A DNA stretch of 64,000 nt from Octopus vulgaris (taxonomy: Eukaryota). The stretch spans positions 95,542,001 to 95,606,000 of the forward strand of contig OX597824.1 in the NCBI GenBank assembly GCA_951406725.2, read 5' to 3'. Under the pieces are notes generated by a model, which did not search any database, had not been told where the DNA came from, and saw only the letters and a program-made list of their open reading frames with translations. The translations under genes were made by a program, and so were the position numbers. This document shows, piece after piece, positions 1 through 64,000 of this stretch; within the stretch, counting starts at the first letter, position 1, and each line of letters starts with the position of its first letter.

Positions 1-1
1 C

Positions 2-109
2 AGTCAGTTACAGAAGGAAAACAACCAGCTGCGTTTATTAGTACAGAACTACTCAACGTATTATCCAGCCTTAAACTGGGGAGAAAACGCTTCCTACCCG
101 TGTACATAA
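2..109 (+). CDS. Possible 3' end of an upstream gene (coiled-coil/bZIP-like C-terminus SQLQKENNQLRLLVQNYSTYYPALNWGENASYPCT*)
   Basis: Open frame from the window edge to TAA 107-109 in non-repetitive sequence; Leu/Val heptad-like spacing (LQKENNQLRLLVQ). Too short to assign. Confidence 0.3.
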   Translation, partial: SQLQKENNQLRLLVQNYSTYYPALNWGENASYPCT

Positions 110-679
110 AACTCACATCCTCTCTCCGCTTCTTTCTCCCTTTTTCTTTCAAATGTGCCGAAACTCTACAAAGCAAAATGGTTTTTGGACTCTGTGCTGA
201 TGGAAGCAATGATCTCAATTTGTATATATTTATAACTAACACTAGTCGGAAAAGCCTGACAAATACTGGTACCGTCACTGAAGCTTGGCTGTTTGATGCT
301 AATGAATTCGGATTAGAATTTGGTGGTCATGTTGTGGTGGTGATAGTAGGGGGCAGCGAGCATAAAGAACAAAGTAACAAAAAACATTTTCTCTAAAAAA
401 AAAATGCCTATATATTATATTATTAATGATTTCTGTCATTTCCCTTTAAAGACCACCTACATTAATTAACGACAAATTACTAAAAACTAATTGCTACAAT
501 AGTCGTTCTTTTTCTTTTTTGTAAATTACGTTCCTTTTTTTTTCTCTTTTACTCTTTGAGGAAAAAAAATTAATCCAATAATTATAGTTTCAAGAACCAC
601 AATAACGATCAAATTTTTTTACATAAAACACGGTCGAATAATGAGCGTTGGGCTCAATCCCATTGAAATTTCAAACTTC

Positions 680-840
680 TTAAGGCAACTGGAAATCCCA
701 TGTAAGACTGATGTTTTGCAAAAAGCAGCCTCATTGGGCTCATCTTAAGGAAAGCATTATCTGTCTGAGGTCCTTGTTGTGACTCGGCAGATGACCAAAG
801 ACTCCGGTGAATTTTTACATACAGTATGTTATGAAGGAAG
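680..840 (+). mobile_element. 3' end of an R4/Dong-like RLE non-LTR retrotransposon with (AAT)n tail
   Basis: Degenerate translation QLEIPCKTDVLQKAASLG..HxLRKALSV* resembles the typical QKAVLLGTAHILRKVL C-terminus; a short UTR then runs into (AAT)n. Confidence 0.55.
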
Positions 841-981
841 AATAATAATGATAATAATGATAATAATAATAATAATAATTATAATAATAATAAAAAAAAT
901 TCTTGTTTATTTTTAATAATAATAATGATAATAATAATAATAATAATAATAATAGTGATGATAATAATAATAATGATGATG

Positions 982-1019
<38 letters not shown>

Positions 1020-1273
1020 TTCTCATTTATTTTTAATAATTAATAATAATAATAATAATAGTGATGATAATAATAATGATGATGATAATAATAATAATGA
1101 TAATAATGATGATGATAATAATAATAAAAATAATAATAATAATAAAACATTCTCATTTATTTTTAATAATTAATAATAATAATAATAATAGTGATGATAA
1201 TAATAATGATGATGATAATAATAATAATGATAATAATAATAATAATAATGATAATAATAATAATAATAATAAT

Positions 1274-1315
<42 letters not shown>

Positions 1316-1377
1316 TTCTCGTTTATTTTTAATAATTAATAATAATAATAATAATAGTGATGATAATAATAATGATG

Positions 1378-1420
<43 letters not shown>
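841..1420. repeat. Compound (AAT/GAT)n microsatellite with higher-order unit
   Basis: AAT/GAT runs interrupted four times by AAAAATTCTCATTTATTTTTAATAAT-like spacers (~895, 1015, 1145, 1311). Confidence 0.9.
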
Positions 1421-1878
1421 GGTTACAGCAAATATTCTGCTCAATACCACAGATTTGCTTGTCAGTTGTTTGACCTTAACCAGTTGAGCATGTCCCTTAG
1501 TGGCTGACGATATGTGCATCTCTGATCACAAGCAGGAGTAGTGGGGGAGCATCATAGCCATGCGTTGAAAGGAATTCTTGGAGGTTTGAATAATTCACCT
1601 CTGGAAACATGGGTAGTTCGTTCAACATCCTTAAACAACCCTTATTCAGGGACCTCTTGAGTGGGATGGGCTACTCGACCAGAAGAAAATTCTAACTGGG
1701 CCCCCACCTGCAAGGTCATGTGCTGTTTATCTTGATATGAGATCACCATGTCACGCACATATGGTTGTGATGCATGTGCCTGGTGTACCCTTATCAGACG
1801 GGTAGTCATGATGGGTGTACTGGGCTTCGTATATTTTACCCCAGTGTCACTTTGATGGCATGCACTGCTCTCTCACTC

Positions 1879-1935
<57 letters not shown>

Positions 1936-1955
1936 AATAATAATGATGATGATGA
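1421..1955 (+). mobile_element. Probable retroelement 3' UTR fragment embedded in (AAT)n
   Basis: ~460 bp of balanced-GC sequence flanked by AAT tracts on both sides and ending directly in an (AAT)n tail. Confidence 0.45.
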
Positions 1956-2317
1956 ACATTTCTATGAGTACAAAAAAGAAATGAAACTTAGGAAATAAGG
2001 GTGGACGGGTTGGATGTACCAACCACCAAGTGCCGTTATTGGTGGTAATGGCACCGTTAAAGATCTGTACAAGTGTAAGTGGTGCCACCAAATATATATC
2101 TACAAGAGTCAGTGCTCCACAATGGAAATAACTCTACGAGTAAATGTTTATAGCAATGTACCGATTTATGGAATATATTGGTATTAATCTACGTTGAAGA
2201 ATATACTCACAGGAATGAGGAAAAAATTTAAGCATAATCCTGTGTGTATATATATATGTATATACACACACATGCATGCATAATACATACATAAATACAT
2301 ATTCATACATACATACA

Positions 2318-2515
2318 TGGTCAGTCGCCATGATAGATCGTTAGCCACTACACACATTTTTTTCTCTTTGTTTTTTCTGTGTCCCTTTCTGTAGAAGAGC
2401 GTAGGCTCGAAACGTAAAATACCTTTTCTATTCCTGAGCGTTATACTAATACATCTGTTTGTTTTGTACACCACCTGTCTTCATCTTTTGTTGTTTTTTT
2501 CATAAACTCTCCCTA
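2318..2515 (+). mobile_element. Penelope-like pseudo-LTR fragment (related copies ~3110-3295 and ~22560-22790)
   Basis: Three related copies share ...GAGC-NNNN-GCTY-GAAA-YG-TH...CTGAGC...CTAATACA... and abut TA/CA microsatellites. Confidence 0.5.
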
Positions 2516-3065
2516 TATATATATATATATATAAATACATATTGGTGAGTTTATAAATGTATGTGGTGGTGATAGTGTGGGTGGGGTCGATGGGTTCACA
2601 GAGGCACTGAAACATCCAACAGAGAACGACTTGTGGTATTCTGTTGCGGTTCTTTACATTCTGAGTTCAAATCCTACCCGTGTTGATCTTGTCTTTAATC
2701 TTTCTTGGGTAAATGAACTAAAGGGTCTGTTAAGTACTGGGATAAATGCAATCGACTGGACCCTTATTAAAAATTTGTGGCTTCGCCCTTATGTTTAGAA
2801 ATCAGTGTTATAATGATGAAATTCTAAAAGTATGAATGTATATGCATGCGTGCATATATATAAATATATATCTGAAAATACGTATGTTTATATTTAAACA
2901 GCGTCGGCCAAAAAGATCACAAAGGACTCAAATCCTTTATATTTTTTTTTTATTTTCTTTTAGTAATTTTTGTTATTTTGATTTGAAACTGGAACACTTT
3001 CATGACTTTTGACACACACATATATGTGTATGTGTATATATATATAGATATATATGTACACACAC

Positions 3066-3096
<31 letters not shown>

Positions 3097-3299
3097 AAAC
3101 ATTACTCAAGACATTTTTTTCTCTGATTTTTTTTGCTGCTCTCTGTGTTATTTTTTTTTTCGGCATTTTTATTTTGTAGACGAGCATAAGCTCGAAATGT
3201 CGAGAACTCATCCATTTTTACTGAGCTTCTAACTAATACACTTTGATTGTTGTTCCCTGACCTGTCCCCGTTTTCTGTTTTTGTACAATTTTGAACCAC

Positions 3300-3603
3300 A
3301 TACACACACACACACACACACACGCACACACGCACACACACAAACACTTGTATACTGTTGTACGTATAACGTCCATGTCTATACATACACGCAAACACAT
3401 GCACATTCACACATACACATACACACACGCGTGTGTATGTATATATATATGTATGTATATTTATATATATATACATACATATACATACATATATATATAT
3501 ATACATATGTATGTATATATGTATATATATCTATATATATATACATATATATATATGTATGTATGTATGTATATATATCCATATATATATATATACATAC
3601 ATA

Positions 3604-3639
<36 letters not shown>

Positions 3640-3669
3640 TATATATATGTATATATATATGTATGTATG

Positions 3670-3727
<58 letters not shown>

Positions 3728-3757
3728 CATACATACGTATATATATATATATATATA
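3300..3757. repeat. (CA)n/(TA)n/(TATG)n compound microsatellite
   Basis: Direct reading. Confidence 0.95.
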
Positions 3758-4099
3758 GTCCAACTAAGAATCTATGCGTGTGGGTGGAGCAATACGCCCT
3801 CATATATTTGTCAGCAAAGCGTGTATATTAATCAGAGTGTACATTACGACTGGTCTTACCAGTCAGCCCTGCACCGAGTGTTAAACCAGAAGTTAGATAA
3901 AACCACGTTCAAGTAATACCGTGTGCTTGTCAGAGATAGCAGGTTCGCCATACCTAGCAGCCCCTGACAAACGAGCAGTATTAATTAACCGTGGTGTTAT
4001 CTAACATCCGATTTAATGGTCAGTACGAAACGAATCAGTAAGATCGGCCATAATGGATGTATTATACAATACACTGTCATTAATATATATATATATTAC

Positions 4100-4390
4100 A
4101 GAGATGTACTTGCATAGCAAGTGACTTGATCTGAGGTCGTGTGCTGGAACGAAAATAATTGCAGCGTGGAAGGTGTTTATAAACATTTAAGAAACACACA
4201 AAAACCATTAGATTCACTTCAACATTTAAATTTAATTTGTCATGCAGCACGAAGCTTTGTCAGTGAAAAGGTCACGGTCTCAAAGCGATGAAAATAATTT
4301 GACAAATTAAATTTAAATGTTGAAGTGAATCTAACGGTTTTGTGTGTTTCTTAAATGGCTTATAAACACCTCCCACGCTGCAATTGTTAT
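4100..4390. mobile_element. Penelope-like repeat with internal inverted duplication (linear copy at ~30210-30415)
   Basis: 4157-4242 is the reverse complement of 4300-4385; the same sequence occurs un-inverted at 30256-30410. Confidence 0.65.
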
Positions 4391-5151
4391 ATATATATTA
4401 TACATAGATAGATATGTGTATATGTGTGTGAGTGTATTTATATATATGCACATACACACACTCATACTCACATACATACATATATGTATTTTTTCGTACA
4501 TTTAACGTCAATTTTTTTCTCCATATTTATATATATATATATACATTTACATGAATATATTGAACTGTACATATCTAACCATGAGATTAAAATTAAATTT
4601 TCTACACTGCGATGAGAACTGAAAGTTCTCGTCTATTATTTTAAAATGTATCTTAAAAATCCACCTTATTTTATCATAAATTCGGACATGATGACATCAG
4701 AAGTAATGTCTTATCAGGGTTATTTCTCACCTAACAAACGATATCGCAACAAACCAACAACAGCACAAAAAAAATAATAAAAAGGAAAAGTAAAATTGAA
4801 ACCTAAAAAAAAAAAAAAATATATATATATAAGTATAACAATGAATAACAAAGTCCAGAGTCTGAAGTACGTTTACTGAAACAAGCCAGCAAAATTAAGT
4901 CTGCGTAGAAAGATTAGGAAAATCTGCCAGGAGTTGATCTTGAAAGAAGGAATTATTACAGATATTTGAATCTAACTGCTCTGCCGTAACACACACACAC
5001 ACACATTTATGGCAAAATGCTTTCGGTTTCCATCTACTAAATCTACTCACAAAGCTTTTGCTGGCCCAGGGTAACAGTAGATAAGACACTTGTTTAAGGT
5101 GTCACACAGTGGGACTGAACCTGAAACCACACAGCCATGCTTGTGCGTATA

Positions 5152-5332
5152 TACGAAGAGTTGCTAAAAATTTCCTGGCTTTAAGGGTATCGCGAAAGAT
5201 TTGGTTGGAGGCCCAAACTTCCGAGTTCCTTTACAGGGCTTAGAAAAACTGAAGGACCACTGCAATAAATGTGTGAATCTGAGAGATGCAATGAGTGTGT
5301 GAATCTGAACCTTTTCGGCACCCTTTCATATA
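5152..5332 (+). mobile_element. Mariner-derived MITE/remnant
   Basis: TACGAAGAGTTGCTAAAAATTTCC ... CTTTTCGGCACCCTTTCATA degenerate TIRs; the internal frame resembles the mariner C-terminus (GLEKLKDHCNKCVNL). Confidence 0.55.
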
Positions 5333-5497
5333 CGTAATATTTAAATATGTGTGTATGTGTGTGTGTCTGTGTGTGTGTATGTGTATAATATACAATATAT
5401 AATATATATGTGTAAATATTTTATCTTTTACTCTTTTCAGTCATTAGACTGCGGCCATGTATACCTATGTATGTATGTATGTATGTATGTATGTATG

Positions 5498-5546
<49 letters not shown>

Positions 5547-6794
5547 GTATGTATATGTACATACAGATATTATGTGAGTGTATGTATATGAGTGTTGTTG
5601 TGAACTGGTTTTGAAGAATCTCGGAGTGAGAAAGCAGAAACAGATGTTATCACCTTACTAGCACACTTGTTTCCCCATTCTCAGATGAAGGAGAAAGATA
5701 CGAAACGTCATTTTGGGCAGCCCTTAAGTGCCTGGAAATCTTTAAAACTCTTCTATAAACTCCCGTCTGAATTAATTGTTACCAGTACACTACCTTACCA
5801 TTTTCCTCAGATTCTGGGCCTAACTATTCTTTAATCGTTGATGGTACTAATTTACTTTTCGCTTCTCATTCTTCACCTTATTTTCCATTTTATCTCAGAC
5901 TGACACAGATTTGCATAATTGTTTCACTGATAATCCAACGTTAATATCCTCCTCCTCTTCATCATCACCCCCTCCTCCTCCTCCTCCTCCTCCTCATTAT
6001 CACAATCAGCATAAATTATCCTTATCATCGCCGCTGGCGCAATCTCGATTGGCGAGGTTTTTCTGGATTCAAATCATATTAACGTACAGTAATAACTGGG
6101 GTTTGTTTTTAATTCGAGACAACTATTGAACAAAAATATTACCTGGACATCTCAAGGGACAGGAAAGGATTTTTTTTTATATTTACAACCTGTATGAAAT
6201 TGAATACAACCTAATAATGCCGCATTGAATGTTAACTTTATTACATATACCTACAAATGGTATTATTATATTTATTGTAAAAATGTAATTATAAATACTG
6301 AAATAAAAAAATATATATAAATTTACCACTTTGCTTTTCTTTTATTCTTTTATTTTTTACTTATTTCAGTCATTAGACTGTGGCCATGCTGGGGCACCGC
6401 CTTGAAAAATTTTTAATTGAATGTGTCGACCCCAGAACTTTTTTTTTTACGTCTGATGCTTGTTCTATCGCTTTCTTTTGTCGAAATGTTAAATGGAGGT
6501 GTAGTCAAATCCTATTTTATGGACCCAACCATGTTCTAAAATAAGTCGAATGGTAAGCTACTATAAATCGGCACAAACTTTCCACACAACCCAATATTAT
6601 TCGACAAGCAGCCTCACAAACATAACCAACCAGCCAGCCAGCCAGAAAGTGTTTTGTTCAAGAAAACAAGGCATCGCTCGGTCTGAGAATTGAAAACCAC
6701 TACCTTGCAATCGCGAGTGCAACATCCTAAGCAGTAGGCCACGTGCTTTCATATTTATTTTCAGAGGAACGAAAAATTAAACCAATTGTGTATA

Positions 6795-7110
6795 TGAGTT
6801 GTGTCAGAAAAGAAACATGACTGAGGGCACATAAAATTTATGCCAAATCCAAACTACAAACTACAAGATTTCTCTTTCGAAATAATCCCCACTTGCGTCT
6901 AACGTACTTTACCATCCTTCTCCGCCATGCCTCCATTCAGTCCTGGAGGAATTCTCTGCAGCTCCGTCATCACGGCCTTCTTGATGGCTGCCATGCCATG
7001 AAAACAGGTCTCTAAGGGGAAAAAAATCACACGGAGCCAGGTTGGATGAGTAGGGAGGTTGCTCCAGCATGGTGATGTTCTTCCCAGGAAAGAACTGGCG
7101 GATGCAGGGT
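6795..7110 (-). mobile_element. Mariner transposase C-terminal remnant
   Basis: AIKKAVMTELQRIP...GDYFE-like degenerate translation with frameshifts. Confidence 0.55.
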
Positions 7111-7807
7111 GGACCAAAAATGCTTGATGGCCTAAAACTGAGGAGCTGTTAACAAAAATACATGAAAATATATATATATATATATATATATACACAATGG
7201 CTGCAGAGAGCTGATGCTGCAGTTATCTACTTTCTGGATATTACGTCATACGATGACGCATATCGTTAATTCCTACCCCACACATAGCTTACTAAACAGT
7301 AAGTCTTGTTACTTTTGACACACCTTGTATAATGCATTTAATCTTGTGTGATATTATCTCTTTTTATCAAATTATTATCTGTTAAACATATTTGGTATTG
7401 ATTTTTATCACCGACACAAAACCACAAGAAGACCTTACAAACTTTTAGGTGAGCTTGTTTCATTGAATCAAATTCACAAAATGTTTTGTAGATTTTAGAA
7501 GGGTGAATGAGAAAGTTAAACCCAGCGTGATTTGAACTCAAAACTCAAATGCAAGTAAATGCCACAACAGTTTTGCCCAGCATTCTACAGAATCTGCTAT
7601 CTGCTGCTGTTGAAAATATATCTGTCTTTTAACCGAAGACTACACAAAAGCAGTATCATTGTTATTACAAAACTCAACTTTTTTTTCTTTGGAAGAATCC
7701 CAAGATTAAATAAAATGGCTGACACCAAGAGTCAAAACTAAAACTGGATATTTCCATCTGGTGTGAATTTAAACATTAAGACACAAATGATTGTAAGAAA
7801 CTTTCAG

Positions 7808-8212
7808 TGCAGAAGTGGCTGTGTGGTAAGTAGCTTGCTTACGAACCACATGGTTCTGGGTTCATTCCCACTGCGTGGCACCTGGGGCAAGTGTCTCCTA
7901 CTATAGCCGCGGGCCGACCAAAGCCTTGTGAGTGGATTTGGTAGACGGAAACTGAAAGAAGCCTGTCATATATATGTATGTATATATATGTGCATGCGTT
8001 TGTGTGCGTGTTTATGTGTTTGTCCCCCCAGCATCGCTTGACAATCAATGCTGGTGTGTTTACATCACCGTAACTTAGCGGTTCAGCAAAAGAGACCGAC
8101 AGAATAAGTACTAGGCTTACAAAGAATAAGTCCTGGGGTCGATTTGCTCAGCTAAAGGTGGTGCTCCAGCATGGTCACAGTCAAATGACTGAGACAAGTA
8201 AAAGAGTAAAAG
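7808..8212 (+). mobile_element. tRNA-derived SINE family A (about a dozen copies in window)
   Basis: Head GGAGTGGCTGTGTGGTAAG...GGGTTCAGTCCC, central microsatellite, tail CAGCATGGCCGCAGTCAAATGACTGAAACAAGTAAAAGAG. Other copies: 8596-9310, 9760-10140, 14441-14590(-), 19066-19330(-), 22921-23080, 24000-24145, 24341-24755(-), 31355-31505(-), 37924-38420, 41097-41260, 44820-45210, 48667-48998, 59610-59937. Confidence 0.85.
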
Positions 8213-8232
8213 AATTCTTGTGGAATCTCTTT

Positions 8233-8379
8233 TTACAGCTCATCTTGGGGCTTTATTTGTTTGGCAAACTCTTCGACAGACAGCAAATAATCCATAAATC
8301 CAACGATAGGGTACTTCGCCAAATAAACTTGGTGAAATATTTGTTCCAGATCCTTCAATTGGGTTTCACTCAAATCACT
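8233..8379 (-). CDS. NENF: Neudesin (cytochrome b5-like heme/steroid-binding MAPR protein), exon 4 (terminal)
   Basis: CAG acceptor at 8380-8382; SDLSETQLKDLEQIFHQVYLAKYPIVGFMDYLLSVEEFAKQIKPQDEL*; matches the neudesin VYKAKYPIVGY motif; phase 0. Confidence 0.93.
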   Translation of the reverse strand, partial: SDLSETQLKDLEQIFHQVYLAKYPIVGFMDYLLSVEEFAKQIKPQDEL

Positions 8380-8779
8380 CTGTAAAATAAATGAGGAAAG
8401 TTTAGTCTCACACTGTTCTGACTTGGACAAGTGTCTCGTACTCTAGCCTCAGGCCAGCCAAAGTCTTTTTGAGTGGACAGAGACTGTGAGGAATCCCATC
8501 ATATAGATATGTGTGTGTATGTATGTGTGCGTGTGTATGTTTATCCACTGCCACCACTTGCCAACTGGTGTTGGTTTGTTTACGAGAATAAACAAGTAGG
8601 AGTGGCTGTGTGGTAAGTAGCTTGCTTATCAACCACATGGTTCCAGGTTCAGTCCCACTGCGTGGCACCTTGGGCAACTGTCTTCTATTATAGCCTTGGG
8701 CTGACGAAAGCCTTGTGAGTGGATTTGGTAGACGGAAACTGAAAGAAGCCCGTCGTATATATATGTATGTATATATGTA

Positions 8780-9113
8780 AAAGGGTAAAGACCCCCTTCG
8801 GTCATGAATGACCATGGGATTGCACCTAGAAAGTTACCCTCCTAGACACAAGTCCGGGCAAGGTTGTTTATGGAAGGCTAGCAGTCGCCCATGCATACCA
8901 GCCTCCCCTCTCCACGCCACCAGTGTTATCCAAGGGAAAGACAAAGGTCGATACAGCTTGGCACCTGTGACGTCGCAACTCATTTCTACAGCTGAGTGAA
9001 CTGGAGCAACGTGAAATAAAGTGCCTTGCTCGAGAACACAACACGCAGCCTGGTCCGGGATTCGAGCTCACAACCTCACGATCGTAAGCTCGACGCTCTA
9101 ACCACTGAGCCAT
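8780..9113 (-). mobile_element. tRNA-derived SINE family C nested inside a family A SINE
   Basis: A-box TGGCTCAGTGG, B-box-like GCTCGAATCCC, tail ATGACCGAAGGGGGTCTTTACCC; it interrupts the microsatellite of the 8596-9310 SINE. Other copies 30965-31268, 34120-34450(-), 48243-48577. Confidence 0.85.
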
Positions 9114-9531
9114 GTGTGTGTATATGTTTGTCTCTCCCCGCACATCGCTTGACAACCGATGCTGGTGTGTTTACATCCCTGTAACTTAGCAGTTCTGCAA
9201 AAGAGACCGATAGAATAAGTACTAGGCTTACAAAGAATAAGTCCTGTGATCGATTTGCTCGACTAAAGGCGGAGTTCCAGCATGGCCACAATCAAATAAC
9301 TGAAACAAGTATAAAAAGAGTATAGACAAAAAAAAGAAGAAAAACAAGATGATGGGTTAAAATCCATATTGTCAGTTGGTCAAGTTTAGGAATTCATGTG
9401 GAAAGTGAAATGATGGTTGCTTATATAGAGGAGATGCCCGAGGACTCTACCTCCACAGCTGTCTCAAGAATCGAGGGTGGAAAAGATAGATGAATGGATG
9501 GAATGATGGATGGATATTCCAGAGAACTTAC

Positions 9532-9641
9532 AATGTCGTGTGCTTTACTGACGTCTGTTTCATGAAGGCTCATTTTAGCCACAGCGTTGGTAGAATCTCT
9601 TCCGACTAATCGGTTATATACTGCATTCTTTCCATAGAATT
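9532..9641 (-). CDS. NENF: Neudesin exon 3
   Basis: TAG acceptor 9642-9644, GTAAG donor 9531-9527; (E)FYGKNAVYNRLVGRDSTNAVAKMSLHETDVSKAHDI versus human [26 protein letters not shown]; both Tyr of the heme-binding region are kept. Confidence 0.94.
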
Positions 9642-9889
9642 CTAGAAAAAAACGGAAAGCAAAATAGAAGGAACCGTTAAATATCAGCAGCAAGGTCAAA
9701 TAGTTCGTTTTAAGCATGAAACATGAATAAAAATTTTTTTAATTTAACTGCTAAACAACGACATGGTTCTGGGTTCAGTCCCACTGCATGGCACCCTAGG
9801 CAAGTGCCTTCTACTATAGCCTCAGGCCAACCAAAGCCTTGTGAGTGGATTTGGTAGACGGAAACTGAAAGAAGCTCGTCATATGTGTG

Positions 9890-9937
<48 letters not shown>

Positions 9938-10456
9938 TGTGTGTGAGTGTTTGTCCATCCAACATCGCTTGACAACCGATGTTGGTGTGTTTACATCCCC
10001 GTAACTTAGTGGTTCGGCAAAAGGGACCGATAGATTAAGTACTAGGCTTACAAAGAATAAGTCCTGGTGTCGATTTGCTCGACTAAAGGTGATGCTCCAG
10101 CATGGCCTCAGTCAAATGACTGAAACAAATAAATGAACAAAAAAAGCAAAGAATCATTAGTTGTTTTTTTTTAACGCAGGTCAGATTTAATTAAGCAAAC
10201 TCATGATGAGAGGCGTTCCAGCTTTGACTTACACACTTCGGATGGCAATTCCTTGTTATTGGCAGCCATTTTTTTTTTTTTTTTTAGTAAAGTATTAGAA
10301 AATAAATTATTACATTCATGAGACGGACATAACAGTTGATCAGTGGACTTTCAGAATGGATATCATTACCCCATGGAGAAAAGTACTGGGAAAAATTTAC
10401 CGGAAAAGGGTGCCGAATTGAAGGGTAAACAATGTAAAAAAACTTAAATGTTTTGG

Positions 10457-10512
<56 letters not shown>

Positions 10513-10631
10513 ACTAAATATATGGCACCCTAGGCATAACACCAACATGAACTTCCAACTTGTTGTCTCTTGATGTCTCTGGGTGAGACTTGGAGCCAAC
10601 TTGTACAAATGTAAAGCAAAAGTCAAACATA

Positions 10632-10672
<41 letters not shown>

Positions 10673-10753
10673 TATACTATGAGTTTCTTTGCCCTAGGAG
10701 TCGGGAAGACACTCGGCAAGAAATGGAAGCAAATTTGAAAGAAGAAAAAAAAA

Positions 10754-10812
<59 letters not shown>
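10457..10812 (+). mobile_element. Two short retroelement 3' ends stacked in an (AAT)n tract
   Basis: Pattern (AAT)n - 120 bp - (AAT)n - 85 bp - (AAT)n. Confidence 0.5.
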
Positions 10813-11039
10813 CTTTCACTGAAGGAAACAATGACCCATTCCTTGCCCTTCTTCCTTCTCTATGAAGTAGTGATAGCTGTTCCAAATCAACTATTACACC
10901 TGTATTACGAGTGTGACAGTTCATTCACCTTATCCCTCTGTAAATGTAAAATTGGCTGATGATAAATAAGGAAGCACCAAAGAAGCAAACAAAGAAAAAA
11001 ATCCCCTTAGCCATGGATATCATAAGCTCTTTGGTAAGA

Positions 11040-11328
11040 ATCACTCAAGGGTTCCAGTTGATCCGATCAACGGAACATTCTGCTTGAGAAATTAATGTTC
11101 AAATGGCTGAGTACTCTACAGACATGAGTATCTTTAACGTAGTTCTCGGGGGAGATCCAGTGTAACACAGAGTGTGACAAGGCCGGCCCTGTTTGAATTA
11201 CAGGTACAAACTCATTTTTGCCAGGTGAGGGGACCGGAGCAACATGAAATAAAGTGTCTTGCTCAAGGATGCAATGCGCCGATGGAAATCGATCTCACGA
11301 TCTTATGATCATGACCACATGCCTTCAC
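11040..11328 (-). mobile_element. tRNA-derived SINE family D (partial copy ~49560-49720)
   Basis: Shares TTGAGCAAGACACTTTATTTCA with family C but has a different tail (CCGTTGATCGGATCAACTGGAACCCT). Confidence 0.65.
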
Positions 11329-11397
11329 ATATATACATACATACATACATACATAAATACATACACATACATACATACATACATACATACATACATA

Positions 11398-11750
11398 CAT
11401 GATGGCCATCCACTCGTGACCGAGGAAGACCATTGCCGACCTTCAGGAACATTGTGCGCTCTAGGACTAACTTATATTTTGCATTTGCGGCTCCATTGGT
11501 GGCTAATGAGCCCTGCTCTTGACAAGCATACAAGACTGCAAACATTGCAGACCAAGCTTTCCCCATTCACTATACGAGCCGTGCGCTTTCGCGCAGCTCG
11601 CTTAAGTTCTTCATGCTGGATACGTGCTCTCTCAAAAGTGTCGATCCTCTCCTTAACCTGCTTCCTCCATATGTGGCGATGACAGGCATTGTTCTCCCAG
11701 TCAGTGTCCTGCATATCACAGGCCTTTAACGAGGACTTGACAGTCCTTAA
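11398..11750 (-). mobile_element. RTE/BovB-like LINE 3' end
   Basis: VKSSLKACDMQDTDWENNACHRHIWRKQV...VCNVCSLVCLSRAGLISH C-terminal motif with CxxC...H, followed by a microsatellite tail. Confidence 0.8.
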
Positions 11751-11754
11751 ATAC

Positions 11755-13745
<1,991 letters not shown>

Positions 13746-14587
13746 GAATGAATAAACTCTTTACAAAATTTCTCGGTGTTGATGTATACATGTGAAAGTT
13801 CTCAAAAATACGAAAGAGCAAAGAGATTTAATGCTCCAATCACAATAGTGATTTCATAGGTGTTGAAACCAGAAGACAAAATGGCGGAAAAGACACTGCC
13901 AAGTATCTCTCCCGACCATCTAACAGGTCTGCCAGTCCGCCGTCCTGTAGTGGTATTCTTTCTTTATATCGATCCTGAAAAGATGAACAGCAAGTTTGAC
14001 CTCCGTGAGATTTGAACTCAGAGCACAGAGAGAAAGAAAAAGAGAGAGAGAATCAGAAGAAATTTCGCAAAGCATTCTATATAATCTTTTCTACTATAGG
14101 CACAATACCTGAAATTTTGGGGGAGAGGGCCTGTCAATTAGATCGACCCTGGTACACAACTAGTATTTAATTTATCAACCCCGAAAGGATGAAAGGCAAA
14201 GTAGACCTCGGCAGAATTTGAACTCAAAGTGTAGTGACAGGTGAAATACTGTTAAGCATTCCGTCCAGCATGCTAACGATTTTTGTCAGCTTGCCGCCTC
14301 GACAGTGTAAAATATTTGTGATACATACACATAAGACAGATGTTAGTGAGACACTCACATAAGAATAAGGCACTCACATAAGATACACATTAGTGAGAAA
14401 CGCACAAGACCAGTAACAGGGCCAATATATATATATATACACGACGGGCTTCTTTCAGTTCCCATCTACCAAATCCACTCACAAGGCTTTGGTCGGCCCG
14501 AGGCTATAATAGAAGACAGTTGCCCAAGGTGCCACACAGTGGGAATGAACCCGGAACCATGTGGTTGGTAAGCAAGCTACTTACCAC

Positions 14588-14635
<48 letters not shown>

Positions 14636-14641
<6 letters not shown>

Positions 14642-14955
14642 CTCCTCGACTTATGACCAATGCAATTTATGACCATCCACACTTACGACTACAATAAATA
14701 AGAAAATAAATAAATAAGTCTAAAATCACTTTTGGTATGTTGGGCAGCTGCATGTATGATAACTATGGCAGCATCCGGTAACGCAGACCTCCCTCAGACC
14801 CAGAGATCTACTGCCTACCATTATCATCTCTCACTCAGTCGCTTTTAAGCATCAGCTGCGTTTAAATGAGAATAGTGTTAAAAAATATAAATCCGAAATA
14901 CGACCAACTTGACTTACGACCTGTCAGTCAGAACGGAATCCAGCCGTAAGTCGAA
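14636..14955. mobile_element. Tigger/pogo-like MITE
   Basis: TCGACTTATGACC ... GCCGTAAGTCGA inverted ends with internal ACTTACGAC sub-repeats. Confidence 0.55.
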
Positions 14956-15119
14956 AACAAAAGTGCATTGTGCATCAGTATAGCATCTCCCATGTCACTT
15001 CCATTGAGATCCACCATAAACGCTCATTGCTCTCCTTTACTCATTACCCAACACTCATGCAAACTACTTCGTCCAGTCCCACTTCACCAGAGAAGCCAAT
15101 CTACTTACCTGCCAATATT

Positions 15120-15352
15120 TATTTCCTTACTACCCACAAGGGGCTAAACATGAAGGGGACAAACGAGGACAGACAAACGGATTAAGTCGATTAAATCGAC
15201 CCCAGTACTCAACTGGTACTTTATTTATCGACCCCGAAAGGATGAAAGGCAAAGTCGACCTCGGCGGAATTTGAACTCAGAACGTAACGGCAGACGAAAT
15301 ACGGCTACGCATTTCACCTGGTGTGCTAACGTTTCTGCCAGCTCGCCACCTT
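15120..15352 (-). mobile_element. tRNA-derived SINE family B
   Basis: Head GGTGGCGAGCTGGCAGAA...GAGTTCAAATTCC, core GCCTTTCATCCTTTCGGGGTCGATAAA. Copies 14085-14300(-), 18066-18207, 21455-22040(-), 32014-32332, 37636-37850, 60160-60556(-), 63570-63935. Confidence 0.85.
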
Positions 15353-15999
15353 ATTGTTTGTTGTTTACGCTGAAGATCAATCATATTGATCTCAACGATC
15401 TTGGAAACTCTTCAGAGGTGAAGACCATGCACCCTGCATCACCTTCACCCCACAAAATCATAAACAAAGACGATAATGAATCTATTTTGTAAATATTGTT
15501 GTTGTACCTTGACTAAAAATAACAAAGATAACGATAGAGAAAACACCTCACAGCCTGCATTGATACGTTGGGGTAAAAAAAAAAAAACATTTAAACATCG
15601 TTTAATAGAATATCAAACACGGTCCTTTCGCCACAAGGGGATGCACTGTCTCTCTCTGTGTCTGTCTGTCTGTCTCTCTCTCTCTCAGTTCTTCTTCTTC
15701 TTCTCCTCCTTCTTCTTCTTCTTCTTACTTCTCTCATTAATTTATAACCAAACGTACCTTCCACAGAAGACTAAACATCTCATTACGCTGTCTGTTTGTC
15801 AAGTTTTCAAGCAAAAAAAAAGCAAAGCCCAAAAAAGCCAAAAACAATCACAGGAGACGTTATTGTAATTGGAGGATATTTTTCCATTCCTATGAAGATA
15901 CATTTGTCAAACTAAAAACCATATCTGTTCAGGAACGTTTTAATAGGAACGAGCCATGTTTATAGCTTGTATGGCAAAATAAACATCTGAGGCGCTTTG

Positions 16000-16390
16000 C
16001 TCCACACAGAAATGCTACTCAGAGGTATTGCAAGCTCTTTCGAGTCCATTGCAGAGTCGCAAATCCTTCTGTATCATCAGCCAGTATCTCAGAGTCACAG
16101 GTGTTTCGCCCCTTAGCCTATACGCTTAGCATGAGTGGAGAAACGAGGACTAAACTAGTTTTCAACTGCAGAAGGGTTCTCCTTGTGGTCTCTTGGTCAC
16201 CACCGCCATCTTGAGCTGCTTTCAGTTGCCATGCCTGTCTCCTTCGTGGTCTTCCTTTTTTTTTCAGTTATTTGGCTTTCAAACCAATCTTCTTCTGGGA
16301 ACAGCACACCAATGTAGCTGGGAAGCCCCAGCAGCCAACTTCAATGGGAAATGGGGCCGCATGACACCTTTTGACTTCTACATTTAGAAT
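16000..16390 (-). mobile_element. RLE-type (HERO/NeSL-like) non-LTR retrotransposon C-terminal remnant
   Basis: FPIEVGCWGFPA matches the PIEVGCRGF motif of restriction-like-endonuclease retrotransposons. Confidence 0.6.
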
Positions 16391-16542
16391 ACAAGTTAAG
16401 AACAGTAATAAATACTCGAGATACAGAATATAGGAGAAGATAGCAAGGAGGGTTATCACCGCTTCTATGTTACAGAATCAGAAGAAATACTTGAGCGAAG
16501 AATTAATCAAAAGATTAACTAACGAAAACAAAACGATGTTTT

Positions 16543-16577
16543 GTATGTATGTATGTGTGTGTGTATGTATGTATATA

Positions 16578-16608
<31 letters not shown>

Positions 16609-16820
16609 GCGTATGGATGTATGTATGCATGTATGTATGTATGTATGTGTGTATGTATGTATGTATGTATGTATGTATGTATGTTATATATGTATGTATG
16701 TATGTATGTATGTACGTATGTATGTATGTATGCATGCATGTATGTGCGTATGTACGTATGTATGTATGTATGCATGCATGTGTGTATGTATGTACGTATG
16801 TATGTATATATGCATGTATG

Positions 16821-16854
<34 letters not shown>

Positions 16855-17016
16855 TGCATGCATGTATGTGTGTATGTATGTATGTATGTATGTATGTATG
16901 CATGCATGTGTGTATGTATGTACGTATGTATGTATATATGCATGTATGTATATATGTATGTATGTATGTATATATGTATGTATATATGTATGTATGTATG
17001 TATGTATGCATGTATG

Positions 17017-17048
<32 letters not shown>

Positions 17049-17270
17049 CATGTATGTATGTATGTATGTATGTATGTATGTATGTATGTATGTATGCATG
17101 TGTGTATGTACGTATATATGCATGCTTGCTTGCATGCATGAATGCATGTCTATGTATGTATCTATGCGTATATGCATTCTTACATGTATATATTTGCATA
17201 AATATTGGTGCACACACAAGTGTGTGTGTGCGCACACATATGTGTGCGAGTGTATGTGTGTATGTGTGTT
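16543..17270. repeat. Long (TATG)n compound microsatellite
   Basis: Direct reading. Confidence 0.95.
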
Positions 17271-18207
17271 TTGTAAAGCGGCCGATCAGCAATGTCATTA
17301 GAACTTCGGATTGATAGCTTTGCAAATGGAACTCAAATCTCACTCAGGCCATCTTTGCCTTTCATCCTTTCTCAGTCAATAAATAATAAAATACTAGCTT
17401 TGCACAGGGACCGATTCTTCTCTTTTTCTCACTCTTTCGTCGTGTTTTTCTCCTTGAAGAAATTGGCTGTTGTCGGAGCAGGAGTGTGATAGGCTCTGCC
17501 AGGTTCAAAAAGTGCTAAAAACCTACAGGGCGTCAATATGGTAGCCCTACGTTTTCGTCAAAGAGCTGAATGCTTGAGGCAATATATGGCACATTACTGT
17601 GTGTGTATATGTGTGTGTGTGAATGTATTTTTCTTGTAGTACATGTTTTATCTAATTGGATTTCTTTTACCAGCAACTCACCTAATAAATCATACGTTTA
17701 ATAAAACTTGACCTTATATTTAATATGTAAACCATGAAATCAGTCGTTGCCCTCTTGCTGCTGGTTAAAGGCCTTCCTCTTTGCTCTCCAGCTGGTGTGA
17801 GAGCTGTATCTAAAAGTATCAGCTGTCCAAACCAACATGTGAGCTTCTGTTTACTATACGTACTTCACTAATGTAATCACATGCATAAAGCGGTGAACTG
17901 GTAGAAACGTTAGCACTTCCTGGGGTTGACTCTGTCTTTCTTCTTTTCAGGGTTGATAAATTAAGTACCAGTTAAGCACAGGGGTCAATGTAATTGACTT
18001 AAATCCTACCTCCAAATTGCTGGCTTTGTGCCAAAATTAGAAACCAATATTAAGTGACATTTCTAAGGCGGCAATCTGGCAGAATCGTTAGCAAGACGGG
18101 CAAAATGCTTAGCTGTATTTTGTCTGCCGCTATGTTCTGAGTTCAACTTTGCCTTTCATCCTTTCAGGGTCGATTAAATAAGTACCAGTTACGCACTGGG
18201 GTCGATA

Positions 18208-18980
18208 TCATCATCATCATCATCATCATTTAGCATCCGCTTTCCATGCTAGCATGGGTTGGACGGGTCAACTGGGGTCTGTGAAGCTGGAAGGCTTCGT
18301 CAGGCCCAGTCAGATCTGGCAGTGTTTCTACGGCTGGATGCCCTTCCTAACGCCAACCACTCCGCGAGTGTAGTGGGTGTTTTTTACGTGCCACCGACAC
18401 GGTTGCCAGACAGAGCTGGCAAACGGCCACGAACGGACGGTGCTTTTACGTGTCACTGGCACGGGGGCCAGCCGAGGCTGGCAACGAACACGAACGGATG
18501 GTGCTTTTACGTGCCACCGACACGGGGCCAGACAGAGCTGGCAAACGGCCACGAACGGACGGTGCTTTTACGTGTCACCGGCGCGGGGCCAGGCGAGGCT
18601 GGCAACGAACACGAACGGATGGTGCTTTTACGTGCCACCGACACGGGGGCCAGGCAGAGCTGGCAAACGGCCACGAGCGAATGGTGCTTTTACGTATCAC
18701 CGGTACGGGTGCCAGACGAGGCTGACAGCGGACACGAACGGATGGGTCACTTAACCCCTGCTTTCTGATATATGATTTGATTTTGATTGTTCTCACTGGT
18801 CTTGCCGGGTCTTCTCACGCACAGCATACTTCCATAGGTCTCGGTCTCTGGTCATTTCCTTGGTGAGACCTAGAGTTCGAAGGTCGTGCTTCACCACCTC
18901 GACCCAGGTTTTCCTGGGTCTACCTCTTCCACAGGTCCCCTCAACTGCCAGGGTGTGGCACTTTTTCACACACCTATCAA
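18208..18980 (-). mobile_element. RTE LINE 3' fragment with expanded 3'-UTR minisatellite, inserted in a family B SINE
   Basis: RGRPRKTWVEVVKHDLR at 18940-18880; ~60-bp alternating units 18377-18750; (GAT)n tail; SINE halves at 18066-18207 and 18980-19060. Confidence 0.85.
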
Positions 18981-20039
18981 CTTAATCCGTTTGTCTGTCC
19001 TTGTTTGTCCTCTCTGTGTTTAGCCCCTTGTGGGTAGTAAAGAAATAGGTATTTCGCCCATCTATCGATTTCTCTTGCTGAACCACTAGGTTACGGGGGT
19101 CGTAAACACACCAACATTGGTTGACAAGCGATGGTGGTGGGACAAACACGGACACACAAATACACACACACACACACACATACATATATACGATGGGCTT
19201 CTTTTAGTTTCTGTCTACCAAATCCACTCACAAGGCTTTGGCTGGCCCAAGGCTATAGTAGAAGACACTTGCCCAAGGTGCCACACAGTGGGACTGAACC
19301 CGGAAAGCAAGCTTCTTATCACACAGCCATGCATGCGCCTACAAAGAATATTTTGTTTTTATCTTTATATTTGTTTCAATCATTGGACTGCGGCCATGCT
19401 GGGGCACAGCCTTCAGCGGTTTTAGTTGACTGAATCAACTCCAGTTCTTTTAATTTAATTTTAAAAGTCTGTTACTTATTCTCTCAGTTCCTTTTGCGAA
19501 CCGCTACATTACAGGGACATAAACAAACCAACATTGGTTGTGAAGCAAGGGTGGGGTTCACATGCACACACACACACGTGTGCACACATTTATATTTATA
19601 TAATGGCAGGCTTCCACACAATTTTCATCTACCAAATTCACAAAGCATTGGTCAGTCCAGGACCATAGTAGCAAACTTGCCCATAGTGCCATGCAGTGGT
19701 ATTGAACCTGGCACCATGCGGTAACAAAACGTGCTTCTTGACTACACACGCATAAAATTCCGCTTTTTATTATCTTTGCTAGATGAAGGGACAGCCTCCA
19801 AAACATCAAATTTCACTTCTCCCCACGATATACCGTCGCCTTATCAAAACGCTTGAAGTTCACTGTATAATTCTTACCGGCGCAGTGTACCACCAGTTTG
19901 CTTGGACCCTGTTGCCATCCATCCATCCATCCATCCATCCACCCATCCACCTTCTTTACCCACAATTCCTGGGTGGGTCGTGGGAGTGGAGTTCTTAGGC
20001 ACCTCTTCTATAGGGTTGTATCAGAAGTAATTGTCATTA

Positions 20040-20330
20040 CACTTTCTGGCTGGATTTCCAAACCATAACCAATTAAGACTGTGGATATCATCCAACCATC
20101 TCGCCCACTGCCTCCTCTTAGGTTTCCTGCCAGTCGGTTCGACTTAAAAAATCCCATCTTGCGATTATTTCTTGCAAACATTCTATTCCCATGTCTGTAG
20201 TACCGGAGCTGTGATCCCCCAGTTCGTAGAGGTAGCAGCTTGACCTGGATGGAGTCCTGATGTCCGAGCTATGCACCCTGTTGAGTAATGTTACTCCAGA
20301 AGTCCTTCGGAGGAACCCCATTTCAGCTAG
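20040..20330 (-). mobile_element. Old RTE-clade LINE remnant
   Basis: EMGFLRRTSGVTLLNRVHSSDIR, with frameshifts. Confidence 0.65.
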
Positions 20331-21454
20331 GGTTTTTGTTGTCTTCTATTTGTGTGTATATGTGTGTTGTCTGTTTATATTGAAAAAGAGTTTAAATGTA
20401 CCGGATTTGTTCTGTTTACAAACATAATTTAAAGTATGTTTGTACTCATTTATCTTTCATTTTTATTTTATTTTGTCAGTTATTATAAACAAACTTTAGT
20501 TTTATTTAAATTTGGGGGAGAAGGACAGTTTGTTTTTTTTGTCAGCTGTTTGGTTTCAAATGTTTCACAAGTGATACGACTGAAAGATCAGCAGCGTTGT
20601 CAATTCCTCGTCACTAGGTCAGTTTTGGGGATAAAATCTGGACGACAAACTTCGCTTGAAATGTTTTGTTTAAGATTTGTCCATTTCTTAAATCGTTTGT
20701 CCAAATCCAGTCACTGAAACGGTGTTGAATAAAGAAACTACTGCGATAAAAATCAAACGAAAAGATTATTTTTCTTCGCTTTGGTCGGATTATATCCCAC
20801 AAAATCTTATTATTTGATTTAGGCTAAACCGACACTTAACGTGGTGTATGTTAAGAAAAACAAAACAAAAAAAAGAAGCAACACTCGAGAAGAGAAAGAA
20901 AACAAAAGAAAAGAAAAAGAGAAAAAAAACAAAGAAAAAAGAGCAGGAAAAGAGAGAAGGCGAAGATAATGGAGACAGAAAGAGGAAGTTGGGACAACAG
21001 GTACAGAGAGGCGAATGTCATGGCAATCTTTCCTAACCAAATAAGTTAGCAATTGCTTGACGGCAAGCAGATGTGGTCGTCAAAATGTGGTCCACATCTT
21101 GATGGCAAACAGATGTGGAAGCTACGGTCCTGAATCAAGCAAAGACCGGGGCAGAGCATTTGGCATCTAGATTGTTGCCAAGTGTTCACAGTCCTTTGCT
21201 AGTTGGGCATCGTAATAGGTGGAAGTTCTATGAAGGATTAATACAAACAACAGCATTCTTGGGGAAACTCTGGGGCATAATGAAAATCAAACAGGTTGGT
21301 CTATTCCAGAGGACTTTTGGGCCAGAACCTACAGATAATTTCCTGAAATCCGTGGCCTGGAAGTGCTTTCAGAGAGTTGGGTGTTGCAAGTTGTTTGAGA
21401 TAAATTCTATAGGACAGAAATGCTGTCAGCCAGGTCTGATGAACTTTTTGGTCA

Positions 21455-22040
21455 CAAAGGGCTAAACATAGATGGGACAAACAAGGACAGACAAACAGAT
21501 TAAGTCGATTACATCGATGCCAGTGCATAACTGGTATTTAATTTATCGACCCCGAAAGGATGAAAGGCAAAGTCAACCTCGGTGGAATTTGAACTCAGAA
21601 TGTAAAGACAGAAAAGATACCTATTTCTTTATTACCCACAGGGGGCTAAACACAGAGGGGACAAACAAGGACAGACAAACAGATTAAGTCGATTACATCA
21701 ACGCCAGTGCATAACTGGTATTTAATTTATCGACCCCGAAAGGATGAAAGGCAAAGTCAACCTCGGTGGAATTTGAACTCAGAATGTAAAGACAGACAAA
21801 ATACCTATTTCTTTACTATCCACAAGAGGCTAAACATAGAGGGGACAAACAAGGACAGACAAATGGATTAAGTCGATTATATCGACCCCAGTGCGTAACT
21901 GGTACTTAATTTATCCACCCCGAAAGGATGAAAGGCAAAGTCGACCTCGGTGGAATTTGAACTCAGAACGTAGCGGCGGACGAAATACCACTAAGCATTT
22001 CACCCGGCGTGCTAAGGACTCTGCCAGCTCACCGCCTTGA
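21455..22040 (-). mobile_element. Tandem trimer of family B SINE (184-bp period)
   Basis: GCTAAACA at 21461, 21645, 21829; a single head at ~22040. Confidence 0.88.
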
Positions 22041-22785
22041 GGATTGTAAGAAACCCTGAGAATTTCAACAGAATATTCTTAAAGCTGATATTTTCCTGCA
22101 AATGAAACCTGCTGATGCTTCAGCGCACACATTGAATTATGGTACTGTTTATGCTAAAACAAAGGTAAATGACCTGAAGTCATTGTGTTTAATACGATAA
22201 TGTAGTATTAACATATTGATATATATTTTAATGCTTTATGAATGTAGTTGACACGTTTTGACATATTTTGACAAGGTCTATTTATCATCTGTAAAGTTCC
22301 TAGATTGTACCTAAGACAAACGGTCAGAGATTAAAAGTGAGTCACTCACTCTTTACGTTGTAGGCAAGACAAAAGATAATCGAATGGGGATTTTTTTTTT
22401 TTTTTGTGGGTTAAGTTGTGGAAGAAGAGCTTAAATAAGATATGGATGATGCTAGCAGACGTATATGTGTTTTAGGCAGGAAAAGGTGATTGGGGGGGAG
22501 ACCTCAAGACAACTGTGTTGTTGTTTAGTTCTCAAGTGAATTCAGGATCAAAAGCTTTCCGGGTATAACTATATCGGCCTTTTATCTACGTTGATCACAT
22601 ACACACATTAATATATATTTATTTTATTTTCTTTCTCTGCTTATTTTTGTGTTCCTTTCTGTTGAAGAGCGTTGGCTTGAAACGTAAAAGACTTTCTCAC
22701 TTCCTGAGCGTTAAACTAATACCTCTGTTTGTTGTTTACACACACATCTTCCTCTTTTGTTTTGATTTTTTTTGTAAATTCCAAC

Positions 22786-22853
<68 letters not shown>

Positions 22854-23858
22854 ATCCAAACACGAACAAAGAGAAAACACAACAACGCGAGGACGTGGAA
22901 CAAGTATAGTGTTATTGGACTAGGCGCGGGCATGGCTGTGTGGTTAGGGAGCTTGCTTCCTAGCTACATGGTTTCGGGTTCAGTCCCACTGCGTGGCACT
23001 TTGGGTTGGTGTCTTCCACTATAGCCCCGAGCCGACCGGAGCTTTGTGATTGAATTCGGTAGGTGGAAGTTACTGCCGTGTGTGTATGTGTGCGTATAGC
23101 TGCTCAGTGCCTCTCCGAAAGAGAGAGAGGACACTCATATAGGATGACTCATGCCACCATAGGGCTTTATTTAGTCCTGAGTGGCCTTCCCTCCTTTTAG
23201 TGTGAGACCATTCAGGATTTGATAATTGGAGGGAGTGCTGGCTACAAACTCCCCATTATTACTATCTTTCTTCTTCCTAGTTACTCTCTCCCATCCTTAT
23301 AGAATGTGTCTCCTCTATAGCAAGACATCTGCACTTGTCTTTCTACTGTATTTTAGGCTCCCAACACTTAGGCATAAAGCCACCTACCCTTCCTAAATAC
23401 TCCTCTACCCCACTCAATTGATTGGGGATTTCTATTGTTATTTTCCTGTCTTGCAAATCTTTTTGGTGACCTCACTAGTGCTGGTGGCATGAAAAAAGTA
23501 CCCAGTACACTTTGTAAAGTGGTTGGTGTCAGGAAGGGCACCCAGCTGTAGAAACCATTCCCAAAGCAGACACTGGAGCTTAATACAGCCCGCTGGTTCA
23601 TCGAACGCTGCCAAACTGTCCTATCTATGCCAGCATGGAAAATGTATGTTAAATGATGATAATGGCAATGATGATGATGATGATGAGGATGATAAGGTAA
23701 AGATGACCTAGGAGGGATTTTGACTCAGAGAATGTAGTGCCAAGAGAAAATATAGCCACACATTTCGTCCAACTCAGTTGTGATTATCCCAACCTGCCAC
23801 TGTAAGCCCAACATCTAACCAGCCACGAAAGAAAATGTTATTTCTATCAAATTCTTAC

Positions 23859-23919
23859 CTCTGCGAGTGGATACATCAAAGACGACTCCTTTTAAGGCCA
23901 AATAAATGGGTTTGGTGGG
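23859..23919 (-). CDS. NENF: Neudesin exon 2
   Basis: CAG acceptor 23920-23922, GTAAG donor 23858-23854; PTKPIYLALKGVVFDVSTRR + G (phase 1 joins AA of exon 3 = Glu); human QPIYLAVKGVVFDVTSGK. Confidence 0.94.
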
Positions 23920-24560
23920 CTGGAATAAGGTGGAAATTGTCAAATACAGTTTACTGACATAAATAATAACGATATTACTTGTATAAATGTAGATATGTGC
24001 TAAGAAGGTTGCTCCCCAACCACATGGTTCTAGGTTCAGTCCCACTGTGTGGCACCTTGGACAAGTGTCTTCTATTAAAGCCTTGGGTTGACCAAAGCCT
24101 TGTGAGTGGATTTCATAGATAGAAACGGAAAGAAGCCCATTGTATATATAATATATATATATATAAAATTATAAATTAGGGTATCTATGAGATACCACCA
24201 TGCTGAAAGTAGCAGCCATGATCTGACTCTAAAAACACGAAGAGAAAACGAAGAGACAAGATGAAACTAGCAAAGCATTACTAAATGCAAAGCCAGAAAT
24301 CCGGGATCTAGAATTATCCAGTAATTTTATATATATACATTCTCTTTTACTTGTTTCAGTCATTTGTCTGCGGTCATGCTGGAGCACCGCTTTTAGTCGA
24401 ACAAATCGACCCCAGGACTTATTCTTTGTAAGCCTAATACTTATTCTATCGGTCTCTTTTGCCGAACTGCTAAGTTACACAGACGTAAACGCCATCGGTT
24501 GTCAAGCGATGTTGGTGGAACACAGACACACAAACATATACACACACACACATACATACA

Positions 24561-24594
<34 letters not shown>

Positions 24595-25317
24595 CGGGCT
24601 TCTTTCAGTTTCCACTTACCAAATCTATTCACAAGGCTTTGCTGGGCCTGAGGCTATAGTAGAAGACACTTGCCCAAGGTGCTACGCAGTGGGACTGAAC
24701 CTGGAACCACGTGGTTGGCAAGCAAGCTACTTACCACACAGCCACTCCTGCACCTATATATTTTATTTAAATTTAGAAAAAACTGACGCGTGTATCTGGA
24801 ATATAACCTGTATGTATATGATACATATGCAATACAAAACCACATAAGAAATATATATCTGAAACCATGATGTCTGTGTCATAGAACTGGGGGTGGCTTA
24901 GGAGGTTGTTTGACATCAAAAGGGTTAAATGAAATCAGTTTATTATGGATCGTGTTTTTGTATAAAAGCCTGACACCCTGAATTGCTGTTTACTTCAAAA
25001 GATAGTTCGATAGCACTCCCTTATGTAGGAATTTATATTGTTTTATTAAATGTGTTTATCAAAGTTCAATATTCATCTTGTTCCTGGTTGTATGACATTG
25101 GTTCATGGCAGTGTTTCGACCAATTTTGCTGTCGGCTGTTTTGTTATTTCCCCCCTTTTTCTTTTTGATTCAGCTCTTATGTGTCTGGAATTAACTTGGC
25201 ACTTCTTTCTTGTGAAGCTATCATTTATTTGACATGTGATTTAGTCATGTCGGAGCAAATTCCTTTCTGTCACATATTTTAAACTGGGGGAACCGAGCTG
25301 GATTTCACGTATCAGAA

Positions 25318-25525
25318 CCAACACCACTGCCACCACCACGACCGCCGCCACCACCACCACCACCACCACAACCACTGCCACCACCACGACCGCCACCACC
25401 ACACCCACCACTGATACCACCACCACGACCACGCCCGCCGCCACCACCACCACTACCACCACGCCCGCCACTGCCACCACCACCACTACCACCACGCCCG
25501 CCACTGCCACCACCACCACTGCCTG
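25318..25525. repeat. Degenerate (CCA)n trinucleotide repeat
   Basis: Direct reading; source of the poly-Val/poly-Gly ORFs. Confidence 0.9.
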
Positions 25526-25663
25526 CAGTAGCATGTTGGAATACATTCTTCAATACACAAGAAATTCATTGAGTTACAAATGAACAATTTAATTTCTGGA
25601 ACAAATTCGATTCTTCAAACGCAAAAGAATTTTTTGCGAAGACATGCAGCCAAGTACCTAGAG

Positions 25664-28132
25664 CAGTGGTTCCCATCCTGTTGTCTGCAGAACACCTGGT
25701 GGTCCGTGGATCCCTAGTGGTCACAAAAGGTAATACTGGGGATCCATGAACATGTTAAGCTGACGGACCTTTCAATATCCTGGGGTCCGTGGCAAAACTC
25801 ATTTAAATAAAAGTGGTGAAAAGAAAGAGGCTTGGAGAAGCCATTATGAAAGACTGCTGAATGTGGAGAATAAATGGGAGGAGGAGAGCCTGCCAAATGT
25901 TGACCCAGTAGAGGGACCAGCTATCCGAATAGACAGCTCCCTTGTAGTTAAGGCAATTAAGGGTATGAAACCAGGTAAAGCCCCCGGTCCATCAGGAATC
26001 ACTGCTGAGATGCTTAAAACAGCTGGTTATGTGGGCCATGGCCTAGTCACCCGCATTGTAAACCAGGTAGTTCATAATGGAGTCATACCCAATGACTGGC
26101 GTAGCAGCACCATAGTCAACTGCTACAAGGGTAAGGGTGATGCTCTAGATAGAAATAACTACAGGGGTATTAAACTGTTGGATCAGGTGATGAAGGTCAC
26201 AGAGAGGGTCATAACCCATCTCATTAGGGTGAGAATTTACTTAGATGAGATGCAGTTCGGTTTTGTGCCAGGTAGAAGCACCACTGATGCTATATTCCTG
26301 GTCCGACAACTGCAGGAGAAGTACCTAGCTAAAGATAAACTCCTCTACATAGCTTTTGTGGACTTGGAGAAAGCCTTTGACAGGGTCCCCTGATCCCTTA
26401 TCTGGTGGTTGATGCGGAAACTGGAGATTGACGAATAGCTAATAAGGGCTGTACAGGCTCTATACAGAGAGGCTGTCAGCAAGGTTAGGATTGGCAACGA
26501 ATATAGTGAAGAATTCCGGGTAGAAGTAGGTGTACACCAGGGCTCAGCCCTCAGTCCCCTTTTATTCATCATAGTCCTCCAGACAATAACAGAGGAATTC
26601 AAAACAGGTTGCCCCTGGGAGCTCCTCTATGCTGATGACCTGGCGCTCATAGCAGAATCACTACCGGAACTAGAAAAAAAATTTTGGGTGTGAAAGCAAG
26701 GGTTAGAATCAAAGGGCCTTAGAGTAAATGTAGCAAAGACCAAAGTTATAGTAAGCAGAAAGGCGAACTCAGCACCCCCCCCCCCGGGCAGGTGGCCCTG
26801 CTCGATCCGTAGGAAAGGTGTAGGTAGAAACTCCATTAGATGTACCCAGTGTAAGCTATGGACGCATAAGAGGTGCAGCAACATCAAAGGGAAATTAACT
26901 GATAAGATAGCTTTCATGTGCGGCAGATGCACAGGGACAATAGACACCACAGATACTCAGAAAACAGATTCCATCACACTCCAGGGGAAGAAACTAGAAG
27001 TAGTTGATAGTTTCCGCTACCTGGGTGACCAAGTTAGTAGTGGAGGTGGATGCTCAGAGAGTGTCACCACTAGAATATGAATAGCCTGGGCAAAGTTTAG
27101 AAAGCTCCTACCCCTACTGGCGACAAAGGGTCTCTCGCTCAGAGTGAAAGGTAGATTGTATGATGCATGTGTGTGAACTGCCATGCTTTACGGTAGTGAA
27201 ACATGGGCGGTGACTGCAGAGGACATGCATAGACTTGAAAGAAATGAAGCTAGCATGATCCGCTGGATGTGTAATGTCAGTGTGCGCGCACAACAGAGGG
27301 TAAGCACCCTGAGAGAAATGCTGGACATAAGAAGCATCAGATGTGGTGTGCAAGAGCAACGCTTGCAATGGTATGGTCATGTACTGCGAATGGATGAGGA
27401 GAGATGTGTGAAGAAGTGCCGCTCCCAAACAGTTGAAGGTATCAGGGGGAGAGGTAGACCCAGGAAGACATGGGATGAGGTAGTCAAACATGACCTCAGA
27501 GTGTTGGGCCTCGCAGAGGCAATGACAAAGGACCAAGATCTCTGGAGATATGCTGTGACTGCAAAGACCCGGGCTGCTTCCTGCACCAGTCCCACATAGC
27601 CCCTGCCCATTCAAAGTACCTTGGACTCCAGAACATCCCGCTGTACTTGAGGAGACCTGTTGAGTCAAGTACATGAGCATCGAAATAAATATCAATGGAA
27701 ATAGTAGTTGTGACACCTGTGCCGGTGGCACATAAAAAGCACCATCCGAACGTGGACGATGCCAGCGCCGCCTCGACTGGCTTCTGTGCCAGTGGCACAT
27801 AAAAAGCATCATCCGAACGTGGACGATGCCAGCGCCGCCTTGACTGGCTTCCGTGCCGGTGGCACGTTAAAAGCACCAACCGATCGTGGCCGATGCCAGA
27901 CTCCCCTGGCACCTGTGCCGGTGGCACGTAAAAAGCACCCACTACACTTGTGGAGTGGTTGGCGTTAGGAAGGGCATCCAGCTGTAGAAACACTGCCAGA
28001 TCAGACTGGAGCCTGGTACAGCCTCCTGGCTTCCCAGACCCCGGTCGAACTGTCCAACCCGTGCCAGCGCGGAAAACGGACGTTAAAACGATGATGATGA
28101 GTCCTTGGTAGTGAAAAGGTTGGGAACCACTG
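25664..28132. mobile_element. hAT (Charlie-like) MITE split by an RTE insertion
   Basis: TIRs CAGTGGTTCCCA (25664) / TGGGAACCACTG (28132); imperfect 8-bp TSD ACCTAGAG / ATTTAGAG. Confidence 0.75.
25818..28100 (+). mobile_element. 5'-truncated, pseudogenised RTE-clade LINE (RT domain, 3' UTR, (GAT)n tail), antisense in NENF intron 1
   Basis: KAPGPSGI, NYRGIKLL, QFGFVPGRST, FVDLEKAFDRVP, GVHQGSALSP, LLYADDL (~26622-26642), MLYGSETW, RGRPRKTW; in-frame stops at e.g. 26391, 26436, 26691. Confidence 0.95.
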
Positions 28133-28395
28133 ATTTAGAGTGTTGCACTCACAGTCATAAGATTGTGGTTTCAATTCCTGGACCGGGCGATGAATTGTGT
28201 TCTTGAGCCAAACACTTCATTTCACATTGCTCCAGTCCCCTCAGCTGGTACAGATGAGTAACCTTAAAAAAGGAGAAGCTAAAGTTTTCTTCTCTAGTCA
28301 TGCCAACACATAGGGGCCGGTTTCCCAGTTCATGGCTTATATGTTCCTCACCTGGGCGGGAAATTCAAAGATACGTGTATGTGTGTGTGTGGTGT

Positions 28396-28437
<42 letters not shown>

Positions 28438-29315
28438 TGTGTGTTGACATCCTTCATCTTTGCTTGAGAGAGACAATAACAATGTTTCCATTATTTTTGT
28501 AACAACATGTCGGGTTGCTTTGTGTTTTCGAAGACCTTGTGACATAAAAGAAGACTTACAAAGGGAAACAGGTAATGATTGATGGAAAGAAGAACATTCA
28601 GCAGTAAACTCCTGCCTCAGACATCTCTATCTAACCCATGCCAGCATGGAAAAACAGATGTTAAACAAGCAAACAAGTGAAATCTGTTTAGAAATTCCAT
28701 TTAACGGGATAATCTGAAATATAACCATGGAAACATGTCATGTCTTTCTCCAGATTCATTTTCATCTTTTATCATTTTTTTGTTTCAGTTATTTAGCTGT
28801 GGCCATGCTGGAGCACCACCACAAAGGTACTTATTCTAAATCTGGTACTTATTCCATCAGTCTCTCTTGATGGACTACTAAGATATCGGGACATAAACAA
28901 ACCAACACTGGTTGTCAAACAGTAGGAAGTGGGAGGGAAGACAAGCACACACACACACACACATACACATGCATACATGGACAGACACACAGACACACAC
29001 AAACACAGACACAAACACACACACACAGAGTTAAAGGATGAAGACAATTATGTTGATTTAGCAGAGTGGTTCTCTTTCCCTATGGACCCCTTTCATCCCT
29101 ATTTTTCCCAGGTGCACCCCCATAGCCATTTGGTCTTTAAGAATCCTTTTGTACTTTCATAATTAAATTACCATTAGTAATCATATAAACAAACTCATTA
29201 AAATATTTTTTTGTATTATAGAAATAAAACCAATGACCAAATCTTATAAAGACCCCACCAAAATTTTTAATAAATGGCACGTATAATGGAAAATTTCAGA
29301 AGACTTTGTACTCAC

Positions 29316-29462
29316 ATCAGACCCTCCATAGTCTTTGAGTTCGTCTGCAGTAAATATCTTCACTGGTACAATTCCTTTAAAGTCTCTAATTATGTCGTAT
29401 GGTATTGGGATTTTCTCAGTCGCAACAACAGACAAAAACAGGAAGATTATCGTCGTTGTCAT
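29316..29462 (-). CDS. NENF: Neudesin coding exon 1 (signal peptide)
   Basis: ATG 29462 with in-frame upstream stop; MTTTIIFLFLSVVATE...PVKIFTADELKDYGGSD (human PVRLFTEEELARYGGEE); GTGAG donor at 29315, phase 0. Spliced CDS 147+61+110+147 nt = 154 aa. Confidence 0.92.
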
Positions 29463-29869
29463 GGTTATATGTAAGAATATCTTGTGTTGCTCAGAGTCGA
29501 AGAATAATGGTTGGAATGAATGCGGTAGCCAATGACATTAGTGGAAAGGTAACAGCTCTTGGACTGGTATTAGCTACTTAAAACACATTCGTTACGTGAA
29601 GAGTTTAATCAAATAAAACAATATTTAACCAGTAATCACACTAATCAAATAGACACACAGAAACGGTTTGAATAAACAGCAAATATCCCAGAATACACAG
29701 TGAGTGCTTATTCGTCAAGAATCTGAGATGAGCTGTGTACACACAGACACACACACACACACACATATTTTCCTCAAGAATTTAGCCTCTCTCACTCTGT
29801 CTGTCTCTCTGCCTTTCTGTCTCTCACTGGGCTTCATCTTCACTAAATGTATGTATGTATGTATGTGTC

Positions 29870-29902
<33 letters not shown>

Positions 29903-29993
29903 GTGAGTATGTGTATGTATGTATGTGTCATATGTATTCATATATATATATTTAAATGTATGACGTGTGTATGTTTGTATGGCTCTATGCATA

Positions 29994-30049
<56 letters not shown>

Positions 30050-30714
30050 GTTGAAACACTCCTGTCACAACCTGGGACCTTGAAGACTGCTTAAATGCAA
30101 GAAAGTATACTAGTCCCTTAATATTTGATATTCAATATTTCATCTATTCAATAAGACAATCAATACTTCACTTCATTTTACTATATATACTATTTACACT
30201 GGGGTTATGGATGTGTACTTGCATAGCAAGTGACCTGATCTGAAATCGTGTGCTGGAATGAAAACAATTGCAGCGTGGAAGGTGTTTATAAGCCATTTAA
30301 GAAACACACAAAAACCGTTAGATTCACTTCAACATTTAAATTTAATTTGTCAAAATATTTCCGTCGCTTTGAGACCGCAACCTCTTCACTGACAAAACTT
30401 CGTGCAGCATCTCAGTGTATTTATACTATATATTCTATATTCTACATTAATATTATAAAGAATATAAATAAAACATAAAAAGCAGACAGAGTTGGAATTC
30501 CTTTGAATAATATATACGTATACATATATATTGTCAGTTGACCAAAAAAAGCTGGTATGTCTGTCAAAACTGAAGTTCAAGCATTCTAATAATTAGCTAA
30601 CTTTAGTCTGTCCCTTGCACATGTCTCAATAGACACTTGACGCTTCAGTATTGTATGGCAAGAAGTTGCAAAGAAACAAACTGCATGTTGTTGGGTTCTT
30701 GGGATCAGCCTGAG

Positions 30715-30900
30715 AATGGAGAACCAAAATGAATATGTTGTGCTTTTTTGTTTCAAAAATGGGCAAGAAAATGGCAGAAATCAGCAGGAAGATATGTGCT
30801 GTCCCTGGAGAGGATTCTGTGTGCCAAAAGTGGTTTTCAAGATTTCTATCAGGACATATTTTGTTCCTCACTCTGGCTGACCAACTGAGATTAACAGTGG
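30715..30900 (+). mobile_element. Mariner (Mos1/SETMAR-type) N-terminal HTH remnant
   Basis: KMGKKMAEISRKICAVPGEDSVCQKWFSRFLSG. Confidence 0.65.
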
Positions 30901-33109
30901 CAAAATTATACGACCAGAATGATCATAGATGTTCTCTTGATATGCTCATTTATATCCAACATGTGAAGGCACATGGCTCAGTGGTTAGGGCATCAGGCTC
31001 ACAATCATGAAGTAGTGAGTTCAATTCCTGGACCAGGCTATGTGCTGTGTTCTCGAGCAAGACACTTTATTTCATGTTGCTCGAGTTCACTTAGCAGTAG
31101 AAATGAGTTGCAATGTCTCTGGTGCCAAGCTGTATTGGCCTTTGCCTTTCCATTGAGAAAAGAGGTTGGTCTTCCATAGACAACCTTGTCCCCGGATTGG
31201 TGCCTTGGAGAAGAGCCTTCTAGGTGCAACCCAATGGTCATTCATGACCAAAGAGGATCTTTACCTTTTTACAACCATCATATGATGTCTAGACAAGGAC
31301 ACATACAAACACACATGCATGCCATGCATACACACACACACATATACATATATATGACAGGCTTCTTTCAGTTTCAGCCTACCAAATCCACTCACAAGGC
31401 TTTGGTCAGCCTGAGGCTATAGTAGAAGACACTTGCCCAGTGGGACTGAACCTGGAACCATGTGGTTGGTAAGCAAGCTACTTACCACACAGCCACTCCT
31501 ATGCCTAGATGACAAAGATTACAAATAAAATAGTCTTTTCCCCCTTCAACAAAAAAAAACCCCAAAAAAAACCAAATTGAATATACCAACACTTCAAAGA
31601 ATTGTCGGTAGCTACCGCTGTCCACCATTTTCCTTACTTTTTTCTTCCCTTAGTCATTTACACAACTTTCAAGTCCCATGGACTGAAAGATCGAAATTCT
31701 CCCTATATTTTTATGAGATTGTTTTTGAATCATGGGTTTTTTTTTTCTTAAAGGGGAAAATTACTATTTTATTCAAAACTAGCAAATGCACCTGTCCTTT
31801 GGTGGTATTTTTTTCACCAAATAATCGAACTTCCTAAAAGGTTTATGCGTAACACGGCAATCTATGTTTCCGATTGACCTAGGAACGGATATTCAAATTG
31901 AAGGCTGGTTATTGTGGATGTCGTTTCACTTTAATGATCATAGAACATACAAGTTTGCAAGCGATGCAAAGTAGAGATACCGAAGTGTTTCGTGGGGTAG
32001 ATTACGGATAACAAAGGCGGCGAGATGGCAGAATCGTTAGCACGGCGGACGAAATGCTAAGCAGTATTTCGTCTGTCTTTACGTTCTGAGTTAAAATTCC
32101 GCCAAGGTCGACTTTACCTTTCATCCTTTCGGGGTCGATAAATTAAGTACCAGTTACGCACTGGGATCTATATAATCGACTTAATACCTATGTCTGTCCT
32201 TGTTTGTCCCCTCTGTGTTTAGCCCCTTGTGGGTAATAAAGAAATAGGTATTTCGTCTGTCTTTACGTTCTGAGTTCAAATTCCGCCGATGTCGACTTTG
32301 CCTTTCATCCTTTCGGGGTCGATAAATTAAGTAGAAAAACTACAAAATATAGTTGTTTTACATGAAAGAGAAAATTCTTGTCAGAGACAACCACAGAAAT
32401 GGTGTAAGGAAATTGAAGGAAGATGTTGAAACTTCCCCTCTGTGAGTTTATTTTATTTAACAGCAAAGGGGGCTATTTTTTTGAAGAGACAAACTAACAA
32501 AAGCCCCTTTATTCCGTCTTTCCACATAGTCTGCACAGAAACCAGCCGCATAAAGTTAAATTGGGGAGGATCTTTCCGGAAGTCATATGAAGCTTTCGCA
32601 GGTGGAAGCAAACCTCTTGTTTAAAGGTTGATTATTTAAAGGGATGAATCATGGGAGATTGTTTCAAAAGGGCTGGAACGACAATGCTAAAACGTATTTG
32701 AAACATTAGACAACAGTCGAAATATCACAATGGATGGGTAAATAAGCATCCTTCAAGTGAAACCTTGCAATGGTAGGGAAACAAATAGAAGAGAGGGAAG
32801 GGAACATTACCTTTCAATTAACTCAGAATAGGTAAAGGTAAGCTTACCTAAGTTTAACGCACTTTAAATATGGAGATTAAGATTGTTTGGTGTCGGATAT
32901 TCTTCGCTTAGAATGTTCCTAGTCAATTTAATAACCGTTGAAGTTGGACAGTGGAAAAGAATGGACGAAATCCTTTCACTTTTATAAAGAGTAAAAAAAG
33001 TATGGAAGACCCTACATACAAAAAAAAAAACTATGTCCATTTACATCTATTTATCTATCTATCTATCTGTGTGTGTGTGTGTGTTTGTGTGTGTATGTGT
33101 GCGTGTGTA

Positions 33110-34060
33110 TGCTTTGTGGGAGCAACTGTTTTCTCGAAGACATATCTTGTCGTAATTGCTCGAAATATGGAATAGATAAACAGCTGACAACTGATGAAGG
33201 GTCGTTCTTTATGTTACTTGTTTTGTTTTCCATTTGTTTCTTTCATTGTTCACAAAAATGAGTTCGTATTTTATATTTCATGTTGTTTATATTTTATGAT
33301 GTCCTGTACCCATATATGCATATGTATATACATATATGTATGTATATATGCATATGTATATATATTATTTATATTATTATATGATTGAATGCCATGCATC
33401 CATTTCCAAGTAAGTATATCTTAATTCCGATGTGACTCTCCCTTCCTTTCTCTAATTCTTTTTATCTCCCCTTTCGTTCTTCCTCCTCCTTTTTCTAATT
33501 CTTTCCCTCTCCCCTTCACCATTCTCTGTCTGTCCTTCTCACTCTTCCTTTACTTTCTTGTTGCTCACACGTGACCATTGGCCATCTTTCTTTCCTTACC
33601 TTGAGCTTCTTTCTTTCCTTTTAATCTGCCACACAGATCGTAAAATTTTTATCTGTATCCTCACTTATCTTTTCTCCTGTCAAAACTTGTTCCTCCAGCA
33701 TTCGCCACCTCACTTCATTATAGCTTAGCAGCCCTTACTGTTTGTTTTCACTATCTAGTTTTTGGTACCAACTTTGATCCTCCACAAATCCCAAATTTTA
33801 CTTTGCTTTGCGGGAGCAACTGTTTTCTCGAAGACACATCTTGTTGTAATTGCTCAAAATGTGGAGTAGATAAAACAGCCGATGACTGATGAAGGGTCGT
33901 TCTTTATGTTACTTATCCTGTTTTTTTATTTGTTTCTTTCATTGTTCGCAGAAAAAGTTTGTATTCCATGTTTTTGTATTTCGTATTTCATATTGTTTAC
34001 ATTTTATGACATCCTGTACCCATATATGCATATGTATATACATATATATGTATGTAGATA
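33110..34060 (+). mobile_element. Direct repeat pair (~250 bp) flanking a pyrimidine-rich spacer; Penelope-like pseudo-LTR arrangement
   Basis: 33110-33360 is similar to 33804-34055 (GGGAGCAACTGTTTTCTCGAAGACA...ACTGATGAAGGGTCGTTCTTTATGTTACTT). Confidence 0.65.
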
Positions 34061-34073
34061 TACACACAGACAC

Positions 34074-34106
<33 letters not shown>

Positions 34107-34888
34107 CTGAAATGCTGAAACCCCCTTCGGTCATGGATGCCCATGGGATTGCACCTAGAAAGTTACCCTCCTAGACACAAGTCCGGGCAAGGTTGTTTAT
34201 GGAAGACCAGCAGTCACCCATGCATACCAGCCTTTCCTCTCCACGCCACCAGTGTTATCCAAGGGAAAGGCAATGGCTGATACAGCTTGGCACCTGTGAT
34301 GTCGCAACTTATTTCTACAGCTGAGTGAACTGGAGCAACGTGAAATAAAGTGTCTTGCTCAAGAACACAACATGCAGCTTGGCCTGGGATTCGAACTCAC
34401 AACCCCACAATCGTAAGTTCGACACTCTAACCACTGAGCCATGTGCCTTCACTATATATATTCATACATCAATACATATATATATATATTAGATGGCTAT
34501 ATCTACATTTGTTTACCCCACTGCTTAACAGTGTTGGTTTGTTTACGACCCTTGTAACTTACTAGTTCAGCAAAAGAAGCTGACAGATTAAATAACATCA
34601 TCGTCATCCTCAACATCATCATTTAATATCTGTCTTCCATACTGGCATGGGTTGGACAGTTTGGCAGGAGTTATCAGGCCAGGGAGCAGCACCTTGCACC
34701 CTCGTTTCTACGGCTGGACGACGCACATCCTAACACCAACCACTTTACAGAGTGGCACTGGGTGTTGTTTAAGGTGGTGCCCCAGCATGGCCACAGTTCA
34801 ATGGCTGGAACACGTAAAAGACAAAAGACACAAGTCATGCTCATTTGATATTCTGAATAAAAACAAATTCCGATTCTTATAAAACGTA

Positions 34889-34894
34889 TTTATT
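34889..34894 (-). terminator. Candidate polyadenylation signal of CCDC167
   Basis: AATAAA on the minus strand ~38 nt after the stop codon. Confidence 0.5.
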
Positions 34895-34931
34895 TTGTAT
34901 AGCTTTACATTGAATATTCTGCCGGAAGCAG

Positions 34932-35038
34932 TCATCTGATGTGAATGATTGCATATATTATACATAGGATTCCAAAGAAAATAGCTGCCAGCACCATACT
35001 TTTGATGTTTTCATATTGAAGAGCCGTTAATTCTTTCT
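34932..35038 (-). CDS. CCDC167: CCDC167 exon 4 (terminal, C-terminal transmembrane helix)
   Basis: Strong pyrimidine tract + TAG 35039-35041; (E)KELTALQYENIKSMVLAAIFFGILCIIYAIIHIR*; human [25 protein letters not shown]. Confidence 0.9.
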
Positions 35039-35245
35039 CTACAAAAAAGGAAAAAAAAAAAGAAAAAATTATTCAGTATCCAAATGACAGAAGATAAAGA
35101 AATGCCAAACAGGTAAGGCATAATACGAAAAGCTGGAATTCAGAATTTGAATGTGTAGATAGAGGCTGACACATTTTTCTTGCTGGTCGGGACAAATGTA
35201 AGCCCCAAGGTATGTTTTTTTGTGTCTATGTGTATCTTCAGGAAT

Positions 35246-35306
35246 ATTCTCCTGAAGAGAAGAAAGGTACCTTTAGATTCCTAACTTCGAAATTGCAATA
35301 GGGAAT
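35246..35306 (+). ncRNA. Minimal type I hammerhead ribozyme motif
   Basis: Stem I ATTCTC/GGGAAT; core CTGAAGA 35252-35258; stem II GAAG/CTTC; GAAA 35289-35292; palindromic stem III ATTGCAAT; cleavage triplet AUA ending 35300. Confidence 0.72.
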
Positions 35307-35970
35307 TAACCTTTTATTCCTAAGTTTTGAATTTTATGTCACATCGCCCACGACAGCTTTATTGTGAAGAGATAGAATGCAAGTGCTTACAATGGCCTTA
35401 TGGTGGGTTTGACTAGTGTTTTTGGACATGCAAGGGTTTTTGCACCGTTCCCCTTTATAATTGTGATTTATTCATCAGCTGTCCCATATGTGTGTGTATA
35501 TAAAGTTAATATAGACACCAGATTACAATGTTTCGCCAAAAATGAGAATTAAAAATGTCACTAAATGCGACTAGCGTGTTAGGAAACACCAATATTGCTA
35601 GAAATAAGAGCTAAACCGCTCTAATACTGCATTTAATGCACATGAATGAAAACACACTAACAGGGACCATAACTGTCCAAAAAGTGGTTCCTGTTGGTGT
35701 ACAAACGCATTACAATATACATTCATTGTATATTGTAATGTAGTGATTGACGATTTAAAATCTGTTCACAGCATATTGGCATGGAAATATTTTTTCTTTT
35801 GCCCTTGTTTATAAATTGTTTATAGTTTTCACCTTTAAAGGTATTTTAAAATGCTGCCACTTATTGATGAAATTTTTCTGGAAAATTTTTTATCTTATAT
35901 TAGTAGTATATATATATATATATATATATACCAGCGATAATATTAATTTTATTTTATCGCAATTTGATTG

Positions 35971-36001
<31 letters not shown>

Positions 36002-36004
36002 ATG

Positions 36005-36062
<58 letters not shown>

Positions 36063-36697
36063 CATATATGTATGTATGTGTGTGTGTGTATCATCACCTT
36101 CATCATTTAACATCTGTTGTCCATGCTGGCAGGGATTGGATGGTTTGATGAGGGTGGCACGCTGGAAGGCTGCACCAGGCTCCAGTCTGATGATGATGAT
36201 GATGATGGTGGTGATGATGATGGTGTGTACATCTGACCCATGCAATCATGGAAAAGTAGACATTAAATTTATGATGATGAGGATGATGGTGGTGATGATG
36301 AGTGTATGTATACACCTGTTGCAATATGTTCCTTTGTACTGAGTTTTTAACTATTTGTAATCCTGCATTACTTATCTATTGCACCAGAGATCTAATAGAT
36401 GGTGCAGATAGTGTTACCCAGTGTGGTGCTTATCAGAACCGTCGTTAAATTTACAGTCCTCATTGTCATTGTCATTATCGTAATCATCGTTTTAACATCC
36501 ACTTTTCCCCTGCATGGGTCAGATGGAATTCGTTGAGGCAGAATATTAGTTAGAAAAGAGACAATTATATCAACTACAGACTACCAAATAAATACATGTA
36601 TTTAATATTCACTACAATAAGAATGAGTGAAAGGAGCTAAGTAAATGACAATCAGATTTTGATGGCTTTTAATTAAGCATCTTCAAATATTACCTAC

Positions 36698-36750
36698 CAT
36701 GTTTCTTAATTTGCTTTCGTAACCGGTCTTGACAGTCTAGAAAACTCAAC
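36698..36750 (-). CDS. CCDC167: CCDC167 exon 3
   Basis: TTCCTTTTCAG acceptor 36751-36753, GTAGGT donor 36697; 53 nt, (R)LSFLDCQDRLRKQIKKH(E); phases 2 and 1 join both neighbours in frame. Confidence 0.87.
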
Positions 36751-38098
36751 CTGAAAAGGAAAGAATAAAACAGGAGTTAAAAGAAAAAAATATCTTTATT
36801 GTTTGGAGAAATGTAAATCAGACCCTTGAGAAGGATTTCCAGTAACGATATATCATATTTGATGGTATATAAAATGCTCTTTTAGTCCCCACAAAAATGT
36901 CCCCAAAAATTCAACCTGGATCCTTTATATGAAGTTGGACCTATATTACAGGCTTTGAAGCACTAAAAACTCTTCCTTGAAATTGTGTGCAGCTGAGATT
37001 GGGATATTATTTAATATTCCTGTGTCTTTTGTGCCATCAAATACAAAACCTCCTCCAGGGTTTAGCTTCAGCCACCAACTCAGCTCAGGCAGAGAATGCT
37101 AAAAACGAATACAAAGATATTAGGTTTCAGCAAAAATGGAGAAATACATAAAAAACAAAAAAATAATAATAATGAAAAAGAAATATGAGCATGTTAAGAC
37201 AATAGTGTGGTTTGGTAAGGAATAATGAGGTGCAGGGAAGAATTTCTGGGTAACATCACAAATGTAAAGGAATAGATTTAGGTAAACATGAAAAGATAAG
37301 GGAAGAGTTCTGAGGTAAAACAGCAGGGGTGGGGATCAGAAAACATAACACAACAGGGTGGCTCTGAACAAAAATTGAAAATGTTTTATGGAATTGCGGA
37401 AGGAAATACAACATGCTTGCAATATGACTAAGAAGCAGAGAAATAACAAAGAGAATTCTTCATACGAACCATCACATCGTAGAGCTGTAACAGTTCAAGG
37501 ATGAACTACTAATAAGGGTATAATTAACTGAAGACAGAACTAATTAACAGAAATGAGAGTGAAGGATAAATAAATAAAACATTTTTTGTTGCATTTTGGG
37601 AGGGTCATTATGTTAATAATAAACACAACACTCAAAGATGGCAATCTGGCAGAAACGTTAGCAGGCCAGGTGAAATGCTTAGCGGTATTTTGTCTGTCTA
37701 TACGTTTTGAGTTCAAATTCCGCTGAGGTCGACTTTGCCTTTCAGCCTTTCGGGGTTGATAAATTAAGTACCAGTTGCGTACTGGAGTCGATCTAATCAA
37801 CTGGCCCTCTCTCCCCAAATTTCGGGCCTTGTGCCTACAGTAGAAAAGGATAAACCCAACACTGTTTCTGTTTTATTTCTTTAATAATTATTATTAATCA
37901 ATTCATCAATTATTTAACCAATAGGTGTAGGAGTGGCTGTGTGGTAAGTAGCTTGCTTATGAACTACATGGTTCCAGGTTCAATCCCACTGCGTGGTATC
38001 TTGGGCAAGAGTCTTCTACTATAGCCTCGGGCCAACCAAAGCCTTGTGAGTGGATTTGGTAGACGGAAACTGAAAGAAGCCCGTCGTATATATGTATA

Positions 38099-38199
<101 letters not shown>

Positions 38200-39173
38200 G
38201 TATGTGTGTGTGTATATGTTTGTGTGTCTGTGTTTGTCCTCCCAACATCGCTTGACAACCGATGCTGGTGTGTTTACGTCCCTGTAACTTAGTGGTTCGG
38301 CAAAAGATATTGATAGAATAAGTACTAGGCTTACAAATAATAAGTCCTGGGATCGATTTGCTCGACTAAAGACGGTGCTCCAGCATGGCCACAGTCAAAA
38401 TGACTGAAACAAGTAAAAGAGTATGGGTGAAATGCCGCTAAGCATTTTCTCTGGCATGCTAACAATTCTGCCAGCTTGCTGTCTTAGCTGACAAATAATG
38501 ATAATAATAATAATAATAATAATGATAATAATAAAAATAATAATAAAAGAAATGAAAAAGAACCAGTTCACATATGTTTTATTGGCATAATGATTCTGCC
38601 AAATAAGACAAAATCCATTTGAAAACACAAAGTTCACATCAAGAATCTCACAAAAATGAAATAAACGGTACAAAAGAGAAAAATTGGACAGTTCTTGTGT
38701 GGTGGTCAAAGGCCAGCTCTGATTGAGGATACCAAGAAAAAGAACCGGTAGATAGTACAGTAAAATGATAATTAAGGCTGTTTAGATAACGACTGGGAAA
38801 AGTCGAATAGGAAATACACTGAAGTAAAAAAAATGTTGTGAGAGGAAAATACCCAAAGGGTGAAAATAACCGAAAGAAAAAGCATGTGAGGAAATGTGGC
38901 AAAAATATCAATAATTTAATATAAAATTAAATTGGGAAAGAATGGGAAATACCAGAATAGTTTTAGATAAGAAACTCTGTACTGTGTAGCAGAGTTGCTC
39001 TTTTGAACCAGGAATGATAATTTAGAGATTAGCAACTGAGATTAGATGACTGCTAAAATGTTTTGTGTACTGGAATATAATGGTAAAGTGAAGCCCGTTC
39101 CATGTGTGTGTGTGTGTGTGTGTTCTCGCACACCACTTGAGAACTGGCATTGGTGTATTTACATCACTGTAAT

Positions 39174-39212
<39 letters not shown>

Positions 39213-39214
<2 letters not shown>

Positions 39215-39450
39215 TGTGTACAGTGCTCAGGTGCACTACAACTCATCTAAAGTGTATATATAATCAGGTGTAGTTTCGGCGGATTTCGGAAAGCATGAGG
39301 GCCTTAAAGGATGCAGTGTCATGGCAGTCAACAACTGACGCAGGCAGTTTATTCCATGCTTCAGCAACTCTGAGCATGAAAAAATGTTTCCGAAAATTAA
39401 TGGGAGCTGTGTTGTTTTCTGACTTTGTAGGCATGTCAACGTGTGTTAGT
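39213..39450 (-). mobile_element. CR1-clade LINE 3' end with (ATT)n tail
   Basis: FRKHFFMLRVAEAWNKLPASVV...SFK motif. Confidence 0.75.
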
Positions 39451-40178
39451 GGTTATAGACAAAAATTCCATACATGACCAACACTCAGGATATTAGTATT
39501 ACTATGCTTAAATAAAAAACTGAAATATATATGTATACATACACACAAACACACACACATGGATATATATATTTGTGTGTGTGTACATGCGGGTGTGTGT
39601 GTATATCATCATCATTATATATATATATATATACACACATATATTCTTAGAAAATTTACAGTGGTAATAGTGTCTTTTGACGTCTATTTTTATAGTGCAT
39701 AGTGATACGTAAGCCAAGCCCTTGTTATAATTATAATATATACACACGCACATTCAAATGATGGGCTTCCACATAGTATCCAAGGTGACATTTATGCATT
39801 CAACCTCACAATGTGATCCAAAATCTCCCTCAACAAACATCCAAGCAGTTCTTTAGAATGTGACAAAAACCCCCATTCCTAAATTCTTTAACTTAGATTG
39901 CCCTGTCCATGGCTTGAATAATTAATAAATGATAATGGTCAACTCAGAGATGTTGTTGTTTAATCAAAGGCTTTCCAGCCATGACAACCCTATCTGTTTC
40001 TCAGGGTTTCAAGAAGAACATTATTTCATATGTTCTCTTTTTTTTTAATCGATAGGGTGTGATTGGAAGGAAATGCAACTGTTATTTTTAGCAGGTCAGA
40101 TACCTTTCATATTAGTTCAACAACTCATAATTGTTGTTTAGCCCCAGGTTAGTTATGATTAAGCAGACCTATCATTAA

Positions 40179-40397
40179 CCCTTTTAATACCAACCCACCT
40201 GAAACTGCCCTAGCTCTGTAGTATAAATGTCTTGTTTTCATAAGTTTTGAATTAAAATCTTCCCCAAAACCTTAGTCATAATTTATGTTCCTAACACTGG
40301 GTTAATGATTACTAAGTTATTTTACTAAATTCTTTCTTACATTTAAAATTAATTGAAAGACACAGAGCTTCTCAAAATAAATATGGTAATGAAAGGG
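40179..40397. mobile_element. piggyBac-like MITE (second partial copy ~43400-43620)
   Basis: TTAA|CCCTTT ... AAAGGG|TCAA ends; similar internal sequence at 43400-43620. Confidence 0.65.
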
Positions 40398-41254
40398 TCA
40401 AAGGTGTTCCAGATGTGACCCTGGTTTTGTAGAAAGAAACAACATTATCTAATGGACCCAAACAATCCCTCACATTAAATATAACCAACACAGAAGTTGC
40501 TATCATTCTGTTTCTTTTTCCTTTGGTCAAACTAGAATAATTGTCTTTAACCATCGTTTCCTCTCTACCACATTCTTATGAATACCAACTTTCTTCTTCT
40601 GCTTCTAATGAAATCGTTTCTTACTGGTATCACATCAACAAGTCCAGTTTAACCTTTTGATAAATAAAAACCAATAAAATAAGTAAGCAACAGAAACGAT
40701 TGACTGGAAGCTCTTGAGGATTATGCTCCAGCATGGCCAGAATCTAATAACTGAAACCAGAAGAAGAAATATTTATATGAAGACATGCAGGCTGCCACAA
40801 GAGCATGCAAAATGTAGAGTTGGAATTTGTATATATATCTCAAGGTATGTGAGTATGTATGGCTTAGAAAGTGCTTATCACTGATGTAGCTGAAATTTCT
40901 TGGACACCTGACTTTGAACTTATGCTGTGTCATATGACAGCCACAACGGTTCATCATCATATGATGACACACAACAAAGATATACCTTTGTAGATTGTTT
41001 AACATATTAAAGAAAGATAACCAGGAACGTGTCAGTTATTTTAACAAGATAGCTGCATACGGCATTACTAGAGGGAGATGCTAACTATTGTTCTGTAGGC
41101 ATGGCTGTGTGTGATAAGAAGGTTACTTCTCAACCACATGGTTCCGGGTTCAGTCCCACTGCATGGCACCTTGGGCAAGTGTCTTCCACTATAGCCTCAG
41201 GTCAACCAAAGTTTTGTGAGTGGATTTGGTAGACAGAAACTGAAAGACGTCCAT

Positions 41255-41306
<52 letters not shown>

Positions 41307-44300
41307 TACATACACACACACACACAAATTTCTTTGTTTTGTAGTTAGAACATAAGTGTCTCAGTGTCCTTCTTTGGCATCAGTTATATTCCATTGGCGC
41401 TAGAAGAAGAGGATTAGTTGGACGTTAGTCTCGTATTGAAAACTTAAAGAATCTCATTTAAACTATGGCATCTGTATAATGGGAGGATTAAAAGACACAA
41501 TACTTTGTAAATTGTGCAGAATGTAAAAGGGATTAGCATTATCTTGTCTAAATTAATAAATCTAGCAAGCTTTGTATAATAAGGAATAAGTGCTAGCATG
41601 GCTGTGTGGTTTAAGAAGCTTGCTTTCTAGCTGTGTGGTTTCAAGTTCAATCCCTCTGCGCAGCACTTTATGCAAGTGTTTTTCTACTGTGGCTCCAGGC
41701 TTTTACTTGTTTCAGTCATTGGAGTGTGGCCATGCTGGGGCACCACCTTAAAGGAGCCAAACGACCCTGGAACTTGCTGTTTGCAGAGTATGTGGTACTT
41801 GTTCTACTGGCCGCTTTCATCAAAACATTAAATTTAGTGGATGTAAACAAACAAACACTGGTTGTCAAGCAGTGGCAGGGTGGGTGTGTGGCAAACACAG
41901 ACACAAAACCCAGCAGATTCACACGTGACAAAACACTAATTGCTGTGTTCATAACATTCGATTTCATTAACGCAAGGGACAAGGCTGGCCCCTTTGACTT
42001 ACTGGTGCAATGTGAAATAAAGTGTCTTGCTCAAGGACAAACTGCACTGCTGGGAACTGAACTCACGACCGCATGATCATGAGCCAAACACCCTAACCCC
42101 TAAGCCATGTGCCTTCACCAGAATTATTAGCACATTGGACAGAATAGTTAGGTTAAGTTAAGCCTTTTGCTCTTTACGGAGCATAGGGCATCAAGGACTT
42201 TTCCCTTGATTCTGGGCTGTCTTCTTCTCCTCTTCCAGGTCTTGTTGGCTTTGAATTGTCATTGATGCTTTTTTTCTAGGTAGGGCTGTTGCAAAGGGCT
42301 CTATGCAACCCCATTTTTACCTCTGGTAAGAGGTGGTCTCTATTAGCCTGGCCACTATCCTTTGACCTGTCCAGCATGGGAGACCCTACCAAGAGGGTAC
42401 ACAGGCTACCACAATGCAACAAGGACTGGGACTCATAGTAGGACCTTTGAATAGGGTTTAGTAACTGGTAACTGAAATAATTTTTGGTCCCGAAGAGGAA
42501 GACCAGTCTTTGTGATGCAGTCCCTGCAATATTGAGGATTTGAAATTGCAGGGAGAGATCTTTAGTGATGATTAAGGTAAAAAATTTGTTAGATGACATT
42601 TTCTCATATATTGCTAAAATAACAAACAGGGTCAAGGGTGGAATGCTTTTCTACCACAAGATCCTATTTCAGTAGCAGTGACCCTGAGAGCTCTGCCAGG
42701 AATGCAAGGTTCTCGTAGGGGTAGGGCCTCTCGTACTGGACAGGTCAAAGGAATAGAGACCACATTAATATGGATCACCTCTTCCCAGAGGTAAAAATGG
42801 GTTTGTGTAGGGCTAACATCTCTACTACTACTACTACTGCTGCTGCTGCTATTACACATGTTATCATCCTGGTGCGTATGTACCATAAACCAACAAAGCA
42901 GTTTCTACTTTCACTCAGTATCCTAGAAATAACAGCCAAATTCGTCTCAAGCCCACACCTTACTTTCTTAAAATGAGAAGGATAGCATCAGATAATGTGG
43001 AGTCCTGGACTGGATGCACATTGCCTGAAAATAAGGTGAGATGGCCACAACTGAATCTTGTTTTGATCACAGGTCTGCTTGGTCAGAGCTGACTTGGTGC
43101 TAAACAAATGTAGCATCCACTACTACCACCACCACCACCACATAATGTTCATATCTTGTACTGCTGCTGCTACTACTACTACTACCTCTACTAGACCGCT
43201 GCTGCTGTGACCACCACCATCCAACAAAGAAAACTCTATGTGCCAACTTGTCTTGTTAGAAATAGCAGCCAAATCTCTTTCAACTCAAATGATTATCTTT
43301 AAAAAAAGAATGCATTCTTTACCATCATTGAAAAAAATACAAATTCTCTTGTGCTAAGTGTTCAGGGTCACAGAGTTCATAACTCTTCAAAACAGTACTT
43401 TAACCCTTTCAATACCAACCCTGGCTGAAACCAGCTCTGGCTCTGAGGTACAAATGTCTTGTTTCCTTAAGTTCTGAATGAAAATCTTCCACCAAACCTT
43501 AGTCACAATTCATGTTCTTAACACCAGCTGAAAGATAACTAAGTTATTTTACTAAATTCTTTGTTATATTTAAAATTAATTGAATGAAACACAGAACATC
43601 TCAACAGAATATATGGTGATACCAACTGGTGTAAGAATGCCTCTACCTAGTTCTTTGATAAAAAAAAAAAAAACTGTCCATTTTAAAGGTATTATATTCA
43701 GGTGCAGCCCTAGCAAGGTACGGGTGTGGCTGTGTGGATGAGCGGTTTGCTTTCTAACCATGTGGTCTATGACTCAATCACTGTTCACTTCCCGTGCAGT
43801 ATTCTAAGTAATGTACATGCACTTTTGGCTACTTTTTCTGATGAGTCATAGTACACCTGAGCACTGTATTTGATAAGTTCATCATTATTATTATTACAGA
43901 GCATTGGGCCTCATGGAAGCAAAGTGGCTGAGTTTCTTTTGAACGTTGGGCCTCACGGAAGCAATGACTGAGGCCTTTGGCATTATGCTGTGCTTGAGAA
44001 GAAGACCCATCAAGCCAACCAAAATCGCAGTTGTGGCAGATACTGGTGTCACACAAATGGCGCCCATTACACTCTTGGAGTGGTTGGTGTTAGGAAGGGC
44101 ATCCAGGTGTAGAAACACTGCCAGATCAGACTGGAATCTGGTGCAGCCTTCCAGCTTACCAGCCCCAGTCAAACTGACCAACCCATGCCAGCATGGACAA
44201 TGGACGTTAAATGATAATGATGAAGATGATGACGATGGTGGCAGGGATATTAGAATTTGAGCCTGTCTATTTTTATTGACAAGTCAGAGACGTTAGGGTA

Positions 44301-44678
44301 GCACCCATGACCCTTTACTTTACAAGATTCCCAAGACTGACAGGAGGATCTTCAAAACAGACACTCGACTCAAACACTTACAGCAAAGTAAATTCTACTT
44401 AAGTCCCACAAGGACCAAGCAGTGGTTGTAAACTGAGAAACATTTCAAGTCCATCACCCAAGAACTCAAGAATATAGAAAGCCAGAACAAATACCAAAGG
44501 GCATCTTGTCTGATGCCCTAACAACCGTTTACCCTATGCTGGAACCTTTTCTCTCAACCCTGACTGGAGGAAAAACAACCCATTAGTTGTTTCCTGTTAA
44601 CCTCTATGCTCCCCATCTGCTTATTCTAAGCATCTATGGAAATGATAAACTAAATAGTCACTACGAATGCCTCCAGCC

Positions 44679-45320
44679 CAGTAGTTCTCAACTGGGGTCT
44701 GCATGACACTTGGTGGGATCCATGACATGGGTTTTGTTGTTAAAGTTAATGAACAATGAATTGGTTATATATCAACAATGCACAAAATATTTCAATTTTT
44801 TAAAATACAATTCTTAATAGGCGCAGGAGTGGCTGTGTGGTAAGTAGCTTGCTTACCAACCACATGGTTCTGAGTTCAGTCCCACTGTGTGGCACCTTGG
44901 GCAAGTATCTTCTACTATAACCTCAGGCCGACAAAAGCCTTGTGAGTGGATTTGGTAGACGGAAACTGAAAGAAGCCCTTCGTGTTTATATATATGTGTG
45001 TGTGTGTCTGTGTTTGTCCCCCCAACATCGCTTGACAACCGATGCTGGTGTGTTTACGTCCCCGTAACTTAGCGGTTCGGCAAAAGAGACCGATAGAATA
45101 AGTACTAGGCTTACAAAGAATAAGTCCTGGGGTCGATTTGCTCGACTAAAAGGCAGTGCTCCAGCATGGCCACAGTCAAATGACTGAAACAAGTAAAAGA
45201 GTAAAAGAGAATATTTAATTATGAAAATATGATAGGATTTTTTTTTTTTAACATTGGGGACCAGTAGAGTGAAATAGCAATAAAAGGGGTCCATAGATAA
45301 AAAACGTTTGAGAACCACTG
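44679..45320. mobile_element. hAT MITE containing a full family A SINE
   Basis: CAGTAGTTCTCAA ... TTGAGAACCACTG inverted ends; SINE at 44820-45210. Confidence 0.65.
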
Positions 45321-46529
45321 CAGCCCAACCAATGGATCTCATTATCTCCATGTAAGCAGGTTATAAGCATGTGTGGTACACCATATCTGTCTGTTGCCTC
45401 ACATTGTCTTTTGTCTTAAGGACTAGGCACACACTTCCATTGTATGTACCTAGTCCTCTGTCCAGGTTGATAGAAACGACACCATTCCATGCACTGGCCA
45501 GAGCCTCTTCCAATAGTTATTTTGGCAATATAGATATGTTACTTTACTCCTTGACTCTTTCTGGGAATATTCCTTGAGCAAGAACATACTAACTTTTGTA
45601 ACATATTTCTCTCACATTTTTTAGCTTTAATCTTTTAGCCAGTTTATGTCCAGTGGTTCGTTTTTGGCTGATGACACTGGCAAAGTTAGGATTAAAATTC
45701 TTGGGTCTCAAAGTACAGATGTCTGTTTTTGAATACATGTCTATCTACAAAAGTGTTCTGCATAAAAAATAAATATGTAAAGTTCTTTGTACCGCATCCT
45801 GCCAAACAGGGCAAAAGGTTCCTCACCTCTCTATGTAATGGGGTCAACAAAAACACAACATAAAAAGCATCCATTTTAGAAAGTGATCCAATATCTTCTT
45901 TTTGTGAAATTCATAAGCTTGTAAAAGACATGTCTACCACAGGCAACTCGAAGCTAATAACAATAGTAACAATAATAATATATAACTGTAGCAATAATCT
46001 AATTTGAATGTCTAATAAACAATATGCAATTACACATACAAACATGCACAAGGAAAACAAAGAACTAATAAAAATAATAGGGTGAGAGAGAAAGGGCAGA
46101 GTGGATATTTCCATCTAAATTTTCTGGTTGATGTGAAAAATGACATAAAAAAAGGACTGAAAAAGGAAATGCAAGCATTCATATCAGCAAAAAGGTTGAC
46201 ATCAAAATTTAGGTGTTGCATTCCAGAAAAGTATCAAAAAACTAGGAATAAAAAAAAAAGAAGAAAACTGCATTGAGGTGTACATTGTCAAAATATTGTT
46301 AATCCTTACATAAAAAATCTGGGAAAGTATCAGGAAATCACCTACCGGATATCTCTGGAATAAATAAATGTTAAAAGAACCATATGAAAACAGAGAGAGA
46401 GAATGAAAGACGCAGGGAGACGGAATATAAACGTGGAAATGGTTTTTTTTTTTTTTTTAAATGCAGGGAGCTTTTTAATAGATACATCAATTCCACTGTA
46501 TAACTACTTAAGAGAATAGTAATTATACA

Positions 46530-46740
46530 GGACTGTTATTTGATAGAACAGCTATCCCACAAAACAGCTATTTGACGGAACAAATATCCCACAAAAGAGC
46601 AATTTGATAGAACTATCCCACAAAATAGCTATTTGATGGAAGAACTATCCCACAAAATAGCTATTTGATGGAAGAACTATCCCACAAGACAGCAATTTGA
46701 GAGAATAGATAACCCCATAGTACAAATATCTGACAGAACG
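46530..46740 (+). repeat. ~32-bp minisatellite, ~6 copies
   Basis: Unit GCTATTTGATGGAAGAACTATCCCACAAAATA. Confidence 0.85.
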
Positions 46741-46769
46741 GCAGCATCATGGTACCCTTAAATCAAAAT

Positions 46770-47158
46770 CGATGACTGGCATCCGTCCTAGTAGGGTGCT
46801 AAGAGCACCATCCAAGCATGATCCAAGCACCATCCAAGCCAGAGTGGCTAATTGGCTTCTATGCCAGTGGCACATAAAAAGCACCATTCGAGTGTGATCG
46901 TTACCAGCGTCACCTTACTGGCACTTGTGCCCGTGCTAGTAGGGTGCCAAGAGCACCATCCGAGCATGATCGTTGCCAAAGCAGCCAACTGGCTTCCGTG
47001 TCGGTGGCACATAAATGGCAACATTTGAGCGTGATCGTTACCAGCGTCGCCTTACTGGCACCTGTGCTGGTGGCATGTGTAAAAAGATTCGAGCAAGGTC
47101 GTTGCCAGTACCACCTGACTGGTGGCACGTAAAAAGCACCCACTACACTCTTGGAGTG
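46770..47158 (+). mobile_element. RTE 3'-UTR fragment with internal duplications
   Basis: GGTGGCACRTAAAAAGCACC units as in the 27720-27950 RTE UTR. Similar RTE tails at ~43890-44235, 50240-50633, 62625-62890(-), 63255-63500(-). Confidence 0.7.
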
Positions 47159-47817
47159 CGCGCAGTGGGACTGAACTTGGAACCATGTGGTTGGCAAGCA
47201 AGCTACTTACCACACAGCCACTCCTGCGCCTATAAATTGTTTCCAAACCATCTATCTGTCTATATATAGACAGACAGATGGTGGCCTAGTGGTTAGGGTT
47301 AGGAGCCCTTCTTCAAGGAATTTATGGAGAAAAGGTGTTGAGAGCTGATTTCATTTGTTATAACTTGCTTTGTTTAGGCTTTAAAAAAATATTTAAAACA
47401 TACAATTATGTGTGTGTGTGTGCACGCATTAATATATCCCCTTGCCTTGACATCACGTGATGTTTGCAAACGAGCATCACTATCATACGAATGATGTTGC
47501 TTGCCTGGCTATTGGGGGAATATTACGTTGCTTGGAAACAGGTGAGGGTTGGTGACAGCAAGGGCATCCAGCTGTTGGAAACCTGCCTCAACAAATTCCG
47601 TCTGACCCATACAAGGATGGAAAAGTGGACTTTAAATGATGATGATGACAATGAATATATTTCTCTCCTGATAAAGCCTTCTTTAAGCTATATGATGTAA
47701 AACAGTTGTCTTTAGAGAAGAGAAAAATTTCAAATAGAAAAAAGTGAAATATGAACTCCTGGTATTCTCTGCCATTCTTCCTGGCAGTTCTTATTATGTA
47801 TGATGGTTGGTTTACAT

Positions 47818-48058
47818 CAGTGCTTTTCAACCTTTTTGCTGGAGCGGAACCCCAAGGAAACATTCCACTGGCTCGAGGAACCCCTGTGCAATAATTTAAT
47901 TGTCTTATGCACACATACCTGCACAGGAGAATTAAAAATTACTGCTGATTTTAGCAGTTTTGTAATTTCTTGCGGAACCCCTGGACTGTACTGACGGAAC
48001 CCTAAGGTTCTGCGGAACCCCTGGACTGTACTGGCGGAACCCTGGTTGAAAACCACTG
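47818..48058. mobile_element. hAT MITE with perfect 8-bp TSD
   Basis: TIR CAGTGCTTTTCAACC / GGTTGAAAACCACTG; TSD GTTTACAT at 47810-47817 and 48059-48066; internal GCGGAACCC repeats. Confidence 0.9.
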
Positions 48059-49749
48059 GTTTACATCAATCACCAACGACGACGGGGTACAGGCAGTGGT
48101 GGTTGGCTGTCGTGACAAGGGGAACAACTCGCTTGGGTCTATTGTGTATCATTACACAGCAACAGAAAGGAGATGACTGGAAGCAGTGGAAAGATGCTAA
48201 CGATTTGGCACGGCCGACTGGACATTCAGCGTGTTATTGGTAGAGGTGCATGGCTCAGTGGTTAGAGCATCGAGCTTACGATCGTTAGGTTGTGAGTTCG
48301 AATCCCGGACCGGGCTGCGTGTTGTGTTCTTGAGCGAGACACTTTATTTTACGCTGCTCCAGTTCACTCAGCTGTAGAAATGAGTTGTGACATCACTGAT
48401 GCCAACCTGTATTGGCCCCTTTGCCTTTCCCTTGGATAACACTGGTGGCATGAACAGGGGAGGCCGGTATGCATGGGCGACTGCTGGTCTTCCATAAACA
48501 ACCTTGCTCGGACTTGTGCCTGGGAAGGGAACTTTATAGGTGCAATCCCATGGTCAGTCATGACCGAAGGGGGTCTCAACTATGTGGTGCCAGACACACA
48601 CACACACACACATACAGACAGAAAAAATGAGAGAGAGATATAAAGATTTATTAATTGAACACAGTTGCTGTGGTAAGAAGCTTGTTTCCCAATCACATCT
48701 TTCCTTGTTCAGTCCCACTGCACGGCATCTCGGGCGAGTTGTCTTCTACTATAGCCTTGGGCCAACCAATGCCTTGTGAGTGAATTTGGTTGACGGAAAC
48801 TGAAAGAAGCCCGCCGTATATATATATACGTGTGTGTGTGTGTGCGCGCGTTTACGTCCCCGTAAGTTAGCGGTTCGGCAAAAGACACCGATAGGATAAG
48901 CACTAGGCTTACAAAGAATAAGTCCTGGGGTCGATTTGTTCGACTAAAGGCGGTGCTCCAGCATGGCCGCAGTCAAGTGACTGAAGCAAGTGAAAGAGAT
49001 ATGAACACTTTCCTTCTAAGACAGAGAGAGATATGCTCACACATAAACAGTGAGAGAGAGGGAGGGAGGCAGAGTGAGAGAGAGAGAGAGAGGGATGGAG
49101 GCAGAGAGAGAGGGGGGAAACAGAGAGAGAGAGGGAGAGAAGAGGGGGAGGGGACGAAACATGAAGTCGTCTGGTACGTTTAAGTCAGCATCGAACCAGT
49201 GATGCCAAAACTAGGCTGAGTCTGCAATCTTGTTCCGGTCGACGGTCGAAGTCAGTTCATTTACACTTTTAAAAAGACACGAAAGCCACAGAACATCTTC
49301 CTCTTCCAAAAAGAAAAGAGAAAATGGGAAACCAAAAAACCCCAGAAAAGTGATCGTCTGGCCCGAATTGAAAGTCAAGTGTCAGTGTAAGGGAGATAAT
49401 TCGTACAGAAGTTGCAAATCTGGACGGAACCTTTTGGACATTCAACACAGTTTAGAGCAAATAAAACTATAAATTTTAAAAAAAAATCCCAGAAGGAATT
49501 CATATATTGTGGTCTATTGATATATAAATCTAAACTACAGAAAATTATTACTGTATTCACTTGAGTATCCTGGCACTCGGTCGATTACGATGACGAGGGT
49601 TCCAGGTGATCCGGTCAACGGAACAGCCTGCTCGTGGAATTAACTCCACAGGCACGTTTACCATTAATCTAGTTCTCGGAGAGATTCAGTGTGACAAGGC
49701 TGGCCCTTTGAAATACAGACATAACAGAAAGTAAGAGCGAGAGAAAGTG

Positions 49750-49850
49750 TACAGCAGGGTTCGCTGCTATTGCTGTGGGCCACAAGATTGATATCAATGA
49801 ATCCACGATTCGTTCCGTTTACAATGCATGTGGATAATTCTGATGATGGG
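49750..49850 (+). mobile_element. Tigger/pogo transposase N-terminal HTH remnant
   Basis: AAIAVGHKIDINESTIRSV resembles Tigger AAAVARHFKINESSVRTI. Confidence 0.45.
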
Positions 49851-50179
49851 GAGATGATGCATTTATCCTTGCTTTTCTGGTACCGAACACCTGTGATAAA
49901 TGATGGTAGATGTACCTTATAATATTTCCCTAGCACACCTAGCATATCATAAGGGAACCGTCGTTCACAAATCAATACATTATGTATCAATAATGGCTGT
50001 GACCCTAACGCTAACATGAGATAGAATCTTAAGCAGTGTTCATTCTGGTTCTCTGCATCGTGGTTTCAAATCTCATCAAATCAACTTGGTGCTTACTTTA
50101 AGGAATCAGAAAACATAAAATTCAAAGTTAGTTCTGGCAGGATTCAAACTAAATATCAAAAACTACTGCTTCACCCATC

Positions 50180-51049
50180 TACAAGGTGGTATCGAAAAGT
50201 TCCTGGACTAGTTATGTTTAATAAAAAATATAACTTGTGTATGAGGAGACCTATTGAGTCAAGTACATCAACATCAAAATAAAAATCAAATGGAAATTGT
50301 AGTTGTGATACCTGTGCCGGTAGCACATAAAAAACACCATCCGAATGTGGCCGATGCCAGTGCCGCCTTGACTGGCGTCCGTGCTGGTGGCATGTAAAAA
50401 GCACCAATCAATCGTGGCCATTTGCCAGCCTCCTGGCCCCTGTGCTGGTGGCACGTAAAAAGCACCCACTACACTCACAGAATGGTTGGCGTTAAGACGG
50501 GCATCCAGCTGTAGAAACACTGCCAGATCAAGATTTGAGCCTAGTGCAGCCTCCTGGCTTCCCAGACCCCGGTCGAACCATCCAACCCATGCTAGCATGG
50601 AAAACAGACGTTAAATGATGATGATGATGATGATTTCTGGGGGTGACGCTCACGGCAGGTCTTCAAGATCGCTCATGGTCTTCCATCAATGTTTTTCCGC
50701 TTTTGAAGCACCCATGCCACTTGGAACATCGCATACAACCCATTGCCTCGTTGCCTTAAGCTTGCCACAGCATGCTCAATATCTCTGTAGCAGACTTCCT
50801 AAGTTTAATGCAAAATTTCCCATTAGCTCTTTGTTCCAACTTTCTGTCCCTGACAACAATCATCACAGACTACAGCAGACACATGGTCACAAAAACACAA
50901 ATTTCACAACTTGCAAAGTAAACACAACGATGTCATTCAGCACCTTGTCTCATGAAGGTCACCGCTAGCTCCCTCTAGGCATGCAACCATGTGCTGCCAT
51001 CTGTTGGCATGCTGCAGAATTAGTGTAGGAACTTTTCGATATTACCTTG
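50180..51049. mobile_element. Mariner-like non-autonomous element with nested RTE 3' end
   Basis: TIR CAAGGTGGTATCGAAAAGTTCCT / AGGAACTTTTCGATATTACCTTG; RTE tail at 50240-50633. Confidence 0.7.
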
Positions 51050-51780
51050 AAAATACCCTTTCTTTCCTTATAATATATTGATAAATGACAAAATATAATT
51101 AAATACCTGAACTGTCTTAAAAATTAGAAGCACACCTTATTGAGAATTCTGTCTTAATTCATCTTTAATTCTTTTACTTGTTTCAGTCTTTGGACTGTGG
51201 CCATGCTGGGGCACCACCTTGAAGGATTTTTAGTCAAATGAGTTAACCCCAGCACTTATTTTATTTTTAAAGCCTGGTACTTATTCTATTGGTCTCTTTT
51301 TGCCAAACAGCTAAGTCACAGGAATAAACACATCAAAACCAGTTGCCAAGCAGTGGGGACAAACACAAAGACTATTGTATGAGTGTGCTGGGGCCATGTA
51401 AAAAGCACCTGGTACACTCTGTAAAGTGGTTGGCTGTAGGAAGGGCATCCAGCCATAGAAACCATGCTAAGACAATTAGAGCCTAGTGTGGCTCTCTGGC
51501 TTGCCAGCTCCTGTAAAACTGTCCAACCCATGCCTACATGGTAAACAGGGCATATTAGAACATGTTCTCCCATTCAACATGTATGCAAACAAGATGAAGA
51601 GTTATATATATCTGTGCTGCTTATAAATTACAAGATTTGTTTGTACCCTTAACTGACCCCTGATACTGAATCTGCATTCCACTCATTAGTTGGGCTCAGC
51701 GTCACCTTACTGGCACTTGTGCCGGTGTGCATGCATGCATACATACATACAAAAATACCCTGTTGGTGATGTTGAAATTT

Positions 51781-51914
51781 CATGCATGTATGTATGTATG
51801 TATGTATGTATGTATGTATGTATGTATGTGTGTATGTATGTATGTATGTATGTATGTATGCATGCATGCATGCATGTATGTATGTATGTATGTGTGTGTG
51901 TATGTATGTATGTA

Positions 51915-51945
<31 letters not shown>

Positions 51946-51974
51946 ATGTATGTATGTATGTATGTATGTATGTA

Positions 51975-52006
<32 letters not shown>

Positions 52007-52028
52007 CATGCATGCATGCATGCATGTA

Positions 52029-52059
<31 letters not shown>

Positions 52060-52274
52060 ATGTATGTGTGTATGTATGTATGTATGTATGTATGTATGTA
52101 TGTATGTATGTATGTGTGTGTGTGTATGTATGTATGTATGTATGTGTGTATGTATGCATGTATGTATGTATGTATGCATGTATGTATGTATGTATGTATG
52201 TATGTGTGTATGTATGTATGTATGTGTGTGTGTGTGTATGTATGTATGTGTGTATGTATGTATGTATGTATGTA

Positions 52275-52305
<31 letters not shown>

Positions 52306-52388
52306 ATGTGTGTATGTATGTATGTATGTATGTATGTATGTATGTATGTATGTGTGTGTGTGTATGTATGTATGTATGTATGTATGTA

Positions 52389-52419
<31 letters not shown>

Positions 52420-52556
52420 ATGTATGTATGTATGTATGTATGTATGTATGTATGTATGTGTGTGTGTATGTATGTATGTATGTATGTGTGTATGTATGTA
52501 TGTATGTATGTATGTATGCATGCATGCATGCATGTATGTGTGTGTATGTATGTATG
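51781..52556. repeat. Long (TATG/TG)n compound microsatellite
   Basis: Direct reading. Confidence 0.95.
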
Positions 52557-54384
52557 AAGTGTGCAGATTTGTATGTTTTGCTCCACGTATGCAATCTCAT
52601 GCATACAGTTGCATATCTAGACATGATAAACTTATACGTATGTATGTATATATATGTGTGTGTGTGTGTGTATAGGGGATACCCTTGTCTTGACATCATG
52701 TCATGAATGTAAACAAGCTGGCGATTAGCATCCGTTGTTTCATCGAAGCGAAAGTGAGAGGATAATCCACCGAATGCTATCCTTTACACACGCACACACA
52801 TATAAAGGCAGGCATTTTCTTCATAGCTTTCATATAATATTTCGAAAATACATCCAAGCAGCAAATATTTCCAAAAGAAAAGCTGGCTCGGATCACCAAC
52901 GGAATGAGAGGAAACGTGGAACTCAAAGAATTGCAATTACGAGTCTTTCAGTTAATTACTGAAGAATTCTCTACGCGTTTATGTATTGACTATTGTAATT
53001 TACCGATTCTTGGTTAATCAAGAGAAATATAACCAAGTGCAAATGGTTTGCATTTGCAACAGCCTATAGGGTTGACTTGGAGGAACCACACCAATGTAAT
53101 CTGTCGTAATTCTACACGAAAACCAATTCTTCAGCAGTGTCCCACATTCTGACAGAATTACGGGACTCTTTGACGATGGTAACAGGTTAGCGACTGACAG
53201 CTGTGAACCAATATTATCTGATTAATGGATTATTGGCAAATGGGGGCTTCATTATCCCGAGCACGGCAATTATAACTCCCCTCCACACACATCATGAGTG
53301 AAAAGCATCATCTGATAGTATTTTTATGGAGTCGATATTCCATCTGATCATAGGACACTTTCCGCAGAAAGAACAAATAAAATTACAGTAGACGAATAAG
53401 CCAGCTTATAATCTTCACATTCTTCCTTTTGTCAGCTTCCGTGGCTGATAATAACTGATCGAAGCTGAATGATTATTGTATCAAAACAAAGAGGAATAAC
53501 AGCTTCAAACAGACATCCACTTCATCTCACACCACAACAAACATTTGCTTTCGGTTTCTCTTCCCAGATGCAAAATGTTAATAGAATGCAGTCGATAGAA
53601 ATTAAGTCTGATATGTAAAAGACACCCCTACATCTAACTGGGGGGAAATAGAAGGCGAATCTACCTTAGATCACACCCTTACTGCCTTATAGAAATATAC
53701 AAGGTAGTCCTACATAACTCTGAATAGACGGACTGGTCATGACTGGGATGCCTTTAAGCATAGGTCTGGTTAAACAACAAAGAAGAAATATAATAAAGCC
53801 TTGATTGATCCATAGTATTTACACGGGCAACCACGGATTTGTAGAATGATAATCTACAAATATCATTCAGAGTGTATAGACATAAAGAAACTACAAGAAA
53901 TTCGCCCAAATTCCGAAGTAAACCATCCTAAATGAATACCTCTGCATGAATTATTTCGTTCATGCATAATTTATATCCATTATTTGTTTAATTTTCTGGT
54001 GTCTTTGTAAAACTGTGTTTATAATGAATAGGTTAATAAACCAAATATATATATATAAATCAACTTGCAAAGCTTTTGTAGATATAGCTAACATCACACA
54101 GCATAATATGCTTCCTTATTTTAGGGGGATTTCAATGATCAGATATTTAAAGGGAGAAAACGAAACTTCGATAATAAAAACTAAGAAAAAAAAACCTTAT
54201 ACAATGGGATGTTTACTATGGAGAGAACAGATTGTTGTTTTGTGAGGAAGTATCCTCCTCTTTCGAAAGAGATATGTTAGAAGGAAGTTGATGGATTGAC
54301 AACAATGTTGTGAAGGGGAGGAGATATTTCGTTTAATAATAGAGATCAATATTATTGTGAATATGTTAATAATATATATATATA

Positions 54385-54523
54385 TACATATTAGAAGGAA
54401 ACAGCTGTGTGGACACAATCATGCTAGAAATAGATCCGCTATGGTCTTACCACTAATAAATTATCATAGCGGATCTATTTCTAGCATAAGGGTGTCCACA
54501 TAGTGGTTTCCCTCTAATATGTA
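54385..54523. repeat. Hairpin/palindrome, ~59-bp arms, 21-nt loop (MITE-like or pre-miRNA-like)
   Basis: Perfect 23-bp inner stem 54421-54443 / 54465-54487; outer stem with ~7 mismatches; TA at both ends. Confidence 0.85.
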
Positions 54524-54773
54524 TTTAATACAATTTTACTGAACCTTCAGTTTTTTTTATATGCTAGACCACTGGTGTGAAATCGATGTTAATTAAATTA
54601 ATATCTAATTTCTCACCCTCATTTTAAATTTAAATATATATATATATATAAACACACACAGATGTATGGAAAGAGGGTGTGTCAGAGAGAGAGACAGAGA
54701 GAGAGAAGCTGCTAAGCGTATGGCTACAAAATGCCTCGTATTATTGTAGAATAAATAAATAATGAGGTCCCAC

Positions 54774-54868
54774 CTTTCGTTATCTGCAAGATTTTTCTCC
54801 CGCAAAGATCTGTCTATCCGTTCGATATGTGTCCGACATGCCTTAATTCCTTTCTCGACAGCTTCGAT
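54774..54868 (-). CDS. CCDC167: CCDC167 exon 2
   Basis: TTCTTCAG acceptor 54869-54871, GTGGGA donor 54773; 95 nt, IEAVEKGIKACRTHIERIDRSLREKNLADNE(R); human [32 protein letters not shown]. Confidence 0.88.
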
Positions 54869-54979
54869 CTGAAGAACGACGAAAGATCATAGATTATAGA
54901 TCACATCAAATCACCCCAAACATAACAAAGATGCTAATATACATCACAAACGAGGGTTTGAAGAAAAAGCTGTACTTGC

Positions 54980-55000
54980 CTGACCAAAGATGCTGGGCAT
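54980..55000 (-). CDS. CCDC167: CCDC167 coding exon 1 (MPSIFGQ) with GC donor
   Basis: CAATATG start with upstream in-frame TGA; CAG|GCAAGT donor gives the required phase 0; spliced CDS 21+95+53+107 nt = 91 aa. Confidence 0.72.
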
Positions 55001-55739
55001 ATTGATGACATAACACGTGTCAAGCACTCAAAGTCGACTTCCGTTTTTGAAGCTAATTAAAATATTAAATTTCCCACTATTTTCACAAAAATACCTTTGA
55101 TTATTCTTTTCCGTATTTTTAATTAATTATGGAGACTCGATATCAATACTTAAATCAATTAATGTCGCATATGTAAAACGCTTAATTATTGAATCTATTT
55201 CGCACGCGCGCACTGATTCATGCATAATCAGTCTTTTGAGGCAAATAAATGGGGAACCTGCTTTCTGGTAAACAGGCAATCAAATATGAATGATATACGA
55301 TCGATTTTGAGTCGATTTCGACGGTGATCATCCCAGCTGTTCGATGACAGAATTACATAGTCATTGTATCATATTACAGGTGGCTGTGTATTCCATAGAC
55401 ACTTGTATACTTAATGTAATATTAAGGTGTTAATGGAATCATGTGACAGGATTCCCCAGAGTTTCCTATTCAGCTGTATTTGTTCGCGAGGCCTCGGTCG
55501 ACCTGAATCTTTAGCAGGAGACATTAGCACAAAGTGCCGCGTGAAGGGACCGAATTCTAGGCCCCAAAATTGCAAAGTAAACGTCTTAATCATTTACATG
55601 AATTGATATATATATGTATTAATTAAATAAGTTAGTGGGTACTTGTCAATTGTCGTGGTCCCGGTTTTGCACACGCGAATTTGCGCGTGCGCGCGCGCCA
55701 GACGTAGGTACTCGATACTCGAGATCCTACGAGGTGACT

Positions 55740-55751
55740 TGCGCATGCGCA
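55740..55751. promoter_or_regulatory. NRF1/EWG consensus palindrome TGCGCATGCGCA in TIR (mirror copy 58426-58437)
   Basis: Exact 12-bp consensus within a CpG-dense subterminal block; function not shown. Confidence 0.45.
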
Positions 55752-56130
55752 GTGCAGAATTCGCGCGTGCGCGTTAAACCCCCCCCCCTAAAAAAAAAGG
55801 TGTTGGATTTCACTAAAAATATATATGTGTGTGTGTGTATATAACATTTTCAATTTTACACAAAAAAATTACATAGTCGCTTTCCTCGCGGATTTACAGA
55901 AAAATGAATTAATTACTATTTTACAGAATAAAATTAATGAATTAATTATATAAATTAAATAATTCTTGAAAATTAATTAATATTAATAATATTTTTTGAA
56001 CAAAGTAAATAATTTATAAAACTTGGTTAATAATTTTTTTTACACAAACGCGAACGTATATAATTTGTGAAACTTTTTTTTTTTTACAGACGTATATAAT
56101 TTGGTAAACTTAATGAATTAATTTCTTCTC

Positions 56131-56552
56131 ATCATCATCATCGTTTAACGTCCGTTCTCCATGCCAGCATGGGTTGGACGGTTCGACCGGGGATCTGGGA
56201 AGCCAGAAGGCTGCACCAGACTCCAGTCTTATCTGGCAATGTTTCTACAGCTGGATGCCCTTCCTAACGCCAACCACTCCGAGAGTGTAGTGGGTGCTTT
56301 TTACATGCCACCCGCACAGGTGCCAGGCGAGGCTGGCAACGGCCACGGTCGGATTGGTGCCAGTCGAGGCGGCTCTGGCATCGGCCACGATTCGGATAGT
56401 GCTTTTTACGTACCACCAGTCCAGGGGTCCTGGCATTTGCCGGGTGCCACACTTGCCCCAACATGTCTTCGCAAGCAAAGGGGGTTGGCATGGGTGCCTG
56501 TCGTGGGATGAGGTTCGATATCAACTTCGCTTGCCTCAACAGGTCTTTGTGT
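56131..56552 (-). mobile_element. RTE 3'-end fragment inside left TIR (mirror copy ~57627-58049 on +)
   Basis: Same 3' UTR and (GAT)n tail as the RTE at 27640-28100. Confidence 0.88.
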
Positions 56553-56988
56553 ATAAATGTATAAATTTTTCGCACTAAATTCTTTCCGTAGAATTTATCA
56601 AAAAACGCGCAAAATTATTCCGTAGACTTTATCAAATTAAAAAAACGCAAAATTAATATATTTTTTGAAATTGCAAATTATTTAGAATATAAAACAAATT
56701 AAGTTAAATTTTAAAAATAAATGTCATATACTTATACTCTGTAAGGTGCTGTGTTCACACTTCAATTTACTATTTTCTAGAAATGTTGCTTTTCTAATTG
56801 AAACAATTTTTCTCAATCTCCATTTAAAAGTCCATAATGCCTCTTGAGCCATATCAAAATGAACAACTTTGAATTACCCGGTGGTGGTGGTGGTGTGAGG
56901 TTCTAATTTTTTTTCTGATCTCTCTTTGCCCCCCCCCTAGATGGAGGTGTGGTGGGGAGACAGATGAAAGATGTTTCATTCTCTACTA

Positions 56989-57041
<53 letters not shown>

Positions 57042-57164
57042 CTTAAACCTACACGATATAGTCTATAAATTTGGGATGTTTTTGAAAGATAATATATTTT
57101 GTCATCAGAATATATATACTTTCTCACACTACAATTAAGATATATTTATTTTAAATCGTTCATC

Positions 57165-57197
57165 TTTTCCCGCGACAACAAAAATTGGGCGCGAAAA
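57165..57197. promoter_or_regulatory. Inverted pair of E2F-type sites in the foldback spacer
   Basis: TTTTCCCGCG 57165-57174 and GGGCGCGAAAA 57187-57197 (both fit TTTSSCGC). Confidence 0.35.
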
Positions 57198-58817
57198 TTT
57201 TTCTAAATATTAGCTGAATGAACAACTGAGATAAAGAGGGGGCAAAGAGAGATCAGAAAAAAAATTAGAACCTCACACCACCACCACCACCACCACCACC
57301 GGGTAATTCAAAGTTGTTCATTTTGATATGGCTCAAGAGGCATTATGGACTTTTAAATGGAGATTGAGAAAAATTGTTTCAATTAGAAAAGCAACATTTC
57401 TAGAAAATAGTAAATTGAAGTGTGAACACAGCACCTTACAGAGTATAAGTATATGACATTTATTTTTAAAATTTAACTTAATTTGTTTTATATTCTAAAT
57501 AATTTGCAATTTCAAAAAATATATTAATATTGCGTTTTTTAATTTGATAAAGTCTACGGAATAATTTTGCGCGTTTTTTGATAAATTCTACGGAAAGAAT
57601 TTAGTGCGAAAAATTTATACATTTATACACAAAGACCTGTTGAGGCAAGCGAAGTTGATATCGAACCTCATCCCACGACAGGCACCCATGCCAACCCCCT
57701 TTGCTTGCGAAGACATGTTGGGGCAAGTGTGGCACCCGGCAAATGCCAGGACCCCTGGACTGGTGGTACGTAAAAAGCACTATCCGAATCGTGGCCGATG
57801 CCAGAGCCGCCTTGACTGGCACCAATCCGACCGTGGCCGTTGCCAGCCTCGCCTGGCACCTGTGCGGGTGGCATGTAAAAAGCACCCACTACACTCTCGG
57901 AGTGGTTGGCGTTAGGAAGGGCATCCAGCTGTAGAAACATTGCCAGATAAGACTGGAGTCTGGTGCAGCCTTCTGGCTTCCCAGATCCCCGGTCGAACCG
58001 TCCAACCCATGCTGGCATGGAGAACGGACGTTAAACGATGATGATGATGAGAAGAAATTAATTCATTAAGTTTACCAAATTATATACGTCTGTAAAAAAA
58101 AAAAGTTTCACAAATTATATACGTTCGCGTTTGTGTAAAAAAAATTATTAACCAAGTTTTATAAATTATTTACTTTGTTCAAAAAATATTATTAATATTA
58201 ATTAATTTTCAAGAATTATTTAATTTATATAATTAATTCATTAATTTTATTCTGTAAAATAGTAATTAATTCATTTTTCTGTAAATCCGCGAGGAAAGCG
58301 ACTATGTAATTTTTTTGTGTAAAATTGAAAATGTTATATACACACACACACATATATATTTTTAGTGAAATCCAACACCTTTTTTTTAGGGGGGGGGGTT
58401 TAACGCGCACGCGCGAATTCTGCACTGCGCATGCGCAAGTCACCTCGTAGGATCTCGAGTATCGAGTACCTACGTCTGACGCGCGCGCGCGCGCGAATTC
58501 GCGTGTGCAAAACCGGGACCACGACAATTGACAAGTACCAAGTTAGTGTTAGCAAATTTAATACATGAATTGATATTCAACTACACAACCACACATCATT
58601 GGTTTCCGTGTAGGCATAGTTTAGATCCTAGATCTGAAATACAGCATTTTCCTCTGTTAATTTAATTCTCGGGTCTCAACGTTTCTTAACCTAATTCAGT
58701 CACTTCTCAACCCTTCCTTGGTCTCCCACCCAACAACATGTAGCATTCATGCACACCAAACACTCACTCCAGTGTAGTCGTTTCTCCCACATATATCAGC
58801 AGCTCATATCTAAATCA

Positions 58818-59488
58818 TAGCATACCTACATATGTGCCTTCCACTCGACTTTGTTTCCTCATAACTTTTAGAAAAATGGATATTTTTCAATGAAATTTGT
58901 CAGAAATATGCTTCAGATGGTGTAGATTCCGATTTTATCAGAATTTGTTATGAAGAATTTTTTCCATTAGTGGGGAGAGGAGTTTCTAAGAATTCGCACG
59001 AGTCAGCTTTATTTCCTCATAACTTTAAGAAAAATGAGTATTTTTTAATGAAATTTTCTACAAATACTTTTCAGAGTGTGTAGATTACGCTTATATCGAA
59101 ATTTAATGTGCAGAAAAAAAAGGCTGGTACGCAAACACCACAATTCTTTTCGAAATTTCAAGTTTCATTAGATAGACAAATATCTGTATGTATGTGTGCG
59201 AGTCTATCATTTTTTTTTTCACATTAAATTAAATTAATCGCAATCTACACATTCTGAATGATATTTGTAGAAAATTTCATTAAAAAAAAATCCCAGTTTT
59301 TCTTAAAGTTACAAGGAAACAATTGAAACTCTTCTCCTGGAAAAAGATTTTCACAAGAAATTCCAATATAATCGGAATGTACATGACCTGAAGCATATTT
59401 GTAGAAAATTTCACTAAAAAATATCTATTTTTCTGAAAGTTGTGAGGAAACAAAATCGGTGGGAGTGCACATTTGTGTAGGTATGCCA
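58818..59488. mobile_element. Older degenerate foldback/MITE with modular inverted arms
   Basis: TAGCATACCTACA / TGTAGGTATGCCA ends; 58818-58965 pairs with 59339-59488 and 59012-59110 with 59220-59320; 7-bp direct repeat TAAATCA at 58811-58817 and 59489-59495. Confidence 0.8.
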
Positions 59489-61299
59489 TAAATCACCTTT
59501 AATTTACTATCCCTAGACTTTGCTTGTGCATTCCTTTAAAATTTATTAATTTCATCACACATATATCACCTTTGTTTTTATTATCATTATCATCTTATAA
59601 TTTATCAAGCAGGAATGGCTGTGTGGTAAATAGCTTGCTTACGAACCACATGGTTCCGGGTTCAGTCCCACTGCGTGGCACCTTAGGCAAGTGTCTTCTA
59701 CTATAGCCTTGGGCCGACCAAAGCCTTGTGAGTGGATTTAGTAAGCAGAAACTGAAAGAAGCCCGTTGTACATATGTATGTGCGTCTGTGTTTACATCCC
59801 CATAACTTAGTGGTTTGGCAAAAGAGACTGATAGAATAAATACTAGGCTTACAAAGAATGAGTCCTGGGGTCGATTTGCTTGACTAAAGGCGGTGCTCCA
59901 GCATGGCCGCAGTCAAATGACTGAAACAAGTAAAAGATTAAGCACTTTCTTTTTTTCTTTATTCCTAAAATCTTCTCCTAGCCTTGAATCCTGTATGGGA
60001 GAATCATCTCAGAAGATACATAACACCAACAGCTACAGACACGGGTATTTCCTCTAGGAGTCCAGGACACTCCAGATTGCAAATAAACAAATCTAGGGGA
60101 GAAGGAACTTGGAATAAAGAACATAATCTCTTCACTGTTAATCCATTTCCTTTCTTACTAAAGGCACAAGGCCTGGAATTTTGGAGGAGATTACACTGAC
60201 CCCATTGCTCAACTGGTATTTATTTTATTGACTCTGAAAGGATGAAAGGCAAAGTCAATCGTTGTGGAATTTGAACTCAGAACATAAAGACAAGCCAAAT
60301 GCTGCTAAGCATTTCAACCAGTTTGCTAACGATTCTTATTTCTTTATTGCCCACAAGGGGCTATACACAGAGGGGACAAATGGATTAAGAGTTGATTATA
60401 TCAAGCCCAATGCGTAACTGGTATTTATTTAATCGACCCCGAAAGGGTGAAAGGCAAAGTCGACCTCTGCGGAATTTGAACTCAGAACATAGCGACAGAT
60501 GAAATACCGCTAAGCATTTCGGCCGGCGTGCAAACAATTCTGCCATCTCACTGCCTTCCCGTTGCTGTTAATATCACAATAAAATATAGCCATTTGGGTT
60601 AAGGAAGTGGCCTTTATGTTGTCACTTGAACTGCTAGATATAGCAGTTAAATATCCCTCAAATCATGCTATATTGGCTTAAGACATGTTAGAAATATGAT
60701 TCTGGGTTTCCCTGCTGATGAGAGGTCATGGCTGGAATGTCTTTGAAGTGTTGAATTAAGGCTGATGTGGGGCTGAACAACAACCAAATAACCACGGTCC
60801 TTTATTTACCGATCACCATCATCTTTATTTAAAATCCATTTTCCTTGCTTGCATGGATCTGATAGAATTTATTGAAGCAGATTTTCTATGGCCAGATGCC
60901 CTTCTTGTCACCAACCTTTACCTGTTTCCAAGCAAGGTGGTACTTCTTCGTGGCCAGAAATGATTTCTATGGAAAACAGGAAACCAACAACATCACTTTT
61001 ATGATGATGATGCCCACTTACAACCATCAGGTGATGCCAAGACCAGGGTTCACACAATTACACACACATATGATGGGCTTCTTTCAGTTTCCATCTACCA
61101 AATCCACTTAAGACTTTGGTTGGCTTGGCTTCATACTTGCTCAAGGGTTACTCAGTAGGGCTGAATTCAAGATGAGAAGCAAGCTTTTGGTTTAAGTTTA
61201 AACATTATAAGGCAAAGATTGTGAAAAACATGTGAAACTTGCAAAAAATGTAGTAAAAAAAAAAGAAGAAAATGAATCAAAACATAACAATTACAAACA

Positions 61300-61445
61300 T
61301 TAATCATCGTTAGTTTTTATTTGTGAAAGGAAACGTTCATTTTTTATGTGAGTCTTTTTACGCTTTTTCTTTAGATATGCTTCGACTTTGCCTTTTTCTT
61401 TTAATTCTCGATACTTTTGAGCAATCTGGAGCAATTTCTTGTCAG
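61300..61445 (-). CDS. RRP36: Ribosomal RNA processing protein 36, terminal exon
   Basis: Pyrimidine tract + CAG 61446-61448; (S)DKKLLQIAQKYRELKEKGKVEAYLKKKRKKTHIKNERFLSQIKTNDD*; human SEQRQLALAEKFKELKRSKKLENFLSRKRRRNAGKDRRHL. Confidence 0.88.
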
Positions 61446-63979
61446 CTGAATAAAAATGGAAAAGAGAAAACAAATTAAAAACATTATAATTAAACAAAGA
61501 CATTAGCATTATTCATTTCAAGCATAGACACAAACAAAACCAAACATTTATGGTAGATGTCTTTCTCTAAAGACCTTTAGCACTCTATGGAACATTGGCA
61601 CTATCAACAACTCTTCTCCACTGATCTTGACTCTAGGTTGATTCTTTTCTACTTCTCTCCAGTCAGACCTCTGGTTTTTCCTTCACAGCTTTCTTTTAGA
61701 TTTTGCTACACCAGGGTCATGTTTCCCTGTGAGAAGGCCTCTCCCAGGCCTTGCTGGTTTTGAATAACATTAGAATAGGTTGATTATAGTACTATAATAT
61801 ATCTCTATAATATATCTGTTAACTAACAAGGGAGCCTCTAAGTAGTTACTCAACCTGCAAGAAATAACAACCGAATCTCCTACTTACACTTGAACATTGC
61901 AAACAAGGATAAACTTGATGTTGGACAGGGTAATCCTATACATGTCCTGGGTATCACTCTAAACTGTAACCTAGTGAGGCCCTGGTTTGAGTGTCTCATG
62001 GTTGTAAGGAGCATAGATTCACCTCTTAGCCACTGCTGTTCCCAGGTTTACTCTGGCCTGCAGTAGTAGCACCAGCTATGGGTTAATTAGCATGTTGGGG
62101 AACTGCTCTTGGAAGAAGGTCATTCATTGGCACCGTCGTAACAGACCCAGGTCGGATGAAGCTGAAGATAACTCCATACTAAGAGAAGATAACTCCGTAC
62201 AACTCCTGCATCCTGATAATTATTGGACTTGTGGCACTTGTTGCATCTGACCAAAACAAATTTGGAGGATGAGATGGTGGGACAAATCATGCGTACTATA
62301 AGAATATTCCTTGTGCAGGGAGTTGAGCAAACCAGGACACCAGCATCAACACCATTAAAATGTTTTCATAAGTCCAGTGACAACAGGAAAAGAGATGACA
62401 GGGACAAGCAGACGATGCTACTGGAAGACTTTGTTTTTAATCCTGCAAATCAGTGGCCGTAGGGTGAAAAGAAGAAACTTCAGCCGTGTCTTGCTGAGCC
62501 TTTATTCATCGAAGGAATGAGAGAATCCACCATACCACCACCACCACATAAATTTGAAAAAGGACAGAGCAGAACACAAAAAACTGCATCTTACATGCCA
62601 TCAAATGTGATGTGTGTATCATCATCATCGTTTAATGTCTGCCTTCCATGCTGGCATGGGTGGGACGGTTTGACAAGAGCCGGCCAGTCAGAAGCATGCA
62701 CCAGGCTTCTGTAACTGTTTTTGTAGGATTTTTACAGCTGGATGCCTTTCCGAACACCAGCCACTCTGCAAAAGTGGACTTAGTGCTTTATACGTGGCAC
62801 AAGCAAGGTCATTTTTGGCAAGGGTTTTACAGCTGGATGCCCTTCCAAAAGCCAACCACTTTACAGTGTGGACTGGGTGCTTTGAAGTGGGACCTGCACT
62901 GACAGGGTCACCAAGTACTTGCAAGAATACAAATTGTGGAACAAGGCCAGCAAGTTCGGAGTAGGGGTAAATCGATTACATCAACCTCAGTACACAGCTG
63001 GTACTTATTTTATTAACCCTGGAGGATAAAAGATTATGTGGACCACAGTGGAATTTGAGCTTAGAATGTAAAGATATGAAATGCCACTAAACATTTTGTC
63101 CAGCGTGCTACTGATTCTGCCAGCGCCTCACCTTATGATGGGTATATTTTTATTTATTTTTATTTTTATCTAGTTTCAGCTCACAAGCCGTGGCCATGCT
63201 GGGGCACTGCCATATATTCAGTTTTGTTTAAAACAATATTATGATGTACTTGATCATCATCATCATCATTTAACATCCATTCTCCATGCTGGCACAGGTT
63301 GGATGATTTAACTGGAGCTGATAAGCCGGAGAGCTGCACCAGGTTCCAGTCTGATTTGGTGTGGTTTCTACGACTGGATACCCTTTTTAACATCAACCAC
63401 TCCAGGAGTGTAATGGGTGCTTTTATGTGCCACCAGTACAGGTGCCATTTACAGGACACCAACCATGACTATGACACATGGGTGCCATTCACATGGCACC
63501 AGCAACAACTTATAAATAGTATCAAGAGAAACAAATTTGACATTAATGAATGCAATATAATGAACATATAAGGTGGTGAGCTGGCAGAAACGTTAGCACA
63601 CCGGGTGAAATGCCTAGCCGTATTTTGTTTGCCGCTACGTTCTGAGTTCAAATTCCACCAAGGTCGACTTTGCCTTTCATCCTTTCGGGGGCGATAAATT
63701 AAGTACCAGTTACGTACTGGGGTCGATGTAATCAACTCAATCCGTTTGTCCTCTGTAGGTAGTAAAGAAACAGGTATTTCGTCTGTCTTTATGTTCTGAG
63801 TTAAAATTCCGCCGAGGTCGACTTTGCCTTTCATCCCTTCGGGGTCAATAAATTAAATACCAGTTGCATATTGGGGTTGATCTAATTGACTGGACCCCTC
63901 TCCAAAAATTATGGGCCCTGAGCCTAAAGTAGAAAAGAATATAAAGCAAAAAACAGTAGATTAACAAAAATAAACTTAC

Positions 63980-64000
63980 ATTTCTTTAAGAAATATTGTT
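63980..64000 (-). CDS. RRP36: RRP36 penultimate exon (partial, runs off window)
   Basis: QYFLKK + T|GTAAGT; T+CT = Ser reconstitutes the conserved YFLKKS motif. Confidence 0.85.

What the first reader, a model, noticed from the sequence alone, without database searches (positions are those of the whole stretch)
55629..58548. Young 2.9-kb foldback transposon: 1.3-kb near-perfect inverted arms and a 9-bp TSD, inserted ~640 bp upstream of the CCDC167 start
Seen: about 90% of the element is a single inverted repeat (arms ~1.3 kb, ~300-bp spacer), with only a handful of substitutions and homopolymer/GGT length differences between arms. It has GG...CC termini, an exact AAGTTAGTG duplication, modular sub-repeats (GAATTYGCGCGTGCGCG x2, CGTATATAATTTG x2, TTCCGTAGA.TTTATCAAA x2) and no transposase ORF. 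Established: 9-bp TSDs with long G-ended TIRs typify the Mutator/Foldback superfamily. Inference: this is a recently mobile, possibly uncatalogued non-autonomous cephalopod foldback family able to form a giant cruciform or hairpin. It may be polymorphic and may alter CCDC167 transcription.
Basis: partly seen in the sequence, partly recalled or inferred. Interest (0 to 1): 0.85.

Follow-up and report, generated by a model that had tools for sequence, protein, structure and literature searches.

The report
Octopus foldback transposon, likely Merlin
A 2.9-kb mirror-image piece of repeated DNA sits just upstream of the CCDC167 gene in this (likely octopus) genome but appears to be missing from the same spot in three other animals, so it is likely a recent insertion of a non-coding jumping gene of the Merlin type, whose two arms each carry the same scrap of another mobile element.

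Summary
In detail: a 2,902-bp element (55638-58539) with arms of 1,296/1,302 bp (5 substitutions, 4 length differences), a 304-bp spacer, GG...CC ends, an exact 9-bp TSD and no coding domain, 627 bp upstream of the predicted CCDC167 ATG. Public DNA runs show arm sequence at tens to hundreds of times the flank's depth, and in 3 of 3 non-source studies the flank contig runs on past the TSD without the element, so it is a repeated family and this insertion is recent and probably polymorphic. Two corrections. (1) The superfamily is more likely Merlin than Mutator: the end matches two published Merlin families over 9 and 10 bases, Merlin also has GG ends, 8-9-bp TSDs and 1-kb TIRs, and the tandem arrays of Mutator-type foldbacks are absent. 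No transposase partner could be sought; a 2026 curated octopus library, unreadable here, may already hold the family. No effect on CCDC167 is shown. The scan's earlier notes hold nothing similar. New member of a known kind; modest interest.

The parts
55629..55637 (.). left copy of 9-bp target site duplication
   Evidence: flank contigs of runs X3, X6, X7 match up to 55637 and then leave the element (table 8)
55638..56933 (+). left arm (terminal inverted repeat), 1,296 bp
55638..55800 (+). GC/CpG-rich outer cap: Merlin-like terminus (first 9-10 bases equal to Euglena Merlin F1/F2 ends), internal imperfect hairpin (z -4.0), 12-bp palindrome at 55740-55751 resembling an NRF-1 site (name recalled)
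55801..56128 (+). AT-rich arm segment (19% GC) with 2-3-copy sub-repeats
56129..56552 (-). 5'-truncated LINE 3'-end fragment with (GAT)n tail, inside left arm
   Evidence: 81-82% to the 3' end of the RT-bearing LINE at ~25.8-28.1 kb; other genomic copies run on beyond 56552 (table 7); junction to the inner arm on high-depth contigs in X3, X6, X7 (table 8)
56553..56933 (+). inner AT-rich arm segment with 34-bp-spaced sub-repeat, (GGT)n tract and inner 54 bp
56934..57237 (.). non-repeated spacer, 304 bp, with (TA)26 at 56987-57039
   Evidence: arm-spacer junction on multi-depth contigs (tables 4 and 8)
57238..58539 (-). right arm (terminal inverted repeat), 1,302 bp
57627..58050 (+). mirror copy of the LINE 3'-end fragment inside right arm (one substitution from the left copy)
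58540..58548 (.). right copy of 9-bp target site duplication
54976..55011 (-). predicted first coding exon of host gene CCDC167 (MSSICPASLVRQ, GT donor); context, not part of the element
   Evidence: start codon inferred
54774..54868 (-). predicted second coding exon of CCDC167; context
   Evidence: PF15188, E 4e-6, 27.4 bits against cut-off 27; splice sites read

Best explanation
This is a non-coding, foldback-shaped DNA transposon from a repeated family, likely of the Merlin (IS1016-like) superfamily, that was likely cut and pasted recently, by a transposase encoded elsewhere, into the DNA 627 bp upstream of the predicted CCDC167 start, leaving a 9-bp target duplication. Shown: the arms, ends, TSD, lack of coding domains, the LINE fragment in both arms, the high depth of arm sequence, and flank contigs without the element in three other animals. 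Inferred history: (1) a LINE 3' end inserted once into one end of an ancestral element; (2) that end was copied in inverted orientation over the other end (repair of one TIR from the other, as proposed for Galileo), which lengthened the TIR to 1.3 kb, duplicated the LINE scrap and removed the transposase; (3) the resulting palindrome kept two intact transposase-binding ends and was amplified in trans, with continued arm-to-arm or copy-to-copy conversion keeping the arms about 99% alike; (4) one copy landed here after the sampled lineages split. The most likely effect on CCDC167 is none or a small cis effect.
For: Structure. Repeated family: single arm contigs at 38-163x (X3), 74-82x (X6), 65-122x (X7) the depth of the flank contig (table 8; depth is a rough guide, not a copy number); an independent X6 contig begins its match exactly at 55638. 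Empty site: X3 record 10, X6 record 17 and X7 record 25 match the flank to 55637 and carry 326, 325 and 135 further letters that do not lie on the element (3 of 3 studies, the possible source X1 left out). LINE fragment is a family trait: contigs spanning its junction with the inner arm have depth 1,905, 1,970 and 865 against flank 11.7, 26.6 and 7.1. Merlin: GG ends and 8-9-bp TSD define it (PMC8101967); 2 of 10 Merlin families whose ends I saw begin with the same 9 (E.g_F1) and 10 (E.g_F2) bases, 9 of 10 begin GG-Y-A like this element; chance of 8 further matching bases in one of 10 families is about 1.5 x 10^-4 (own arithmetic); Repbase Merlin-1_DR and Merlin-N5_DR have 1,000-bp TIRs; Octopus encodes Merlin transposases and Merlin is nearly cephalopod-restricted among molluscs; recently active O. 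vulgaris Merlin insertions average 2.6 kb (11 insertions, 28,998 bp) against 0.9 kb for Mutator (115, 100,754 bp). TIR extension by copying one end: Galileo, TIRs to 1,260 bp.
Against: The two matching Merlin families come from one protist and may count as one; 8 of 10 families match only 2-4 bases. 8 bp was the TSD of 9 of the 10 families seen; 9 bp only in P. purpureum. Only one TSD was seen. Most foldbacks are assigned to Mutator. The letters beyond 55637 in the empty-site contigs were not printed, so their identity with the right flank is not shown. No contig joining flank to arm was listed in any run, X1 included (its flank contig stops exactly at 55637 and the bin depth shows no extra cover; about 80% of X1 was read), so the filled allele rests on the assembly.
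Confidence: 0.72

Rival explanations
1. Same element and history, but it belongs to the Mutator/Foldback (MULE, Phantom-like) superfamily.
For: 9-bp TSD lies in the MULE range of 8-11 bp and MULE TIRs are long; most foldbacks are filed under Mutator; MULEs occur in all molluscs examined and 21 Mutator families are recently active in O. vulgaris; MULEs favour gene-proximal sites.
Against: Mutator-type foldbacks (Muta1, Tm1) have TIRs built of tandem 12-15-bp arrays; Tandem Repeats Finder finds only (TA)n and (CAC)n in this element. The terminal 8-mer has 0 occurrences in the 3 readable supplements of the MULE survey (weak, the files may hold little terminal DNA) and differs from Tm1's terminal motifs, while it matches Merlin ends.
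Confidence: 0.17
2. The family is real and two-ended, but the 1.3-kb arms with the LINE fragment on both sides are kept alike by ongoing arm-to-arm conversion of an old long-TIR element, or arose from two copies of one end inserted head-to-head, not from one repair event in a transposase-bearing ancestor.
For: Joints that skip parts of the arm (55722>56034; 56061>56604, which drops the whole LINE fragment) occur in X6 and X7 at 26-39x flank depth (table 5), so the arm is modular and variants exist; the right-arm allele at 55688 and 56639 is common in all four runs.
Against: Either route still needs one LINE insertion to be copied to the other arm; the 542-bp skip removes about 67 and 51 flanking bases as well, so it is not the clean pre-insertion arm. 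Not separable from the best explanation with these data.
Confidence: 0.07
3. Assembly artefact: a fold-back chimeric read or a collapsed repeat made the mirror image or placed the element here.
For: No listed contig bridges flank and arm; long perfect palindromes are a known artefact of long-read and amplified libraries (recalled).
Against: Exact 9-bp TSD whose single copy ends just where the empty-site contigs leave the element; unique 304-bp spacer; nine differences between arms, some of which are real family variants in reads of other animals; arm-spacer junction present on contigs in 4 of 4 runs (table 4); different flanks on the two sides.
Confidence: 0.04

Closest known systems
Merlin superfamily, Euglena gracilis families E.g_F1 and E.g_F2 (Lopes et al. 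2021, PMC8101967)
   Same: First 9 and 10 terminal bases identical; GG...CC; TSD in the 8-9-bp class; E.g_F2 also carries a 14-bp word equal to 55660-55673 (2 of 3 copies; at another distance from the end, seen by eye, weak).
   Different: They are 1.1-1.6-kb coding elements with short TIRs and 8-bp TSDs; this one is non-coding, 90% inverted repeat, 9-bp TSD.
Zebrafish Merlin-1_DR and Merlin-N5_DR (Repbase, as tabulated in PMC8101967 S1 table)
   Same: Merlin elements with 1,000-bp TIRs; Merlin-N5_DR is non-coding, about 4.3 kb.
   Different: Their TIRs hold tandem arrays (44-, 99-, 113-bp units); here the arms are 1.3 kb, have no arrays and hold a LINE fragment. Their sequences were not seen.
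Galileo '2RT' copies of Drosophila mojavensis (P superfamily; PMC3573991)
   Same: Foldback shape, two extended TIRs up to 1,260 bp around a short non-coding middle, made by copying internal sequence from one end to the other.
   Different: Different superfamily and ends; recruited DNA there is the element's own, here it includes a foreign LINE 3' end.
Mutator/Foldback elements Muta1 (PMC5225508), Tm1 (PMC3169594), Tetris (PMC4079207)
   Same: Long TIRs, 8-10-bp TSD, non-autonomous derivatives.
   Different: TIRs of tandem 12-15-bp (or 220-bp) modules, different terminal motifs where seen (Tm1).
Recently active Merlin families of Octopus vulgaris (PMC13282606, Table 1)
   Same: 2 families, 11 near-full-length young insertions of mean 2.6 kb: compatible in size and age.
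   Different: Sequences are on Zenodo and could not be read; identity with this family is untested.

Membership tests
Merlin | TIRs begin 5'-GG | tested here: met
Merlin | 8- or 9-bp TSD | tested here: met
   9 bp, one copy only
Merlin | Terminal sequence like that of transposase-defined Merlin families | tested here: met
   9 and 10 identical bases with 2 of 10 families seen; 9 of 10 share GG-Y-A; 9 of 29 alignment heads of that supplement were not displayed
Merlin | TIR length in the known range (21-1,000 bp in the Repbase table) | tested here: inconclusive
   1,296-1,302 bp, above the range; 872-878 bp without the LINE fragment
Merlin | DDE_Tnp_IS1595 transposase in the element or in a partner with the same ends | not testable with these tools
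Mutator/Foldback (MULE) | 8-11-bp TSD | tested here: met
Mutator/Foldback (MULE) | Long TIRs (over 100 bp) | tested here: met
Mutator/Foldback (MULE) | TIRs built of tandem subterminal repeat arrays (type-2 foldback: Muta1, Tm1) | tested here: not met
   only (TA)n and (CAC)n by TRF; sub-repeats are 2-3 dispersed copies
Mutator/Foldback (MULE) | Terminal sequence like known MULE ends | tested here: inconclusive
   0 hits in 3 supplement files; Tm1 motifs differ; Muta1 motif not in text
Mutator/Foldback (MULE) | MuDR/IS256-type DDE transposase partner with the same ends | not testable with these tools
Non-autonomous TIR transposon (any superfamily) | Dispersed multiple copies | tested here: met
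   arm contigs at tens to over a hundred times flank depth in X3, X6, X7; no second copy in this window
Non-autonomous TIR transposon (any superfamily) | Orthologous empty site | tested here: met
   3 of 3 non-source runs pass 55637 into other DNA (table 8); those letters not printed
Non-autonomous TIR transposon (any superfamily) | No transposase ORF | tested here: met
   longest stop-to-stop frame 120 aa; 0 of 8 scanned have a Pfam hit

The most novel reading that the evidence does not exclude
A Merlin family is amplifying now in one octopus lineage (inner-arm depth relative to flank is 5-16 times higher in run X1 than in X3, X6, X7 while the LINE part is level), and because each copy carries a LINE 3' end in mirror image, any read-through, here divergent transcription from the CCDC167 promoter, makes a 1.3-kb hairpin RNA. 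The DNA transposon would then be spreading ready-made hairpin silencers and A-to-I editing substrates aimed at one of the genome's most abundant LINE families.
Probability: 0.08. Interest if true: 0.72.

Novelty: new member of a known kind. Interest (0 to 1): 0.33.

Why it matters
If confirmed it gives a young, probably segregating 2.9-kb insertion next to an octopus promoter, testable by comparing alleles, and a handle (the terminal 160 bp) to find an active Merlin transposase, a superfamily that to my recollection has no experimentally characterised eukaryotic member. It also shows that 'foldback plus 9-bp TSD' is not enough to call Mutator, and the LINE scrap in both arms is a neat marker of TIR-to-TIR copying. 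None of this is a new kind of system.

Tried and rejected
No whole genome held, so the genome-wide TSD table and partner search were impossible. Terminal patterns: 0 hits in metagenome contigs in two scans; 9 hits of a 16-mer in viral contigs were chance, 9-13 of the next 44 bases matching and no second end. No second copy of the ends in the window. Rfam: none. Of 20 holder runs I laid 4. Loose-end rows for the terminus were crowded out by LINE hits (1,114 rows not shown), so no other TSD was read. Paper searches with no hit: Merlin+GGNRM, octopus+foldback+transposable element, terminal 12-mer, Merlin+IS1016+foldback; PAL8C gave one unrelated paper, so my recall that C. elegans PAL8C/Merlin ends begin alike is unverified and not used; a LINE motif search gave 2 unrelated papers. 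Yuan and Wessler 2011 not held. A 13-base match in a Merlin-flanking contig (LD363222.1) could not be shown to be a terminus; not counted. A possible decayed TSD around the LINE fragment (13 of 19 bases, AT-rich, overlaps a sub-repeat) rejected as too weak. Dating by arm divergence rejected: TIRs are not reset at insertion and some differences are family variants. The third sequence in alignment A1 was given on the wrong strand and is ignored. The sigma-70 scan is irrelevant to a eukaryote. Earlier scan notes: two unrelated hits, none by words or place.
Full report
Observation. The element runs from 55638 to 58539 (2,902 bp) between two exact copies of AAGTTAGTG. The arms are 55638-56933 and 57238-58539; a global alignment gives five substitutions, three 1-bp homopolymer differences and one 9-bp GGT difference. 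The spacer is 304 bp with (TA)26. An exact 9-mer at both ends has a chance of about 6-7 x 10^-6. The longest open frame is 120 aa; 0 of 8 element frames scanned hit Pfam and Rfam finds nothing. The neighbouring gene is CCDC167 (PF15188, E 4e-6), on the minus strand, predicted ATG at 55011, 627 bp from the element; the transcription start is unknown.

A third of each arm (56129-56552; mirror 57627-58050) is a dispersed retroposon sequence with at least seven other partial copies in the window. Its last 290 bp are 81-82% identical to the 3' end of a 5'-truncated LINE at about 25.8-28.1 kb that has a reverse transcriptase domain (PF00078, E 1e-9), it ends in (GAT)n, and other genomic copies continue past 56552 (table 7). 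It is therefore a LINE 3'-end fragment (RTE-like by my recall of its motifs; clade not tested). The two copies sit at mirror positions and differ by one base, so they descend from one insertion that was copied from arm to arm.

Public runs. Twenty runs from 10 studies hold part of the region. I laid 4 of them on the left flank, left arm and first 52 bp of spacer; all are assembled contigs, and the tool warns that summed depth is no copy number. The flank is one contig per run at depth 40.9 (X1), 11.7 (X3), 26.6 (X6), 7.1 (X7). Single contigs on the non-LINE parts of the arm have depths 441-1,905 (X3), 1,970-2,182 (X6) and 460-865 (X7): tens to over a hundred times the flank. Contigs that span the LINE/inner-arm junction are among them (1,905; 1,970; 865), so the LINE fragment is part of the family, in three coded taxa labels or lineages. 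The arm-spacer junction appears with C-run variants in 4 of 4 runs. An independent X6 contig starts its match exactly at 55638, which supports the boundary. In X3, X6 and X7 (three studies; X1 left out as the possible source) the flank contig matches to 55637, the last TSD base, and goes on for 326, 325 and 135 letters that do not lie on the element: the empty site. Against this reading: those letters were not printed, so I cannot show that they equal the right flank; and no contig joining flank to arm was listed in any run. X1's flank contig stops exactly at 55637, as a fork between a filled and an empty allele would make it, but no link contig shows in the depth of that bin (80% of the run was read), so heterozygosity is only a guess and the filled allele rests on the assembly. 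X6 and X7 also hold shorter arm variants (joints 55722>56034 and 56061>56604; the second drops the LINE fragment plus flanking bases). Normalised to the flank, inner-arm bins (56696-56847) are 883-991 in X1 against 57-61, 133-155 and 135-181, while LINE bins are level within two-fold; this hints at a burst in X1's lineage, but the outer cap differs 5-11-fold between X6 and X7, so library bias is also at work. The right-arm alleles at 55688 and 56639 are common in all runs, so arm identity is no clock for this insertion; the empty sites and the intact TSD are the evidence of youth.

Superfamily. The terminal letters do separate them. In the Merlin paper's sequence appendix I saw the ends of 10 families: Euglena F1 and F2 begin with the same 9 and 10 bases as this element, at both ends, around DDE_Tnp_IS1595 ORFs with 8-bp TSDs; seven Monocercomonoides families begin GG-Y-A; the Porphyridium family shares GG only (9 of 29 alignment heads not shown). 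By chance, eight further matching bases in one of ten families is about 1.5 x 10^-4. Octopus proteins are in that paper's Merlin transposase set, Merlin is almost restricted to cephalopods among the molluscs surveyed (PMC10294476, passages), and a curated O. vulgaris annotation lists 18 Merlin families, 2 recently active with 11 insertions averaging 2.6 kb, against 0.9 kb for Mutator (PMC13282606, parts 1-2 of 3 and supplement search). Mutator-type foldbacks have tandem arrays (PMC5225508, PMC3169594, passages), absent here. For Mutator: most foldbacks are filed there (PMC4079207, passages), and 9 bp is the rarer Merlin TSD. The defining test, a transposase with these ends, could not be run. 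I put Merlin at about 0.8 given a real element. That the host is an octopus is not tested by any search.

Mechanism. Shown: structure, repetition, shared LINE fragment, empty sites. Inferred: LINE insertion into one end; copying of that end over the other, as proposed for Galileo copies with TIRs extended to 1,260 bp (PMC3573991, passages); amplification in trans; recent insertion here. The outer 140 bp of each arm is itself an imperfect hairpin (z -4.0) and holds a 12-bp palindrome like an NRF-1 site (name recalled), so a cis effect on CCDC167 is possible, but nothing here tests it, nor cruciform or hairpin-RNA formation.

Novelty. No paper in the held library names an octopus foldback, the terminal 12-mer or a Merlin foldback; the library lacks most subscription papers, and Repbase, Dfam and the Zenodo consensus set of PMC13282606 could not be read. 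A family this repeated is likely to be in that set under an automatic name. Foldback shape, TIR extension, kilobase Merlin TIRs and promoter-proximal polymorphic insertions are each known. The verdict is a new member of a known kind, with a corrected superfamily and one attractive detail, interest 0.33. The bold reading, a DNA transposon spreading LINE-directed hairpins, is not excluded (0.08) and has no RNA evidence either way. PMC12988792 (passages) added nothing on TIR elements.

Noticed in passing
window 58828-59476: An older inverted-repeat element just right of the insertion: arms of 139 nt at 80%, built of 130-160-bp repeats (I5, I6, I8, I9, D2, D6); MITE-like.
   Followed up: no
window 55595-55609 and 58562-58576: A 15-bp direct repeat lies outside the two TSD copies; in the empty allele the copies would be 56 bp apart, so the target already held a small duplication.
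   Followed up: no
window 47818-48058: 241-bp MITE with CAGTG...CACTG ends and an exact 8-bp duplication (47810-47817, 48059-48066), hAT-like by recall; read.
   Followed up: no
window 54408-54510: About 100-bp palindrome in the second CCDC167 intron (arms about 40 bp), probably a small MITE; seen by eye.
   Followed up: no
window 25795-28100: 5'-truncated, broken LINE on + strand with RT domain and a weak PHD-finger hit inside ORF2; its 3' end is the relative of the arm fragment.
   Followed up: partly
window 54720-55637: Runs X1 and X3 share one organism label but differ from the window by 5 in 910 and 12 in 713 bases; X3 shares several variants with organisms B and C, as in a species complex.
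   Followed up: no
window 55663-55780: The outer cap of each arm folds on itself (-38 kcal/mol, z -4.0): a palindrome nested in the palindrome.
   Followed up: partly
window 55722-56034 and 56061-56604: Shorter arm variants exist in runs X6 and X7 only (table 5): sister families or deletion forms.
   Followed up: partly

Follow-up and report, generated by a model that had tools for sequence, protein, structure and literature searches.

A 2,902-bp foldback DNA element of Octopus vulgaris was found to carry the same 424-bp piece of a LINE 3'UTR at the same position in both of its long inverted arms and, judging by the rare letters which they share, the two pieces descend from one insertion. The element belongs to a multi-copy family with LINE-bearing arms. 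We analysed a stretch of 64,000 nucleotides (assembly GCA_951406725.2, contig OX597824.1), referred to here as the window; all positions are those of the window, and the features discussed are listed in Table 1.

Table 1 Features of the octopus element and its surroundings.
Feature	Positions	Strand	Basis or remark
Broken copy of a LINE, with reverse transcriptase, PHD finger, 3'UTR and (GAT)n	25821..28100	+	Tail homologous to the mirrored piece
CCDC167, first two coding exons	54773..55023	-	Match to Octopus species
Left target-site duplication AAGTTAGTG, 9 bp	55629..55637	+	Flank comparison; chance at a fixed position ~ 4e−6
Left arm (terminal inverted repeat, TIR), 1,296 bp, starts GGTACTTG	55638..56933	+	Arm alignment
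Left arm, outer GC-rich terminal domain, 60% GC, 21 CpG	55638..55790	+	Composition, arm alignment
Left arm, AT-rich domain, 19% GC, short degenerate subrepeats	55791..56128	+	
Left-arm copy of the LINE (RTE-like) 3'UTR fragment, 424 bp, with (GAT)n tail	56129..56552	-	Arm alignment, tail comparison
Left arm, inner domain: degenerate two-unit subrepeat of ~ 33 bp, (GGT)n, terminal C-run	56553..56933	+	
Central spacer, 304 bp, with (TA)26	56934..57237	.	Multi-copy; second spacer variant in family
Right arm, 1,302 bp, end is CAAGTACC	57238..58539	-	Arm alignment
541 bp skipped by LINE-less arm form	57574..58114	+	Runs X3 and X15; mirror position 56064-56605
Right-arm copy of the LINE (RTE-like) 3'UTR fragment; junctions as in the left arm, one substitution	57627..58050	+	Arm alignment, junction contigs
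Right target-site duplication AAGTTAGTG	58540..58548	+	Flank comparison
RRP36-like gene, last coding exon	61300..61446	-	Pfam RRP36 E 0.0012, below curated cut-off

Structure of the element

The element (55638–58539) has GG…CC ends, with GGTAC at the terminus, and is flanked by a perfect direct repeat which, among lengths of 4–15 bp, matched at 9 bp only. When aligned, its 1.3-kb arms (55638–56933 against 57238–58539) differ by 5 substitutions, by three homopolymer indels of 1 bp each and by 9 bp in the length of the (GGT)n run. Each arm consists of GC-rich, AT-rich and inner domains, arranged around a non-coding middle in a foldback layout of the modular-arm type (PMC4079207). The arm subrepeats are short and degenerate, comprising exact words of 9–14 bp and one two-unit pair which agrees at 26 of 35 columns, and a search of the inner domain for a coding remnant found none. 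Of the 5 substitutions between the arms, 3 fall in the outer domain, which, by contig depth, is common to more abundant relatives. When the inner and outer domains were compared as possible parts of one interrupted array, their direct similarity was reached by 54 of 300 shuffles (not significant) and their inverted similarity by 7 of 300 (weak).

The inner arm boundary is C9 on the left and G5 on the right, and a family variant has four extra letters in that run. The earlier note had described this C-run/G-run boundary as microhomology, beside its proposal of snap-back or template switching; the description holds, but the runs are simply the last bases of the arm and are uninformative as a scar, since complementarity at the inner end is true of any inverted repeat.

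The 27-bp terminus had no exact match in metagenome and viral contigs and two matches within the window, both of them the outer ends of the element, with no third copy. An Rfam scan of the window gave 0 matches. Beyond the target duplication, a 15-bp direct repeat, TACATGAATTGATAT, lies at 55596–55610 and 58563–58577 (3 of 300 shuffles equalled its score) and is a small duplication already present at the target site. Part of the spacer (57051–57167) is common to divergent, more abundant repeats, represented by contigs with 9–12 differences and a depth peak at 57107–57168, and the spacer may therefore itself be captured repeat sequence. Elsewhere in the window there is a second small palindromic element (4105–4388, ~ 235–280 bp, 80% self-complementary) which is MITE-like and has a 93–94% relative at 30214–30410.

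A target duplication of 8–10 bp together with long TIRs (> 100 bp) defines Mutator-like elements (MULEs) in PMC5499845. The 9-bp duplication and the arms of 1,296 and 1,302 bp fit MULE and foldback elements as described there and in PMC3169594. Merlin elements have a terminal 5'-GG, a target duplication of 8–9 bp and TIRs of 24–462 bp (PMC8101967); the GGTAC end and 9-bp duplication agree with this and the 1.3-kb arms exceed it; the arms may have been extended from a TIR that was shorter at first. A Pfam search of 7 reading frames from the element and 6 from its flanks found no transposase remnant, CCDC-167 being the only match below E 0.001, and phmmer with a 49-aa inner frame against 1.84 billion proteins returned 0 hits. 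Published repeat counts for O. vulgaris give 55 families of Mutator and 18 of Merlin, in a table that does not include the terminus of the element; the O. vulgaris repeat library may already contain this element family.

One LINE insertion in two arms

The earlier note had reported that an RTE fragment is mirrored in both arms with the same junctions and about one base of difference. This was confirmed by alignment, in which 425 of 426 aligned letters were equal, the sole substitution lying at 56366/57813, and the junctions were identical. The 5' edge of the piece is uncertain by a few bases (57627–57633), and no target duplication was seen when one was looked for around it.

We compared the two pieces with the other tails in the window and, for the right arm, with contigs from four public runs (X1, X3, X8 and X15, which are 4 of the 24 listed). 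Of 220 sites for which 3 or more other window copies could be compared, 8 have in both arms a letter at odds with a majority of at least 70%. In all four runs the alternative letter made up most of the contig depth: 95–99% at 58014, where the arms have G, 74–86% at 57959, where they have T, and 95–100% at 57674. Because both arms share letters which are rare among related tails, the two pieces can be traced to one insertion, in keeping with the proposal of the earlier note that a single insertion was copied from arm to arm. That note had also held that two independent insertions could not explain the pattern, and these are excluded by the identical 5' cut and 3' site, by the shared rare letters and by the probability of finding at most one difference in 424 letters by chance, which is 8e−9 even with 5% divergence in the pool and with junction identity not yet counted.

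Although LINE tails are very abundant by contig depth and some consensus noise is likely (homopolymer lengths near 58093 are unlike those of nearly all X1 contigs), two independent insertions or an assembly fold-back artefact would be an extremely improbable origin, the artefact being unlikely because the flanks are distinct and carry a perfect target duplication, the arms differ, and independent contigs of two runs bridge the spacer–arm junction with 0 differences.

The mirrored piece is non-coding 3'UTR, truncated at its 5' end, and is 76–92% identical to 11 other tails in the window. The tails which matched best over their length, at 27792–28100 (255/282) and 50311–50630 (261/292), are 89–90% identical to it, and (GAT)n stands behind this kind of tail both in the element and in several further copies. 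The tail at 27792–28100 comes after a broken reverse-transcriptase open reading frame (ORF) with Pfam RVT_1 and PHD matches. The ORF of this copy (25821–28100), which has its own endonuclease part absent, is 57% and 54% identical over ~ 580 aa to single-ORF endonuclease–reverse transcriptase–PHD proteins of 1,037 and 1,042 aa. This copy and another broken one (18207–18978, minus strand) retain the ORF end and repeated 3'UTR motifs, with a PHD finger inserted in the reverse transcriptase region. No labelled reference was present among the 120 listed protein matches to the ORF. The source LINE is probably of RTE type, as it fits that clade by its ORF architecture, its (GAT)n tail and a report of such LINEs in octopus. 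That report describes single-ORF RTE LINEs (PMC9115989), and a 3' end in a short tandem repeat is of RTE type by comparison with PMC3747384.

A multi-copy family with LINE-bearing arms

The queried stretch, or part of it, was contained in 20 of the 24 listed runs (9 studies, 4 organism labels). Run X1 contained 0.82 of the sampled words from this stretch, which is 81% element. It should be noted that contig depth is not a copy number and that depths given for X1 and X3 are those among the matches listed. In X15, contigs crossed the inner LINE–arm junction (57546–57655) at a depth of 348 and the tail junction (58024–58150) at a depth of 264; three divergent LINE pieces had depths of 4–8. A contig of X8 crossed the inner junction (57486–57655) at a depth of 19.9. 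The spacer–arm junction was bridged with 0 differences at a depth of 73 in X15 and 21.5 in X8, and a variant of it was found at a depth of 24 in X15 and 2,614 in X1 (among the matches listed). The spacer–arm junction contigs of X15 total 97, and the LINE junctions are 2.7–3.6 times deeper, which is enough for both arms; in X8 the arm was about as deep as the spacer and the expected 2:1 ratio was not shown.

From these depths, we estimate that there are tens of LINE-bearing arms or more and infer that other copies also have the LINE in both arms. In a further X8 contig, the flank which follows the terminus at 58540 is not that of the window copy. Together with the high-depth junction contigs, this second flank at the same terminus indirectly points to copies dispersed by transposition, and it bears out the suggestion of the earlier note that a DNA element carries and multiplies LINE sequence. 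Among the short contigs of the four runs we saw neither a contig of the whole element nor a second full-length copy, and the right flank (58595–58718) had no cover in any of the four.

Shortened relatives were also observed. Depth over the outer 130 bp exceeded that of the inner arm severalfold in 3 of the 4 runs, an indication of short relatives that have these ends in common. A further shortened arm variant is represented by an X3 contig (depth 1,645 among the matches listed), in which 58144 and 58455 are separated by 18 letters of other sequence.

Some arms are without the LINE. A joint of 57573 to 58115 was found at a depth of 130 in X15 and 1,948 in X3 (among the matches listed); it was not seen in X8, nor among the X1 matches listed. 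Measured against LINE-adjacent contigs, this form makes up 27–33% of arms in X15 and 31% in X3, the shorter side of the joint being 28 letters, below our comfort line of 30. The 541 bp which it skips comprise the LINE piece, 53 bp of inner arm and 64 bp of outer arm, with a 2-bp TT overlap. Since ordinary arm sequence has also gone and there is a 2-bp overlap, deletion is the simpler reading, and the LINE-less form is probably a later deletion. An exact ancestral empty site was not present among the 15 joints listed (189 more lie beyond them).

How and when the arms became alike

The account which we favour, and which we regard as probable, is that the LINE inserted into one arm of an ancestral element, that break repair carried it over to the other arm, and that the symmetric element was then multiplied by an outside transposase. 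The repair would have been templated on the partner arm, either as a long conversion tract or as the rebuilding of a whole arm, two routes from which the same product is expected. The copying would have taken place in a progenitor, before insertion at the present locus, and the transposase supplied from elsewhere would have been of Mutator type.

The order of these events is suggested by position 57529, where all four runs have the left-arm letter only, meaning that the right arm of the window copy has a private substitution. Because this substitution was left unconverted, the copying appears to predate the present insertion, and copying in a progenitor followed by transposition is likely. The tips of the arms may have separate histories, since the substitutions cluster outermost (3 of 5 within the outer 153 bp, p = 0.014) and at two of these both letters are present in all four runs.

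Alternatively, the arms could have been homogenised repeatedly in place, with the LINE and later mutations recopied between the arms in many copies. Palindromes of ape Y chromosomes behave in this way (PMC13629686), and both arms of the octopus element do share letters which are rare in the LINE pool. In X8, a single low-depth run, no contig bears the letter which both window arms have at 57674, and this would suit homogenisation between the arms at a later time rather than one single event. Against this, the window copy has retained its right-arm-only substitution at 57529, its (GGT)n run is longer than that of an X8 contig (in which it falls short of the right arm by 10 letters and is close to the left arm), and the proportion of sampled words present in X1 fits a young, uniform family. 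We therefore think repeated homogenisation unlikely.

It is also possible to arrive at a symmetric element with no conversion, if two adjacent, opposite copies with the LINE in one arm each were moved jointly by their LINE-bearing ends. Joint transposition of close or nested elements is one of the routes to new TIR pairings listed by Hunter et al. (PMC10401008), LINE-less arms do exist in X3 and X15, and the outer-tip differences are family polymorphisms. However, neither the element nor the window has an internal terminus, and the LINE-less form, which is also without 117 bp of arm, looks like a deletion. Such a composite origin is, in our judgement, improbable, and we retain the account of copying in a progenitor followed by multiplication.

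Genomic setting

The element lies between two genes. CCDC167 has four coding exons on the minus strand (55023–54970, 54871–54773, 36752–36693 and 35039–34935), with 83–97% identity to Octopus species for the searched exon; its start is ~ 620–640 bp from the element, which is upstream of it, and it is transcribed away from the element. The RRP36-like gene is transcribed towards the element, and its stop codon lies ~ 2.8 kb beyond the right end. Maize Mu typically inserts close to gene starts (PMC10401008); the position near the CCDC167 start is one site and no test of preference.

CCDC167 (34935–55023) is directly downstream of the RRP36-like gene, and the order of the two is suggested to be conserved because a cuttlefish protein record (P0125) fuses them. 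The first exon of CCDC167 has two in-frame starts, one with a GC donor, which match two annotated isoforms. Downstream of CCDC167 is a gene for a cytochrome b5-like heme-binding domain (8236–23919, minus strand; exons 9642–9532, 8442–8236 and 23919–23845), and an Octopus protein record (P0122) fuses these exons to CCDC167. Between CCDC167 and the element there is a GC-richer open frame of 48 codons (55433–55576, plus strand) with a GTAAAC donor-like end and no Pfam match; it is possibly a divergent exon, which would place the element inside a transcript.

Does the mirrored LINE piece act against the LINE?

The earlier note had further suggested that the hairpin triggers silencing of the LINE family, as Mu killer does in maize. 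In that case RNA from the mirrored tail would be diced to small RNAs which silence the LINE family in trans, and the element would have been kept for this. A transcript across the element would indeed form a long stem (−472 kcal/mol and z −57 for the inner 781 nt), as that of any long inverted repeat does; read-through from the RRP36-like gene, which ends 2.8 kb away and points towards the element, is possible; and Mu killer is proposed to act by a read-through hairpin RNA (PMC3440606).

Our results do not support this suggestion. The nearest gene, CCDC167, points away from the element, and the interval from the RRP36 stop to the element contains 15 AATAAA/ATTAAA hexamers. None of the 24 runs listed is registered as RNA, which speaks neither for nor against expression. 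The ratio of arm to LINE depth in X8, which is RNA by our guess, was 3.9e−4, compared with 1.3e−4 to 14e−4 in the other three runs. Related tails are already present in both orientations within the introns of CCDC167 (36090–36191 against 44125–44227, 82% over 103 bp), and the peak depth of the LINE tail is ~ 700–7,600 times that of the inner arm, so the element adds little. Mu killer is an inverted duplication of its target's transposase gene region; the octopus element has only non-coding LINE 3'UTR. Silencing in trans is accordingly highly unlikely.

A wider form of the idea, in which the family places the LINE 3'UTR by gene starts in perfect 424-bp hairpins, tens to hundreds of them, and read-through dsRNA, edited or diced, checks the dominant LINE, is very doubtful. 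If true, it would make a DNA transposon a mobile check on a retrotransposon, and a silencing role would matter far more than the reading we prefer, in which the mirrored LINE piece has most likely been carried along as an inert passenger.

Relation to known elements

A close likeness is to Mutator-like foldback elements, including Muta1 of Aedes, Tm1 of root-knot nematodes and homomorphs of maize Mu such as 10P, which likewise have long TIRs and a 9-bp duplication, are non-autonomous and lie near gene starts (PMC10401008, PMC5499845 and PMC3169594). In maize Mu, TIR symmetry has been regained, with the TIRs of 10P identical over 1,100 bp, and repair from an intact TIR has been proposed to explain this (PMC10401008). 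The octopus element differs from these in that no transposase was found with it, its subrepeats are few and degenerate, and each arm carries a LINE tail midway along its length, a layout outside their descriptions as compared here.

Galileo, a foldback element of the P superfamily, has a target duplication of 7 bp, against 9 bp in the octopus element. Its TIRs are likewise long and are extended by arm-to-arm copying in break repair (PMC3573991), but Galileo recruits its own interior, whereas the sequence in the octopus arms is a foreign retroelement. Acquired sequence also enters extended TIRs in Pack-MULEs (PMC3310237); these are elements of plants with fragments of host genes, while the octopus element belongs to an animal and has LINE 3'UTR.

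Outside of transposons, a NUMT inserted into one arm of a Y palindrome in Pan was likely gene-converted to the other and multiplied with the palindrome (PMC13629686), though those copies are ~ 100 kb apart and involve no transposon, target duplication or terminal signature. The 2Rj low-copy repeat of Anopheles has 5.3-kb inverted arms which are > 99% alike and contain transposon fragments (PMC1952172); it is a low-copy segmental duplication which its authors judged not to be a transposon. Maize Mu killer is likewise an inverted repeat which gives hairpin RNA if read through, but it mirrors part of its target's transposase gene and has been shown to silence (PMC3440606), whereas the octopus element mirrors only a 3'UTR piece from another class.

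Among titles and abstract openings, with subscription papers mostly outside this search, we found no report of an amplified DNA element whose two TIRs mirror a LINE tail or other retroelement. A possible direct precedent is a 2.4-kb modular foldback element of Ciona intestinalis, which Simmen and Bird in 2000 reportedly described, possibly with a SINE in both arms.

What the octopus element presents is a known process, the regaining of arm symmetry, in a new setting, that of a LINE tail mirrored in a foldback element. The likeness of long TIRs is still explained by several proposals, namely that a break is followed by conversion, that neighbours transpose jointly or that sequence is duplicated during transposition. 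A foreign marker of 424 bp, with rare letters and present in some arms only, lets these proposals be told apart by counting copies with the LINE in zero, one or two arms. The LINE tail has also likely been multiplied without reverse transcription, which would bias estimates of the age and copy number of the LINE.
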